Assembly: GCF_963676685.1 (NCBI RefSeq)
Contig: NC_092353.1
Coordinates: forward strand, 53,692,001 to 53,756,000
Length of the DNA: 64,000 nucleotides
Direction: 5' to 3'
Source: Mytilus edulis
Lineage: Eukaryota
The notes beneath the pieces are model-generated. The model was not told where the DNA came from. It did not search any database and saw nothing but the letters and a program-made list of their open reading frames with translations. A program made the translations under genes and the position numbers. Shown one piece after another: positions 1 through 64,000 of the stretch; within the stretch, counting starts at the first letter, position 1; every line of letters starts with the position of its first letter.

Positions 1-116
1 TTTGGTGGGAAGTTAATGTTACTCTAGAATCTGTCAGTTAAATGACCATTTTTAGATAACGATTTGAATAGTATGACAAAGTTTTAATTTAAGAGCATAC
101 AATCTATTGTAGGATT

Positions 117-1790
117 ATGGCCACCAATTGGAATGTTTGTGGTGTTTGTGAAAATCTTCAGATTACCAAACCTTCAGTAGTATGGTGTTCCGAATGTGAC
201 GAAGGACTATGTGGAGAGTGTAAGAATCATCATGCAGTGTCCAAGGGAACAAAAAGCCATGAAACCATTTCTATCGCCGAATACAAAAACTTACCCACCG
301 AGGTCCTGCAAATCTCGCAGACCTGCAAACTTCATAATGAGAAATACCAGCTGTTCTGTACAAAACACGATTGTCCATGCTGTAAAAAATGTGTGAAATC
401 TCACAACGATTGTAAAGGTTTAACTGACATTAATGAACTCATAAAAAACGTCAAAACTTCAAACGCATTAAATGAAATCGAACAAACCGTGCAGGAAGTC
501 GTCGACAATATTAAACGACTAAGCACAAACAGGAATGAAAATTTAAAATCTATAGAAAACAAGAAAAGAGAAATTGAAGCAGAAATAAAACAAACCAGGA
601 TACAAGTAAATCACCACCTTGATAAACTTCAGGATGACTTAATTAAAGAATTACTGAGAGTTGAACAACACGAAAAAAGCAAAATAGAAAACTTGCTGAC
701 TACCCTGACAAAAAAGGAAAAAGAGATGACTGAAGTACAAGAAAACTTTGCCACTATTAAACAACATGCGTCCGAACTTCAAACATTTTTAACCATGAAA
801 GATATCGAAAAACATATTGTAGGTGACGAAAAGTATATTCAATCGATTACTACGAATGACTCCACACATCAAGTCAATATTTCATGTCAGATTAATAAGT
901 TTTTACAGCAAATAACAGCCAACGTGCAGAAGTTTGGAGAAATTAATGTCAAGTCTGATCCATGTGATTTTTCCGTTCAGAAAAGGAAGGACAGACAAGC
1001 CCAGATTATGGTAGCTCTTCCAACCAACAATATTGATAACCTGACTCTGACATTACAGAATCGTATCGATACAAAGTTGTCACGTGTCTTTGGCTGTTCA
1101 CTGCTTCCTGATTGTAGGATGGTATTCTCTTATAATGACGATAAAATAAAAGTATTTAAGTCTGACGGATCAAAAGATTTCGAAATAAAGGACATTGGTA
1201 AAACGTTTGATGTGGAATTTATTGGTGATGATTCTATTGCTGTTACATCCGGCGAGTCAAACAAGATTAATATCTTCGACTTAAAGACTCACAAACTGAA
1301 GAAATCGATAAAAGTTGATTCATACACTGGTGGAGTAACATACAAAAATGGACATTTAATATATTGTGCCAGAGAAAAAGGAATACAGATGCTCAGTTTA
1401 AATAACGGAACCATTACCAATGTGAGCAGTACCAAACTCCATGACTCGGCGTACGTAACAACATTTGGTGACAAACTGATCTACACAAATTCGAACAATC
1501 ACAGTGTAAACTGCTGTGACTACCATGGTAACATACTGTGGACGTTCTGTGATGAAAGTGCTCTGCAATGTCCAGCAGGTATATCTGTAGACAATGATGG
1601 TAACGTGTATGTAGCGGGGTATTATACTGACAACGTTGTCGTTATCTCTCCTGATGGACAGCGCTGCAGACAAATTCTCACATGTGAAGATGAGTTTAGC
1701 GAGCCATGGACTCTGCATTATGACACATCGACCAATGAATTGTTAGTTGCTAATGAATCCACTGGAGCATTTTTGTATGATGTTAAATGA
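117..1790 (+). CDS. RING-less TRIM-like protein: two B-box-type zinc fingers, coiled coil, C-terminal NHL-like beta-propeller (copy A, 557 aa)
   Basis: Intact ORF. CGVC...CSECDEGLCGECKNHH and CKLH...FCTKHDCPCCKKCVKSH B-box-like motifs, heptad-rich aa ~105-240, NHL-type repeat PAGISVDNDGNVYV. A splice acceptor-like ttgtag lies 4 nt before the ATG. Confidence 0.9.
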   Translation: MATNWNVCGVCENLQITKPSVVWCSECDEGLCGECKNHHAVSKGTKSHETISIAEYKNLPTEVLQISQTCKLHNEKYQLFCTKHDCPCCKKCVKSHNDCKGLTDINELIKNVKTSNALNEIEQTVQEVVDNIKRLSTNRNENLKSIENKKREIEAEIKQTRIQVNHHLDKLQDDLIKELLRVEQHEKSKIENLLTTLTKKEKEMTEVQENFATIKQHASELQTFLTMKDIEKHIVGDEKYIQSITTNDSTHQVNISCQINKFLQQITANVQKFGEINVKSDPCDFSVQKRKDRQAQIMVALPTNNIDNLTLTLQNRIDTKLSRVFGCSLLPDCRMVFSYNDDKIKVFKSDGSKDFEIKDIGKTFDVEFIGDDSIAVTSGESNKINIFDLKTHKLKKSIKVDSYTGGVTYKNGHLIYCAREKGIQMLSLNNGTITNVSSTKLHDSAYVTTFGDKLIYTNSNNHSVNCCDYHGNILWTFCDESALQCPAGISVDNDGNVYVAGYYTDNVVVISPDGQRCRQILTCEDEFSEPWTLHYDTSTNELLVANESTGAFLYDVK

Positions 1791-1929
1791 TTAGAAATAA
1801 GGAGTGCTTTTTCCAGAATTCTAATTTTTTTTTTTGTTGATCTCGATTACTAACATCATTTAAAAGGAATAATACTAATTTTGTGTGATCTAATTTGGAT
1901 TCGTTTAAAGTTATTTTAATCAAGTATTT

Positions 1930-3197
1930 CAAGTGAGCTTTTCCAACCACTTTGCGTCCGTCGTCCGTCGTCCGTCGTCGTTAACTTTTACAAAAATATT
2001 CTCCTCTGAAACTACTGGGCCAAATTAAACCAAACTTGCAATTGACCACAATCATCATTGGGGTATCTAGTTTAAAAAAATGTGTCCGGTGACCCTGCCA
2101 ACCAACCAAGATGGCCGCCATGGCTAAAAAAGAACATAGGGGTAAAATGTACATTTTGGCTCATAACTCTAAAACCAAAGCATTTAGAGCAAATCTGACA
2201 TGAAGTAAAATTGTTTATCAGGTCACGATCTATCTGCCCTGAAATTTTCAGACAAATCGGACAACCCGTTGTTGAATTGCTGCCCCTGAATAAGTAATTT
2301 TAAGGAAATTTTGAAGTTTTTGCTTATTATCTTGAATATTTTTAGATAGAGATAAACTGTTAACAGCAATAATGTTCACCAAAGTAAGATCTACAAATAA
2401 GTCGACATGACCAAAATTGTCAGTTGACCCATTAAGGAGTTATTGCCCTTTATAGTCAATTTGTAACCATTTTTTAAAAAATTTAGTATTCTTTTAGAAA
2501 ATCCTCTTCTCTGAAACTACTGAGCCAAATTTAACCAAACTTGGCCACAATCATCATTTGGGTATCTTGTCTTAAAAATGTGTGGCGTGACCCTGCCAAC
2601 CAACCAAGATGGCCGCTATGGCTAAAAATAGTACATAGGGGCGAAATGTAGATTTTGGCTTATATCTCTGAAACCAGCGCATTTAGAGGAAATCTGACAG
2701 GGGATATATTGTTTATCAGGTCAAGATCTATCTCCCCTGAAATTTTCAGACAAAACAGACAACCTGTTGTTGGGTTGCTGCCCCAGAATTAGTTATTCTA
2801 AGGAAATTTTGTAATTTTTGGTTATTATCTTGAATATTATAATAGATAAAGATAAACTGTAAACAGCAATAATGTTCAGCAAAGTAAGATCTACACATAA
2901 GTCAGCATGACCAAAATTGTCAGTTGACCCATTATGGAGTTATTGTCCTTTATAGTCATTTTTTAACAATTTTCATAATTTTTTGTAAATTTTTGTAAAT
3001 TTTTAGAATATATTTTCCACTGTATTTACTGGGCCAAGTTCATTATAGATAGATATAATTGTAGCAAAAAGCATGTCCAGTAAAGTAAGATCTACAAACA
3101 CATCATGATCACCAAATCACAATTTTGTCATGAATTTATCTGTGTCCATTGTTTAATATGCACATAGACCAAGGTGAGCGACACAGGCTCTTGAGAG
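1930..3197 (+). mobile_element. Non-autonomous Helentron-associated (HINE/DINE-like) element with two internal ~500 bp core repeats
   Basis: caagtgagc head, (cgtc/cgt)n microsatellite, core starting tcttctctgaaactact repeated at ~2000 and ~2505, aaggtgagcgacacaggctcttgagag tail. Same family at 28688 and 31151. Confidence 0.7.
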
Positions 3198-3582
3198 TGT
3201 TACTAACTGGATGTTTCTGTTTTGGCCCCATCATAGATTCGAGTTTATTTGTATTGAACCAGAATCCTGAAGACAGCTTATCGAGAATCTAGAGACAAAT
3301 ATTAGAGAAAATATTAACTACTTACGATTCATTATAATTTATAGGTACACGTTTAGGTGAACTACGTTGGTATAAATAAACAACGAAATAACATTTTCAA
3401 CAAGGTTTATATTTGTAAGAATTAAACTAAAATTTGAAGAAAACGCGAAATAGAATTGAGATGTGGGATATATGGTAATGAGACAAGAACCCAACGTCGA
3501 CAAGATACACTATAAATACACCACCAGACATTGAACATGAATAAAACAAAATGGTGGGTCTATGTAAGTGAGACAACAATCC

Positions 3583-4690
3583 GTGGCATGATTGTCAATC
3601 AGAAGATGTGGTATGATTGTCAATCAGAAGATGTGGTATGATTGTCAATCAGAAGATGTGGCATGATTGTCAATCAGAAGATGTGGTATGATTGTCAATC
3701 AGAAGATGTGGCATGATTGTCAATCAGAAGATGTGGTATGATTGTCAATCAGAAGATGTGGTATGATTGTCACTTAGGAGACTTGGCTTGATTTTCAATA
3801 ATGAGATGTGGTACGATTTTCCATAATGAGATGTGGTATGATTGGCAATAAAGAGATGTCGTAATTGTAAATATAAATAAATAGTAAGATGTGATTTGAT
3901 TGTCAATAAGAAGATATGGCAGGATTGATAATGAGTATGTGTGGCTAGATTGATAGTTATAAGAGACCGTAAACCAAAGACAACATATAATGAAAAGAAT
4001 CAAATGAATATGAATATAAGACGTTGTATGATTGCCTTTAAAAAGATACATTCTATGGGTATAATTGATAGTTAGGAGAGGCAGTAACGATTGTCAAAAA
4101 GCTGATGTGGCTTTAATGTTATTAAGGAGATGTTGTCTATTAATCATTAGAGAGATGTAGTTTAAAGGTCAGTGAGAGATGTGACTTGATGTCAATAAGG
4201 AGATGTGGCTTGCAGTTTTATAAGGAGAAGTGGCTTGATTGTCAATCAGGAGATGTGGTTAAATTGTCAATAATGATATATGGCTTGAAGCTCAATGAGG
4301 AGATGTAGCGCCAAGGTCAATAGGGAGCTGTGGCTTGTTATTCGATAAGGAAATGTGGCTTGAAAGTGAATAAGGATATGTTGATTCATTATCATTGAGG
4401 AGCTATGGCTTGATTTTCAATAATGAGATATGGATTGTAGGTCAATACGGAGACGTGGTTTCATTATCATTTGAGAGATGTGACTTGACTGTCAATAACG
4501 AGATGTGGCTTGATTGGCAATAAGGAAATGTGACTTGTTTGTCAATAAAGACATGTGGTATGATTGTCAATAAAGCAAAGTGCTTAGATTTTCAAGACAT
4601 ACATGTAATTAGGAAAATGTGGTATGATTGTAAATAAAAAGACGTGGTTTAAGTGTAAATAAATAGACTTGGTTTGAGTGTAAATATTAT
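3583..4690 (+). repeat. 25 bp minisatellite (gtggtatgattgtcaatcagaagat)n, near-perfect 3583-3772 then degenerate
   Basis: Directly visible tandem units. Confidence 0.9.
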
Positions 4691-5891
4691 TTGGTTTAAA
4701 AAAAAAAGACGAAAGATACAAAATGGACATTCAAACTCATTAATCGAAAACAAACTGATCATGGCATAGCTAAAAAAAGGAAAAAGACCAACAGACGTAA
4801 ATTCTAACCGAATGGCCTACATTTCACATAACCTGATTCTCTAAACAATCACTCGAACAAGCTTGAAATAAAATTACACTTAGTTTAATGAAAACATAGA
4901 TGAATTTTCAAAAACAGCTTCTTATTGAATTTGACATTCATTTTAATTCTACGACTTAAAATAATAACAATATCTAAAACAAAAAGACTATTATTAAAGC
5001 TAAATTAATGATCTACTGACATTTTCATTTTGCTAGCTTTACAGGTAGCCTGTCAGTTATGTGTTATGCTATTACCAGTTATTTTAGAAACCTTAATTGA
5101 AATTATTTCTTTGTGACATCCAGTAATACATTCCTATGTGTGACACACCAACCATTTCATCATGCTAAGTGAAAATTAGCAAAAGGAAATTAACAAAAAA
5201 TACCTGTCTCCGAGGAACATTCAAAAGAAAGTCCGTAATCAAAGGGCATAATCAAAAGCTCAAACACTTCATGAAAAACAACTGTCATATTCCTGACGTG
5301 GTACAGGGCTTGTTTTAAAGCTAGCTAAACCTCTTACTTTATGACAGTCGCATCACAAGAAGCTTGTCTGTACTCTAAATCATCTCTTAAAAAAATCTTC
5401 ACGCTAAGAATCCTTTTATTACTTTTGAAACTGTCTAAAATATTATACTTGCCCTCTTTTGCTTTTTTATCATGTTTTAAAGTAGCTTTATATCACTGAA
5501 TATAATCAATTGTATATTCTGTAACTATATCTACAGATAGATAGACAAATACTATTATACAAATATTTTAAAGATACGAGCGAAAAATTATATAAAAAAA
5601 CACACTGTTTATCAACGCTTAATTATGTAACATGTTTCAATTTTATTTTATATCAATTATTTAATGAAATTTTTGTGATATTATATAGTTGTGTATGCAG
5701 TTGAACCGTTCGTAAAGTAATTCGAACAAAACGATAAAATTATAATTTCATTTATTTCCAAGTGACATTTTATTCTTATTATCTTTATGTTAATTGGATT
5801 GAAACATATTATTTTGAGATTATCACATAAGGTTTTGATACATGAAAATTACGTGTAATGCAAATTGATCAATTAGAACACATATTTATAC

Positions 5892-6488
5892 AAAATCTAA
5901 AGGAATTTCGTGATAGGAAAATAAACGGAAAATATTCAGCATAATTTGAATCATGCAAAATGCAAAGTGAAACACATTTTGTGTGTAAACCGGTCAAAAC
6001 AAATCAAAAGATCGATGAAACTTGTTGTCTATTCTCCCCACCCCCCTCTCCCCCCCCCCCCCCAAAAAAAAAGTATGCATGTAGTAACATGTAATTTTTC
6101 TTTCGAAACATCAGATTCAAAACTAGATTATCCCTTCCCTGCGTACAATTTTACCAGAAGTTAAGGAAGATATTGATGATGATGATAAAAAATCTAAAGG
6201 AATTTCGTGATAGGAAAATAAACGGAAAATATTCAGCATAATTTGAATCATGCAAAATGCAAAGTGAAACACATTTTGTGTGTAAACCGGTCAAAACAAA
6301 TCAAAAGATCGATGAAACTTGTTGTCTATTCTCCCCCCCCCCTCTCCCCCCCCCCCCAAAAAAGTATGCATGTAGTAACATGTAATTTTTCTTTCGAAAC
6401 ATCAGATTCAAAACTAGATTATCCCTTCCCTGCGTACAATTTTACCAGAAGTTAAGGAAGATATTGATGATGATGATGAAAATCTAAA
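5892..6488 (+). repeat. 297 bp direct tandem duplication
   Basis: 5892-6188 repeats at 6189-6488, differing mainly in the poly-C/poly-A tract. It produces twin spurious ORFs at 5946 and 6243. Confidence 0.9.
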
Positions 6489-7329
6489 TAAGAATATCTT
6501 GTGTCTTAAATTTTATTTTTTTTTGTGATATTTTTCAAATAGATTTTGTTTGAAATAAAAGGTACAAAATGGCACTACATAACAAATATAAGTTTGAAAG
6601 ACACATTTATGATAGGAAAAACGGAATACAGTTAATCAGCTTTCTTCTGAACTCAACGGACAAACTTGAATTGAAAAAAGAACACCGAACAAAAAAGCCG
6701 GAAGTGATATCATTCGTGTCATGTAAAAATATGAAAGCGCATTGTTTTAGCAAAATCCATTTGCACCCTCAAACAATAAAATTATTTCATTAATGCATGC
6801 ACAAGTGAAATTAATCGTGTTAATTATAACGTTCATAATTATTTTTTTTTAATCATAAAATGTTTAGTATCATAGATGGTGGGTGCATATCTCTGGACCC
6901 ACCTAACGAAATTAAGTAAGTCTTTTTTATGTCCTTTTTGGTCTTCACTTGTTTTTTTCTTATACATCCTGGGCTTTCTATTTAATAGTTGTAAGCGTTT
7001 CAAATTTAGAGAAGAGCTTTGGAAGCGTTATATTGGTACACTTAAGGTTACATCAAAATTCATTTTTATAGCTCCGGATATAGTTCTCTACTGGATGTGG
7101 TTTTATTCCCGCAGGTTTCATCAACCTAGTGGTCATTATCTCTTTACTGATTTTTTTTACAACATATATTTTTTTAATTCAATTTGTCTGTTCAAAAAAT
7201 TAAACAATTCCTATGTTCCCTAATGACTGTTTTTTTTTTTTTTAAATATTTAAATTTGATTTATATTTTTATTTCTTTTGGTTTGAGGATTACTCATGGA
7301 GGTAATCGGACGTTTTATTTGTATAACGC

Positions 7330-7620
7330 GTAATTTCAATATAATTATCATTGATATTGTTATATTTATAAATTAACTGTTAACAAATTTTTGATTTTTT
7401 TGAAATACTAAGGCATTACTACCTCAGGCATAGATTACCTTAGCTGTATTTGGCAACACTTTTAGGAATTTTGGATCTCAATGCTCTTCAACTTCGTACT
7501 TTTTTTGGTTTTTTTTTTTACTTTTTTGGATTCGAGCGTCACTGATGAGTCTTTTGTAGACAAAACGCTCGTCTGGCGTATATATAAAATTTAGTCCTGG
7601 TATCTTTGATGAGTTTATTT
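7330..7620 (+). mobile_element. Solo retrozyme/Penelope-type repeat with a mutated minimal type I hammerhead (7536-7579)
   Basis: gcgtca-CTGATGA-gtct tttgt agac-AAAA-cgctcgtc-tggcgt. The conserved GAAA reads AAAA and stem III is disrupted. Confidence 0.7.
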
Positions 7621-8004
7621 CCAATGAAGTTGCTAGCGTCCTTTTTTGTTCTTTGGACAAAATAATTTAACACTTAAAAAAGAATGAACTTCACAACAAA
7701 CTTGAACAGCTGTTCCACAACCATTATTAGGGATTATAGTTTAAAAACGTGTATGATAACACCACCTCTCAACTAAAAAGACCAACATTGCTTAAAATGA
7801 TTATTAATCTATAATTTTTGAAAGAAATAGATGACATCTGACAGGGGTACATGTAAAATATGTTCAGAACGTTAAGATCTACCCACTGTCGGTTTATGTC
7901 AATACTGTCAGACGACTTCTTGGAAGAGTAATTATCCCCGGATGTTGACTGTATCGATTATTATTATGCATATTATCTTTAAAAATTTAATGATAAACTT
8001 TATA

Positions 8005-8253
8005 ATATGTGTAATCACATAAGCAACACGACGGGTGCCACATGTGGAGCAGGATCTGCTTACCCTTTCGGAGCACCTGAGATCATCCCTAGTTTTTGGT
8101 GGGGTTCGTGTTGTTTATTCTTTAGTTTTCTATGTTGTGTCATGTGTACTATTGTTTTTCTGTTTGTCTTTTTCATTTTTAGCCATGGCGTTGTCAGTTT
8201 GTTTTAGATTTATGACTTTGACTGTCCCTTTGGTATCTTTCGTCCCTCTTTTA
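8005..8253 (+). repeat. Interspersed repeat (probable retroelement 3' end)
   Basis: Near-identical inverted copy at 48718-48960; degenerate copies near 4705, 36200 and 52860. Confidence 0.75.
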
Positions 8254-10459
8254 TAACAGACAGACAAGATCTACATACAAATTTCACATGGCAAACATCA
8301 TCAGACGACTCCGTATTGGATTTATAGACCTTTTATGACGAATTCTACCATTTCCTCATTTTTAATATTGATATCTTACAAAAAATTTTCACTTGTTATA
8401 TTACACGTAAATAAAAAAAAATCTTAGCCACAACAATCATCATGGTATATAATTTTAGAAATGTGTACGGTAACCACGCGTGTCAGCCATCATAGGCGAA
8501 TTACAAAATATTATTTTTTTTAAATATTTTATTCCTGTTATGTCCATTATCTCAAAATCTGAAGTAGAATTTTCAAAAAGGCAAAATATGGGCAAGATGA
8601 GATCTACACATATTCTTACATGACTGAAGTTGTCATGATAGAGTTATTCACCTTTAATGCTGAATTTTACTAAAACAAATGAGCTTTGTTGAAGTTAAAG
8701 GGTACCAATGCAGGCTCTTTAGAGTCCCTATTTACAAATTTGAACTGCCCTGCTGCTCAAACCAGTGCAAACGTGTACCGTTGATAATATGCATTTCATG
8801 ATGTCGAATATGACGAAAAAAGAATATAGTTTGGCTTTGAGAGTCAAACAAATTATCTTCGAGGACAATAGTCTAAAACGTTCCACCATATCACATGAAA
8901 CTCCATAAAATGAATTAAACTAATAATATTCCCAACTCTTTATTCGATTCTCACAAGAAGAGTTTGCTCGAAATAATTGTAATTGAATAGTTTGACTAAA
9001 TCTTACTACCTGTGTTTAAAGGATCTACGAAGTTAAAAAAAATCTTTTATTAAACTTTTGTTCTTATTCTTATGTTTTGGTTTATATGACTGTAAAAACA
9101 TAATTGGCGAAGAAAAAATCATATGGTGGTGCACTTCTTTGTTTGGTATGACTCTTTGAAAATACCCAATTTTGATGATTTTCACATTTTTCATTAATGT
9201 TTACCTATATTTGGGCTATAATCGTGAAAAAAATAACAGTTCCACAATTAAACTTTGTTTTATACTTTCAATAAAGATAAAGTGGACCAAGCTCAATAAA
9301 TTTAATTTAAATAAATTATAGTTAACATGGTTAAGTGTTAATATAAGAAAGTTTTATCATACTTTGATGCTTTTTGTGTCAAATTTACCATGCTGTCAAT
9401 TTTGTAAATTTGTGATTTTTCTCAGTTTTAAGAACAATATGCATATTATTTAGATTTTTTTTTGTTATAAAAGACTAAAAAAATACATATCAAAGAAATT
9501 TGAATAAACAAGAATGATATGGGATGTACATGATTCTTGAAAAATCATTTTGTGTATCCCTCACCCATTTCTCAAATTTGGCAAAAAAGACTGACTTGAT
9601 TGGTCGTAAACATTGTAAACTGGATTACTCAAAAACTATTCATTGTGAATACACAATATTTTCACAGAGTTATGTTTGATTAATTTCTTTTTTTGAAATT
9701 CATTGATATGTTTCACTATAGTATCGCATGTTTTGGAAATAATTCCAGAGATTTCAACGAGACTGAAACGTCAGAAGAATGTCCATGAAGAAATATCATA
9801 AAAAAATGTGGTGCACACTGAATAAGCCATGTTTATGTTATTTCAAATACGCAGAAAAACTATTACAGTAATTCCCTTTAGTTTAATTCATAATTTCCTT
9901 TTAATCCAGAGTAAATCATGAAAAAACGTTATTGACGTCAATTATGTCAACTCTATGAGCTGATAAACAAAACAATGTCAGCCAATTAAATTCTTATACT
10001 ATGAAAAGAAGTTGGTAACATGCATTTAGATTAATAAGCCAACCATAAGTTTACATTAATTTCGTTCAAAACAAGATCATAATATAGCATTCTTGATATA
10101 ACGCACGTAACAAGTCATTCGAATAAGTCTTCGTCGGAATATTTAAAATAAAAGTCAGATTCTCCAAATATCCAAAATATTTGGGAATAAACGTTTCGCT
10201 AGAAATATTGTGCATGCCATAAACATCCTTCGTCATCTTTGAATTTATGAATGAACGTTAAGCGCGTAAATTTGTAATATAAAATCAATTTTGCCGTTTA
10301 CTTTTCTTTTCTTTTAATAAAGCGTTATCATATACATGATATGTCATAGGTTATCTTTTCGAATTGTCCAACAAGAGAAACTTGAGTTTGAATTCTGAAT
10401 AAATATGTAATGTGTGAACTGGCTCGGCTGTCAATGATCACCAAGTAAATTTGGTCAAC

Positions 10460-11666
10460 ATGTTTACGCAAGCATATTTCTATTATATACTTTGCCTGTC
10501 GTGTGTACGTGTTGTAGAAGGGGATTGTGATCGCGATGCTGGACCAAGTTGGTTTACTACTGAATGGGGCACATGTCTTACAGATGTATATAAGCAAGAG
10601 AAGTTGGGAGGAAAATATAATTGCAGATATAGCACAAGAACATATTGTTACTACCAATGCATGATAGAACTTCATGACGTTGAGTGGGGATCAGTGTAAG
10701 ACGATTGTAAATGCGAAAATGGCCAGGATTATACAGAGTCTAATTTGACCTAACCCTCGCGGTGATACAGCCCTTTAGGAGTAGACTGTTCTTGGTATCG
10801 GGATTGTTTATAGAGAAAGTTTAAATGCAACGGAACAGAAGTCGACTATGCTATGGCGTTTGCTACAACATTTTGTAATTTGTATTCACAAAGTTATCAA
10901 GATTTTTCACAGGAGGGACAACAGTGGATAGACGCCATCAGGAAATGTCTGCCATTTTTTTTAGTGCAAACTCTTCGTCCTTACCTATCTTTCAAATGTA
11001 AGGATGTGAAGCGTATAGCGTTTGATTCTCACGCTGTGTGCTATTTTCACCAAATTCTTGAGTCTCCTTCAATTTCCATTTGCAATCTTGGTGCATCAAA
11101 TTACTTCACCGTATTTTTGACAATTCAATCAAACTTAAGAACGTCGAAAGATTCGTCACTTTAAATAATCAGAAGCATGTTCGAAAAATTTAAAACAATG
11201 CGCTATATCTTTTCTTCCCAGGTTTTTTTTTTTGTTGATGGACCCGTTCGATCAGTGAAACTGAAGTTGAAATATTTATTTATTTTTGGTAGGCGCCGAC
11301 GATCAAATTCGAATAATAAAAAGACAAATTGATTTCGTTGATTCCATGGCGTACAAACTTTACTTGCAAGGGAAACGGAGTTCTTTGGTTTTCTTATCCT
11401 GAAATAAACTCAAACATTTCTGCTTCAAGCGAAACGTATATCGATGTTTTTTGTAACTGACCGAAATGTTTATGATCTAAACGCAAAAAAAAACCCAACA
11501 GTACCACCCAATCTTAACACTACAGTAAACGAGTTAAAGAAAATGACACAAACGGGCGATCTCAGTGGCAACATATGTGGTTTGTCTATCAAGATTCTAA
11601 CATCTCGAGGATGCTTAGATGCAAGCTGTGACACATTGTTATTCAATGTAACTGCAAATGATAACG
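10460..11666 (+). pseudogene. Pseudogene, main exon: signal peptide, Cys-rich module, stanniocalcin-like helical domain, RRRR site, juxtamembrane domain
   Basis: MFTQAYFYYILCLSCVRVVEG signal peptide. The frame continues through in-frame stops (10697, ~10751, ~10764, ~10811, 11162) as DCSWYRDCL*RKFKC...YAMAFATTFC...GQQWIDAIRKCL...CKDVKRIAFDSHAVCY. Frameshifts at ~11190-11380; donor G|GTATGT at 11666/11667. Confidence 0.75.
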
Positions 11667-14249
11667 GTATGTTATTTTAGCAACATGTAATGTTATAGTA
11701 TATTCCACATTTAGTAATACAGCACATATGGTATGATTGAAAACACAAAAAATAACAACTCATGCACAAAGGTAAAGACAATTACAGATTATCACAAAGC
11801 CTTCAACAATGAACAAACCCATGTTGTATAGCATGCTATAAAAGACTCAGGTACGACACAATATGACACAATTTTTTCATACTACAACAATAATAGTAGA
11901 CACCAGCCAACAAAAACTGCTGTATAACAGGTCCTTTGAAAAAAATTACAACGTCGTGGTTATTAACAAGGTCATGGCAACAAACAAAACACAACAAAAA
12001 GACGAAGAAATCTACAAAACGTAAAATAGAAATCTATATCTTTTGGCAATTAAAATGTGACACCTTGTTTTATTTCATGTAATATTTGAATGAGTCGCAT
12101 GTCAAAAGACAAGGTGTTGTTGAAATGATTATGTTATCTAATCTCTCTAACCTTGACTTTAATAAACTTTATACAAAGTGAAATTCGAGGAGGTGACAAC
12201 ATAAACTTAATACAAGAGATAACCGATTTGTTTGATAACGAGAACAGAAGAATATTTTGAAATTCTCATAAATGTTGACTTTTGTCGTAAATATGTTGAT
12301 AACTGAGAGAGACTTTAAGGTTAAACTCGTTGATTTTTAAGATATCCATGTTTTCTTTTACTACTGAGTGAATTTACGAGAATAAACAGTAAAGAGATGT
12401 GTGTGTATAGTTTTATAAATACGAACGACTGAAAACCTCGCCACTTTAATCCTTCTTGCTGATTTGTTCAACCATCTCTCGATATATTTGTAAGCAGCAG
12501 ATACCATTTTGAAATCCGACAAAAAATCGCTGCATTCTTATTTTGAAGATTTTCGAAAAAATGTTAACTTTTGATCAATTTCATACAACTCATCTCGAAA
12601 TTTTGATAAAAATTCAAACAGCTCTATTTGAGCGATTATGTTGGTTGACACCGTGTGTGATATGGGATATTTTAATTAGATACGGTAACCTAGATAAATA
12701 GATTTATTTTTCGCGTTCAATGACGAAATTAAAATGTGGGTTGATATTAGCTTTGCAACCGTGATTCATATCGATATCAACCCTGTTAACATATACAGAT
12801 CATTGGCAATGTTCGTACTACCCATACAATTAACTCATTTACTACTAATTACATATTTAAAATGGTTTATATCACGTGCAATACGAAGGCACAGTCTAAC
12901 TATCCCGAGTCATTAGCCTGTAATTCGGTGGTGTGTCTGTTATACGTTTATTTTTATTGTTTGGTTTTTAATCGTGTTTGATTTTTTTGACACTATGACC
13001 TGAATTATCATTGATATTTTCCAATGGCATGCAGTATAAAGCGATTTGGCACCCTTTCATACGTCCACCGTCGATCCGTCCGTTTGTACGACTTGTCGGT
13101 AACTGCATCCTGTAAAGTACAATTAGCTTCAACAAAAATCACAAAAAAAGATACAAATGTTTCAAGTCATTAAAGATCTCCCGGTCCTTTAGAGAGGCCA
13201 CGCTGAATCAAACAGGAAATAAAACTCCCGGCATTCCCGATTGTAACATTTTTATTTTCAAGTGTTATAAACAAAAAAGTTACCAAATATATAAGTTTAT
13301 ATGTATGCTGGCGTTTGTTTTTATAGCAGATCATTGTTTCTGTTGTTCTGTTGTTTCCCTCTTATAGTTATGTGTTTCCCTCTGTTTTTGGTTTAGTGAA
13401 TTGCATTTGTTTTAGTTAAGTCGACTTATGACGATTAAACAGCGATACACTACTATTGCCTCTTTATAACACCACACTACTTGGCCTTTTTATCAAACTG
13501 ATTAAGTTATGTAGATCCAAACCAACAAGTAACACATCAACACACGACAACAACTCGTTAGTTTGATTGACTATGTTATATTTGTACATACATTAGACCG
13601 TTATTGTTTTCGTTTGTATTGTTTTACAGTTGTAATATCGGGGCCTTTTAAAGCTGAATATGCGGCATGGTCTTTATTCATGGTTAAAGGCTGTACGGGT
13701 ACTTTTGTTGCTTTTTCTATGTCATGTGGTCTCTTGTTGAGAGTTGTACTATACAACATCTTCTTTTTTATAGATATTAAAATGCGTACGTATGGCGCGC
13801 CGGTTTTGTATTGATATATTTGTACATGCTAAGTAGCATTCGCTATTATAGCGTTTATATATTTAAAAGTTATTAAGAACGCACATGTATATTTATAGGA
13901 TGCAGGCTTCATTGTAAGGGTGGTGCTCCGTGAATGAAAACTCTCCTGAAAGACTAATGAAAAAGAAGGACTGAAGTCGACGCTTTATTATGATCATGGT
14001 CACCAACACGAATTAGCTGACCAAAGCGATGTATCTTATAAAATCCGCTATGATCCATATTAGAATTAATATTGTGTATGCCAGAGGTGCGTTTTGTCCA
14101 CAACAGATCAACTAGTGACTATTGGATCAAAAAGAAAAACAAGGCAACAAAAAAAGTCAAAGAGCACGGAGGAGACGATTCCGAATGTATTTGTCTCAAT
14201 TAACCACCACCATATTGGCTTAATAAACTAGACTACACAGGCAAATTTT

Positions 14250-14755
14250 GCTCACGTGATTTTCACGTGAATCTCATTTCACGTGAATTTCACATAAATT
14301 TCACGTTAATTTCACGTGAATTTCACATGAATTTCACGTGAAGTGATTTTACGTGAAATTCACGTTAACTTTTTACGTGAATTTCACGTGAAGAGATTTC
14401 ACGTGAAATTCACATTAAATTTTCACGTGAATTTTACGTGAAATTATTTCACATGAATTTCACGTAAAAATTTCATGTGAATTTCACGTGAAAAAATATA
14501 AATGGTGTCTAAGTTATAAAAAATTAACTGAAAATCAAAAATTTTCACAACATCTCATACCTTGTATTATATGTATCATATGTTCCCTGGGAATCTATTT
14601 AATTTTAAAAATTCTAATTTCACGTGAAATTCACGTGAATATTTCACGTGAAATTCATGTGAAAATATTCATGTTATATTTACGTGAAAAATTTCACGTT
14701 AAATTTACGTGAACAATTTCAAATGAAATTAACATGAATCAAAACCCCTGTGAAA
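14250..14755. repeat. Left subterminal array of palindromic ttCACGTGaa units
   Basis: Directly visible, about 11 bp periodicity. Confidence 0.9.
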
Positions 14756-16795
14756 GTTATGTTTCATTTTATCTGAATTAAACCATGAGTTAATAAGACA
14801 AATTTAAATTTATTGAGTTAAATTTATGCAATATGAGAAACAAATTCACCTGAATTTTACACATACTATTATTCATTCCAATTTCCTTTTTGCAAAATTG
14901 AATCATTTCAAAGCTGTTATTCTTTGTGTCTCAAGAAAATGATTAATATTTATCCTCCCTTGATAATGGGTTAGATGCAACTACAAAAACATGTTGGTTT
15001 TGAATTATATTTTCTATCACTGTTTTTATATATATATCTCTAGTAGAGTCATTAAATTGGAATTTTGTATACATGTATGTGTATCTTTTATTTGAATTTC
15101 AAATTCATAGATGCATATATTATATTGATGGACTAATTGATTTACTAGTAATATTACTATAATTATTAATTAGTAAATTTAATTACTTTTACACATCTTA
15201 TGTCTTTACTTTTATACTTTTAAAAAATGTTGAAGGTGACTCCAACTTATGAAATAGATTACTCACTCACAGTAACTGTCATAGATTCTTTACTTCCCAT
15301 AATTGCAAAGAACAAAAGGGTAATATATATATCATTTACTTCCAAACATGAGTTATCTCCCTTTTTGACTGTGCATAAAACTTTTCCTCAAACTAATGAA
15401 TGTCAAGAAAATTTGTGAGCAATTTGGATTGCACATAACTTTAACAGTAGGACATGTGAATAAAAACAGTTAGTATACAGAAAAGAATTTTATCTGTACT
15501 ATACTTTGTTAATAAATGTAAATTTAAATGTTTATAAATTTCTTAAGAGTATATTTAAAGTGCAGTATAAAACTGCTATGCTTTTAAATATCAAAAATGT
15601 TTGATTGACAACATGCAATATAAAAGTGGTGAATGTTAATAACTTGATCCCTCACCCAAATTAAGGAAGTAAAATATTGATCAATATTATATCAGGTATT
15701 ATATGTGTATTGACTAGATAGCAATTTATTTGTTTAAATTGTACACTTTACAAATATTCCATACTGTTTTTTATACTGTAAAAGATTTCTCAATTTTCAT
15801 TAAGAGTTGATGAGTTGTCCGGGTTTGTCAATTAATTGGGAAAATTTAAACTAAAACATGTTAAAAGCTTTATCTTTATTTAGTTTTTATAATTTTTGGT
15901 ATTAAATATTAGGTATATTTTAAGTAGTTTATTTAGTATTGTCCATATTAACTCTGGAAAAAAGTTAATGCAAAATTTTGAGTGTCCCCATTCTTATGGG
16001 AATTGTTTTCCAATCAATGTAGGAAAATAGTTACAGAAAAAAAGGCAAAGTAAATAATTAGTTGCAATAATTGACAGATATGGGTCCAGGATATTGAAAA
16101 AGTGTGAGAAGACTTGTAAAAAGAAAAGGTACCGTGGGAATGTGGTAAATCCCCCCCCTCCCCCTTTTTCTCATAAAATCTGCTTTAGAACTGATTTCAA
16201 ATTTTTAATTATCTTTTTAACTTTATTTATAATGAATAAATTTATGGTCTTTAATATACATAGTGTCTTTAATAGATGGATTAGTAGGCTGTTTATTGTC
16301 TGCTATTTGGACAGGTTGTTGTCTCTTTGACAATTGTTTCCCACTTCCATTCTAAATTTTATGTATGTTATGAAAACTAATTGACTGACAGTAAAATATT
16401 ATTTTAACAGAGTCCCCCCATTTTTTGGGGAAAAAAATTGGTTGCTTATATAGGGAATCAATGAAGCGTGGCTTGGGTGGCCCCCTCTTAGGCAGTCAGT
16501 GGTCCCCCACTTATGAAAATTTCTGGATCTGCCTCTGTATTTGAAAGCTAAATGTGTGGTAATTGAATTGCTAATTTTTAAATAGACAAGGCTGGGTTAT
16601 AATTTTCTCATTGAATTAAAGTTAAACATTTATCTTTATATATATATTATTTTACATAATTAAATCACAGTCATAATCTGTGATTATGCTAACTAATATA
16701 ACAGTCCCTTAGTCATTAATTGAAATTATAGTTAACTATTAAAGTTATTATACTTTATAAATTAAAGGGTTTTAATTTAAGGGTTGTCCATGTGG

Positions 16796-17071
16796 GAGGG
16801 GGAGGACAGGGGTAAGGGAGACAGGGAGAAAGGGGGTAGGAGAAAGGAGAAAGGGGGTAGGAGAAAGGAGAAAGGGGGTGGGAGAAAGGAGAAAAAGTTG
16901 GAGAAAGGAGAAAAAATAAAATATCTCTCCTTTTAAAATTTTTTCTAATATTTCAAGAAAAAATATCTCAAAAGGAGATGTTTTATTCTAATGGGAGAAA
17001 GGAGAACGGGGGTAGGAGAAAAGAGAAGAGGGGTGGGAGAAGGGAGAAGGGTACCCCCTGTCCTCCCCCTC
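16796..17071. mobile_element. 276 bp purine-rich MITE with ~19 bp TIR and 6 bp TSD
   Basis: GAGGGGGAGGACAGGGGTA...TACCCCCTGTCCTCCCCCTC flanked by ATGTGG (16790-95, 17072-77); internal ggagaaaggagaaagggggt repeats. Confidence 0.75.
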
Positions 17072-18340
17072 ATGTGGAGGTGCTCCTTTGTAAGGATGCT
17101 TATAAACGAAATAATTATTTATATGTTCCAAGAATTTGTATAGTATATATCAAAAGAATGGGGATACATTTTTTTAACATGGAGAAATGCTTTGACCATC
17201 AGCAAGATATCCTCCAATCTCTAGTCCGGATCCGGATTCGGATTTTTAAAAACGCTTGAAAGATACAGATTATGACGCGTTTTGAAGAGAAGGACGCAGC
17301 CGATTGTCAACAACAATAATACTTGTTTTAGCTAATTTAACAAGACAACTAATACCAAGGAGCTATGAATATTAATAAATACTCGAGGATATACTACAGG
17401 TAACTCAAACAAATGATTTAATAGTGCAGGAATAAACAGAAATCTGCAATGACTGAATGTTTTCATCTTCGAGTTTGGTACAGTGACTTACATCAAATTA
17501 TACATGTAGTGTCCCTTCGACATGATTCACGTTCGACCAAGCACCTGTTTGCCTATGATCGATTCGCCCTGATTTTTTTTTATATGTTGTCTACTTGCAT
17601 AATGTTTATTATTTGAACAGAGTATGGCAAAGAATGTTGAAAAATTCGGCGAATATGTGTATTGCTGCAAACAAAAAATTATTTTCCCTTTAATTTTGTT
17701 TAAGTACGTACTTTAATATCTTTATTGATATTTGTTTACTGTTACAATTCATGCAGTATTATAACAGAGACATATATAATAAATAAACTGTCTGTTTGTT
17801 GTGAATCCGGGTCCGTTCGCCCTGATTCACGTTTGCCCTGGTATCTGTTCGCCCTGATTCCTGTTCGCCCAGGGTCCATTCGCCCTGATTTTTTTATTTT
17901 TTTCTAATTGTTCTGATTTCATAGTTTTAAGTATTTGAACGAAATATGTTAAAGTTTGTTGAAAAATTGACAGAATATTTATCATGTTTATATTCCCGCA
18001 ATCAATTTATCATTTTCGCTTTGATTTACAGAGTAAAATACTGGAATACAATTTATTTCTCTTTATTGATTACTACGTATACTTTCAGAGTATAATACTA
18101 AATGAACATGTAAACATACATGTTTCATGATTTACAGTTCGTACATCATTGTTTTTATTAATTTCCAGCTATATATTTTATCAAAAACAAAACGTTTGAT
18201 TTTTATTAATAATCCATCAAAAGACTAGTATCACAATAATCAGTGATCCGAATTATTTTGTCATTGAACAATTTTAATGATCCTAAACAAGCCATACACT
18301 TAAATATTTCCCTGTTTCCATAAATTTCAAGAATATATAC

Positions 18341-18648
18341 TAAAGTGTTATTTGGCCTGTCTCGCTGAGCTCTATGGTTACCCGAGGGGTTGATACAAGC
18401 TATGCTTAGTGTAAGAGTGCCCTTACCTTCCTACAAGGTGTCAGTCCCAGCTAACCTCGTCTAGCCCCAGATATCAGGCGCATTGCCTTGCTCGTTCCGT
18501 GGTGAGAGAGCGATGTCATCGAGGAAGAGGCTGGAAGTACCCAACTGTTACGTCATGTCATGTGTCCCTTCGGATCCCTCGGTGATGTACCAGTACCCGT
18601 GTGACAGGTTGGGGAAACCCCCTAGAACTACGGGGCAATTACACTACA
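18341..18648 (-). repeat. 3' LTR (TGTAGT...CTTTA on minus strand)
   Basis: Direct repeat of 24542-24849. Confidence 0.95.
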
Positions 18649-18660
18649 CCCCCCTCCATC
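18649..18660 (-). promoter_or_regulatory. Polypurine tract
   Basis: Minus strand GATGGAGGGGGG immediately precedes the 3' LTR. Confidence 0.85.
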
Positions 18661-19662
18661 TTAAAAAGGAGGAACTACAGTTCCGACAAAAACGACTGTA
18701 TATCTTACTAAAACTCCCAAGGGGAAGACTGGCAACGTCTTTTACTAATTAAACCATGACACAGGGTATCCTAAGTATCCACCCCCCTTAATCCTGGATA
18801 AGGGGAAAATTGACAAAACTTAATATTTCCCAAGGAAAAAAAAAATAATTTAATTACCCATGTAAAAATAAACATATGAAAATCGAGCTCTGAACAGCTA
18901 TCTTATCTATGGAGTACCAAACTCCCAACAATTTACACACCAGAGTTGCCACAGGGTGCCAACCTCAACAGGTTCTTCAGGACAAATAACAGCCGAACTC
19001 CAGGTCGACCATAGCCATATGCTATTCCAACTTATACAGTCCTGGACATGGGTCTCATTACAAGACAATAAACTGCGTGCTCAACACGTCTAAAAACCCT
19101 GACTCTGTGTAATGTTCACATACATATACATGTATCAACTGTTCAGACCTTAACTGACAAAAATCATACTTCAAAATATAAAACTATCTCAATGTCTAAA
19201 TGACAAGTTCATTAATACCGCCCTGAATTTCCAAATGAAACTAACTAACATGTACATGTATATCTTTATACATAATTTACAACCGACTAAATACTATAGG
19301 TCTATAATCCCAAAACTGGGAAGGATGTACATGACCATAAATAATTTGACTCTTTGTCAAAAAAAAAAACCACATATATAGTGCCTCTATATAAGGATGC
19401 ATTTAACTATTTTACTACTTTAATAGTTAGTATCACCAAAATTTACATAATAACAGGGTCATGACACCACTCTTATATATCTGTTTCAACTTTTCAACAT
19501 ATTTGTACACTTTACATGTGAGAGTGTGAAGCAAAAAAAAAAAAAAAAAAAAAACTAATAAAAATCACAGAAAATACAAAACTGGTTCACACTCAACATA
19601 ATTTCAAAGGCGTTAAATCCCAAACTGGGAAAACTGTTCTTTTTTTTTTTTTTACAATTTTA

Positions 19663-22600
19663 TTACTGAAGGCGCCTCACTTCAATGTGAGGACGGTGAC
19701 CTAACAGGTCAAAACATACACTATCTTCTAAGACTGTTCCCTCACAGATCAGTGAAACATTCCCACTTTCAGGGAATCTATCTTTTACTACCTTGTACAG
19801 TTCCGTCACAGAACTTACTCTTGCCATACACTGCAAACCTTCATACTGTATAACCACAAGTGTTGGAACTTGAGGGCTCTGACTCAACTTGAGATGTGAA
19901 GAAGAATGCTCTACCTGGGATTCAGCTAGTTGTGAAATTTGGCGTCCTAGGAGAAGTGCGGTTTCATTCTTTGGAGTATGGTGTGCATTTGTTTCATTGT
20001 CAGCAATATTGGACTGCAATTTTCTCTTTTTGCTAGATGTTTCAGTGTTCAAACTTTCACTCTCATGGTGAATTTCTTCTATTTCGTCCATTACTATGGT
20101 ACGTCCTTCTTGTTCAGACTGAACATTGTCTTCCTCCCCTTCTTTTTGAGGGATTGCTGACTCATCTTGAGCTTTGTTAACAAACACTGGCCAGAAACTG
20201 GCATTCATCTCAGCAAGTTCCTCAGGTTCAGGAGGATTTCTAGGATTGTAGCTAAATCCTTCGGCTACCATATCTTGTTGTTCAGGGCTTAAAAAGTTTA
20301 GAACTGAAGTAAGGACTCTCCAGTTGAGTAAACAGGCAGGGCTGTTTATCGGTCGCAAGCTATATCTGAAATAGTCTGTCCATCCCATCTCTTTACAAAC
20401 TGTACGATGGACTTGAATTTGTATCCCTGTAACATGTGTAGAACGGGGCACAAAAGACTTCTCATTGAGGAAATTCACCAAGTCTTTGGCAGTCACTGTT
20501 TCCTGCCTGGTTAACCATTTTGCTAGGAGCATAACCACATAAGCTCTATGTTGGTGAAATCTTCTGTCCTCCATCAGTCTTTTGGAATGATAGGTCTGAA
20601 AGATATCAGAAAGATGTTCTTCAAAACAATGTCGTTTTACGTCTCTTCTATCGACCACTACTTGGCAGTTCTTTACAGGACATTTACGGTCTGTTCGACT
20701 TTGAACACAAGTCCTCTCCCTTTTTCCACTTTTGGGACAAGTATAAAACCCAAGGCTCTCTCTTGATTCTACCTTGTCAACCCTACTGTCTCTACATTGA
20801 TCAGGCTCAGATCCCTGTGTAGATGTTGAGGCCCTCATGGCTAGGTTAGAATCTACTTGAGGAACGACTGTTTCAAGATGAAATTCAGCATTTTGCCTGC
20901 TGGCTGGGAACCTTTGTGTTGACCCTTCTGTTCTGGGTTTCTTATCTGACGATGAATCTGAAGTGTTCTTTCCATGAACAACGTTGACATTAGGTTCATG
21001 AGTTATATTTTCATCTTCTAGTAAAAGTGACATGTTCCTATTCTGTACAGTTAATGTTAGTTCTCTTATATTCATGACAACTCTATTATGCATGATAAAG
21101 TCACATCCCAGTATCATATCACATGAAACTGGAGCTACATACAGTTGTTGATTGATCTGTATATCTCCAATCTTAAACTTTATAGGACTAGAAAGCCTGC
21201 ATGGCATTGTCATGTTGGTACCAGCACCATGCATAGTAGTCTCCTTGATAACATAGGGCTTAGGCTCCAAAGTGTCAAAAATTGTGTCCTTAAGAATAGT
21301 TACTTCAGAACCTGAATCAACTAGAGCGAGTACTTTCTTTTCCGCAATATATACTTCAACTCTAAAGAGTTTGGCTGATCCTAGTGATCTAACTGTACTG
21401 ATTCCAGATACTACTCCTTCAGATTCATGAGAATCGTCTTTGTTATTCTCATCAAAAGATACTTGTTGAGATGTTGGCTCTTTCTGTACTGACTGTCTTT
21501 CTGTTTTTTGTACATAAAGTTCTGGACAGTCTTTGATATAATGACCTTGCTGGTGACAATTAAAGCATTCATTATTATAATAACCCTGTCTGGTATATCT
21601 CCTGTCCCCAGAGTTATTCCCTCGCCCTCGACCATAATTACCAGTAGGCGAATAATCAGAATACCTGTTGTCTTGATTAGGTGACCTAGAATTAGGACTG
21701 GTTCCATGTTTGACTGATTGTTCCTGAACCAAACTGGTTACTGTTGACATCATTTTCTTTATATGTTCTTCTATGCGAGAGAGACGATTATCCATACTGG
21801 ACTTGATGCTACCTACACCAAGAACTACTGGTGAGTTAACTGACTTCTCTGAAAGAGACTCCTCCTTCTTGCTAGTTTTCTGAATGGCACTGACTGCCTT
21901 CCTAGTGTGCTGACACCATCTAATCATATCCAAGGCTGCATCCATGGACTTTGGTTTAGAGATACAAGCTTCTGTTCCAGCAACAGTATCATTACAACCC
22001 TGACAAAACCTCATGATTGCCTGTTCAGTCATTAGTTGTTCACTGTACCTGCTATAGGCTCTAGTGGCGAGAGTCAACACTCTTTCCGACCACTCCTCCA
22101 AGGTCTCCTTTTCTCCTTGGGCACTTGTCTGGAACTGAACCTGTGAGGTTTCTGGCAATTCTTGATGACCAAATCTCTTATTCATATTGGATACAATATC
22201 AGAAAAACTTGCTGTTTTGTTATTTTCTAGGATTAAGGTGTAATACTCACTGGCTGCATCATCTAGGCACCAGCAGAGCTGTTCCCTTTTTTGTTTATCT
22301 GTCCACTCGGCCATTTTAGCATAACTAGAAAACTTGGTATAAAAGGCTTTCCAGTTGCCCTTCCCATTATAGCGGAGCGTTTTCGGGATCGAGGACAGAA
22401 ATTGTCTTTTCTCTATTTTCTCCTTTTGTCTACTTTCCTGACTGCTTTCAGAACTTTGACCATCTGTGTCAGATTCTGATCGGGAGTCACTAGACATTTT
22501 AGACCTTCTAGGACTTGAACGACTACGGTGTAATGGAAAACTCCTTACACTTCTTAAAGGTGAGAAATCACGCTGTTGATTCTTATGAGGTCTGTTGTAC

Positions 22601-24069
22601 TCAGGTTCTGACCTTCGCTTTGTTCTGGACTGGCGGTATGCTGAAACATTTGACATGTCAGAATCACCTATATATTTATGTCTAGGATCACTTCTTTCTT
22701 GTCTCCCATAGTAATCACTATTATATTCATTCTGTCTTGCTGAAGGTTGGTTGTAATGCAGCTGAGGTGCTCCTGATGGGGGAGGTTGCTGCTGTGTGCC
22801 AGGCATAGGTAACTGAGGCACGTGTAATAGTTGTGACTGACCCAAACTTGGGTACGTTAAACCAGGTATGAATTGATGGTTGTAAGGCATTAAATTTGTT
22901 GGTGCTTGTGGCGGTGGTTCACCTCTAGGAGGTTGATACATAGAAGTTGGGTGACCAATCATCTTATGTTGTTGAACTTCTGGTACAGAACTTGGTGGTT
23001 GAAACCTTGGTTCTGGATAATTTGGTTTTTGATGAACAACTTCACTAACCTGTTGTTGTAGCCGCTGTTGAGGTATAGAAACCGGCGCTGCAGCTAGATG
23101 TTGTTGTTGCACAGGCTGTGCATAGTTAATGACCCCTTGTTGAAGCTGGTCTAGCCGTTGTTGTAGGCATTGTACTTTATGTTGCATTTGCACTCTTTGT
23201 TGACTCTTGTTGACTTCCAGTCGGTGAAGACTATTGAAGCCATGTTGATATTGGTCGACATAGTGGTGCTCATGTTGTACACTTGGTGAAAAGTGAACAT
23301 GGTCAGATGTAGGTGTATGTAAGAACCTTGGTTGTTGGTCATAATCAGGGCTTTTATATCTTGGCGGAGTCTGTTGCACCTCTTGTTGATGGTTGCAATC
23401 TTCCTGTTGATCTACTATAGGGTTTTGAATATGCCAGTTCTGGCTAAGCGGTATGAACATTCTGTCATATGGGACATCACCGTCCTGTTGACTGTCTGGT
23501 TGAGGGTGTGCAACCATGTTGATCCTTGGTGGTTGAGTATGATACTCATTGCTACAAACACTCAGGTCTGAGTTCAAACTCTCTGAAGAAAGGCTCTCCT
23601 GTGATGGTTCACAATGTAACTGCTCTAACATAGTTAAATGTTCAGAACGACTTTGTATTTGTTCCAGGCGATGTTTGTCCCATTCAAGACTGGAGCAGGC
23701 TCCATCCTCTGAGCAAGATGATTCTACCTCATCTTGAGTACCTGTATCCTTAAAACTTGAACAAGGATACTCCTCTGGCTCCATATCAACAATCACATGA
23801 TCAGGCTTTGGAGGCAACATACTCACAGAACAGGCTCCGTCACGGACAGCTTCCCTGAGCTCAGCTCTTGGTCTTCGTGAAAAATCAATTATACCCAGAA
23901 TACCTTCTGTCACTCTCAAGTGTGGAATTTGGAATAAAACATCTCTATCAATGTGGATACCTTTTGCCCTAATATCCATGATCCTTCCTGCTATGGCCTC
24001 CCCTATGCCAGGTATGCAGGTAAGTATTACCTTAGGACAGGTGTTAATATTGATCATGTACCCCTGCAT
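19663..24069 (-). CDS. gag-pro: 1468 aa polyprotein: ComEA-like helix-hairpin-helix, Q/P- and RS-rich linker, Gag capsid-like, CCHC knuckle, retropepsin, C2H2-like finger plus unknown domain, C-terminal ubiquitin-like segment
   Basis: ININTC..ILTCIPGIGEAIAGRIMDIR (HhH); YNGKGNWKAFYTKF...W (Gag); CFNCHQQGHYIKDC; ALVDSGSEVTIL...MILGCDF; CPVKNC-x11-HCFEEH; VSLICEGTVLED. No YxDD, RNase H or DDE region. Confidence 0.9.
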   Translation of the reverse strand: MQGYMININTCPKVILTCIPGIGEAIAGRIMDIRAKGIHIDRDVLFQIPHLRVTEGILGIIDFSRRPRAELREAVRDGACSVSMLPPKPDHVIVDMEPEEYPCSSFKDTGTQDEVESSCSEDGACSSLEWDKHRLEQIQSRSEHLTMLEQLHCEPSQESLSSESLNSDLSVCSNEYHTQPPRINMVAHPQPDSQQDGDVPYDRMFIPLSQNWHIQNPIVDQQEDCNHQQEVQQTPPRYKSPDYDQQPRFLHTPTSDHVHFSPSVQHEHHYVDQYQHGFNSLHRLEVNKSQQRVQMQHKVQCLQQRLDQLQQGVINYAQPVQQQHLAAAPVSIPQQRLQQQVSEVVHQKPNYPEPRFQPPSSVPEVQQHKMIGHPTSMYQPPRGEPPPQAPTNLMPYNHQFIPGLTYPSLGQSQLLHVPQLPMPGTQQQPPPSGAPQLHYNQPSARQNEYNSDYYGRQERSDPRHKYIGDSDMSNVSAYRQSRTKRRSEPEYNRPHKNQQRDFSPLRSVRSFPLHRSRSSPRRSKMSSDSRSESDTDGQSSESSQESRQKEKIEKRQFLSSIPKTLRYNGKGNWKAFYTKFSSYAKMAEWTDKQKREQLCWCLDDAASEYYTLILENNKTASFSDIVSNMNKRFGHQELPETSQVQFQTSAQGEKETLEEWSERVLTLATRAYSRYSEQLMTEQAIMRFCQGCNDTVAGTEACISKPKSMDAALDMIRWCQHTRKAVSAIQKTSKKEESLSEKSVNSPVVLGVGSIKSSMDNRLSRIEEHIKKMMSTVTSLVQEQSVKHGTSPNSRSPNQDNRYSDYSPTGNYGRGRGNNSGDRRYTRQGYYNNECFNCHQQGHYIKDCPELYVQKTERQSVQKEPTSQQVSFDENNKDDSHESEGVVSGISTVRSLGSAKLFRVEVYIAEKKVLALVDSGSEVTILKDTIFDTLEPKPYVIKETTMHGAGTNMTMPCRLSSPIKFKIGDIQINQQLYVAPVSCDMILGCDFIMHNRVVMNIRELTLTVQNRNMSLLLEDENITHEPNVNVVHGKNTSDSSSDKKPRTEGSTQRFPASRQNAEFHLETVVPQVDSNLAMRASTSTQGSEPDQCRDSRVDKVESRESLGFYTCPKSGKRERTCVQSRTDRKCPVKNCQVVVDRRDVKRHCFEEHLSDIFQTYHSKRLMEDRRFHQHRAYVVMLLAKWLTRQETVTAKDLVNFLNEKSFVPRSTHVTGIQIQVHRTVCKEMGWTDYFRYSLRPINSPACLLNWRVLTSVLNFLSPEQQDMVAEGFSYNPRNPPEPEELAEMNASFWPVFVNKAQDESAIPQKEGEEDNVQSEQEGRTIVMDEIEEIHHESESLNTETSSKKRKLQSNIADNETNAHHTPKNETALLLGRQISQLAESQVEHSSSHLKLSQSPQVPTLVVIQYEGLQCMARVSSVTELYKVVKDRFPESGNVSLICEGTVLEDSVCFDLLGHRPHIEVRRLQ

Positions 24070-24522
24070 AGTGACTTTGTACTTTACAAAGTTATAAAAA
24101 TTTATTTGACTTTATTCAATATAATTCACAAAATTATATATATACACGGATCAACAATAATTTTTTATTCAATAAAAACTCAAGTCAAAAATAAATATAC
24201 ACGGAACACTATAAAAGCAAACTGCTCTTGTGTTTGTTTACATCCGTTTGTTTACATCTGTAAACAGAATCCAAGATGGCGACCAAATCTCGCCGCTGAC
24301 GTGACCTCGCTACCACTAAAGCAAACTTTTCAAAAAGTTTTTCCTCAGCCCAAAAACTATGCAAAAACGATGTATTTCTACTGACTTTCAACTAGAAAGT
24401 ATACCATCGGACCTGGTTTGTCTCCCTTAGACAAAAAACTTATTTTTAGATTTGACTGAAGGCACTCAAAATTTTGGAGTGATGCCAAAATGGCGTCCAA
24501 TCCCCTACAGGACCAAAATTTA

Positions 24523-24540
24523 AACCACCCGCAACTACCA
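24523..24540 (-). promoter_or_regulatory. Putative primer binding site
   Basis: Minus strand TGGTAGTTGCGGGTGGTT begins 1 nt after the 5' LTR. Cognate tRNA not assigned. Confidence 0.65.
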
Positions 24541-24541
24541 G

Positions 24542-24849
24542 TAAAGTGTTATTTGGCCTGTCTCGCTGAGCTCTATGGTTACCCGAGGGGTTGATACAAG
24601 CTATGCTTAGTGTAAGAGTGCCCTTACCTTCCTACAAGGTGTCAGTCCCAGCTAACCTCGTCTAGCCCCAGATATCAGGCGCATTGCCTTGCTCGTTCCG
24701 TGGTGAGAGAGCGATGTCATCGAGGAAGAGGCTGGAAGTACCCAACTGTTACGTCATGTCATGTGTCCCTTCGGATCCCTCGGTGATGTACCAGTACCCG
24801 TGTGACAGGTTGGGGAAACCCCCTAGAACTACGGGGCAATTACACTACA
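24542..24849 (-). repeat. 5' LTR
   Basis: Direct repeat of 18341-18648. Confidence 0.95.
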
Positions 24850-25654
24850 ATACCATAGAAATATCTGAATAAGTTTATTCAACTTAAATGCCCTGAATAT
24901 TAATATTTTTTAAGTAGGGCGAACGATCTCAGGGCGAACTTACCCAGGGCGAACATGTTATTGGGGCGAACAGTCCCGATACCGTTTGTTGTCTCTTTGA
25001 CATCATTCCACATTTCTATTCTCAATTTTATCAAAATACTTTTCATGTTTTACAATTCGTATACATTGTATGTACAAAAAATGAACATCATTGTTTTTAC
25101 TCATTTTTGACTACTTTATCAAAACAAAACGTTATTTACGGTCTCACTAATTAGCGACAAGAAGAATATTTGTTTATGATTCAAACCGATAATACATTGT
25201 ACATGTTGTACTACATGTATCTTATCTATGATTAACTTAAAGTCATATATATAGATAACAAAACAGTTGCAGTTTAATATTACATACATTTGTACATTTG
25301 TACATGACACAGGACAATCACTGACAAGTTTCAAGACTTGCTAGCCAGCTAGCAGTAACTGAAAGCCAGCACAAATACCTAATCTGTCGTACACTCTTAT
25401 TTTGCGGGTGGCTGTACCTCACTTTTTACATTAGATACCCTTTAACACCATATCATAAGGAAAACAATTGTTGATTTCTCTTAATCAAACATTTGGATAA
25501 CAATTTATAGAAAACTACCACAAGGGCCAGGGGATTTCCAGTTAGGGGAGGGAAATGTTCCCATACATTTTTGTAAGTCTTGCACTGGCGAAATGGTATG
25601 AATCAATAATCATGATATATACATTTTTGTAACTACAACAAGACGATACAATAT

Positions 25655-26040
25655 AAAAAAAGATGTGGAATTGATTGTCAATGAGACAACTCTCCACAAG
25701 ACACCAAATGACACAGAAAGTAACAGCTTAAGGTCACTGTACAACCTTCAACAATAAGCAAAGCCAATATCACATACTCAGCTACATTTACAATGTTACA
25801 TGTAAGGAAGGTCCCAAAATCACAAATGTACATGTAAAAAATTAAAACAAAAAAACTAGTAATTGCTGAATTAATAAACAAAAAAATGAACAAAAAACAA
25901 ATATCATTAGGCCTAGGTAACAAACAAAGCAACAAAGAAGAACCACTGAATTACAGGCTCCTGACCTGGGACTGGCACATACATATACAGAAAGTGGGAG
26001 GGGGGAAGGGTTAAACATCATTGACGAACCCTCACCCTTA
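25655..26040 (-). repeat. Degenerate copy of the abundant repeat ending ...gttgtctcattggcaatcataccacatcttc
   Basis: Similar to 29470-29605, 53110-53245, 57935-58430 and 59990-60900. Confidence 0.65.
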
Positions 26041-26314
26041 TTATAGATATATTTATTTTAGATTATGACAAGCAGTAACAAGTTTACAAATGAAGCTCTA
26101 AATATTCTGTTCAGAAAAAATAACTTTAGATGTTTTATTTTTGCAGAGCTACATTGTATGTACTAAGTTCATGCAAATAATCAGTTTATTTCTTTTTTTG
26201 GGGTTACATGTATATACATGTATGCTTGAAGATATTGATCTGATTATTATGATTTATCATGATTATTGTATAGTTTTTCCATGACAAGTTGCATATCAAG
26301 TGTAACGTTTGTTT

Positions 26315-27265
26315 CAAGGTTGGGCGGTAAATACCACCCCCGGTATTTACCAGTGGTATTTACCGGTATTTACCGCCCTGGACAATACTCCCCAAGTGGT
26401 CAATACTGGCAAATACTGGTCAATTGAAATTTTCATGGTTGTTTCTACTATAAATTGAAGTAAAATCTTGATAAAAAGTCAAATATAATGTGTCAGCTTA
26501 TAAAATTAATGAATTTGATATGTTTTATTCATTTATATAACACTTATTCTTACTGATTTAAAATTTAGTTTTTATGAATTATGATATTGCATATATACTT
26601 CATTGTACTTAAGATATATATATATATATATACAAATTTATATTTGATTTCAACATGTTTAAATCAATATATTTTTATTCAAAATCATGATTTTACAGGT
26701 AATTAAAATTAAAGGTAAATAAAACTACAGGTAAATGAAGTTACATGGGTCTTTTTACCTATCACCTGGCATTGCTATGTGTGAAAATTTAATTACTAAA
26801 ACAACAGCCTCCAATAAAAGTTGACAGTACATGGGTTGAAAGTAATAAAATTGATATATGAAGACTCCCTTAAACAATAAATTATTTCCTGTTTAAAACT
26901 ATTTAACTGTGAGATAAAAATCTTCTTCATGCTGGAAATGGAAATTTGAAGCAGGGACAAAAAGTTTTTATCTTTTACTATAATATTATGTACACATTAA
27001 TCTATATAGATCCCTGTTTGAATTTACAATAGAATTAGAAATGAAAGCATTAAAAATGATTTGAACACTTTCTATATAAATTAATTATTAATTGTATTTA
27101 TAATCGATCAAGTAGATAGTGGTTTTTATAGTAATGACCACTAAAAATTTCAATCGACTAGTATTTGCCGGTATTTCCCAGTATTTCCCAGTATTTCCCG
27201 GTAAATACCGGTATTTACCACTGGCATGGTCAATACTAGTATTGACCACTTTTTTGCCAACCTTG
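26315..27265. mobile_element. Non-autonomous hAT-type element (951 bp)
   Basis: TIR CAAGGTTGG...CCAACCTTG, 8 bp TSD GTTTGTTT (26307-14, 27266-73), subterminal ggtatttacc repeats. Confidence 0.85.
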
Positions 27266-28527
27266 GTTTGTTTCAGTTCAGACTATTTTATTTAAGCAGA
27301 AACTGATCTGGAATTATGGTCCAAAACAAGCATTTTTCATGTTTCATGGCAATAAATTGTGTATGTGTAGGATCTCTATAAAATTGTACCACTTTGTACA
27401 TGTAGCATTGTAAGTTCCATACCTCAAAAGGAAGATTTGGATTACTTTTTGGTGTAATGGACTAAACCTTGTTATAATTATGGGTAAAAAACAAGGATTT
27501 CTGGTACATGTAACCAAACATTAAACCCTTGAATAATATACATGTACATTGTGCATCATTTGTATATGTTCATACATTGTACATCTGAACGAATATATAG
27601 ATATAAGAAGATATGGTATTATTTCCATTCACCCAAGATTAAATGACATAGAGGTTAACATATTATAAAACTACAGGTCACAGTACATCCTTCAATAATG
27701 AGCAAATCCCATACAGTGTACCTTTCTATGGATCTCTATGAAATTGAGCCTCAAGGTTCGATACCAAAGTGGTAAAATTATAAGATCAAAGGGGTTTATT
27801 ATTGAAGTGTAAGGGAAAATTGTATAAAAATCAATTTCGAATGGTAACAATTTGAAAACTAATTTAATAATGACAAAAAGGGGGAGGGTCTTCAGTTACT
27901 ATTGTTAGATGACAATCATGACAATGATGGGATGACCTGCTTTTAGTTATTGTGCCAAATTTAATCAAACTTTGCCTCAATCATTAAAAGGGTATCTAAT
28001 GCTATTAATTGTGATTTTTAAAACAACAGTGAAGACAGGTGAGCGACACAGGCTCGACACAGGCTCATGATATTTGATACATGTAGATAATTAGTACAAT
28101 TCCAAGTCTAATACAAATAGAAAGAAATTCATGGATATTATAAGCTAATTGTTTTCAAAACTCTTTGAATAGTATTGTGTCCACATGCTAAATACTGTTT
28201 TCTCCCTTTCAGCAATATAACAAGAAATGGACAGAGGAGTTGACTATGGATTATGACTGATACTGGAATGAAGGAACCTATATGCAGTGTCAAATGACTC
28301 CATGCCTGACAGTCCATTTTTACATGTACACATGTACATAAAATGTATGTTGACAGCCAATGGTAAGTATTAATCTTCATCATACATGTACAAATGTATA
28401 TATACAATGATTGTATGTGCATCTCTGAGACTTACATTTCGCTGTTGTGTGGCTTCATTTCTGACCAGAGACTGATAATAATTAGATTATCCTTTATTTT
28501 ATCTTCAAATACATGTATTGTGTATTA

Positions 28528-28613
28528 CACAGCTACTTTTGCATAGGTACTATTTCTGTACTAAAATATGTAGTACTGGAAATTTAATTAGTACCTATGC
28601 AAAAGTAGCTGTG
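28528..28613. mobile_element. 86 bp micro-MITE with 25 bp perfect TIR and TA flanks
   Basis: TA-CACAGCTACTTTTGCATAGGTACTA...TAGTACCTATGCAAAAGTAGCTGTG-TA; longer degenerate relative at 29827-30155. Confidence 0.75.
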
Positions 28614-28687
28614 TAGTAACTACATATATGTACTTAATGACTTGCATTCATTTAACTTGTAATAATTATGATGCAGCAACCAACAAA

Positions 28688-29463
28688 AAGTGAGCTTTTC
28701 TGATCATCACTTGGCGTTCGTCGTCTGTTAACTTTTACAAAAATCTTCTCTGAAACTACTGAGCCAAATTTAACCAAACTTAGCCACAAATATCATTGGG
28801 GTATCTAGTTTAAAAAATGTGTCCAATGACCCACCAAACCAACCAAGATGGCCGCCATGGCTAAAAATAGAACATGGGGGTAAAATGTAGATTTTGGCTG
28901 ATATCTCTGAATCCAAAGCCTTTAGAGCAAATCTGAGGTAAGTTTGTTTATAAGGTTAAGATCTATCTGCCCTGAAATTTTCAGATGAATCGGACAACTG
29001 GTTGTTTGGTAATGTTGGTTGCTTCCCCTAAATTTGTAATTTTGAGGAAATTTTGACGTTTTTGGTTATTATTTTGAATATTATTATAGATAGTGATAAA
29101 CTGTAAACAGCAATAATATTCAGCAAAGTAAGAAATACAAATAAGTCAACATGACAAAAATGGTCAATTGACTCCTTAAGGAGTTATTGCCCTTTATAGT
29201 CAATTTTTAACAATTTACATTAATTTGGTAATTAACTTGTGTAAATTTTTTAAAAATATTTTCCTCTGTAACTAAACATTTCTAAAGGGCCAAGTTTATT
29301 ATGAATAGAGAAAATTGTAAGTAGCAAGAATGTTCAGTAAAGTAACATCTACAAACACATTACCATCACCAAAACACAATTTTGTCATCAATCCATCTGT
29401 GTCCTTTGTTTAATATGCACATAGACCAAGGTGAGCGACACAGGCTCTTAAGAGCCTCTAGTT
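28688..29463 (+). mobile_element. HINE/Helentron-associated element, one core unit
   Basis: Same head, core and aaggtgagcgacacaggctcttaagagcctctagtt 3' stem-loop as the 1930 and 31151 copies. Confidence 0.75.
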
Positions 29464-30159
29464 ACCTTGTATGCTGACTATTGGGTATGGGCTTTGCTCA
29501 TTTGTGAAGGCTGTACAGTGACCTATAGTTGTTAATGTCTGTGTCATTTTGGTCTCTTGTGGACAGTTGTCTCATTGGCAATCATACCACATCTTCTTTT
29601 TTATACTTAATGAGGATTGTGTACATGTATATCTATGAATTTTGTCAGATTGCGGTATTAAAAAAGTTTTGAGTGTTTAGCACATATATATAGAATGTCA
29701 TTGGAGTTTAGATTAATTTGATTTCTGATAATGGCAGAATGTTTTGAATATTAATGACATTGCTTCATAGTGCTGATCAGATTACCTTTAATTGATTACA
29801 TGATATACAATGTACATGTACATGTTCACTGCTACTTTTGCAGGTACTATTTCTGTTCTAAAAAATTATAGTACTGGACATTCTGTACATGTATTTTACA
29901 GTACTTGTCTATTTCAAATTTCTTAAAGTTATGATTTTCCAACATGGAATATTGTGATCACTGTGGGTATTATTTCTATACCAAATTTTATTATTTCTAT
30001 ACCAATTATATTAGTACAAAAAAAAAAGTACCTAAAATTACAATAATTTTAAAGTTACAAAATAGTACTGAATATTAAAAGTGGATTTCCAGTAATACAT
30101 ATTTTTGGTACAGTCTCAGAAATAGTACCTATCAGTCTATGCAAAAGTAGAGGTGTACA

Positions 30160-30626
30160 TTTTTTATGCCCCACCTACGATAGTACCACCTACGATAGTA
30201 GAGGGGCATTATGTTTTCTGGTCTGTGGCTCCGTTTGTCCGTCCGTCTGTGGTTCCATTCGTCCGTCCAGGTTAAAGTTTTTGGTCAAGGTAGTTTTTGA
30301 TGAAGCTGAAGTCCAATTAACTTGAAACTTAGTACACTTGTTGCTTATGTGATGATCTTTCTAATTTTTAAGCCAAATTAGACTTTTGACCCCAATTTCA
30401 CGGTCCACTGAACATAAAAAATGAAAGTGGGAGTTTCAGGTTAAAGTTTTTGGTCAAGGTAGTTTTTGATGAAGCTGAAGTCCAATCAACTTGAAACTTA
30501 GTACACTTGTTGCTTATGATATGATCTTTCTAATTTTAATGCCAAATTAGATAATTACGGTCCATGGAACATGGAAAAGGATAGTGCGAGTGGGGCATCC
30601 GTATACTTTGGACACATTCTTGTTTT
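30160..30626 (+). mobile_element. Second HINE-like family with (gtcc)n microsatellite and two ~170 bp core repeats
   Basis: tttttATGCCCCAC head with a 5' hairpin (aggggcat), gtccgtcc tract, caggttaaagtttttggtcaaggtag repeated at 30268 and 30437, subterminal GTGGGGCAT, T-rich flanks. Confidence 0.7.
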
Positions 30627-31150
30627 GTAAATGAATAGAATTTAATTGTTGAAGATTGAAAATTTTTAGTAATTTAAAAATAAGGAGATGTGGTAAGATT
30701 GCCAATAAGAAAATGATCATGATCAGCCATGTTCAACATGAAGGGGATGCAAGCACTTTTAGGCCACTTTTATTATGACCTTCAACAATGAACAGAACAA
30801 TACAGCTGTTAATGATCCTGACAAAATGTGCAACAGTTCAATCTAGAAAACTAGTATTTGTCATTTTGCTAGTGATGTTCACTTATTGGTTGTAAAAAAA
30901 AATCCATTGTTTTCTCTGTTAACGTTGCAGTCTGTGCCAAACTGACTAGGGACTGTCTGACCGAAAGAGAAATTTGATTTTTTCCCTCTATTATGTCTGT
31001 ATGTCAACCAAAAAATCTAAAAATTTCTGTGAGTGTTTGACCTAATTATCCGATTCACTGCTCTTGGCAAATATTTTTTACAACAGTTGGTTGTGTGAAT
31101 CTGACATATGTCTAAGGTAAATGAATTTTCAGTTGTATTCCTATTTTTTT

Positions 31151-32024
31151 AGCTCACCTGTCCCGAAGGGACAAGTGAGCTTATGCCATCACTTGGCGTC
31201 CGTCGTCTGTCGTCGTAAACTGATTCAAAAATCTTCTCCTCTGAAACTACTGGGCCAAATACTTTCAAACTTTAAATGAATGTTCCTTAGGGTATCTTAT
31301 TTATAAATTGTATCCGAAGTTTTGATCTATCAACAAACATGGTCGCCATTGCTAAAAATAGAACATAGGGGTCAAATGCAGTTTTTGGCTTATAACTCAA
31401 AAACCAAAGCATTTAGAGCAAATCTGACGTGGGTATTATTGTTTATCAGGTCAAGATCTATCTGCCCTGAAATTTTCAGATGAATCAGACAACCTGTTGT
31501 TGGGTTGCTGCCCCTGAATTGATAATTTTAAGGAAATTTTGCTGTTTTTATTTATTATCTTGAATATAATTATAGATAGAAATAAACTGTAAACAGCAAT
31601 AATGTTCAGCAAAGTAAGATCTTCAATTAAGTCAATTTGACCAAAATTGTCAATTGACCCCTTAAGGAGTTATTGCCCTTTAAAGACTTTTTTCACAATT
31701 TGTTCATCATGTTAACTTACTTTAAAAAATCTTCTCCTTTGAAACTGCTGTATCAATTTCAGCCAAACTTAGGCTAAATGAGTTTCAGAGTATCTAGTAT
31801 AAATTTTGTATTTTATTTCCTTGTATGTCAAGAAACATAGCTCCTATGGCTAAAATAGAACATAGGAGAAAATGATTATTTTTTTTGGCTTTTGAAGAAA
31901 ATAGGACGATCCAAAAAACATTTAAATAAATTGAAAAGCCAAAATAATCATTGATGAGAGATTTAACTAAAAGAATTAAGGTGAGCGATTCAGGCTCTTG
32001 AGAGCCTCTTGAGAGCCTCTTGTT
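31151..32024 (+). mobile_element. Full-length HINE/Helentron-associated element
   Basis: ttttt-AGCTCACCT, 5' hairpin tgtccc-gaa-gggaca, cgt microsatellite, subterminal AGGTGAGC, 3' hairpin aggctc-ttga-gagcct (duplicated). Confidence 0.8.
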
Positions 32025-34269
32025 ATTTGGAAAACATTTATCAGGTTCAGGGCTTATATATTTATAATAATTAATCATGTTAATGGAATTTAAATTTTAA
32101 GAATTACATATTTGTAGCTCCCAAGATGTAAGTGGAAGTGAAGCTATACAATTAAATGAATGAATTGATTAGATATACATGTAGAGGAGACCCTAGAGCA
32201 ACAGTACATGTAACTTAAACTGGTATGTATTTGTTACAGTATTTGTAGTCAAAATGGTATATAACAAAGATGCAGAATCCTGTCATGCCTGTGCAAATTT
32301 AAAAAGGAGTCCACACAAACTGACAAAATAAAAAAAATACTATCAATCAACAGATCAATGGTAGAGTTAATCTGCTATATACATGTATGGAATTAGGCAT
32401 TTAGTTACCATTTTTAGTCCATATAAATTTATGAGAATATAATTTTATTATCTGTATTTCCTAGGATTTCAATTCTTATTTCATATTGATATTCCCATGT
32501 GTTATGCTTGTTGTTTGAGGAAAATTATCAAAAGAGCTTGACCAAGATTAAACAATTACTGGCATCATCAATCATGCCATTTTTGTCTTGTCTGCAACTG
32601 ATTGTATAGTGTACATGTCTGTCTGGGCAGGGTTCATCTTATTATGACCTGATATTCATGGTTCATTGGTCAATAATAAGTTTCATATTTTGGTCTGTTC
32701 GTTGTATACTATATCATGTATATACAAGCTATAATTAATTAAGAGATCAACTATATTTGGTGTAGGTAATGATTGCAAGGTGCACATGTCTGTCTGGCTT
32801 GGTTTTTCTGACCTTGGACTTGGTATTATTTGCTTGACAGTATTTGTTTTATGGGTCATGATTGGTTATGTTAACTGGGTAAATAATAATCACCATCAAA
32901 TCACCAATTGATCATGTCAAAGCTTAAAATACAATACAGTTATCTCCTTTTATAAGTTTGATAAATCATTGGAGATTAAACATGTTAAATTGATGTAATC
33001 TTTTTTGCTCGACTACAAATACAAACATGCTGATTTTGTTATATTACAGGAACTGTAGGAAGTATTCCAAGAGTCTGATTGCTAAGTATGCATTACAGGA
33101 TTTTATTATTGGAGCAACATCTTAGGAGGATAAGTGCAAATGTATGAAGGAATCCTTGGGAACAAAAAGCAATTATATGCAGAAGAGGAGTCTTAAACAT
33201 TATTAACAGAGTCAATGTAGTGGTGTATTCAAGAAGTGTGAACCAACTGGAATTAACTATTGTGTATATTTTTTCAACCTCAAGTACTTTCAGAATTATA
33301 CATGATTATAATACAATTCAAATTATTGTGTCAACATACATGTTACAGTAAAAAATAAAAATGTTTTAAAATGAATTTTATATAAAAAAATGATATAACA
33401 AATTTTTTTAGCTTATTGTGCAGCCAAGCTTTGAGATCAACATTATGCATTAACCTTAAGATCAGGGTTAAAATGAGAAAAACAAACAATTTTTGCATAT
33501 ATGAAATAAGAAGTAAATGATTGTAAATTACAGAGACTTTCAATATGGTACATTTGTATATCAGCTATATTTCACAGAACTTTCTATTTTAGTTTATTAG
33601 TACAATAGATATGAGGTAAACATCAATCAGACAGCAATGAATACTACAACCAAAAACACATGAAGGCATTTAGGTTCTAACATGCAGTCCTCAACAAAAG
33701 ACCGGTGTCTTAAAGATATGCCACGATCTATGAATCGAGAATAGCCATCAACATCAAATTCTTTGAATATTTTCTTTTAGTTATGATGAAATTTAATACA
33801 ACCACTGAAACGCTTTAAATGGGTACATGCATATGTTGTGAGGTTAACTGTTTTTTCTTCTTTAAAACCTTCTTAAAAAGAATTGGCATCTTGTGCAGGT
33901 ACTTTTCCATATTATGTGATTGGTTTGTATCAAAACTGATGACCACACAATATGACTTATTCATACATACATAATAAAAATCAACTGAAATGAAATATAC
34001 ATCAGTGCAAACATCTCCTATAAAGTCCATAAATTATTTACAAATAAGGATTGAGACTCCAACACAACCAAAATAGTTCTAGGAGTGAACTACATGTAAG
34101 GTGCCCTGAATATTATTTATAACCTGTGAGGATTTTATTGCTTTCTTTGTTTAAGACCAAAACATTTGGAAACAAAGAAAGTAGAAATAGGATGGAAGTA
34201 TGAGCACATGGTCAAGACTAAGAAGAATGTTAAATAAGCTCAAATCCTGTGAAATTTGTGTGATTGAGG

Positions 34270-34560
34270 CTGAATTCACTTTAATTTCATTTTTTTTAAA
34301 AGAAGCTCGATTCACGTTTATTTCACGTGAAAAGTTCACGTGAGTTTCACGTGAAGGCTCAATTCACGTGAATTTCACATGTAAAATTTCACGTGAATTT
34401 CACGTTAATCTCAATTCACGTGAATTTCACATCAGATTCACGGGAAATTCACGAGAAAATTTTCACGTGAGTTTCATGTATAAGCTCGTTTGAGGTGAAT
34501 CTCACGTGAAAAATTTCACGTGAAATTCACGTGAATTTCACGTGATATTTACGTGAACAA
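34270..34560. repeat. Right subterminal array of ttCACGTGaa units
   Basis: Directly visible. Confidence 0.9.
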
Positions 34561-34826
34561 AATTTGCCTGTGTAATATTTAAATTTATCGATGAAGTTCT
34601 TTTTTTCTGATTTAACATTTAAAAACGTGTTGATTTGCATGAAAGATATGCATGAATAGCATTAGACGCCTTTTCCATAGACGTAAAAAGTCTCCCTTCA
34701 GAGTTAATTTTTTCACCTAAATTTAAAACTACTTGATAGATTTATACAATTTAAACTTTGGTGAAATAAAGTACCAGTGACATGGACCATAATAACATTA
34801 TCTGTAGTTTAAACCTTTATTTTCAG

Positions 34827-34915
34827 GCGTTAAAGGAGATGGATCCATGTGGTTTACCAGTTTGATGATCATGATTGTTGGTATTGGGATCTTCTTTTTA
34901 TTTCGAGGAAGTTAA
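34827..34915 (+). pseudogene. Probable terminal exon (hydrophobic TM/GPI signal) of the 10460 pseudogene
   Basis: Acceptor tttattttcag|; the phase-1 join to 11666 gives ...ANDN-G-VKGDGSMWFTSLMIMIVGIGIFFLFRGS*; AATAAA about 20 nt after the stop. Confidence 0.65.
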
Positions 34916-36534
34916 TATCATTGGACCCTATAGTGAATAAACATCATAAAAGCGCACATTTATTTCGTTGAACATTTACTCTAAAGATATTGAACTTATA
35001 TACGGACAAGTGGTATAAAATGAAAATAATACTTTATTAATTTCGTGCGTATTTTTTTTTCAAAAATACATTCCAATGGCAATTTCATATAACAAACTAT
35101 ATATGTAACTGCCACGATTATATACAAATACTCTGTAAATTGTTGAAATATGATTTAATTTTTTTTTGCATTTATTTGATTTTTAATTTCAAATCCTTAG
35201 ACTTAAATTTAACTCTATATGCTTAAATTAGGTTTGTTACATTTTTTTCTATTGAAAACTTGATGTATTTACCTAAAGAAAATAGTTAGGTTATGATATT
35301 TGTTGTCTTATCACATTTACTTTTTTCATTTACAACGCAGCAAGTGACACTACTTAAGCAGGACCTCCTCTGTGTTTGTTACTGCCGCATTAAAATAAAT
35401 ATCTCCTTCGGGTACAGGCAAGTGCAAACAAACGAAAAAAACAATTTCTTCGCCAGAACATATATTGACGAAATCTTTGTCTTCTTTTGTTTTTCTGTTT
35501 TTTTCTTTTTATAAACCGCAGCATTTCTTCATTATGCAACTTCTTTGCTACTCTTGTTTGCTTTAAAATGAATAAAAACTGGAAGAACACAAGTATTAAA
35601 ATTTGAACTTGACATTCAACAGAAACAATAACTTCGTCCATTCTTTTTCAAGTATGAGTATCGGTGTATTAACACATACATTTTATCAATTATTTTCTAT
35701 TTATACACAGTGTTTACAGTTTTACGGTTAATTAGGTCAGATCGATTACGTTTTTTTTTTGTAGTGTGAACGCAGTGGTTCAGATTATACCGAGAGAGAT
35801 CGTTGGGAGTAAAGATAATGTGAACGCTAACTGGTTCTATTTAGATAGATTCAAATTAGAACAAAAAAAAAATGCTAGTGTTGATGAAGAATCATACAAG
35901 CATCTCCTGCATATAGAAGTTATATGTCCTAGTTGATACAATATTCCAGAGACATTATTTCCTATCTTGATTACCTTGATAAATGGATATTACTTTCAAT
36001 GTTGTACTGTACTTAAACAAGGATTGTGAGTGGTGAAGTTAAAGTCATCTTTCGAAAAATTTGCAGACGCCTGCATGAAGTGGTTGATTGTTATGAAACA
36101 TATGTTTCACAGACGACGAATATGATCCAATTTTCGTTTTCCTTTCTTCGAATGTGACATTACATAATTAGACTTATCACCAACTGTGTTTTGACACGAA
36201 CAGCATGACGTATAGATCAGGATATGCTTACCCTTCAGGACTTAGAATGTTTTTTCTGCGGTTCATGTTGCTCTGTCATAAGATTTCATCTTCATGTTAT
36301 TGTTTTTGTTAATACTGTTATTTAGTTTATTGATATTATGTCATCTAACGACCAAACGCCAAACAACGCCGTGGTGTAGTGGTTAATGCATCGGACTACT
36401 AACACAAAGGTTCCTAGTTCGATTCCCGTTGGGATGAAAATTTCAGGGACTGAATTTTCGGCGCTCCCTTGACACCAATTGCGACTATGGTCTTGAGGAA
36501 ACGATGATAGTCCGTCGGAAGGAGACGATAAATG

Positions 36535-38088
36535 AGAAAAAGTCGAATGCACCTTACAAGAGAATAGACGTGTAATTTTCTGCTCCTGTTTTTGGGTTAC
36601 TATTTCTAGTGGATTTGGATTTAACCAGCCGGAATAAGTAAATGTGACTATCTAACAGTAATGTAAGTTGAAATACTGACATTTTTGAGAATTATACTGT
36701 GCGTATTTGTTGTTTTGTGAACTTTACTTTTTGCTGTGAAACGTTGAGGTTCTTTAAAGGGAAACAATAATGGAAAAATTACAAAAGCCTTTGGTTGCGT
36801 TAATTAACAGTGTCATAGATGATTGTGAACAATTTACATGGAATTCCAATTACCTTGGTGACAAAATGAGAATTTCATTTGTTCGGACAAGGGGTGATGC
36901 AATACATGTCAATAGAGGAATAAAGCATAAGTCCAGATCGAATAGAGACAGAGACAATAAAAGGATGAAAACATTGAAAGAAAGAATGAACAATACAGAA
37001 GACGACGTTAATAAGACACTTAACATTAATATTGAAAATTCGGAAATGGAAATGGAATCGGGTGATGATATGCTAAACGATGGAACGATAGATCTCCCAT
37101 TAGTAGCCCCCGAAAAGATAAACATTACACCTGTAGTGAAAGTTGTTCAGCGGGTTTGTGTATCGCTGGACAAAACAATCAATTTAAAGGACAATGAAAT
37201 AACGGAAAGTATAGTGTGTCAAGGGTCGCGAACTCAACGGAATTTACACACGGATGTTAAGGATAAAGAAAATAGACAAATAGACAAAATAAAAACTATC
37301 GCTACGAAATAAAAAATTACAGGGAAGAGTCCGTGTACAGATAGTCATTTTCAGAAAGTTGTGTACAGCCAACGATCAGAAGGAAGTTGTGTTATAGGGA
37401 AATTAAAAAAGAGAGACACGGTAGTTATATGTACTATAGGGAAACGTGGTGAAGCGCGTCATGTAAATTTAGAGACTGATAAAACGGAATATGAAACCGC
37501 AATGTCTTACGTCTACAGATTTAGAGACATTAGAAAATCGGACGATGATGAATTAAAGTGTCATGTTCGTGGTATTCCAAGGATTGAAAGATACACAGAG
37601 ATACATAAACTTTGTTTGTGGTGTTTTGATGAATAAACTGTTTTAAGGAGGGGGACAATACATGTTGAATACTTGTAATAATTTTAAAATAATTTGTGTG
37701 ATGTATCATAATTCTGGTCTGGAAACCAACCGTTTTTTTTTTTTATTAAACAACCAACATTAATTAAAATAGATCATTTGAGTATTTAAACATTTCGCAT
37801 TTTTTTCTCTCCTTGTAATAGTTGAACTGTTGTTTTTATTATTTTATTTAAAACTAGTAAAAAGTAAAAAAAAAGAAGGAATACAAGATTAAAGTATTAG
37901 CAAGTTAATTTTTAGAGAGTCATTTAAGGATGAAATAAAATAAGGAAATATATAGATTTTACATGTAAAATTAGAATATTTTCCATTTCAGAGAAAGGAC
38001 AATAATAATCTACATTGTTTTCATTTATGTGTAATGCAAACTGTGATATGTATATATGAATTGTGAATATAATAAAGATAAAAAAAAA
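36535..38088 (+). mobile_element. 1554 bp polyadenylated insertion, probable non-autonomous non-LTR retroelement with ORF1-like coding region
   Basis: Ends in AATAAAgat(A)9 and is flanked by identical 147 bp direct repeats (36388-36534, 38089-38235). Confidence 0.75.
36770..37636 (+). pseudogene. ~288-codon ORF of unknown function broken by one in-frame TAA (37310-37312)
   Basis: The 180 aa and 91 aa ORFs are in the same frame with no other stop between them; basic KHKSRSNRDRDNKR patch; no EN or RT motifs. Confidence 0.6.
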
Positions 38089-41000
38089 GCATCGGACTAC
38101 TAACACAAAGGTTCCTAGTTCGATTCCCGTTGGGATGAAAATTTCAGGGACTGAATTTTCGGCGCTCCCTTGACACCAATTGCGACTATGGTCTTGAGGA
38201 AACGATGATAGTCCGTCGGAAGGAGACGATAAATGGCTGACCCGTGTTAAGAGAGAGCTATATCTCTTGCACGTTAAAGACACCCTTGTAGATTTCGAAA
38301 AAGAGCAGGCTAATGCCGCTACAAGGCAGCACTCGCCCCCGCAAAGTTGAAAGGGATTAATATAAGTTGTAAAACTTGTTTCCCAATCCACTATCAATAA
38401 ATATGTTTAAACTAACCAACTTAATTATTTTTAACAGAACTTTCATTTTCATGATTGACTGACTCTCATTGTTTCATTCCAAATGAAAGTCAAAATATGA
38501 AGCAGACTTGAATGAATATATTATATTGTATCTGTTATTGTCATCTAAATGGAAGAGATGCCTTCAACATAGTCCCCAAATGGGATAACATGTTTTAGCG
38601 GACACTAAAGTAAGTGAATGATTTTTGCTTCTTTCCATTTTGTTTTTCAGCTTTTGTATTAGGTCCGCCTCATCAGAAAAAATAGTCTCTTGCTCAAACA
38701 AAACGAAAATGAAACAGAAGTTACAAACGATATATCAAATGTCTAACCTAATGATACAACACAACGAACTTCGTCGTACTTTGCATACAGAGTCTTTTAG
38801 TAAAATATCAATATTATGATACAATAAAACAGCGTAAGAGTAAATCCAATGTTCAAAATACACGATTATAGCCAGATGACTTTTGTGAATAAGGCTGTAT
38901 GATATTTGTTTTTCCTTTTTAAAAATTTAATCAACACCCAAAGTGCAGGCCTCATCAGTTTCCTGATATATTAGAATGTAAATGTACTAATAGGATACAC
39001 TTTCACCAAAAGATAGCAAAGCGAGAACAAAATTCATAATGCACATAAAAAACAAAAGTTTTTTCAAGGTCAAACTTTCCTGAGTTTTGTAACCCGAATT
39101 AGCACACACTCTAATAGTACTTATACATGTATGATGTACAGAGTGAAACAAAATGTAATCTCAATAACGAACAAAAAATTAAATCTTCAGATATATTTTT
39201 TGAATAAATGTTTATACGAAAAGGAATAAATCATAGGATGGATTGATGAAAAAGGGGACAAACGATAATAAACAGAAACCAGGTTAGTCAGCTATTTGAT
39301 ACAGATAATTCATGTGTGACTTGATGAATATTTACAACATTATTCTATATATTTATGGAATTATCTCCCCTGGCTTACAAACATTAAATCATGTGACCAT
39401 TTACCTTCCTTTTCCACAGAAATGTTCTATTGATAAGACTAAATTAGGTATGTCATTTTATCATTTTATTTCTGTATATTACAGTCACATTTTACACAGA
39501 CATCCACACAACCACACATACTATAACTATGTAGTAGGAATTTTCTTCAACTGTTTTATTTTATGTTGATCAACTTTCGTTTCAGTTGTTTTATGAGATA
39601 TGTTAGAACACTTTGAATGTCGTACTAATTATGCCTATTTCAACTATGTTTTTATTGTGTGCCTTGAGTTATGTGGAGTTTTGTCTTTACTGTTTCCGCG
39701 TAATGCGTTGTTGGGGACATAGACATATTAGGCGTCCTTAAATACCGTCTTTCCGTCCGCATGTCTGTCCGTTCGGTCTTGTTTAATAGCGCGCTCTTAC
39801 TAATATCCACAATTCTTGCCATTTTTTTAAAACTTATAACATAGGTTTACATCAAAAACGTATTCGACTATATAGTTCGATAAGCAGTTCTGATCATGTA
39901 TTTATAAAACAGATAGAACGTATATAAGCCATTTAGAATCATTAATTGGAACATCGCATTGTCAGCGCAATCATTTGTACAATTTGTAACAGAATTTTAT
40001 AAAACTTATACGATAGGTTGTATTATTAAAATCTAATACGAGTGCGAGAAGCAATGACAATCAATATTTTTTAATACACGTGTTACGAAAATGTATATGC
40101 TCGACGCTGAGGTTGACAAATTAGACTTTAAATGCCGGTATCGGATCAAAGCAAACAAGTTATTTAAAGATTTTAATTACCTGTGCACCAATTGAATCAT
40201 TGTGTAAAACTGCACAGTAATGATGTCCGCTTATATTTTCTTCAATAACAAACGTCTTTTTAAAAACTTTATCACAGTTAATTTCCTTTTGAATATTCCT
40301 TAAGGAACAAATGTGATACAATGATTCTTTTGTGAAGAATACAATTGATATACCCCGCTTAACTTTTGAAAAAAAGGAGGAAAGGGGGAGGATATATATT
40401 TTTTCATTAACCTAGGAACAGTGTATCCAATTTCACTTTATATGGAATACATTTCCTTGGATTGTGTCTTTTGCGGACTAGTATATACTACTCTGTGTGA
40501 TACCTACTAAGAAAAAGATTGATTTATTTTATATTATTTTCATGTAAAATGTGACCGGTTTGACCCAACAACACCTTATATATATACCTGCAAAGTTTCG
40601 AAATATTCCGCTTTGTAGTTTCTGAGGTACGAGTTATAACCCATGGGAAAAAAATTATAACGGAAAATTGCACTACATTTTCTTTGAAGCATTCAACTAT
40701 TTAAGGGGATACATAACACCTAAGATAAGATAACTCTTACTCATATTCCGATTCTTTGCTACGTTTTAAAATCATGTGCAATATGCAAGCTTTTAAAAGA
40801 TCATGATCAGAATGTTTACATTATTGCTAAGAGCAGCTGTACACCATTTGTTATTCATTTAATCTTTTAATCCATTTAAATTTACTCATTTTCAATAAAT
40901 GAATTTTCAAAGAGACATAAAAGGGAAATTTCAGAGTGAAACAAATTACCAAATGAAAACTAGGACGTTGGAAAAAGGGGGAATTGCACCAGGATATTTT

Positions 41001-44000
41001 TTTTAAGCTCGGGATTTCGGGATTTCGGGATAAGGGAATTCTTTTTTCAAACTTCGAAATAGCGGGATTTAAATTTATTTAAACTTGGGATTTCGTGTTT
41101 TTAGCCCGGGATTTCGGGACCCCTTCTACCTACCCGGCTCCCCCATCTGACATCATTTCTTGAATTTTAATTTTTTTTTCTTTAGGGACCTGCAATTTTA
41201 TCCTGAAATTGTTTACATCAATTGTAATCTGCTTGTTATGCCAAATTACTGATGCTGTTTTTGTTTACTCAATGCGTGTCTTGCCTTTTCTCAAATTTCA
41301 TCCAAGCCTCCGACAATAAAATGTTAACTAAATAAATAAATAAACCATGGACAATTATACAATGCTTCTGTTCCTAGATCTTCGTACAAAATTGATTAAA
41401 ATCAAAACTAAATGGACTCAACAACACTTTTTTTTAAAACCATACCTGTAGTTTTTAATGAAATATGGGCTTAGTAATTAATATACGTAGTAATGTTAAA
41501 TAGGTTATGAATAATTTATAATAATTTCTGGCATACATTTTTGAAGTGCAATTGAATATTTTATTACATGATTTATATTCATGTAAAAATTAAGAAGATA
41601 CCGAGGGGGATAATCAACCGTCCACCAGTGCATCATTAACATGTCATGGAACAAAGACAAGAAGAAGAAAAAAACATCCTATTCAGTCCACAAGACAATA
41701 CACACATGTATGTGCTTAAATATTCATCTGAATAAAAAAATATTACATCTTTCTAGTATCTTTTTTCAACCTTTATCCTGACAGGTGTAGAAAATAAACG
41801 GGTGTCTTCTATTCCGTCCGCAATTTTAGGGAAATAAAAGTCTATATTTAGAATCGTGGTTGAAACTGAAACTACACATGTATGATATAAATAGAACATG
41901 TTATTTTTGCATTATCAATGAATTTCGAAGGGATAGCAAAATTTGTTATTTTCCTTTTATTGTGCTTTTGTCATGTTTGTGTATCTTTCTGATTTTTTTT
42001 TTTTATCAAATGCAATTTTGAAATAAATATAAAAAAGAAAGTGTGGTGTTATACTGCAAGTGACAAGTGATTTTTTTTCTTCTCAAGTTTCAATTCAAGA
42101 TTATTTCTGAATGGAGTAATCGTTCTCTATAATAATAAGGGGCCCAAAAAATAATGTGAAACTTGTAAATGCCGTGCTTTTAACTAAAAACGAACTTGAT
42201 TTCACAGTATAAGGATTTTGCACAGTCAGCTCTATTTCATCTCTCATGAGCCATCATTCTTTGCACGAATAGTTTTGTTCTTAAGTTTTGAATTGTATAT
42301 TTTTGTATTGTTGAATCTGTAGACCAATAAATTGAAAATCTTGCTCATGTAAAGCATCTGCCAACTTTAAAGCTTTTCCCTATGTATCATAGGTTTTTGA
42401 CGTGTCAAATCAAAAATCAGTAACATCCTTTTTTTGCCCCTGCAACTAAATGTCAAGGAGGGTGGTATTGTGTACCCCTGTCCGTCTGTCCTTCCGTCCG
42501 TCCCATTATTGGTATATATTTGGCATATATATAACTCCTCCGTCTGTTTGATTACTAGGAAATTTTCACCTTGCTGTCTGTTGAGTAGTTAAGTACGTAC
42601 AGTGCGCGCTTCAATAGAAACTATTCCTTTTTCAAACAATTTTATGAGACCACATGTCCATTATGTATTCCGTGTTCGTGGAATGGATTGACATGTCATA
42701 AAATGTGTCTATATTGTTGTATGGTCGATTAAAGCTTGTGTATTATGATTTTTTTAAAGTAAATATTAATTCATAACTACATAAATGTCATGGCCCGTAC
42801 AAGTGTTTCTTACAAAAAAACACAATTATCATCATCGTGATCAACCTTCAAGGTCACATGAAGGTCACAATTTTAAAAAGGCACACTACCTCATGATGAT
42901 AAATCCACATGCCAAAGATGTAAGACCTAGGTCAAGGGCGAAGAAGTTATGGCCTACATGGTTGTGTTTTTCATGAAAAAAACAATATAAAGTTGACCTT
43001 GAGGTCATATTTGAAGGTCACAATAAGGTCATCATGATGCAAGACACTTAACCCCGTGATGATACATCCACATGCCAAATATCTAAGGCCTAGTTCAAAA
43101 GACGAAAAAAAATATGGCCATTATGTACTTTTTGAATAGATTTTGCCCTTTTTTAATGAACCAATTTGAGGGTGGGGGATACTTTAAACTAAAATACCAA
43201 AAAATCTAACGGTTAAAATTTTTAAAAATTGTGCAAGAACAACCGACTAGTATAGTACTCCAAATGCTTAGTTTTTTGAAAAAATTAAACGACACATTTT
43301 TTTCCAAAAAAAAATTCTTCTTCAAATACTAGAAGCACAGCATTCACTTTTGGGGGCTGATTTTGACACCCCCTATTAAATTTCAGGCAAAATTTTAAAT
43401 CTAGAATAAAAGACTTATAAGGAAAGGGTATCAGTGAACTAATATTTACCTCAGCTATCATTATTAGCTATGCTATTGTCAATTTAGGATTAAGTTTTAA
43501 AAATTTTAACATATTTAACCCCATACCCATATTTCAGAAACTTCCAATTTTGGCTGATTCTAGTATCTAAAAGATGCTATATTTGAGTTGCCAAATTTTT
43601 TAAACGTATGGTTCAAATCTTTTAAAATTTTTACAAGATGTTTAGGTGGGCCTAGTTTATCAATGAAAAAAAAATTAAAACAAATTAAACGACGGGATTT
43701 TTTTTGGGGTATAGTGTTGGGTACCCCCTTAAGATTATTATAGAAAAGTTTTTACAAGGACAATAACCGAAAAAAAAGTTTTTTGTAATTGTCCTTGTAC
43801 CTTAACAGATAAGAAAAGCCGTTCAAGGCGGAGGACATGTTATGTATGCCATTTCCTGAACATTAGCCTGTAAAAATATATAATGATATTGAATTTAAAT
43901 GAAACTTAAACTTTATACTAATATTAAAGGCCATTAAGATAAAATTAAATTATAACCTTTAAAGTATGCGAGACATTTCCCCATATATTAGATAAAATTG

Positions 44001-44097
44001 AGAATGTAAATGGGGAATGTGTCAAAGAGACAACAACCCGACCATAGAAAAAAACACAACAGTATTCATTCAAGTACATGCAATCTATTTTAGGATT

Positions 44098-45771
44098 ATG
44101 GCCACCAATTGGGGTATTTGTGGTATTTGTGAAAACCTTCAGATTACCAAACCTTCAGTAGTATGGTGTTCCGAATGTGACGAAGGACTATGTGAGGATT
44201 GTAAGAAACATCACGCAGTTTCCAAGGCATCAAAAAACCATGAAACCGTTTCTATCGCCAAATACAAAAACTTACCCACCGAAGTCCTGCAAATATCTCA
44301 GACCTGCAAACTTCATAATGAGAAATACGAGCTGTTTTGCGCAAAACACGATTGTCCTTGCTGTAAGAAATGTGTGAAATCTCACAACGATTGTAAAGGT
44401 TTAACTGACATAAATGAACTCATAAAAAACGTAAAAACTTCAAACGCATTTAATGAAATCGAACAAAACCTGCAGGAAGTCGTCGAGAATATAAAACGAC
44501 TAAGCACAAACAGGAATGAAAATTTAAAATCTATAGAAAACAAGAAAAGAGAAATTGAAGCAGCAATAAAACAAACCAGGATAAACGTTAATCATCACCT
44601 TGATAAACTTCAGGATGACTTGATTAAAGAACTTATGACAGTTGAACAAAGAGAAAAAAGCAAAATAGAAAAATTGTTAACTTCTCTACAAAAGAAGGAA
44701 AAAGAAATCGCTGAAGTACAAGAAAACTTTGCCAGTATTAAAAATCATGCGTCAGAACTTCAAACATTTTTAACAATGAAAGATATCGAAAAAGATATTA
44801 TAGGCGAAGAAAAATTTATCAAATCGATTGCCACAAGTGACTCCACAAATCAAGTCACTATTTCATGTCAGATTAACAAGTATTTACAGCAAATAACAGC
44901 CAGCATGCAGAAGTTTGGAGAAATTAATGTCAGTTCTGATCCATGTGATTTTACCATTCAGAAACGGAAGGACAGACAAGCCCAGATTATGGTCACTCTT
45001 CCAACCAGAGATATCTATAACCTGACTCTGACATTACAGAAACGTATCAAGCCAAAGTTGTCAAATATCTGTGGTTGTTCATTGCTTCCAGGTGATCGGA
45101 TGGTATTCTCCTCTTATATAGACGGTAAATTAACAGTACTAAAGACTGACGGATCAAAAGATTTTGAGATAAAGAACATTGGTCCAACTTGTGATGTGGT
45201 ATTTATTGGTGATGATTCTATTGCTGTAACTTCCGGTGAATCAAATCAGATTAATATAATCGACTTAAAGAAGAAATCAAAGACGAAATCAATAAAAGTG
45301 GATTCATATAATGGTGGAGTAGCATACAAAGATGGATATTTAATATATTGTGCCAAAGAGAAAGGAATACAGATGATCAGTCTGAATGACGAAACCATTA
45401 CCAATGTTAACAATACCAAACTTTCAGGTATTGCGTACGTTACAACATTCGGTGACAAATTGTTCTACACAGATTGCAATGACAGCGTAACCTGCTGTGA
45501 TTACCATGGTCACATACTGTGGACGTTCTGTGATAAAAGTGTTATCCACTCTCCACAAGGTGTCTCTGTAGATAATGATGGTAACGTGTATGTAGTTGGA
45601 TGGAAAACTAGCAACGTGGTCGTTTTCTCTCCTGATGGACAACACTACAGACAACTCTTATCAAGTGAAGATAGACTTAGCTTCCCATGGGCTCTTCATT
45701 ATGACACGTCTACCAATGAATTGTTAGTTACAAATCCATCCAATGAAGCCTTTCTGTATGATGTTAATTAA
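44098..45771 (+). CDS. RING-less TRIM-like B-box/coiled-coil/beta-propeller protein (copy B, 557 aa)
   Basis: Colinear paralog of 117-1790. The start is set at MATNW, preceded by the same acceptor context (ttttag-gatt-ATG). Confidence 0.9.
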   Translation: MATNWGICGICENLQITKPSVVWCSECDEGLCEDCKKHHAVSKASKNHETVSIAKYKNLPTEVLQISQTCKLHNEKYELFCAKHDCPCCKKCVKSHNDCKGLTDINELIKNVKTSNAFNEIEQNLQEVVENIKRLSTNRNENLKSIENKKREIEAAIKQTRINVNHHLDKLQDDLIKELMTVEQREKSKIEKLLTSLQKKEKEIAEVQENFASIKNHASELQTFLTMKDIEKDIIGEEKFIKSIATSDSTNQVTISCQINKYLQQITASMQKFGEINVSSDPCDFTIQKRKDRQAQIMVTLPTRDIYNLTLTLQKRIKPKLSNICGCSLLPGDRMVFSSYIDGKLTVLKTDGSKDFEIKNIGPTCDVVFIGDDSIAVTSGESNQINIIDLKKKSKTKSIKVDSYNGGVAYKDGYLIYCAKEKGIQMISLNDETITNVNNTKLSGIAYVTTFGDKLFYTDCNDSVTCCDYHGHILWTFCDKSVIHSPQGVSVDNDGNVYVVGWKTSNVVVFSPDGQHYRQLLSSEDRLSFPWALHYDTSTNELLVTNPSNEAFLYDVN

Positions 45772-46449
45772 TAAGACATGATGGTTGACTTTTTCAATCT
45801 TACTCAACATTTTCTTGATCTCGATTACCAATATTATTCTAATAAAATTATATATATTTTTTTTGTGATCTAATTAAGATCTGTTTAAAATTATTTTATA
45901 GCGTTATTAACTGACAATTTCTGTATTGGCCCTGTTATAGATTTGAGATTAGCTGTATTGGACCCGAGACTCGACGACATCTTATCGAGATTATACAGAA
46001 AAATTAAACTTCTAAGGATTCATTATTATTCGTGGGGTACAAGTTTTAGTGGATTTCGTTGGTATAGATATACCACAAATTACAGTTAGGAGACAGCAAT
46101 TCATCTACAAAGTTGATCTAAGGACAGTTCCATATGAGTAATAGAAAATGTCTGTCATACGTTTTCGAGACAGCAACTCATCGAAAAAAGTATATTTTGA
46201 CAGTTCCGTATAAATAAAAGGAGATTTCAAATAACATCCCGACTTAATATCAAAAACAGTTTAATTTGAAGATGTCTGTTAAAAATACAGTTCAGTATAA
46301 ATAAACAAGGAAGTGCGTTACATGTATACGAGACCAAATTAACATAAAGACTTCCAATTTAAGTAATGAAGATGTTGGTATTAAGTATATGAGGTATTTA
46401 GGCAATGTCGGAATAATTAAAATAATCAATTCGCATCAAATACGTTCTA

Positions 46450-49400
46450 TGATTATCAATTAGGATATTCGGTCATGATTATCAATACGGAGCTTTTGTC
46501 ATGATTATCAATAAGGAGATTCGGACATGATAGTCAATAAGGAGATTCGGGATGATTATCAATATGGAGATTCGGACATGATTGTCAATAAGGAGATTTA
46601 GACATGATTGTCAAAAAGGCGATTCGGTCACGACTGTCAATAAGGAGATTCGGAATGATAATCAATAATGACATTTAGACATAATTGTCAATAAGGAGAT
46701 TTCGACATGATTGTCAATAAGAAGATTCGGTCCCGACTATCAATAACGAGATTCGGTCCCAATTGTCCATAAGGAGATTCGGGATGATTATCAATAAGGA
46801 TATTTGGACATGATAGTCAATAAGGAGATTCGGTCCCAACTGTCAATAAGGAGATTCTGGATAATTATCAATAAGGACATTTGGACATGATTGCCAATAA
46901 TGAGGTCGGTAATGATTGTTAATAATTAAATTCGGTCATGATTGTCAATAAAGATATTCGGACATGATTGTCAATAAGGAGATTTGGTCATGTTTGTCAA
47001 TAGGGAAATTCGGTCCTGATTGTCAATATGGAAGATAAAGAAAATGTGGTATTACGTATATGAATATGTTAGACAGTGTGAAAATAAGAAAAAAAATCAA
47101 TACGCATTAAATACGTTGAATGATTATCAATAAGGAGATTCGGACATGATTGTTGATAACACATGGATAAGGAAATTTGGTCATGATTATTAATAAGGAG
47201 ATTTGGACATCATTGTGAATACTGAGGTCGGTCATGATTGTCAACTACGAAATTCGGTCAAGATTTACAATAAGGAAATTCGGTCATGATTGACAATAAG
47301 GAAATTCGGTCATGATTTTCAATAAAGATATTCAGTCCTGGTTATCAATAAGGATATTTGGACATTATTGTCAATAAGCAGATTAGGTCATGATTGTCAA
47401 TAAGGAAATTCGGTCCGGATTGTCAATAAGGAGATTCGGACATTATTGTCAATCAGGAGATTCAGTCCCGATTGTCAATAAGGAGATTCGGTCATGATTT
47501 TCAATAAAGAGATTCAGTCCTGGTTATCAATAAGGATATTTGGACATTATTGTCAATAAGGAGATTTGGACATGATTGTCAATAAGAAGATTTGGACATG
47601 ATTGTCAATAAGGAGATTTGGACATGATTGTCAATAAGGAGGTCGGTCATGATTGTTAATAAGGAAATTCGGTCATGATTTTCAATAAAGAGAGTCGGTC
47701 ATGGTTACCAATAAGGAGATTTTGACATGATTGTCACTAAGGAGATTATGTCATGATTGCCCAGAGGGAAATTTGGTCATGATTGTCAATAAGGAGATTC
47801 GGGATGATTATCTATAAGGAGATGTGGACATGGTGGTCAATAAAGAGGTCGGTCATGAATGTTAATCAGGAAATTCGGTCATAATTTTCAGTAAAGAGAT
47901 TCGGTCATGGTTATCAATAAGGAGATTTACGCAAGATTGTCTATAAGGAGATTAGGTCCTGATTGTCAATATGAAAATTCGGTCTTGAGTGTCAAAAAGG
48001 AGATTTTGACATGATTGTCAATAGGGAGAGTCGGTCACGATTGTCAATAAGGAGATTCGGTCCCGATTGTCAATAATGAGATTCAGAATGATTATCATTA
48101 AGGACATTTGGACATGATTGTCAATAATGAGATTCGGTTCCGATTGTCTATTAGGAGATTAGGATATCATTGTCAATAAGGAAGATAAGAAAGATGATGG
48201 TATTACGTATATAAATAGCTTGGGCAATGAAATAAGAAAAATAATCCTAACGCATTTAATACGTTGTATGATTATCAATCAGGAGATTCGGACATTTTTG
48301 TTAATAAGGAAATTCGGTCATGCTTATCAAAAAGGAGATTTAGGCATGATTGTCAATAAGGAGGTCGGACATTATTGTCAATAAGGAAATTTGGTAATGA
48401 TTTTCAATAAGGAGATTCGGTCGTGATTGTCAATAAGGAAATTCGGTCATTCTTATAAATAAGAAGATTTAGTCAGTTTTGTCAATAAGGAGATCATGTC
48501 ATGAATGTCAATAAGGAGATTCGGTCCTGATTTCCAGTAAGGAACTTCGGTCATGATTATCAATAATGAGATTTGGACATGTTTGTCAATAAGACGACGT
48601 ACTATGAGTATCAAAGAGAAGAGATGGTATGATTGTCAATAGGAAGATGTTGTATGATTGCCTATTAGAAAATGTTGTACGATTGTCAATAATGAGATGT
48701 GATATGATTGCCTATAAGAAAAGAGGGACGAAAGATACCAAAGGGACAGTCAAACTCATAAATCTAAAACAAACTGACAACGCCATGGCTAAAAATGAAA
48801 AAAAAACCCAGAAAAACAAAAGAACACATGACACAACATAGAAAACTAAAGAATAAACAACACGAACCCCACCAAAAACTAGGGGTGATCTCAGGTGCTC
48901 CGGAAGGGTAAGCAGATCCTGTTCCACATGTGGCACCCGTCGTGTTGCTTATGTGATTACAAATCCGGTAAATAGTCTAATTCGGTAGGTCACATTTATG
49001 ATTTTCGATAAGAAATGTAGTATGATGGTCAATAAGAAGATTGCTTTCATTTTCAATAATGAGATGCAGAATGAGTTTCAATTAGGTGACGTGATATGTA
49101 TTGTTGTATGATTGCTAATACGGCAATGTCATAAAAATGTCAATTTGTTAACGTGGTACGATTTTTCAATAAGAAAATGAGTTATGATTGTCAATAATGA
49201 GTATTGTATGATTGAAAATATCTAAATAGCAAGATGTGGTTTGATTGTGGGTAGAAGATATAGCAAAATATTTAATGACTAGATGTGGCTTAATGAGAAT
49301 ATGATATAACGAATTATTATGAATAAAAAGCGCTGTATGATTGTCATTAAGAAAATATAGGTGCGATTGATATCAAAGAGAGGCAATCACGATGGTCAAT

Positions 49401-49470
49401 AAGGATATGCGATTTTCTTATCAATAAGGAGATGTGGCTTGATTGTCAATAAGGATATGTGGTTTCATTA
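46450..49470 (+). repeat. ~3 kb 26 bp minisatellite (gattgtcaataaggagattcggtcat)n grading into the 25 bp agatgtgg variant
   Basis: Directly visible. A non-unit spacer (ggaagataa...tacgcatt) recurs at ~46370, ~47030 and ~48180, implying higher-order duplication. Confidence 0.9.
48718..48995 (-). repeat. Interspersed repeat inserted in the minisatellite
   Basis: Inverted near-identical copy of 8005-8253. Confidence 0.8.
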
Positions 49471-50854
49471 TCATTTAGTAGGTCGTATATTTCTATCACG
49501 TTGTTTTCGTCGTCGTGGTCGTCAGCGTCGTTCAAAGACAGATGGTTTCCGGATAATAACTTTAGAATAAATCAATAAAATTGTAACACAAGGTATATAA
49601 CCACTTAAGAAAGGTTGTGATTGATATCCGGGGTAATGGTCCTAACAGTGTATAAATTAAGGATGAGAAAACGGCCCAAATAAGCATTTTTGTGGTGTCC
49701 AGACAATAACTTGTGTAAAAGTGTATGCATCTCTCTGAAATTATATCACAAGTTTACATACTACAAAGGACTTTGCGGGTTAATTGGTCAAACCATGCCA
49801 TTCAGGAGCTAAGGAAACAAAAAAGGGTTTTCTGGTTGAAGGACAATTGAAACAATTGAAAAGCAGTGTAAGGGAGGTAATCCTAATCTATTTTTAAAGA
49901 AAAATGTTTGATTACCTCCATGACACTGCTTGTCAAATATGTATTAAGAAATGATGATTGTCTTGAGGTGATTAGCTGTCAATTTATTTTCAACAGTTAC
50001 TATTAATTGAAATTAATTTTAGCCATGATAATGTATGTCATTTTATATTTTAAGTCCTTTTTTATCTATTAAGATGGTTGCAAACTTCATTAGAAATTTG
50101 AATTGAGGAACTGATCATATCTTTAGGGAATGATTTTTTTTTGGAATAAGGGAAAAGAAGATAAAAATTGGAAAGGGGACATTTTTCTCATTTCAGATTT
50201 CCGAAATTAAAAGAAAAGTTCTTTGAATATTTTTTTCAACAGCTTAGTATATTGCACAAAAGCAAAAAACCTGGGGAAAATTAACAATTGTTTTTTTTTT
50301 GGGGGGGGGGGGGGGGTCAATTCCAAACAGCATAGTGTATTGCACTAAAGCAAAAAAATGAACATAAATTCAAATCGTATATAATTAATTTGAAATTCTT
50401 TGACTACAGAATTTCTGTGTCAGAAACCTATTATGTGTCAAAACTTTAATTACAATTCAAATTCAGAAATGTATCAAGAGTTAATATTGTGTCCATATTG
50501 GCCCGTGCTTTTCAGGGTTAGACATCTGCGATCGTATCTCACTTCGCTCAGGGAAGCAATTTATTTATATATTGATATGGTCACCTGTCATTCTCCCCCC
50601 TGAAGAAAAGAGCCATGTTGAGGGGTAAATACATGCGAGATGTATAAATATACAACCTTGTGCGACAGGAATAGGGAAATTAAAAATGCAATGGAATCAC
50701 GTCAGGTTCTGGATAGGTTGAGGATTCCTATCACCAATTGTTGAGAGGTCTATAGAGAACCTGTTGCGAGGCTACATTTTTTATCCAGTCATAGCATACC
50801 TTATTTTACAAATATACATGACTAACAATACTTATATTTTCTCAAAAAAGAATT

Positions 50855-51190
50855 CAATCGATTACCACAAGTGACTCAACAAACCAAGTCAATATATCAT
50901 GTCAGATTAACGAGTATTTACTGCTAATAACTGCCAACGTGCAGAAGTTTTGAGAAATTAATGTCAGATCTGATTCATGTGATTTTTCTGTTTAGAAACT
51001 AGACAATTCAGAAATCTTACTTTAACATTACAGAAACGTATCAATATAGAGTTGTCATAGGCTGTTCACTGTTTCCTGGTGGTAGGATGGTATTCGACTC
51101 TTATGCTAACTATAAAATAAGAGTACTCAAGGCTGACGGATTAACAGATTTTGAAATAAAGACCATTTGTCCAACGTTTGATGTGATTTT
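50855..51190 (+). pseudogene. Decayed internal fragment of a TRIM-like paralog (copy C)
   Basis: Aligns to ~840-1215 of copy A (caatcgattaccacaagtgactc...ccaacgtttgatgtg) with stops and deletions. Confidence 0.8.
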
Positions 51191-51917
51191 GAGATTAATT
51201 AAGTTGCTATGTTGGCTGTGGCATATGCATGATAAGTCTTATTATAATATTCAAATTCTAGCATGACGTGCTTCGTTTGCTTTGTGAACAAACCCATGCT
51301 CTAAATCCAACAAAATGTGTTTAAACATGCGTATATTTCCTTGCGCTTCTACAGAAGAATGAGTTTTATCAAATTATCATGCACTTAATGTATTTCCTTA
51401 ATTTTAAAACACTTTCAAACTCTTAAATGGTGCATATGGTGTTACATATTCATTTATTATGACTGTAATGTGTTACATTCTGAAAATGACAGATTTTGAC
51501 CTAGATACCACAACCGTTCATGCTGGATGTTCAAACTCCTCCCTCTGAAAAATCATAGTGCCAGCCGTTTGCTTCTTTACAAACAAAAAAGGGAGGTTCA
51601 TGAGAGAGCATATACAAACGCCCTACTTATCAGACAAAGAAATTACCTTAATTGTCCTATTCAGAATCGAAATAATTGATGCAAGCTATACTTTATTGTA
51701 GTTTTAACATGCACGTATAGGCATTATATTCGTGTTATGTAAGCCCTCACTATCGCTCAGGAATAGTGTTTTCTGGTGTGGCTGCCCGTCCGTTCGCCCG
51801 TTCAAAGTAAGGTTTAATATTCGGTTTAATGTAGTTAACTACTAAGTTTGTTGGCTTTCAATTGTTTATCCATGTGATTTTTCGATTCACAAATGGAAGG
51901 ACAGACAAGCCCAGATT

Positions 51918-52700
51918 ATGGTCACTCTTCCAACCAGAGATATCGATAACCTGACTCTGACATTACAGAAACGTATCAATACAAAGTTGTCAGATGTCTC
52001 TGGTTTTTCATTGCTTCCTGGTGAGCGGATGGTATTCTCCTCTAAAACGGACAATACATTTACAGTACTAAAGTCTGACGGGTCAAAAGATTTTGAGATA
52101 AAGAACATTGGTCGAACGTTTGATGTGGTATTTAGTGGTGATGATTATATTGCTGTAACTTCCGGCAATTCAAATCAGATTGATATAATCGACTTAAAGA
52201 AAAAATCAAAGACGAAATCAATAAAAGTTGATTCATTTAATGGTGGAGTAGCATACAAAGATGGATATTTAATATATTGTGCCAGAGAGAAAGGAATACA
52301 GATGATTAGTCTGAATGACGAAACAATTACCAATGTTAACAATACCGAACTTTCAGGTGCTGTTTGCGTTACAACATTCGGTGACCAATTGTTCTACACA
52401 AATTTCAATGACAGCGTAACCTGCTGTGATTACCATGGTCACATACTGTTGACGTTCTGTGATAAAAGTCTTCTGCTGTGTCCGCTAGGTATCTCTGTAG
52501 ACAATGATGGTAACGTGTATGTAGTGGGGAATCGAACTCAAAATGTGGTCGTTATCTCTCCTGATGGACAGCACTCCAGACAACTCATAACAAGTCAAGA
52601 GGGACTAGGAGACCCATGGGCTCTGCATTATGACACATCTACCAATGCATTGTTAGTTGCTGATGTATATCATGACGCATTTTTGTATAATGTTAAATGA
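51918..52700 (+). CDS. 5'-truncated paralog (copy D): open beta-propeller-only ORF, 260 aa; may be a pseudogene
   Basis: Homology starts ~51868 (atccatgtgattt); the ORF from the linker Met to the stop is uninterrupted. Confidence 0.65.
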   Translation: MVTLPTRDIDNLTLTLQKRINTKLSDVSGFSLLPGERMVFSSKTDNTFTVLKSDGSKDFEIKNIGRTFDVVFSGDDYIAVTSGNSNQIDIIDLKKKSKTKSIKVDSFNGGVAYKDGYLIYCAREKGIQMISLNDETITNVNNTELSGAVCVTTFGDQLFYTNFNDSVTCCDYHGHILLTFCDKSLLLCPLGISVDNDGNVYVVGNRTQNVVVISPDGQHSRQLITSQEGLGDPWALHYDTSTNALLVADVYHDAFLYNVK

Positions 52701-54149
52701 TAAGAAATGAAGAATGAGTTATCCAGAATTAAACTTTGCTGATTAAACATATTGTTCATATCTCCTTTACTAGCATGATTTTGAATTAATTATATTACTG
52801 TTGTCTGATCTAATTTCCTTAAAGTTTTTATATGTTATTTTAGGATCTTCTAACGCTTCCAGAGATGTAAGGGTCACTCCGTTTTTTAGAGATCCATGTT
52901 GCGCAGTCTTAAATTTTATATGTTATGTTATATGTTTGTTAATATTTGGCCCATCTTCGGTCTTTTTGTTTTTTGAACTGGCGTTGTCTGGTTATTTTCG
53001 AATTATGAGGTTGGCACATTTCTTTCGCTATCAACATTTAATCCTAGATTTCTTTGGTGGATAACTCGTTATAATCTTCATTAAGGTTGCTAAGAATACC
53101 AAATATAAACAAAAGAATATGTGGTATGATTACTAACGAGATATCTCATCACAAGAGACCAAATGACACAGAAATTAACATTTATAGTTCATCGTACGGC
53201 CTGTAACACATAGCAAAGCCCATACCGCATAGTCGGCTATATAAGGTTTGTTTTAATATTGAAAAAAACATATCAGTTCAATTTATAATAAAGTAGATCG
53301 AAGGGAAAAGAGATACACAGATAGCAAAAATATTTTCATAAACAGATAGCAAAGTATCTTCAATCTAATATAAATACAAAGTGATTCTTATTTTTTGAAG
53401 ATTGAAAATGAAATATTAACAAAACATATACAAATATTTGTTTACTTTAGTTGAATAAAAATAATAAGGTGGCGAACCCGGAGAAAAGCATAACCACTGA
53501 GGATTCATTATAACTCGTGGGGTACGTATTTTAGGGGATTTTGTTGTTATAGATATACCGCGAATAACATTTTCAGTGAAGATTATATTTGTAAGGATGT
53601 AACCACAATTTGATAAAATAACATTTAAAAAATTGAGCTGCGTGATATACGTTAATGAGACAAGAACCCAACCACAAGATATACCAAAGATACACCAGCA
53701 GGCATTTCAATATACATACAACAAGATGATGACCTATTGGTGACCTTGTGCTGTTGAATGTTCTGTGGTCGGGTTGTTGTCTCTTTGACACATTTCCCAT
53801 TTCCATTCTAAATTTTATTAAGTGAGACCAAAAACCATCATCGAAACTAATGTAACGACATCTACCTATGAATGATATAAGGTGTCTGGTAAATACATAT
53901 AAGACAGAAACCCATCGAAAAATTGAGTGAACACAGTTCATTACGAATAATAGAAAGTATCATGACATAATTTAGACAACACCGCATCGACGAAATAAAC
54001 CAAAAGAGATGTAAATATAATTATAAGAAGAAGTCGTGTAATTGCATTTGAGACAAAAACTCATGGACAACATACATCTACAAAATTTAATTTTAGGAGT
54101 TACCAAATGTCAAAATAATAAATAAGAATCAATACACATAAACTACTGT

Positions 54150-54950
54150 GTTTGATTATCACTAAGGAAGGTCAGTCATGATTGTCAATAAGACGACGGG
54201 CTATATATGAATGTCAATTCGGAAACGTGGCATTCTTTTTATGTAAAAAGGTAAAAGTATGATAATCAATAATGGAATGTAGTATGATGGTAAAAAAAGA
54301 AGTTGTAAGATTTTAGATATATATAGATAGATGATTGATTGTCAACAATGAGGTATGGCAGGATTATTAATTAGTAGAGTAGATTCCTTATCATTTATAT
54401 AAGGAGATGTTGCTTGCTTGTCAATTAGGATATTTGGTTTCATTATCCTTAACATGATTAAGGAAATGTAGCTTGAAGGTCAAGGTGAATATTTGGTTTC
54501 ATCATCATTTGTGAGGTGTGTTTCATTATTATTTGTGAGATGCGGTTTCATTATCATTTGTGAGATGTAGTTAAATTGTCGATACAAAGATGTTGCGTGA
54601 TTGTCATTGAGAAGATTTAGCTGGATTGTCAATATGGAGATGTAGCTGAATTGTCAATAAGGAGATGTGACTTGGAGAACACTAGTGAGATGTGGCTTGA
54701 CTGTCATTTAGGATCTGTGGTTTGATTGTCAGTAATTAAAGTGACGTGCTATGATTATCAAGACATAAATCATAAAATGTGGTTTGATTGTCAATGCTGA
54801 AATGTGGTTTGATTGTCAATAATAAGATGTGGTATGGTTGTCTATAAGGAGATGTGGTATGGTTGTCTATAAGGAGATGTGGTATGGTTGTCAATAAAAA
54901 TATGTGGTATAATTGTTTATAAGGAGATGTTTTATGATTGTAAATTAAGC
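54150..54950 (+). repeat. Third array of the 25 bp minisatellite
   Basis: aaggagatgtggtatggttgtctat units, clearest at 54770-54945. Confidence 0.8.
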
Positions 54951-56757
54951 GACAACTTTGTCTGCTTTGATTCTTGTAGATATTGATTCGATATATTGAG
55001 TTTTTTTTTTATTATGGCAAGATAAACATCAAGATACAATTTTGTTCCGGGCTGATGATTTTGTGCAGAGTAACATGTATGGTCCTTTGAATTTGAAAAT
55101 CACTCAGATCATCACTTTTCCGTATTAGATCAAGTTTGAATTTGTTCCAATACAATGTTTTTGAACCGGTAGAGGACTATATGTTGCCATACACTATTCA
55201 CATAATGCTGGTTTTTTTTTTTGGAATTGGCTAATTTTGGGGTACATAGTTTAAGAAATGTGTCTGGTGACCCAACCTACCAAGATTGTCATCTTGGCTT
55301 AAAATATAACAAAAAATATATTCAAGATTTGTCTATGATTTCGAAAACTGCTATTAGTAGAGAAACTGACAGGACAGAATGTCGAGCTCTACTTTTTGCT
55401 CTAACTGTCAAAACTGTAACATGTATAAGACTTATGGTAGTCACTGCTTTTTTTCTTCAATTTTGCTTATTATCATTATATCTTATTACTATAACATGTA
55501 TAATAGATACAGAAAAACCTGCAGTTACACGAATGATCAATAAGACAAGTTCTACAAATAACTCGAATGGTTGAACTCATTAGTTAATTACTCATAACAG
55601 TAAATGCCTTTTGATGACTAATTTAAAAATTACCATACTTGTAGTTTGTTTGTTTTTTTTTTTTTTTTTGTCTTAGATCGTCATTATCATCATATACATA
55701 ATATATAATTCGATAAGCAAAAATTATCAGCAGGATAACAATGGAATGAAAAAAATCCTATAAAGATGTTTGAAAAGTCTGTTGGTAGGCTTTGAAGTCT
55801 TTTTTGAAGATTTTTGTATTTCTTTTAAGAAATTATTCTATAGGCTATAGCTATTTAATTATCAAAATGTAGCACTATTTAGTATATTGGTAGGTTGCAA
55901 ATGTTCAACTGGTTTAAGCTATTACTTTTAAAGATAGATATTAAATTGCATGATAAGACGGGTAGGTGTTTCTTAATACATAGTTTTTTTTATCTAATTT
56001 TATTTTTCTATATATTTTTTAATGATTTGAATGTTGGCGATTTTAGAAAAGAGGTGGTACTTGTTTGAAAGATTAAAACCTGTCAAATAGGGGTACCTGT
56101 TAAAATCATTCGGAAGTTTGGGAAGTTGTCGATCAGGATTAATCCTTATTATGGGATTATATCTATATATTACATCCGAAAAGTTTGGCGAACAGTACTG
56201 TTCAGAACGTTTTCAAATATGGTGAAGTTGGCGAATATGGGTACTGTTTAGAATGATGGCAATATTGGCGAAGTTGACGAACAGAGGTACTGTTCAGAAT
56301 GTTAGCGGCGTTGCGAAATTGGCAAACAAGGGTCCTGTTCAGAATGATTGCGACTTGGCACACAGGTTGTCGGGTTGTCGAACATTTCCAAAATCCTGTA
56401 CCCGCCGGCCAAACAAGAAAAAAAGTAAATAAGGAGAATTTGCCTATTCAAGGCATCAAGAGAAAAAATAGGATTGTCATGGGAAATGACCTTATACATT
56501 TTGTAAAGGCGAAACATACGCATCGTATCACCAGCCCGGTAGCCAGTACTTCGGTAATGGCATGAAAATACGGATTTTTTTTGTGTTATTAAACTTTGCT
56601 GTTACAAAATGATAGAAATTATTATAAATTAAGGAATGTATCTCCCTCATGCAAAGCTCTGATTCCTTTCACGGATTTAGCTATACTTTTTGGACCTTTT
56701 GGATTATAGCTCTTCCTCTTTTATATAAGCTTTGGATTTCAAATATTTTGGCCACGA

Positions 56758-56801
56758 GCATCACTGAAGAGACATGTATTGTCGAAATGCGCATCTGGTG
56801 T
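56758..56801 (+). ncRNA. Minimal type I hammerhead ribozyme 1
   Basis: gcatca-CTGAAGA-gaca tgtat tgtc-GAAA-tgcgca-TC^-tggtgt; predicted cleavage after 56795. Confidence 0.85.
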
Positions 56802-57115
56802 AAGAAAATTGATACCGTTAATTTTATTACTATCACTGGGTCGATGCCTCTGCTGGTGGACTATTAGTCCGCGAGAGTATCACCAGCCCAGTAGCCAGTA
56901 CTTCGGTACTGGCATGAAAATACGGATTTTTTTTGTGTTATTAAAATTTGATGTTACAAAATGATAGAAATTATTATAAATTAAGGAATGTATCTCCCTC
57001 ATGCAAAGATCTAGATCTGATTCCTTTCACGGATTTGGCTATACTTTTTGGACCTTTTGGATCATAGCTCTTCATCTTTTATATAAGCTTTGGATTTCAA
57101 ATATTTTGGCCACGA

Positions 57116-57159
57116 GCATCACTGAAGAGACATGTATTGTCGAAATGCGCATCTGGTGC
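57116..57159 (+). ncRNA. Minimal type I hammerhead ribozyme 2
   Basis: Same fold, stem I gcatca/tggtgc; predicted cleavage after 57153. Confidence 0.85.
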
Positions 57160-59049
57160 AAGAAAATTGATACCGTTAATTTAATTGCACAATGTTTCGA
57201 GTGGCGCTATCTCTCCAAAGTTCCAAAATCTAAAACTAGGTATAAAAATGGGGAAATATAAATAGGAAAAAAATCAAGAGTGAGCAAGAGAAATTCGTGA
57301 TCTATCATGTTATTTCTAAAACAACTATGTTTGCTGTAAGGTGTTCTATCTCCTGCAGTGCTCTTTTTATTTAAAGTGCTTGTCTAAACAACATGTTCAA
57401 AAGACGATTCAACAAAGAGTTTTTCCTCATGTTCGTAAGTTCAATTCCTACATAAAGTTTTTTTTTATTTCTGTCAATTATTAAATATGATATTGATTTT
57501 TTAAACGTCATGTTCAATTTCACAAAAATTTGAAAACAACAACAACACATCATAACACTCAAACGGCGATAGAATGAGTTATAATGCGATTGACGTTAAT
57601 ATTAGATAACAAATTATGCATTACATAGAACATTACTTTTTAAAAGGCTGAGGACCAAAAAGCATGAAATTGTTTAATCAGTTATTAGTCTGTCAACTTA
57701 ATATGCAATAAAAATGCATGTTTTTACTCCTTTTAATTTCCTTAAAACTTTGCTTGATTATATTACTTACAAACTGACATTCAATATCCAGTGATTATTA
57801 ATTTAAAAAGAAATGTCAAACTATACCAAATAAAAATCCAAACTCATAAATTGAAAATAAATAGACAACGTCATGGCAAAAAAAAAAAGGACAAAATACA
57901 AACAACAATACAAAAACACAGCATATAAACCAAAATAAAAAAGATATGGTATGATTGCCAATTAGACAGCTTTATACAAGAAACCAAATGAAACAGGCAT
58001 TTACAACGTACGACCATCAACAATGAGTATAACCTACACCATATAATCAGCTATAAAATGCCCCGAAATGACAAATGTTACGAGAACACTATCGGACTCA
58101 TTTGTGTACAAAACAAAGAATGAAAAACGAATAATATTTGTTTACAGCAACAAATGTCAGTCAAAGAATAACAGGATTCTGTTTTTAAACAGGCATCTAT
58201 ATAATGAGGACAGTGTTAAACTTGTTTGGAGGCTCCAACCCTCCTCTAACGTAGGACAGTGGCGTAACAGTACAACATAAGGAACACACTATGAAAAGAG
58301 TTGAAAAAGGTATCTCATTAGATGTATACAAAGCAGAAATACATTTCACAAAAACACAGAGTAGACGTTACAGGATACTTATGCACCCCTTTTCTAAAAA
58401 AGCAAGTGAGTAACCATGCACTCATGGTCAATAGCGATCCTTTTGCATTGTATTATCATTACATTCTTCAATTATATAAAATCAATATTGGAACAACAAA
58501 TTACACTTAAGCAAAGCAATAAAGGTTCAATATGCTTTTATATTCTTCAATTCGTAAAACTTTTTGTCTGTTGTTTGTATCAATAGATTTGTTTTTCAAG
58601 TTTTGTTCAACTTTTATGACCCTTTTAGACAAATTTTGTAAATCCTTTATATACATCTTATAAACAAAACATGACCTCTTATCCGAGTTATTGGCCTTCA
58701 ATTTCAATTTCAATTTCAGAACTTTGTTCTCTTGAATTATGTCATTGTCTTGAATGTGACTGAAGGTAATGAATTATAGTAGGGAAAATTATAGGAAAAA
58801 TAAAAACTCAAAAACAATATCAACCAATGTCCATATAATTTGATTCGGGTGTTGTGCTTTAAGATTAAATTTCAAGTTAAGTCTGTTTATTGAAGGTGTT
58901 TGAAATTTAAAAAAAAAGATAGAAATAGTCAATGGCAACATTTAAAGGTAAATACTTATCTATAAAAATACAAATACAATGAATGACTGAGATAATAAAT
59001 TGACTCCTTATGCAAGTTAATATAAATAAAAATGTCATAAAACAGAAGA

Positions 59050-60900
59050 ACTCTGACAGAAAATTCCACACTAAAATTTACGACAAAAGGGACGATTTTT
59101 CGTTCCCTATTATTAATTTTCCCTTTTTGGATGGTGATGTTCATTTGGCACCATCCTACAGTGTTTATAGTTCACAACTTGTTCCCTATGCTCGTGTTTG
59201 TTGTGACGTTTTTGATTTTAACGACCGTAGTCTATGAATTACAGGTAAATTAAAAAGCCGGGGATTTCGTTTAATACCACAAATTACCTAAAACGTTTAC
59301 TTAATTCTTCCATAGATATAAATATTTGGTTTTGAAGTTTGGTTGTACATGTAGAAAAATTATTTTAAACGGGTTAGCCCGTCCTCATTTTTTTGGAAAT
59401 GTTGTCTACCGTGCCCGGAAATCTAGAAACCATCCAGGTAAACTTTTCGATCCGTTTATTTTAGTTATTCTTAAAGTTTACCAATTAAACACTGTAATTT
59501 TATCAATGCATATTGTTTGTATTGGTTTTAATTTTGATTTTCTTCTCAGTAAATTCAAAGCAAATTACACATTATTGTGTTATACATCTACACATTCATG
59601 GATCTACAATCTGTTGATATCTGTCTCTTGGCATTGTACAGGGTCAGGTTTTTTCTGTCTGATTATGACGTATTGACTCTAAATCCATTTGATGTTGGAT
59701 ATGTACTAATTGATTATCTCGTCATAGATGCATGATTGTTCAGTGGATGATAGTGGCGTTAAACTTGTTGTCAGTAACAACGACATTGCACAGGGTCATG
59801 TTTTTTCTGTCTGATTATGACGTATTGACTCTAAATCCATTTGATGTTGGATATGTACTAATTGATTATCTAGTCATAGATGCATGATTGTTCAGTAGAT
59901 GATAGTGGCGTTAAACTTGTTGTCAGTAACAACGAGTACTCTCAAATCAGTACTCTGTAATTTCAATTAAGAACAGTAAAAGTTTGAAATGGTATGTACA
60001 AGTACCCGTCCACGTCCACTTGTGTTTATATCTATTTGATGAGTTCAGCCTTTAGCAATTGATTTTTGTAGTTCGTTCTGATGTTGTACTGTTACACCAC
60101 TGCCCAGGTTATGGGGAGGGTGGAAATCCCGCTAACATGTTCAACCCCGCCACATTCTGCATGTATGTGCCTGTCCCAAGTCAGGAGCCTGCAATTCGTG
60201 GTTGTCGTTTGTTTGTTTGTTACATATTTGTTTTTTCTTCATTTTGTGTTTATTAATTAGGCAGTTTGTTTTTGTCGTTTGAATTGTTTTACATTGTCAT
60301 TTCGGGGCCTTTTACAGCTGACAATGTTGTATCGGATTTTCTCATTGTTAAAGGTTGTACTTTGTAAATACAGCTGTCTCTCAAAACACGCCTCTTTTGG
60401 GGAGATCTTGAATATTCATAGAAAATAATTTTGTTAACATATACTGGTTCCCAGTTATGCTCTCTGTGTTCCATCTCACAGAGATATAATATGGGAATGT
60501 TACCAGTAAATTTACATTTGCATATTGTTTACATTGAAATGTGTGGTAACCTTTTATTCGAGGTAGTGGTAGTTCAGAAATTAGTGTTAGTTTAAACTCT
60601 GAGAAGTTCAGGGCATGTAAACGTTAAAAATATGCCGCACAGCCCTATATTTTGACAATAGAAAAAAATGGTGGTGCATATGAGCTTTTAATTCTAGGAT
60701 AAGATTTTGTTTCAAAACTTCTAAGCAAAAGTGGTACAGTTTTAGCCGTAAAAGGAGTTCCTATGGGAAACTGCATTTTCAATATTTACAGAAATGCAAC
60801 CTATAGGCCGTACGGGGACCTATAGTTGTTAATTTATGTGTCATTTTTGTCTGTTGTGGAGAGTTGTCTAATTTGCAATCATACCACATCTTCTTTATTT
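59050..60900 (+). mobile_element. 5'-truncated Penelope-like element remnant (end of RT) with its 3' region
   Basis: KIYDKRDDFSFPIINFPFLDGDV.LAPSY.VYSSQLV.YARVC resembles the PLE RT C-terminal region, then stops and frameshifts. The 3' tail ends in caatcataccacatcttc and is interrupted at ~60360-60806. Confidence 0.7.
59632..59935 (+). repeat. 152 bp tandem duplication
   Basis: 59632-59783 repeats at 59784-59935 with few substitutions. Confidence 0.85.
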
Positions 60901-63900
60901 ATACATCTGTACTCGGCTGTACTGATTTTCATTCGTACAGTCTGCTTTGGTCTGCATTTTACTTGACATTACTCGACCCCAGTCTATACCATACTCAACC
61001 GCACTGATTTGTACTTTGCCTTTGAAAATACTAGTAGTTTGAACTATTACTCGACCAGTATTAAACAGTTTTAACCCGTTCTCGACCTGTATTCGACCTA
61101 CTTTTTTCAGTCTTAACCATACTCAACTAAAAGAATGACCACTCTGAACCGTTCTTGACTAAGAAAACTTTACTTTTTGTTTTGATGTTTTAAAACTGTT
61201 AGAATAAATATCTTTTTAACTGACATGACATGACAACAGCAATAACAAATATGAAGATACATTTATAGATTTTAAAATTCTTACATAAGACGATCGACTA
61301 ATATTTAGCAAACAGATATTGTTTAATCAGAGACATATAATTCAATTGTATATATCAAATTATCTTATATAATAATTTTTATTATAGTAATTTTTTTTTT
61401 AAGTTTTGAAAAAAAAAAAAAAAATCATAAAAATTAACACCTTTGATGATGGTAATAATACCTTATTAAAGGGAAACTTCGCAAAAAAATCAAAAATTGA
61501 TATTATGTTTATTCTGTATAAAAATGCTCAAATTCATAGATATTAAAGTTTTATTCTGCTAGATAAGAGATCACCATCGATTTTAAATTTAGAGTATCAA
61601 TTCTCTGCGGTCGGCCATTTTGTCACCTTCTCCGATTTGCAGTCAAGATATGTCTAAGGACCAAAACTACAGTAACCCGATGTAGTCGTAATTGCGTGTC
61701 GATATCTCGTCAATCGTACGGTTGTTTTATCCGACTAGATAACTAACTTGATACGGAAAATTTTATTCTTTTTTTAAATAATCAGGATCTGTTATTTTTA
61801 GACTGATAATATAGGAATTAGTGAAAAAGTTAAAATTTCAAATCATAAATAAGTCTTTCGTGAAACTTGAATTGTTTTCGGAAATCTAATTAGTTCATAA
61901 TTCTTTTATGTAATAAACTTTATTCAAATAAATTAGGATCTTCGCTCCACTGATCACCCGCATGGCTAAAGGTATTACTCCCAAAGGTATTGGAGGGGGT
62001 GTGAGGTGACACGTCCAGGTATTCAAGCGATTTCCTGTCGAGTTTGCAAATTCATGCATCGTTTCACTTCTTAGTGTATTGATAAGTGTACACGGCCGAT
62101 AACTTTTAACTTTCCATTTTGAACTATAAGGTGTATAATATACATCTCTATCTTGCGTGTCCGAAAGTGATATTACTAAACTCATACGCTTGTTTATGAA
62201 TAACATTTCTGGTGAAAAGAAATTTATTTATAAAATATAAATAATACCAAAAAAAAAAAAAAAACAGATTTGATGAAATAAAAATCTAATACGTATTTTT
62301 TCCAAGTGTAAATTTGGTAAATTGTAATATATACTCATTGTCAATGGTGAAGGCCAGAAATATTGTTTTAAAAAAATGTACGCACTTGTCGATCATTCGT
62401 ATATACGCCTGGATTATAAGTTACGGAACTATAGCGCAAATTAAAATATATACATGTATACATAGAACATAAGAAAGAAACATACATTTTGCGTAAATTG
62501 GGGTAAAAGTTTTGTAAAATGACAAGTTCACGTATGCCAACAGTATGTAATCATCAAATGTCGATAGACTATTGTATACCAAAAGAAGAAGAAGAAGAGA
62601 TTTAAATACTGGTCGATATATAACTTTATTTGGCTCATCGAAGTTATGGACATTTATATATCAATTAGATTGTTCTCGAAAAAAGGAAGAAATTCGCCAT
62701 CATCACAATTGTTCCGACATGCATGTAATATATATACGCAACTGGAAGTACACTTATACCGAGGGATGTGAATATTTTCCAGGAAAACTATAGAGTATCA
62801 AAGTTTCAAATCAATTTCGGGATTTATTTTCTCTCTTGATATTCAATGACAGCAATTTGCAGAATAAACTGCTTGTCCGCTTTACTGGTATTCTTGCCAG
62901 TTGAAACAGACTTATAATTACATTAAAAAATAGGGAAAGATGACATTTAATTCGTTCATTTTTTTTTATACATCGTTGGTCACATAGCTAAAGTATTATA
63001 TATAGTTACGGTGTGAGACGAAGAGTATTTTAAGAAGGACATTCCCGATTATGTATAAATTTTATTGATGTTTTTCACACTTGAAAAGCATATCTGTTCG
63101 TAATTTGTTGATTCCATTCCAATTAGATCTTTTAATTTCCTGTCAATTCTTTAAAACATCTTTTTTTCAAATATCTGAAGTATTCATGTGTTGTGAGATT
63201 TAAAATATTTTGATGAGCACATTAATTCCTAAATATGTAATTAAAGATCACTTTGGATTGACTAAAATATATAATTGCAATTGTTAATGATCTGTTTGAA
63301 ATATTTAAGGCTGCCGATCCTAATTTGAAATAGTACAATTTTTAGTTCATAAACTCGTGTTTAGAAGGCTATTTTTATTTATAAATACTTCAATTAAAAT
63401 AATTCAGTATTTGATCGTTACTAAAGTATTCAAAAGTCATAATTCATTAAAAGTGATCTTATGCAAAATATAAAAATATACAATAGCTATCCAGTTATTG
63501 TGCGATCTTATTATTCCCGTTAATTAATTTTAATTATTTTTTTTTACATTCATGTGTCTGAAACTTTGTCTGACTCCCGTTTACAATTGATACGAAATGT
63601 TCTTCACACCTGAAATGCCAGTGAACCGTGACGCCTAGATTTCACTGAATGAGGATCAAAAGATTAGAATTACATAATGCTAATCTTTTAATTACCTTGA
63701 GTTAAACTACGCATTCCACATTCTTTAGGTGTCACAAAACAATACACATTTTATTGTTTCCACCGTACAAGCAAGTGAAAATGATTGCTGGAATGAAGCA
63801 AAAAGGTTAGAATACAAACATGTATTTTTAATACACTATCGATCATGTCAGTTTCATATGTTTGTTTAAAGTATTTTTAGAAAAAAAAATTCATAAAAAT

Positions 63901-64000
63901 GTTCTATTGTATGATTTACTTTTATTATTAAAATTCGTTTTAAAAAATCCACACGATCTAATTTTAAAAGTTGCATGGCTATCACTTTTTTTTCGTTGGT

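Follow-up and report, generated by a model that had tools for sequence, protein, structure and literature searches.

What is the protein segment that follows the protease in the minus-strand open reading frame (ORF) at 19663-24111 of the window, that is, the whole 64,000-nucleotide stretch of Mytilus edulis DNA that was analysed, and to what kind of element does it belong? A sequence-only reading had described this cargo as a C2H2-like finger, a Trp-rich domain and a C-terminal ubiquitin-like segment, which the element's own protease could release as a nuclear accessory or anti-silencing factor. All motifs quoted in that reading were recovered at the expected places in this one ORF, with CPVKNC at ORF residues 1144-1149, RHCFEEH at 1160-1166, INSPACLLNWRVL at 1255-1267, KKRK at 1361-1364, and LVVIQYEG...IEVRR at 1418-1480, shortly before the end of the protein at RRLQ; the cargo itself makes up the last ~345 codons. 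What was overlooked is that the cargo is the ORF3 of its lineage, that an alternative form of this ORF3 carries TatD, and that it is fused here to Gag-protease with pol missing. Our joint reading, to which we assign a probability of roughly 70%, is that an ORF3-derived cargo has been fused to Gag-protease in a non-autonomous LTR element and that it ends in a captured CIDE-N domain.

Anatomy of the element

The element is 6,509 bp long and is bounded by two 308-bp LTRs that are identical to each other, from which we infer that the insertion is recent. Its features, listed along the minus strand, are as follows.

24850..24853 and 18337..18340, no strand: target-site duplication, the same 4 bases at both flanks
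24542..24849, minus strand: 5' LTR, 308 bp, TG...TA ends, 100% identity with the 3' LTR
24522..24540, minus strand: primer-binding-site-like stretch with a TGG start, one base past the 5' LTR, which may resemble initiator-Met tRNA
19663..24111, minus strand: single ORF of 1482 codons, stop to stop, encoding HhH-Gag-CCHC-protease-cargo
23941..24057, minus strand: helix-hairpin-helix (HhH) motif at the Gag N-terminus, a lineage marker (PF12836, E 2e-4, below cut-off)
21994..22323, minus strand: Gag capsid region (PF14893 and PF03732, above cut-off)
21520..21570, minus strand: CCHC zinc knuckle (PF00098, E 0.002)
21088..21360, minus strand: retropepsin aspartic protease with DSG motif (PF13650 and PF00077, above cut-off)
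20752..21006, minus strand: junction, the end of the protease and then a low-complexity stretch, where relatives run on into pol
20191..20751, minus strand: cargo domain A, a CCHH zinc site (20614-20682) and a helical body with a P-x-N-S-P-A...W-R motif
19876..20190, minus strand: acidic, disordered linker with KKRK (20020-20031), pLDDT mostly <55
19666..19875, minus strand: C-terminal beta-grasp domain, probably a divergent CIDE-N, without di-Gly
18649..18662, minus strand: polypurine tract adjoining the 3' LTR
18341..18648, minus strand: 3' LTR, 308 bp, the pair of the 5' LTR

The paired LTRs, short target-site duplication, primer-binding-site-like stretch and polypurine tract are those of a Gypsy/Metaviridae-type LTR element, with LTR ends of TG...TA and not TG...CA. 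The ORF, in which the first Met lies at 24069, encodes a Gag with a CCHC knuckle followed by a retropepsin, and this protease, on which the earlier suggestion of cargo release depended, looks intact, with its DSG motif and Pfam match. A Pfam scan of the ORF found no RT, RNase H or integrase, and past residue ~1013 it found nothing save a weak match to DUF4729; the matches to Spt5-CTD and DUF4729 were rejected as weak or repeat-driven. When the pol of two complete relatives (L001 and L002) was compared with the whole 64-kb window, the protease was the only match, and RT, RNase H and integrase are therefore missing; the order protease-RT-RNase H-integrase, present in both relatives, is not found in the element. 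Non-autonomous derivatives of LTR elements are common, and because its RT, RNase H and integrase are absent, the element is one of them. Taken together, these features are those of a Gypsy-type (Metaviridae-like) LTR element of mussels that is young and non-autonomous.

The cargo as ORF3 of the lineage

Searched with P0002, the last 365 aa of the ORF, the cargo matched 136 proteins at E<=0.001, nearly all of them via residues ~20-170 (domain A), and with this many homologues the cargo pattern is not a product of chance. Among named proteins, those nearest to it come from Mytilus, with 68-83% identity over the cargo. Partner domains were assigned in all 136 homologues with profiles built from the matches: domain A is paired with TatD in 43 and with the C-terminal domain of the query in 15, and no protein has both. 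Among the others, 73 have domain A only, 1 has the C-terminal domain only and 4 have neither; 68 of the 73 domain A-only proteins end within 150 aa and are probably fragments. A Pfam scan of 77 of the 136 homologues detected TatD in 38 (above cut-off in 37), and the seven positions that we take to represent the TatD metal site are intact in 20 of 31 of these domains, with 7 truncated ones left out. Many of the homologues are recorded as 'hypothetical' or 'TatD family' proteins of the host, or even of bacteria.

The place of domain A in this lineage is evident from L001 and L002. In the DNA of both, gag (HhH and capsid), an overlapping pol and then ORF3 lie between terminal repeats; pol runs in the order protease, RT, RNase H, integrase, PHD, and ORF3 consists of domain A followed by a TatD nuclease. 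The HhH motif is likewise present in the Gag of both, and because the query matches the capsid, the protease and ORF3 of these complete relatives, its cargo is the ORF3 of the lineage. The C-terminal part of this ORF3 is either TatD or, within one subclade, a small beta-grasp domain. In the Mytilus models P0153, P0155 and P0156, pre-integrase pieces of pol lie between the protease and a domain A plus beta-grasp pair, which suggests, from predicted gene models only, that longer elements may carry the beta-grasp type of ORF3 behind pol. The L002 DNA is filed under a bacterial MAG and is probably misfiled host DNA. A search for the cargo locus in JGI metagenomes returned no relatives among 34 pattern matches, and a search for longer homologues, confined to 1013-2890 aa, returned 2 already known proteins and nothing further.

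Whether homologues occur in host genes or in other LTR families, a point raised by the sequence-only reading, has a double answer, as both were found for domain A. Its apparent host genes are in the P0057 cluster, which includes long isoforms of a Mytilus PDCD6-like locus, and in the P0023 cluster, which includes an Ostrea gene with two domain A copies and a degenerate TatD; domain A would therefore have been exchanged with the host, at least one way. The same clusters are what could be cited for the idea that the element took up the cargo in a single event as a fragment of a host gene, or that the whole ORF is a domesticated host gene. We consider this highly improbable and largely refuted already, as the identical LTRs and the target-site duplication point to a recent insertion, domain A opens ORF3 in the two complete elements L001 and L002, and the pair of domain A and beta-grasp domain recurs in other element families at 30-48% identity.

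Domain A and the linker

An AlphaFold2 model of P0002, built with 48 sequences, contains two confident domains joined by a disordered linker. The first of these is domain A, the C2H2-like finger of the earlier description, which stands as to the ligands and falls short as to their spacing. Across 107 aligned homologous domains the four ligands hardly vary (C in 90 of 91, C in 90 of 94, H in 95 of 96 and H in 97 of 100), and the same is true of the P-x-N-S-P-A...W-R motif. Classical C2H2 fingers, stand-alone or in tandem, are spaced CX2-4C-X12-HX3-5H, and the spacing here is shorter, being CX4C-X11-HX4H in the query, with X9 in 72 of the 136 matches and no pattern match in 50 of the 136. The 'Trp-rich' label given to the middle domain was overstated, as there are only 4 W in 171 aa, and we rejected it as unsupported.

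Folded alone, domain A gives a confident model (pLDDT 95.5, pTM 0.90), with the zinc site inside a 190-aa unit. Because the model forms a single rigid unit that includes this site, it argues for a structural zinc and not for a free DNA-reading finger. A fold search over 48,161 chains gave a best Z of 2.7, with none at Z>=5; the weak, partial matches included a UBZ finger (Z 2.2) and ZFP568 (Z 2.0), and the best Foldseek match had an E of 1.1. These searches indicate neither a new fold nor a difference from known folds, and this zinc/helical adaptor may have a fold that is not yet solved. The KKRK of the linker is a candidate nuclear localisation signal. An env-like ORF3 would be expected to have a signal peptide or a transmembrane helix; no long hydrophobic run was found in 20-residue windows over the last 440 aa of the ORF.

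In-frame fusion and constraint among copies

In the query family, likeness to the pol-carrying relatives stops just past the protease; pol breaks off there and the frame runs on into the beta-grasp-type ORF3. The junction stretch is present in 9 other proteins at E<=1e-7, including models from M. galloprovincialis and M. coruscus, and it matches P0003, P0004, P0005, P0008, P0010, P0121 and P0144. This recurrence in other proteins makes the fusion a family trait rather than damage to one copy. In a search of sequencing runs, 20 of the 24 listed contained the DNA searched for, wholly or partly, with at least half of its words in 18; four of the runs are classed as RNA by guess only, and two RNA runs contain little of it.

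The expectation that the cargo would be conserved among copies was borne out for its folded domains, with identities of 76-94% for domain A (86-94% in 5 of the 7 substantially matching copies, 76% and 83% in the other two) and 81-86% for the C-terminal domain (3 copies), while the protease stands at 74-88% and the linker, where 60 or more residues could be aligned, at 64-80%. These values suggest that selection may have acted on the cargo after the fusion, their basis being protein identity of gene models and not dN/dS.

The opposite view would be that the cargo is a passenger, an ORF3 remnant kept after the loss of pol only for its open frame, which translation, RNA stability or packaging might need, and that its domains are idle in the query family. 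In several annotated copies (P0004, P0005, P0007 and P0009) the cargo does look truncated or frameshifted, the query family is without the basic motif of the C-terminal domain that most relatives keep, and for the ORF3s of rotifer elements Rodriguez et al. report no clear departure from neutrality (PMC5408684). What makes this view improbable to us is the pattern of conservation itself, as domain A and the C-terminal domain are both better conserved than the linker between them, in most copies domain A equals or exceeds the protease in conservation, the zinc site has all four of its ligands, and 6 of the 7 close copies retain KKRK, which none of 7 distant relatives has.

Fold and affinity of the C-terminal domain

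For the last part of the protein, the proposal of a ubiquitin-like beta-grasp fold is supported by the model. Residues 300-363 of P0002 form strand-strand-helix-strand-short helix-strand at pLDDT 91-95, and this topology superposes on solved beta-grasp domains. Such domains lead the VIA-align matches over residues 295-365, with the top Z shared by a SUMO1 fusion (Z 9.8, rmsd 1.9, 68 aligned) and the CIDE domain of Drep4 (Z 9.8, rmsd 1.8, 68 aligned) and with Drep3, FSP27, CIDE-A and ICAD among the other matches listed; among the Foldseek matches listed, all are ubiquitin-like (best E 1.5e-3). The sequence-only reading had staked itself on a beta-grasp prediction and on conservation among copies, and the model is a beta-grasp and the region is conserved. 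A library of viral structures gave no match at E<=0.001, its rows being ubiquitin-like with one granulovirus CIDE-N protein at rank 37. Prediction of a homodimer of the C-terminal domain scored 0.00, with the alignment not used, and carries no weight for or against a dimer. As far as models go, structure leaves CIDE and SUMO/ubiquitin tied. The missing di-Gly end was correctly read, as none of 19 family members ends in GG, and the domain is for this reason not a conjugatable modifier.

Sequence profiles lean to one side of this tie. The earlier comparison to ubiquitin holds for the fold and for a stretch, LICEGTVLED, that resembles ubiquitin, but the profiles favour CIDE-N. The CIDE-N family PF02017 is matched by 5 of 13 bearers of the domain, P0041 above cut-off (E 4.4e-6) and the others at 2e-4 to 0.23, whereas no ubiquitin-family Pfam match was found in the 29 + 10 proteins scanned; none of the 10 further proteins matched CIDE-N at E<=1. 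Against the PDB at E<=10, an 18-sequence family profile gave 11 matches, of which 9 are CIDE-N chains (best E 4.2e-5), and when the members most like CIDE are left out, Drep3 still ranks first, weakly (E 0.067 and E 0.94). No ubiquitin chain is among the PDB matches of three family profiles at this threshold. In hhalign, the query's group of 13 aligned to the CIDE-like trio with a probability of 90% and a score of 34.9, compared with a maximum of 20.1 in 60 shuffle controls; the query's close family alone reached a probability of 1.6%, and the query's own C-terminal domain matched no Pfam family at E<=1 and no PDB sequence at E<=10. Homology to CIDE-N is thus found through relatives, and the link is transitive because the query's own domain and close family barely match directly. 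The query itself having no PF02017 match, we file the domain, on its profile relationships, as CIDE-N-like and not as a member of PF02017.

A tree of domain A adds to this picture (62 rows, after exclusion of 3 short rows and of 8 ids that were duplicates or nearly so, with P0041 labelled by hand). All 19 bearers of the C-terminal domain fall on one side of a branch with support 93/93, which is below the starred threshold, and in 0 of 500 label shuffles were the labels as clustered, so that a single origin of the domain among its bearers appears likely. As drawn, the earliest branches are the three rows most like CIDE, and the tree, being midpoint-rooted, gives no direction for the TatD/CIDE exchange. 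Of the 7 acidic positions in the Drep3 motif, as aligned, the query retains 3 (read by eye). At strand 2, among 13 aligned members, 9 have two basic residues, 2 have one and 2, including the query, have none.

The main competing account of this domain accepts the same element history and takes the domain to be a generic type II UBL that docks on the proteasome, on p97 cofactors or on ubiquitin-binding proteins; such docking might, for instance, regulate how fast Gag or a host restriction factor is turned over. Structure gives it some footing, as the best Foldseek matches are ubiquitin variants, the ubiquilin UBL, SUMO and ISG15 (E 1.5e-3 onward), SUMO1 shares the top Z, and the ESM Atlas neighbours, all with scores <0.9 and useful as leads only, mix several beta-grasp families. 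We nevertheless consider it unlikely, given that CIDE-N recurs in the scans described above whereas ubiquitin families and ubiquitin chains do not, and that di-Gly is missing in 19 of 19 members. It is considerably more probable, from the profile evidence, that the beta-grasp is a CIDE-N domain that was captured from a host CAD, ICAD or CIDE gene and has since diverged.

Possible function of the cargo

For an anti-silencing factor, as suggested earlier, nothing was found in support, and we rejected that reading. Our best guess is that the cargo is a nuclear protein-interaction module and a candidate decoy for the apoptotic nuclease CAD. The cargo would be made at Gag levels and would enter particles with Gag, with the copying enzymes supplied in trans; the protease could then cut the cargo free, and KKRK would carry it into the nucleus. 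We put the chances of this sequence of steps at about even. Beyond it, and more speculatively, domain A may serve as an adaptor while the CIDE-like domain binds host CIDE domains and caps or decoys CAD/DFF40, so that element cDNA is protected or death of the host cell is delayed. We consider this step less likely than not.

CIDE domains pair the acidic face of one partner with the basic face of another, and the acidic face of Drep1 and Drep3 binds the basic face of Drep2 and Drep4 (PMC5730196); Drep4 is the fly orthologue of DFF40 (PMC8891305). Capping or decoying of CAD is suggested because in the query family the acidic face is retained in part and the basic strand-2 residues are absent. There is a viral parallel in the betabaculovirus CIDE-N proteins, which are proposed to bind host DFF proteins and to protect viral DNA (PMC5245865). 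TatD enzymes are described as 3'-5' exonucleases tied to apoptosis and repair (PMC10085689 and PMC4176340), and both types of ORF3 may therefore influence what becomes of DNA inside the host cell. The full scenario, in which a mussel-centred Gypsy subclade swapped TatD for a captured CIDE-N and the fusion puts a CAD decoy or recruiter into every particle, is a shade more doubtful than the binding step itself.

Relation to known systems and implications

The element shares with the L001 and L002 Gypsy elements the HhH-Gag, a homologous capsid and protease, and the N-terminal domain of ORF3. It differs from them in having no RT, RNase H, integrase or PHD, in encoding Gag and protease in one frame, in the fusion of ORF3 to Gag-protease, and in having the beta-grasp domain in the place of TatD. 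The rotifer elements Juno and Vesta are alike in being invertebrate Gypsy-like elements with a non-env accessory ORF3, but that ORF3 is enzymatic (DEDDy-exonuclease or GDSL) and free-standing (PMC5408684), whereas the cargo here is a non-enzymatic interaction module fused to Gag-protease.

CIDE-N domains of CAD/DFF40, ICAD/DFF45, CIDE-A/B/C and Drep1-4 (PF02017) are beta-grasp domains of about 70-75 aa and provide the best sequence-profile matches; the query domain differs in its C-terminal position in a retroelement polyprotein and in being very divergent, without a Pfam match, with the acidic motif partly kept and the basic strand-2 motif lost in the query family. Betabaculovirus CIDE-N proteins (the MyunGV#8 ORF38 group) are likewise parasite-encoded, but each is a small protein in its own right, encoded by a large DNA virus and clearly matched by Pfam (PMC5245865), whereas the query domain is divergent and belongs to an LTR element, in which it is joined to a zinc/helical module. 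Ubiquitin, SUMO and type II UBLs have the same fold as the query domain and equal structural scores, and the query domain differs from them in lacking both di-Gly and any sequence-profile match to them in the searches made.

For most accessory genes of LTR retrotransposons no use is known. A literature search by title and start of abstract, with Repbase, subscription papers and supplements outside its reach, found no report of TatD or CIDE-N in LTR retrotransposons, and TatD does not occur in PMC6238403 or PMC12440569. The Gag-protease-ORF3 fusion and the CIDE-like ORF3 subclade were not found described in the literature searched.

These results have implications at several levels. The filing of element proteins as host or bacterial proteins can distort gene-family counts, and domain A, an unnamed family of >130 members with a confident model, is a good target for structural work. 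That the cargo is kept under apparent constraint despite the loss of RT and integrase suggests that it matters to the spread of the element. One adaptor is combined with either a TatD or a CIDE-like partner, each excluding the other, and the literature connects both of these partner families with the breakdown of DNA in apoptosis; this exclusive pairing makes the function of ORF3 a concrete and testable question. If the proposed role is true, an LTR element of mussels would be tampering directly with the DNA fragmentation of cell death.

Composition of the LTR element

In the LTR element's single reading frame, the capsid region is much closer to one Mytilus coruscus model than the protease and domain A are to that model's family.

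21862-22311: capsid region (ORF residues 601-750), compared with relatives by protein identity

The Mytilus coruscus gene model P0143 is 88-92% identical to the element in this region, and its family runs on into pol-like sequence, whereas the protease of two family members, P0147 and P0149, is only about 47-56% identical to that of the element and domain A of the family only 40-51%. For the P0145 family, identities to the element are 52-66% for the capsid and 48-56% for the protease. These values suggest that the capsid was exchanged by recombination, as a non-autonomous element would be expected to do with its partner family.

Surroundings in the window

17809-17888 and 24929-24955: a pair of short inverted arms, rich in GTTCGCCC (27 nt, 85%), on either side of the LTR element
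93-1790, 44002-45771 and 51846-52700: three ORFs without apparent introns, paralogues with 80-90% similarity at the DNA level
3483-4656, 46450-48726 and 54370-55030: tandem-repeat arrays, unit 25-26 bp
14241-14718 and 34361-34574: separate arrays of a near-palindromic 11-bp unit

The flanking arms suggest that the element inserted within a small non-autonomous DNA element. The first two paralogues have B-box and NHL/beta-propeller matches and are, as predicted from these, TRIM-like genes without a RING.

Complete relatives and apparent host genes

In both complete relatives, L001 and L002, Gag begins with a helix-hairpin-helix motif and pol terminates, 3' of integrase, in a PHD finger, possibly a chromatin-targeting module.

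L001 3925-8466 and L002 3938-8215: pol ending in PHD (PF00628, above cut-off)
L002 1-11691: complete eukaryotic-type LTR element in a Sedimenticola MAG contig

The annotation lists the ORF3 of L002 as a bacterial 'TatD family hydrolase'; the contig is probably host DNA that ended up in the symbiont bin.

Domain A also occurs in apparent host genes (P0023, P0036, P0037, P0043 and P0057), among which are tandem pairs. Two of these proteins, P0036 and P0023 (the latter from the cluster of Ostrea edulis LOC130052597), also carry a degenerate TatD. In Mytilus, domain A lies within long isoforms encoded by a PDCD6-like EF-hand locus. These genes may represent either domestication or the donor of domain A.

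Follow-up and report, generated by a model that had tools for sequence, protein, structure and literature searches.

Several described systems resemble parts of the element reported here. In MLV p12 and foamy virus Gag, modules derived from Gag attach pre-integration complexes that contain capsid to chromatin (PMC6021111). These modules are short nucleosome-binding peptides, whereas the candidate tether of this study is a folded domain of a DNA-binding type; on the grounds of analogy, MLV p12 and foamy virus Gag would be the best functional counterparts. The helix-hairpin-helix (HhH) domain itself is found in bacterial ComEA, which is secreted or membrane-anchored, and in EEPD1, a host genome-maintenance protein with two HhH domains, which are flexibly tethered and bind dsDNA only in multiples (PMC12988330). 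The Ty3/Gypsy elements described from molluscs (C-clade, AB-clade, MolGy1-16 and CsRN1), the clades of which are defined by RT/RNase H, have LTRs, a PBS, a PPT and the order Gag-PR-RT-RH-IN, as do the autonomous relatives of the present element (PMC6238403). Juno and Vesta of bdelloid rotifers likewise have a non-env ORF3 with enzyme cargo in the slot of the third gene; their enzymes are, however, a DEDDy exonuclease or a GDSL esterase (PMC5408684). The words 'helix' and 'PHD' are absent from the main text of two mollusc transposable element surveys, one of them PMC6238403, and 'helix' and 'TatD' from the main text of PMC5408684. The sole retrotransposon paper found to use 'helix-hairpin-helix' for a region shared with Gag concerns the N-terminal region of CERV of C. 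elegans Cer1 (PMC10309623). There the phrase covers a domain with a potential leucine zipper, and from this description alone we read the region as a helical hairpin rather than a ComEA motif. No HhH-carrying Gag, TatD-carrying Gypsy element or Tpt1-carrying LTR element was found in the literature searched, which was mostly judged by listing; supplements, Repbase and subscription journals were outside its scope and may hold such elements, perhaps as MolGy. To our knowledge, the delivery of cDNA to chromosomes is understood for only a few envelope-less LTR elements.

The window, by which we mean the whole stretch of 64,000 nucleotides of Mytilus edulis DNA that was analyzed, contains an LTR element of 6,509 bp (Table 1). 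Its two LTRs are identical, and the insertion is therefore young. The sequence resembling a primer-binding site has 18 exact matches, mostly at element copies already found.

Table 1. Positions of the features of the window element and of domains in related loci (L numbers)
Feature	Position	Strand	Basis
ComEA-type HhH domain, Gag aa 1-64	23878..24069	minus	Pfam HHH_3; model and fold match to 8dss; alignments
First hairpin of the HhH, G21-I22-G23	24009-24001	minus	Alignments
5' LTR, 308 bp, TGTAGTG...CACTTTA	24542..24849	minus	100% identical to 3' LTR
3' LTR, 308 bp	18341..18648	minus
Primer-binding-site-like sequence, begins TGG	24523..24540	minus	Common to autonomous relatives L039, L040, L042
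Polypurine tract	18649..18662	minus
4-bp target-site duplication, ATAC	18337..18340; second copy 24850-24853	n/a
Single open ORF, 1,468 aa, HhH-linker-CA-CCHC-protease-domain X-C-terminal domain	19663..24069	minus
Q/S/P-rich low-complexity linker, ~490 aa, HhH to capsid	22405..23871	minus	Q 13%, S 12%, P 11%
Gag capsid domain (aa 583-692 Pfam region)	21835..22404	minus	PNMA E 1.2e-6; Retrotrans_gag E 2.6e-6
CCHC zinc knuckle (nucleocapsid)	21520..21570	minus	Pfam zf-CCHC under cut-off; motif visible in translation
Aspartic protease, DSG motif	21088..21360	minus	Pfam Asp_protease_2 E 3.3e-6
Domain X, C2H2-like finger and helical domain	20140..20760	minus	46% identity to ORF3 of L039/L040
C-terminal ~75-aa domain, common to ORF3 of closest families	19666..19890	minus
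TatD at end of third ORF of autonomous relatives	L075:884-3079; L076:2362-4248; L127:7494-8966; L130:8044-9561; L132:897-2372		Pfam E 1e-36 to 1e-43
Tpt1/KptA (RNA 2'-phosphotransferase) at Pol start, one sub-branch	L055:3536-8998; L059; L070		E 8e-36
PHD finger at integrase C-terminus, one of two sub-lineages	L038-L044; L055; L059; L061

Pfam detected no RT, RNase H or integrase in the window ORF. The order PR-RT-RH-IN is present in the close relatives L038-L042. The lack of these enzymes, together with the presence of domains homologous to a separate third ORF, indicates that the window copy is a non-autonomous internal-deletion derivative in which a third-gene domain has been fused in frame. 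Two of the autonomous relatives, L039 and L040, have the same PBS, PPT and LTR ends as the window element and are its likely helper family. The window copy is unable to move alone; it would be mobilized in trans, supplying its own HhH-Gag. The fusion of Gag, protease and domain X constitutes a separate family with six fully open copies (the window copy and L031-L035) of 90-100% identity, and matches spanning the fusion junction reach down to 78% identity. In the capsid domain, the pN/pS of the window copy against its five sister copies was 0.08-0.25, and silent changes outnumber replacement changes in both the capsid and domain X of this family, which argues that the non-autonomous element retains a selected protein.

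It is worth noting that the HhH codons (23872-24069) of the window copy and L031-L033 show no silent or replacement differences at all, whereas their capsid domains differ by 3-17 silent changes. This suggests that recombination homogenized the 5' part among these copies. The relatives that bear names are all from Mytilus, and in two of them the HhH domain is identical.

An earlier note on this DNA had proposed, from a peptide corresponding to ORF residues 6-37 (24054-23959 on the minus strand), that a ComEA-like HhH domain, not a canonical Gag module, is fused to the N-terminus of Gag. Profile and fold comparisons bore out both points. Pfam HHH_3 (PF12836) matched the N-terminal 80-aa piece at E 3.2e-6 and 27.6 bits, just above the cut-off of 27 bits; in the full-length protein the match fell below it (E 2e-4, 21.8 bits). 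Many relatives score 28-41 bits. An AlphaFold2 model predicted from 25 natural copies had a pLDDT of 91, and its top structural neighbor among 48,161 chains was Geobacillus ComEA (8dss; Z 9.9, rmsd 1.7 A, 62 aligned residues), followed by 2duy (Z 8.0), Tex (Z 7.8) and, lower, Spt6 (Z 5.1). Foldseek also placed 8dss first, at an E value of only 0.1. When the 25-copy profile was compared with PDB sequences, EEPD1 (9yi2; E 6e-11) and then ComEA (E 4e-9) came out on top. The predicted fold is the same as that of ComEA (8dss, 8dfk and 2duy) over the whole domain, with the common pattern IN-x-N-T...L..LPGIG...A..I...R. BAF was not among the 50 best fold matches listed.

The earlier note had named two observations that would refute its reading, namely the lack of any HhH profile or fold match and a translation start downstream of the segment; neither was made. 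The predicted start codon in the window precedes the motif: no earlier ATG occurs in this frame, and the nucleotide at -3 is A; an in-frame Met lies at most 12 codons upstream of the motif in 53/53 HhH element loci. A capsid domain follows in 52 of these 53, and the distance from the HhH N-terminus to the capsid domain is at least 200 codons. It might nevertheless be supposed that the segment is untranslated or a neutral passenger. The leader of 472 nt holds three short upstream ATG frames, and four raw RNA runs gave only 49, 69, 66 and 14 reads (198 in all, in both orientations) over 5.2 kb; three of these runs covered the HhH to a depth of about 1-3. These four runs showed no read joints over the element, and no element-bearing RNA was found among the indexed runs. 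The conserved Met argues against such a passenger, as do the retention of the HhH across families with widely differing RTs and the rates of change in the domain, which are far below those of a neutral sequence. Among 18 pairs tried, of which 7 were saturated, dN/dS of the HhH was 0.05-0.22 in 9 of the 11 measurable pairs; the other two, near-identical pairs with one synonymous change each, gave 0.60 and 0.79. In the branch of the window family the values were 0.12-0.22. Linker identity between distant families was 16-33%, a rough figure since some linkers cross frameshifts. These values indicate that the HhH domain is under purifying selection while the adjoining linker drifts, and we consider it very unlikely that the segment is untranslated or neutral.

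A survey of the mussel genome for the fusion, as the earlier note had suggested, found it to be a clade-wide trait. At least 53 element loci of this genome have the HhH at the start of Gag. Of the 100 candidates scored in the search with the HhH, 80 matched, and 40 loci were taken from these; in the search with HHH_3, 94 of the 150 candidates scored matched, and 16 loci were taken (11 HhH-Gag elements of the second sub-lineage, 2 host-like frames, 2 loci with partial exons from a different HhH protein, and 1 without a hit). Two further element loci came from the search with domain X. Most of the 53 were thus recruited through the HhH itself, and absence of the domain within the clade is under-sampled accordingly. 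In a protein search anchored on the capsid, in which the HhH was not used, 9 of 12 Gags had an N-terminal HhH; the other three may be N-terminally incomplete calls. Outside the clade, the HhH was absent from 52/52 RT loci of other Gypsy lineages, 28 of which have a recognizable capsid (32 and 20 loci from separate searches, the latter 20 outside the tree).

In the RT-RNase H tree, 13 HhH elements fall on one side of a branch with 100/99 support and 19 others on the opposite side; a larger, quick tree with 17 HhH elements in 49 rows agrees with this smaller, careful one. Within the careful tree the HhH elements divide into two sub-lineages, one with the PHD finger and one without. The row sister to them, L104, has no Gag in the stretch taken. 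Six of its relatives (L137-L142), sampled from the nearest sister lineage, all have Gag and lack the HhH. One locus, L119, has an integrase of the PHD branch, and the stretch sampled there shows no capsid and no HhH. A tree of the HhH domain itself (68 columns) groups 15 Gag HhH domains at 94/86 and repeats the two sub-lineages of the element tree, and a single capture at the base of the clade followed by vertical descent therefore seems likely. The donor could be a bacterial ComEA or the host two-domain HhH gene of the same genome (L121, which would be of the EEPD1 type): the two have similar scores (34-45 bits) and were not separated by the 68-column tree. A word search restricted to the HhH, with the full-length query, gave one relative. 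No Gag from outside Mytilus was found among the best 150 of 1.8 billion representatives, a listing swamped by multi-HhH proteins and thus uninformative on the range. As judged from these comparisons, the HhH-Gag is a real, selected and clade-defining domain fusion within Ty3/Gypsy, and a DNA-related function is a candidate only. A host-like frame at L124:1339-2373 has one divergent HHH_3 domain (E 3.5e-13), after which come a basic region and some short repeats.

The capacity of the domain to bind DNA was assessed residue by residue. The first hairpin has GxG in 26 of 33 aligned Gag copies, including GIG in the window; in 25 copies P20 and G23 are invariant and G21 nearly so. In HhH motifs these three positions make the backbone contacts to DNA. 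The second hairpin, in contrast, has GxG in none of the 33 copies; among 18 aligned bacterial domains, 15 carry GIG at this place and 2 carry GIK, and EEPD1 also has intact second hairpins. Three residues past the first hairpin, all five families of the non-PHD sub-lineage have K or R. This matches the position of the ComEA DNA-binding lysine, as mapped through the PDB profile match of the 25-copy HhH; the lysines reported are K63 in V. cholerae (PMC3879209) and K164/K166, with K164 in B. subtilis (PMC9747964). In the window family the first hairpin is followed by E-A-I, with Ile at the lysine position and no basic residue. Several natural ComEA-like proteins, in a sample chosen by likeness to the query, also lack that lysine. 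The net charge of the Gag HhH domains ranges from -6 to +3. After loss of either one of its HhH motifs, V. cholerae ComEA behaved as incapable of binding DNA (PMC3879209), and an isolated (HhH)2 pair of EEPD1 did not bind DNA, whereas four tethered domains did (PMC12988330). DNA binding by the Gag HhH is therefore no more than plausible from its residues and, because the second hairpin lacks GxG in every copy, would probably be weak and dependent on many copies.

The same residues allow the fold to be explained as a protein-contact module, serving Gag scaffolding or a grip on a host factor or on domain X, in which DNA binding has decayed. Loss of the second hairpin everywhere and of the basic residue in the window branch, where selection nevertheless persists, would be expected of such a module, and (HhH)2 domains are stated to mediate the XPF-ERCC1 and Mus81-Eme1 dimers (PMC12988330). 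The conservation of P20, G21 and G23 would then be hard to account for, and the (HhH)2 region of EEPD1 shows negligible self-association (PMC12988330). Prediction of a two-copy complex scored 0.02, which is uninformative on the dimer state either way. On balance we regard a purely protein-contacting role as unlikely. Weak binding that is made useful by many copies on the capsid is a reading that fits the observations for and against DNA binding alike.

The explanation which we favor, tentatively and with slightly less than even confidence, is by analogy that the Gag HhH serves as a capsid-surface tether of the particle to host chromosomal DNA. The Gag N-terminus faces outward in Ty3 and retroviral Gag lattices, and for this reason the HhH would be displayed outward. 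The domain would have a weak, sequence-independent grip on DNA; shown in many copies on the exterior of the capsid, it would bind by avidity, keep the particle attached to the chromosomal DNA of the host and bring the complex of cDNA and integrase to chromatin. In the sub-branch with a PHD finger, the integrase finger may then refine the target. Precedents exist for the tethering, in MLV p12 and foamy virus Gag (PMC6021111), and for the avidity, in the requirement of EEPD1 for several tethered (HhH)2 domains (PMC12988330). Counted against the tether are the missing GxG of the second hairpin, the non-basic character of the domain and the E-A-I of the window family. If a protease cut were made ahead of the capsid domain, moreover, it would remove the HhH from the mature particle.

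It is also conceivable that the HhH binds the nucleic acid of the element itself, by capture of genomic RNA or by BAF-like binding and compaction of cDNA. Tex and Spt6, the next fold matches, are RNA or ssDNA binders, and the HhH is retained in several derivatives without integrase. The CCHC knuckle of Gag, however, already serves RNA, and the Gag N-terminus, at least 200 codons from the capsid domain, is expected to lie outside the shell. LTR-element cDNA is made inside the shell. BAF, furthermore, acts as an obligate homodimer and joins two DNA duplexes, and a one-hairpin domain would be unable to bridge DNA in this way. Binding to the element's own nucleic acid would thus seem improbable. 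The earlier note had offered both compaction of cDNA and tethering to chromatin: the tethering suits the N-terminal and presumably outward position, while the BAF-like compaction fits poorly, because cDNA arises within the shell and the window copy has neither RT nor integrase.

Elements of the clade also have a third gene, which encodes a zinc-finger domain and usually a TatD nuclease. In the third ORFs the TatD motifs DxHxH, GE, two His and E-x-D look intact. Since nuclease-fold proteins, EEPD1 among them, make use of HhH domains, the Gag HhH could be the DNA-binding arm of a DNA-end processing kit with this TatD. Each of the two sub-lineages has HhH-Gag as well as TatD, and no TatD turned up in the 53 HhH-less RT loci, a count to be read with the fact that many outgroup stretches end ~2.4 kb past RNase H and cover third genes only partly. 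In the branch holding the window family, however, the third gene has lost TatD (absent from 4/4 examined), and the HhH is still under selection. A joint DNA-end processing role is, in our estimation, quite improbable. Third genes of the C2H2 type occur also in several HhH-less Gypsy lineages. A deletion derivative, L126, consists of Gag, protease and the TatD third gene without RT, and at L043:3296-8431 the HhH is joined in frame to RT-RNase H-integrase without capsid or protease.

Sub-branches of the clade add a PHD finger to the integrase, which is absent in the second HhH sub-lineage, or a Tpt1/KptA domain, a fragment of which persists in some short derivatives that have Gag only, among them L048 and L051. 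In domain X, C27, C32, H44 and H49 are invariant in 12 rows; its model (pLDDT 86.6) gave no PDB fold match at Z >=5, and the domain is a candidate new fold. The C-terminal domain of ~75 aa has no significant match in Pfam or PDB; by eye it looked ubiquitin-like, an idea that was dropped as the best ubiquitin-like PDB profile match was non-significant (E 0.65).

Taken as a whole, these features could describe an old, previously undescribed Gypsy lineage in mussels that coats its capsid with a captured DNA-binding HhH, with the PHD-integrase and the zinc-finger/TatD third gene cooperating; we consider this wider picture possible, and somewhat more likely to be wrong than right. If it is true, a folded, Gag-borne chromosome tether would be a route unlike the integrase-borne chromodomains or the retroviral peptide tethers, and the third gene would pair a TatD nuclease with a zinc-finger domain whose fold may be new. 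Natural variants with or without the DNA-binding lysine, in a small and foldable Gag domain, make the question of chromosome delivery directly testable. The HhH is also a simple marker of a large unnamed Gypsy clade. Many of these Gags stand in public annotation as Mytilus proteins labelled 'uncharacterised', TatD or TPT1, and host-gene counts for the TatD and TPT1 families may therefore be inflated.

Elsewhere in the window, tandem repeat arrays of 25-26 bp lie at 3480-4660, 46450-48720 and 54500-55030, and palindromic TTCACGTGAA arrays at 14240-14670 and 34310-34560. Both kinds of array have the appearance of common satellite repeats or of repeats at transposon ends.

Follow-up and report, generated by a model that had tools for sequence, protein, structure and literature searches.

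A Retroposon Flanked by an Exact 147 bp Repeat in a Mytilus SINE Belongs to a Family That Targets tRNA Genes

Introduction

Mammalian HAL1 is a non-LTR element that retains an ORF1-like ORF without pol, and in the rotifer element R9 long target-site duplications (TSDs) are the rule; rare L1 events have also produced long TSDs. Within the Tx1 clade, Keno targets U2 and Mutsu 5S genes, and the NeSL-clade elements NeSL-1_TV, LIN15_SM and LIN25_SM reside in tRNA-Pro, tRNA-Arg and tRNA-Glu, respectively (PMC4640811, PMC3706591). HeT-A of Drosophila is a poly-A non-LTR element that carries a Gag ORF only and no pol, with Gag doing the targeting (PMC5537684, PMC2173066). Pol III genes serve as safe havens for Dictyostelium TRE5-A and TRE3 as well as for yeast Ty1 and Ty3, and binding of TFIIIB by the TRE5-A ORF1p provides a precedent for ORF1-mediated targeting (PMC5911963). 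Precise insertion in tRNA and snRNA genes is also known for Dada DNA transposons, in animals rich in such genes (PMC3706591, PMC8869645). For bivalves, no report on tRNA-targeting retroposons was found in a brief literature search.

Here we describe an insertion in a stretch of 64,000 nucleotides of Mytilus edulis DNA, referred to as the window. The insert is, with high probability, a young full-length copy of a Mytilus-specific non-autonomous poly-A retroposon family that was placed in the tRNA-derived head of a SINE by target-primed reverse transcription (TPRT) and carries one nonsense mutation.

Results and Discussion

The preliminary description of the window reported an exact 147 bp duplication around a 1554 bp insert ending in AATAAA-GAT-A9, which a repeat search as well as direct reading confirmed (Table 1). 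All 147 nucleotides agree between the two copies, and the repeat search extended the match to 36385-36534 versus 38086-38235 (150 nt, 99 %), the sole mismatch lying in the 3 nt that precede the identical part (AAT versus AAA). At the 3' end of the insert, AATAAA is followed by GAT (38077-38079) and nine A residues (38080-38088). Direct reading also supports the poly-A joint given earlier as GGTTAAT/GCATC: the poly-A is joined after GGTTAAT, between the A box and the B box. The 3' joint A9/GCATC is placed 3 nt downstream of the canonical TT/A site of the family; alternatively, it represents the canonical site with one T>A change. With 0 differences between the 147 bp TSD copies the insert is young.

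Table 1. Features of the insertion locus (window coordinates).
Feature	Position	Strand	Observation
First 20 nt of the SINE, 5' of the insertion point, including A box 36372-36382	36368-36387	+	SINE start: loose ends at 36368 in three runs; colinear genomic copies
147 bp TSD, 5' copy (SINE 21-167), B box 36417-36427	36388-36534	+	Identical to 38089-38235
Full-length A-type element, 1554 bp: 5' UTR, ORF, 3' UTR, AATAAA, A9	36535-38088	+	Relatives with identical sharp termini at 20 or more further loci
Conserved 5' terminus AGAAAAAGTCGA(A/G)TGCACCTT; AGACGTG (DPE-like) at 36566-36572	36535-36572	+	Terminal ~22 nt common to A-type and B-type
ORF of the ~289 aa family protein, one in-frame TAA at 37310-37312	36770-37636	+	95 % identity to the intact ORF of L002
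Conserved 3' tail of ~100 nt, TTTCAGAGAAAGGACAATAA...CTGTGATATGTATATA...ATAATAAAGAT-A9; AATAAA 38071-38076	37986-38088	+	Common to all subfamilies
147 bp TSD, 3' copy	38089-38235	+	Identical to 36388-36534
Rest of the SINE (168-347/348)	38236-38415	+	Colinear genomic copies; SINE terminus given by loose ends at 38414-38416

The host SINE is 348 bp long, has a tRNA-derived head and spans 36368-38415 with the insert inside. Many genomic copies align at 94-96 % to each of its pieces, 36368-36534 (SINE 1-167) and 38089-38416 (SINE 21-348), and the coordinates of these alignments are offset by exactly 20 nt (C14:30103922/30103942, C9:12278698/12278718). Removal of the insert and one repeat therefore yields a normal 348 bp SINE, as had been proposed, and genomic copies run colinear across the join. 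Since independent SINE copies reach no more than 96 % identity, about 6 differences would be expected over 147 positions, compared to 0 observed. The repeat halves are therefore not two separate SINEs. An Rfam search of 36200-38500 gave no match.

The insertion structure was read from the genome assembly. In the public runs (low-coverage short Logan contigs) the contigs break in the SINE and none bridges either junction; the signal of an empty allele, a joint of the 1701 bp, is absent from those low-coverage short contigs placed on the window. No RNA reads fell on the element in the roughly 6 % read of one RNA run. Instead of a true TSD, the repeat could stem from an error of the assembly or from a local event that doubled a 1701 bp unit in tandem; in favour of this, neither junction is bridged by a read or contig, and the SINE is highly repeated and prone to mis-joins. 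However, both junctions fall exactly on the canonical 5' and 3' termini of the element, the 3' joint sits at the target position of the family, and comparable long TSDs exist at two further loci on other chromosomes. We consider such an origin very improbable.

The insert is a member of a Mytilus retroposon family with about 200-300 copies. The tail 18-mer TAATAAAGATAAAAAAAA has 212 exact genome matches versus 12 for the control, and at least 45 DNA matches to the element were obtained, full-length copies being 68-95 % identical with identical termini. Members measure 1.55-1.77 kb (A-type ~1.55 kb, B-type ~1.75 kb), and every one consists of a conserved 5' terminus, one ORF of ~290-300 aa, a 3' tail of ~100 nt, AATAAA and poly-A. 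The terminal ~22 nt at the 5' end are common to A-type and B-type although their proteins share 24 % identity; similarly, the 3' tail is kept in all subfamilies while the remaining 3' UTR diverges. In every copy AATAAA is found 3 nt upstream of the A-run (AATAAA-GAT-A), whose length varies from 8 to 20. The 5' terminus with its AGACGTG motif may act as an internal Pol II core promoter, the transcription start being predicted at the A-run 36535-36541. For the 3' tail, RNAalifold predicted no conserved RNA pairing.

A poly-A that directly abuts the target, a polyadenylation signal, TSDs of variable length and copies truncated at the 5' end (L028, L034, L036) characterize the family as TPRT retroposons. 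Each element possesses a single ORF of ~290-300 aa without an EN/RT ORF2, unlike an autonomous LINE. The single ORF under selection and the missing pol are features of ORF1-only LINEs; homology to ORF1/Gag was undetected. Being 1.55 kb long, protein-coding and mRNA-like, without a tRNA-like head, the insert is itself not a SINE. Assignment to the Dada DNA transposons was discarded as well: there is no transposase domain, the ends AGAAAAAG... and ...poly-A are not inverted repeats, and the TSDs are 10-18 bp long.

The layout of the insert with UTRs, ORF, AATAAA and poly-A resembles an mRNA and would suit a processed pseudogene of the ordinary kind, derived from a host mRNA and put at a random site by a generic LINE. 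Such a pseudogene or retrogene is incompatible with hundreds of copies in several old subfamilies that have intact ORFs, conserved non-coding termini and one common target site, nearly all of them at one tRNA coordinate; no intron-bearing parent gene was seen. The target census rules this origin out, leaving it a negligible probability.

The ORF in the window reads as 180 aa + 91 aa because of the in-frame TAA, whereas it is intact in most other copies, such as the one encoding 289 aa at C5:87489027-87489893. Between subfamilies, dN/dS amounts to 0.15-0.5, which indicates, as judged from the sequences, that the ORF is kept under purifying selection. A profile search returned 93 homologue clusters, all of at most 325 aa and 0 fused to RT, and named homologues came from M. 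galloprovincialis and M. coruscus only. At C10:9.07 Mb, a frame of 554 aa is a family ORF that a coding microsatellite has enlarged.

No Pfam match was obtained for the family protein, and the profile search against the PDB gave one weak match to an isomerase (E 0.008), which was judged to be due to chance. In the AlphaFold model residues 190-289 alone are confident. The best Foldseek hit had E 0.44, and a wide comparison with VIA-align gave polo-box or Pur-alpha-like sheets with a best Z of 3.9, which is too low to be meaningful; the ESM Atlas search yielded no usable match. Because the Pfam, PDB and fold searches revealed no likeness to ORF1/Gag, nuclease or nucleic-acid-binding families, the role of the protein can be assigned by analogy only.

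An EN/RT partner that shares the ends of the insert or supplies RT, for which the preliminary description suggested looking, was not found among the tail, 5'-end pattern, ORF and RVT_1 matches. Of the 15,622 RVT_1 candidates, 150 were scored, and not one of these adjoins a family tail among the matches listed; the tail 18-mer positions used comprise 100 of the 212 and lie outside C7-C14. In 255 kb of family loci, ORFs of at least 200 aa were family ORFs with one exception, a 294-aa frame at the edge of L007/L041 that bears no family resemblance. The tRNA-Ile array on C5 contains four family tails without a recognised ORF, at 87380580, 87402747, 87409110 and 87459699.

Nearly all copies reside inside tRNA genes, in sense orientation and in at least 10 isoacceptor types. 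There the poly-A joint is located directly 5' of A21, 13 nt ahead of the anticodon. From 23 distinct 3' flanks, 13 are plainly tRNA from position 21/22 onwards (sense), 3 tRNA-like, 1 SINE and 7 other DNA; the 16 tRNA or tRNA-like flank types are all in sense. ARAGORN recognised intact tRNA-Ile, Gln, Val, Asn, Phe, Thr and Trp in the reconstructed empty sites, with the nick 13 nt 5' of the anticodon in 7/7 types called. Poly-A/Ile junctions occur 22 times, and since the 20 on C5 all adjoin a family tail, no other type of poly-A element uses the tRNA-Ile site there. Heads of the same SINE family harbour at least five other copies; five poly-A/SINE-head junctions are present beyond the window, at C1:36044125, C5:43949654, C6:69154215, C12:1725699 and C12:5319906, and two of them directly follow family tails among the matches listed. 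At the 5' joints, 0-5 extra nucleotides (short filler) are observed. Independent target genes are hit at one nucleotide position and in one orientation, which marks the family as target-specific. It is a real tRNA-targeting non-LTR family, a variant on known kinds of target-specific elements, and the earlier proposal of a poly-A TPRT-type family aimed at tRNA/SINE sequences holds, with a fixed position in tRNA genes and SINE heads.

The comparison of insertion sites and repeat lengths among other copies gave a divided answer. The site is fixed in tRNA genes and SINE heads, but the usual TSD is short: 14 events have 10-18 bp, and non-tRNA sites are no exception. Long TSDs were found in 3 of ~17 events, with 50 bp (L002), 147 bp (the insert in the window) and 343 bp (L020). 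The exact 343 bp duplication of L020 extends ~270 bp beyond the tRNA-Thr terminator into unique DNA, and for this reason it arose at the DNA level and not by RNA template switching.

This locus also bears on a chimeric retrocopy, in which RT would have switched from SINE RNA to a poly-A mRNA and back to SINE RNA, giving SINE(1-167)-mRNA-SINE(21-348) with no pre-existing SINE as target. Two template switches would produce this order of parts, and the duplicated stretch lies entirely within transcribed SINE sequence. On the other hand, the element is found at an identical tRNA coordinate in no fewer than 15 genuine tRNA genes, where short TSDs and genomic flanks surround it, and the switch point would have to match the canonical insertion site of the family. 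As the L020 duplication takes in non-transcribed DNA past the Pol III terminator, long duplications in the family are made on DNA. A chimera is thus very unlikely to account for the structure in the window, and TPRT insertion is preferred.

The preliminary description had further proposed that a nucleosome (147 bp) or the footprint of a Pol III factor sets the offset of the second nick. Apart from the length of exactly 147 bp, the data point in another direction: the commonest TSD length is 10-18 bp whether or not the site is a tRNA, and the three long ones share no common length. The 5' junction in the window (SINE position 167/element start) is a single occurrence genome-wide despite the other copies in SINE heads, which leaves the idea of a nucleosome ruler unsupported. 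We regard a spacing of this kind as highly improbable. Within the family the 147 bp TSD stands out as an outlier, and its agreement with the nucleosome length looks like a coincidence.

As read from the junctions, integration proceeds by TPRT in sense orientation. The first nick falls on the bottom strand directly 5' of A21 (...GGTT/AGAGC...), 13 nt ahead of the anticodon, and the top strand usually breaks 10-18 nt further downstream. In the window the top strand appears to have broken 147 nt downstream rather than ~15, so that 147 bp of SINE were duplicated. A long TSD may result from failure of the usual second-strand cut, with a break farther away taking its place. RT and EN are presumably supplied in trans by a LINE, probably with an APE-type endonuclease, that would recognise the conserved tail. 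By analogy to HeT-A and TRE5-A, the family protein may be ORF1/Gag-like and bind RNA and/or mediate delivery to Pol III genes.

A more far-reaching reading, which we regard as possible but doubtful, is that the orphan protein of ~290 aa is a targeting module that recognises, whatever the isoacceptor type, the A-box/D-arm region or tRNA genes bound by TFIIIC/TFIIIB, and that the element hijacks the RT/EN of an unrelated LINE. If true, the homing system would be intragenic and pan-tRNA and consist of two components, with a protein fold new to mobile elements, and occasional long TSDs would rebuild the tRNA gene and lower the cost of insertion. A compact site-specific targeting protein encoded by the ORF would be of interest for targeted integration. 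The family further offers a tractable case for the source of target specificity in a non-autonomous element, for the distance of second-strand cleavage in TPRT, with outcomes of 10-18 bp and 50-343 bp at the same site, and for the tolerance of large tRNA gene arrays towards parasitism.

Comparison with Known Systems

Like Keno, Mutsu and the NeSL/LIN elements, the mussel family uses one precise nucleotide in a multicopy small-RNA gene, in fixed orientation and with precise 3' and variable 5' joints. Each of those elements brings its own EN and RT and is restricted to one gene species, whereas the mussel family has no RT/EN and occupies the same structural position in its many tRNA types and in SINE heads. 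With HeT-A and HAL1 it shares the poly-A, the single ORF, the absence of pol and the success; HeT-A and the mussel family are in addition site-specific, and for neither has a source of RT been found. The mussel family differs in that its protein has no detectable sequence or fold similarity to Gag/ORF1, and in that the target is the inside of tRNA genes rather than chromosome ends.

TRE5-A/TRE3 and Ty1/Ty3 integrate at a distance of tens of bp, upstream or downstream, and leave the gene intact. The mussel family is intragenic, and its insertion separates the A and B boxes except where the gene is rebuilt by a long TSD. Dada transposons differ by a DDE transposase, TIRs and 6-7 bp TSDs, compared to poly-A, AATAAA, longer TSDs and 5' truncation in the mussel family. 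R9 and the rare L1 events share with the insertion in the window TPRT, a distant second-strand break and the duplication of at least 100 bp; the long TSD, the rule in R9, is the exception here and variable in length. Overall, known elements homing to Pol III genes insert beside the gene (Ty1/Ty3, TRE5/TRE3) or in one RNA gene by their own EN/RT (Keno, Mutsu, NeSL/LIN). The mussel family is set apart from them by insertion inside many tRNA isoacceptor types at one structural coordinate, SINE heads included, with an orphan protein as its only cargo.

Results and Discussion

Structure of the split SINE

Direct reading and a repeat search confirmed the exact 147 bp repeat that the preliminary description had placed around a 1554 bp insert ending AATAAA-GAT-A9 (see table). 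The repeat extends to 150 nt with one mismatch when the preceding AAT/AAA is counted. Both SINE pieces flanking the insert align to the same, numerous genomic copies with starts exactly 20 nt apart (C14:30103922/30103942, C9:12278698/12278718, C3:70761964/70761984). Deletion of the insert plus one repeat therefore gives a normal 348 bp SINE, as had been proposed. Two independent SINE insertions were rejected as the origin of the repeat: none of the at least 2,500–3,200 candidate copies in the genome exceeds 96% identity to the window SINE, so that about 6 differences in 147 positions would be expected, and 0 were observed.

The SINE in the window belongs to a very abundant family, of which it is an unremarkable member (~95% identity). 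ARAGORN called no tRNA in its head, which carries an A and a B box; the poly-A joins between the two, again as described earlier. The joint A9/GCATC (slash, junction or nick) either lies 3 nt downstream of the canonical insertion site or sits at that site with one T>A substitution, the target-site duplication (TSD) then measuring 150 bp with one mismatch. At several positions (see table) the window letter differs from nearly all SINE-family reads in three species-level samples. Three DNA runs of short Logan contigs and one RNA run contained no contig across either junction and no 1701 bp skip, the mark of an empty allele; the ~6% of the RNA run that was read showed no reads on the insert. The structure rests on the assembly and its exact agreement with the family termini and target site.

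Target site

At least 45 matches to the insert were found in its own 1.37 Gb genome. Full-length copies with 95, 94, 90, 89, 75 and 68% identity start and end with the same nucleotides as the insert, and flank reading placed nearly all other full-length copies inside a tRNA gene, in sense orientation. About 20 nt of the tRNA 5' part stand upstream, a short direct repeat is present, and the poly-A is joined to the tRNA from about position 21. Every tail within the fetched loci was considered, giving 23 distinct 3' flanks. Plain tRNA sequence from position 21/22 makes up 13 of them: Ile-AAT (two array variants), Thr-AGT, Phe-GAA, Gln-CTG, Gly-TCC, Met-CAT, Trp-CCA, Asn-GTT, Val-AAC, Val-TAC and two unassigned types. 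The others are 2–3 tRNA-like flanks, the window SINE and seven of other DNA.

Empty sites were rebuilt by deleting the element and one TSD copy; ARAGORN then recognised intact tRNA-Ile, Gln, Val, Asn, Phe, Thr and Trp. As all rebuilt tRNA sites have the nick after position 60 and the anticodon start at position 74, the nick invariably precedes the anticodon by 13 nt and falls directly before A21 (...GGTT/AGAGC..., ...GGTT/ATCAC..., ...CGGT/AGCGC..., ...TGGG/AGAGC...). Two off-target sites, AAATT/AAGCAAGG and AAATT/AATAAGCAGG, point to a local TT/A preference, which alone is far too loose to account for the tRNA specificity.

A genome pattern search revealed five further poly-A joints to SINE position 19/21, two of them directly following family-tail matches; the family thus hits SINE heads repeatedly, as a minor target. 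Three of the five show the canonical TT/A nick, An/GTGCATCGG, and the remaining two read An/GGGCATCGG and An/GCGCATCGG. With 13 of 23 flanks being plain tRNA and these five joints, the suspected SINE- or tRNA-targeting family proved real. Tabulation of the sites upheld targeting, mostly to one tRNA coordinate, but not long TSDs as a family trait: short ones are common and long ones sporadic.

Target-site duplications

Among events with both junctions available, 14 have TSDs of 10–18 bp (10, 11, 13, 14, 14, 14-16, 14-18, 15, 15, 15, 16, 16, 16 and 17 bp). Two of these occurred at non-tRNA sites, so the usual offset seems to stem from the integration machinery and not from the tRNA gene. Three events are longer (see table), and the 5' joints carry 0–5 extra nucleotides. 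In the 343 bp case (L020) the exact TSD comprises A21, the remaining tRNA, the T-run terminator and then ~270 bp of unique DNA; the duplication was therefore made on DNA. A complete tRNA-Thr gene is left upstream of this element.

The window 5' joint at SINE position 167 (SINE ...ACGATAAATG, then the element start) had the window as its sole genome match in a pattern search. An offset of 147 bp therefore arose only this once, and its match to nucleosome length is without weight. A second nick offset by a nucleosome or Pol III factor footprint, as first suggested, is disfavoured by this uniqueness and by the usual 10–18 bp TSDs; the 147 bp TSD is a rare outcome of otherwise regular integration.

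In a full-length copy in tRNA-Phe (L008), at least 30 T directly upstream of the 5' end stand where the 5' half of the tRNA would be expected, and a TSD was not detected. A copy in an intron-containing tRNA-Met (L029) showed no recognisable 5' target copy. Target deletions or rearrangements are possible in both.

Anatomy of the family and its protein

A-type elements (~1.55 kb, including the window copy) and B-type elements (~1.75 kb) have in common only the target site, their initial ~22 nt (AGAAAAAGTCGAGTG(C/G)ACCTT) and their final ~100 nt (TTTCAGAGAAAGGACAATAA...CTGTGATATGTATATA...ATAATAAAGAT-An). Each encodes one protein of ~290–300 aa, the two types being ~24% identical in an end-to-end alignment. 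An exact tail 18-mer occurs 212 times versus 12 for the reversed control, and ORF searches gave 130 A-type and 186 B-type candidates. Frames of 284–345 aa are open in most scored copies. Between subfamilies, dN/dS is 0.15–0.53 at dS up to 0.9–1.3; the protein was therefore needed throughout a long history. An in-frame TAA, the only one in the window copy, splits its ORF into 180 aa and 91 aa.

Expansion of a coding microsatellite that reads poly-Met/Thr, poly-Glu and poly-Asp has lengthened the ORF of one copy (L064) to 549 aa, with the N-terminal domain intact. All subfamilies carry AGACGTG or GGACGTT ~32 nt from the element start, a candidate match to the downstream promoter element found in the internal promoters of insect LINEs. 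At the tail onset of the window copy, and in L020 and L021, a pyrimidine run followed by TTTCAG/R looks like a 3' splice acceptor. Secondary insertions of ~3.1 kb and ~0.3 kb at element position ~905–965 break further copies. Some tails or ORFs stand only 1.8–2.6 kb apart, as would be expected if elements had inserted back to back or if an element and a tRNA remnant formed repeated units.

The named homologues all come from Mytilus galloprovincialis and M. coruscus and are annotated merely as 'hypothetical protein'. When 1.84 billion representatives were searched with a profile, 93 clusters were returned; their proteins measure at most 325 aa and show no fusion to a further domain. Pfam gave nothing consistent and a PDB profile search one match only, at chance level. 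An AlphaFold2 model from a 14-sequence alignment (mean pLDDT 57; see table) found no relative with Foldseek (best E 0.44) or VIA-align against 48,161 chains (best Z 3.9), nor did the protein in the ESM Atlas. By these sequence and fold searches it is not recognisably a reverse transcriptase (RT), a nuclease or a known ORF1/Gag.

Features of the window, of related loci and of the family protein
Feature	Location	Detail
Repeat copies	window 36388-36534, 38089-38235	identical over 147 nt
Insert	window 36535-38088	1554 bp
AATAAA	window 38071-38076	then GAT, A9
SINE, first piece	window 36368-36534	SINE 1-167
SINE, second piece	window 38089-38416	SINE 21-348
A box; B box	window 36372-36382; 36417-36427	
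Deviating letters	window 36386, 36416, 38224, 38259, others	36386: consensus G, window A
AGACGTG	window 36566-36572	
In-frame TAA	window 37310-37312	
Tail onset	window 37986-37991	
50 bp TSD	L002	tRNA-Ile
147 bp TSD	window copy	SINE
343 bp TSD	L020	tRNA-Thr
SINE-head joints	C1:36044125, C5:43949654	after family tails
T-run copy	L008, C10:68206694	tRNA-Phe
Swollen ORF	L064 2543-4192 (-)	C10:9.07 Mb
Broken copies	L011/L018, C1:31309068-31313509	
Broken copies	L010/L017, C13:26071173-26073032	
Close tails/ORFs	C5:87402747 and 87404513; C7:21413492-21419913; C4:50777719-50787996	
tRNA arrays	L061, C5:87515000-87524999; L063, C11:11048000-11057999; L060, C8:68394000-68403999	very large, tandem
tRNA-Ile array	at least C5:87.37-87.57 Mb	~21 family insertions
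Protein	residues 1-42	helix + beta-hairpin, moderate confidence, pLDDT about 65
Protein	residues 56-76	basic helix, lower confidence, pLDDT about 50-56
Protein	residues 75-188	disordered, acidic (AlphaFold2)
Protein	residues 190-289	confident domain, four strands + two helices (AlphaFold2)

Arrays and activity

Every poly-A insertion at the target site in the C5 tRNA-Ile array bears the family tail, four tails being without a recognised ORF. Identical insertions recur, which shows that some were multiplied together with the array units. Within the tandem arrays, tRNA-Ile(AAT) repeats with a period of ~350 bp, tRNA-Gln(CTG) and tRNA-Gln(TTG) alternate on opposite strands with a period of ~880 bp, and a tRNA-Val cluster is also present.

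The TSD copies show 0 differences in 2 x 147 bp (window) and 2 x 343 bp (L020), so the family was recently active. Among the sampled copies, L002 and L009 come closest to the window copy at only 95% identity, and its source copy thus lies outside the sample. A stop already present in the source RNA would mean, speculatively, that the window copy moved with the help of protein provided in trans.

Integration model and comparison with known systems

The family has an mRNA-like layout with AATAAA, a variable A-run and sharp conserved termini. First-nick position and orientation are fixed, and staggered-break TSDs, filler nucleotides and 5' truncation occur; combined, these features are the signature of target-primed reverse transcription. 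RT and endonuclease (EN) would be supplied in trans by a LINE, and the invariant tail would serve as the RT recognition site. The 10–18 bp stagger and T/A nick resemble those of APE-type elements such as R1, Tx1 and L1. Insect LINEs have Inr/DPE-type internal promoters, and the conserved 5' terminus, which bears AGACGTG at +32 to +38, is a candidate for a promoter of this type. Tx1-clade LINEs are common in bivalves (PMC10294476). Among the tail, 5'-end, ORF and RVT_1 matches examined, neither an RT/EN partner nor the envisaged full-length EN/RT element sharing both ends was found.

HeT-A lacks pol and is targeted by its own Gag (PMC5537684, PMC2173066), and TRE5-A ORF1p binds TFIIIB (PMC5911963). 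With these as precedents, we propose for the protein the role of an RNA chaperone of the ORF1/Gag kind, possibly also that of targeting factor. Long TSDs would arise if the usual cut of the top strand did not occur and a break farther away served in its place. Such events restore the tRNA gene (L020) or the promoter of the SINE (both boxes intact in the first piece), so that long-TSD copies may be kept preferentially (3 of ~17 events, a small sample).

The full-text literature searches made, Repbase being outside their scope, yielded no description of tRNA-targeting retroposons in bivalves. Known target-specific non-LTR elements of small-RNA genes include Keno and Mutsu, as well as NeSL-1_TV in tRNA-Pro, LIN15_SM in tRNA-Arg and LIN25_SM in tRNA-Glu (PMC4640811). 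The Dada DNA transposons form a neighbouring system (PMC3706591, PMC8869645), and TRE5/TRE3 and Ty1/Ty3 sit beside Pol III genes (PMC5911963). In contrast to all of these, the Mytilus family is pan-tRNA with a single internal coordinate, hits SINE heads too, and has an orphan protein as its only product.
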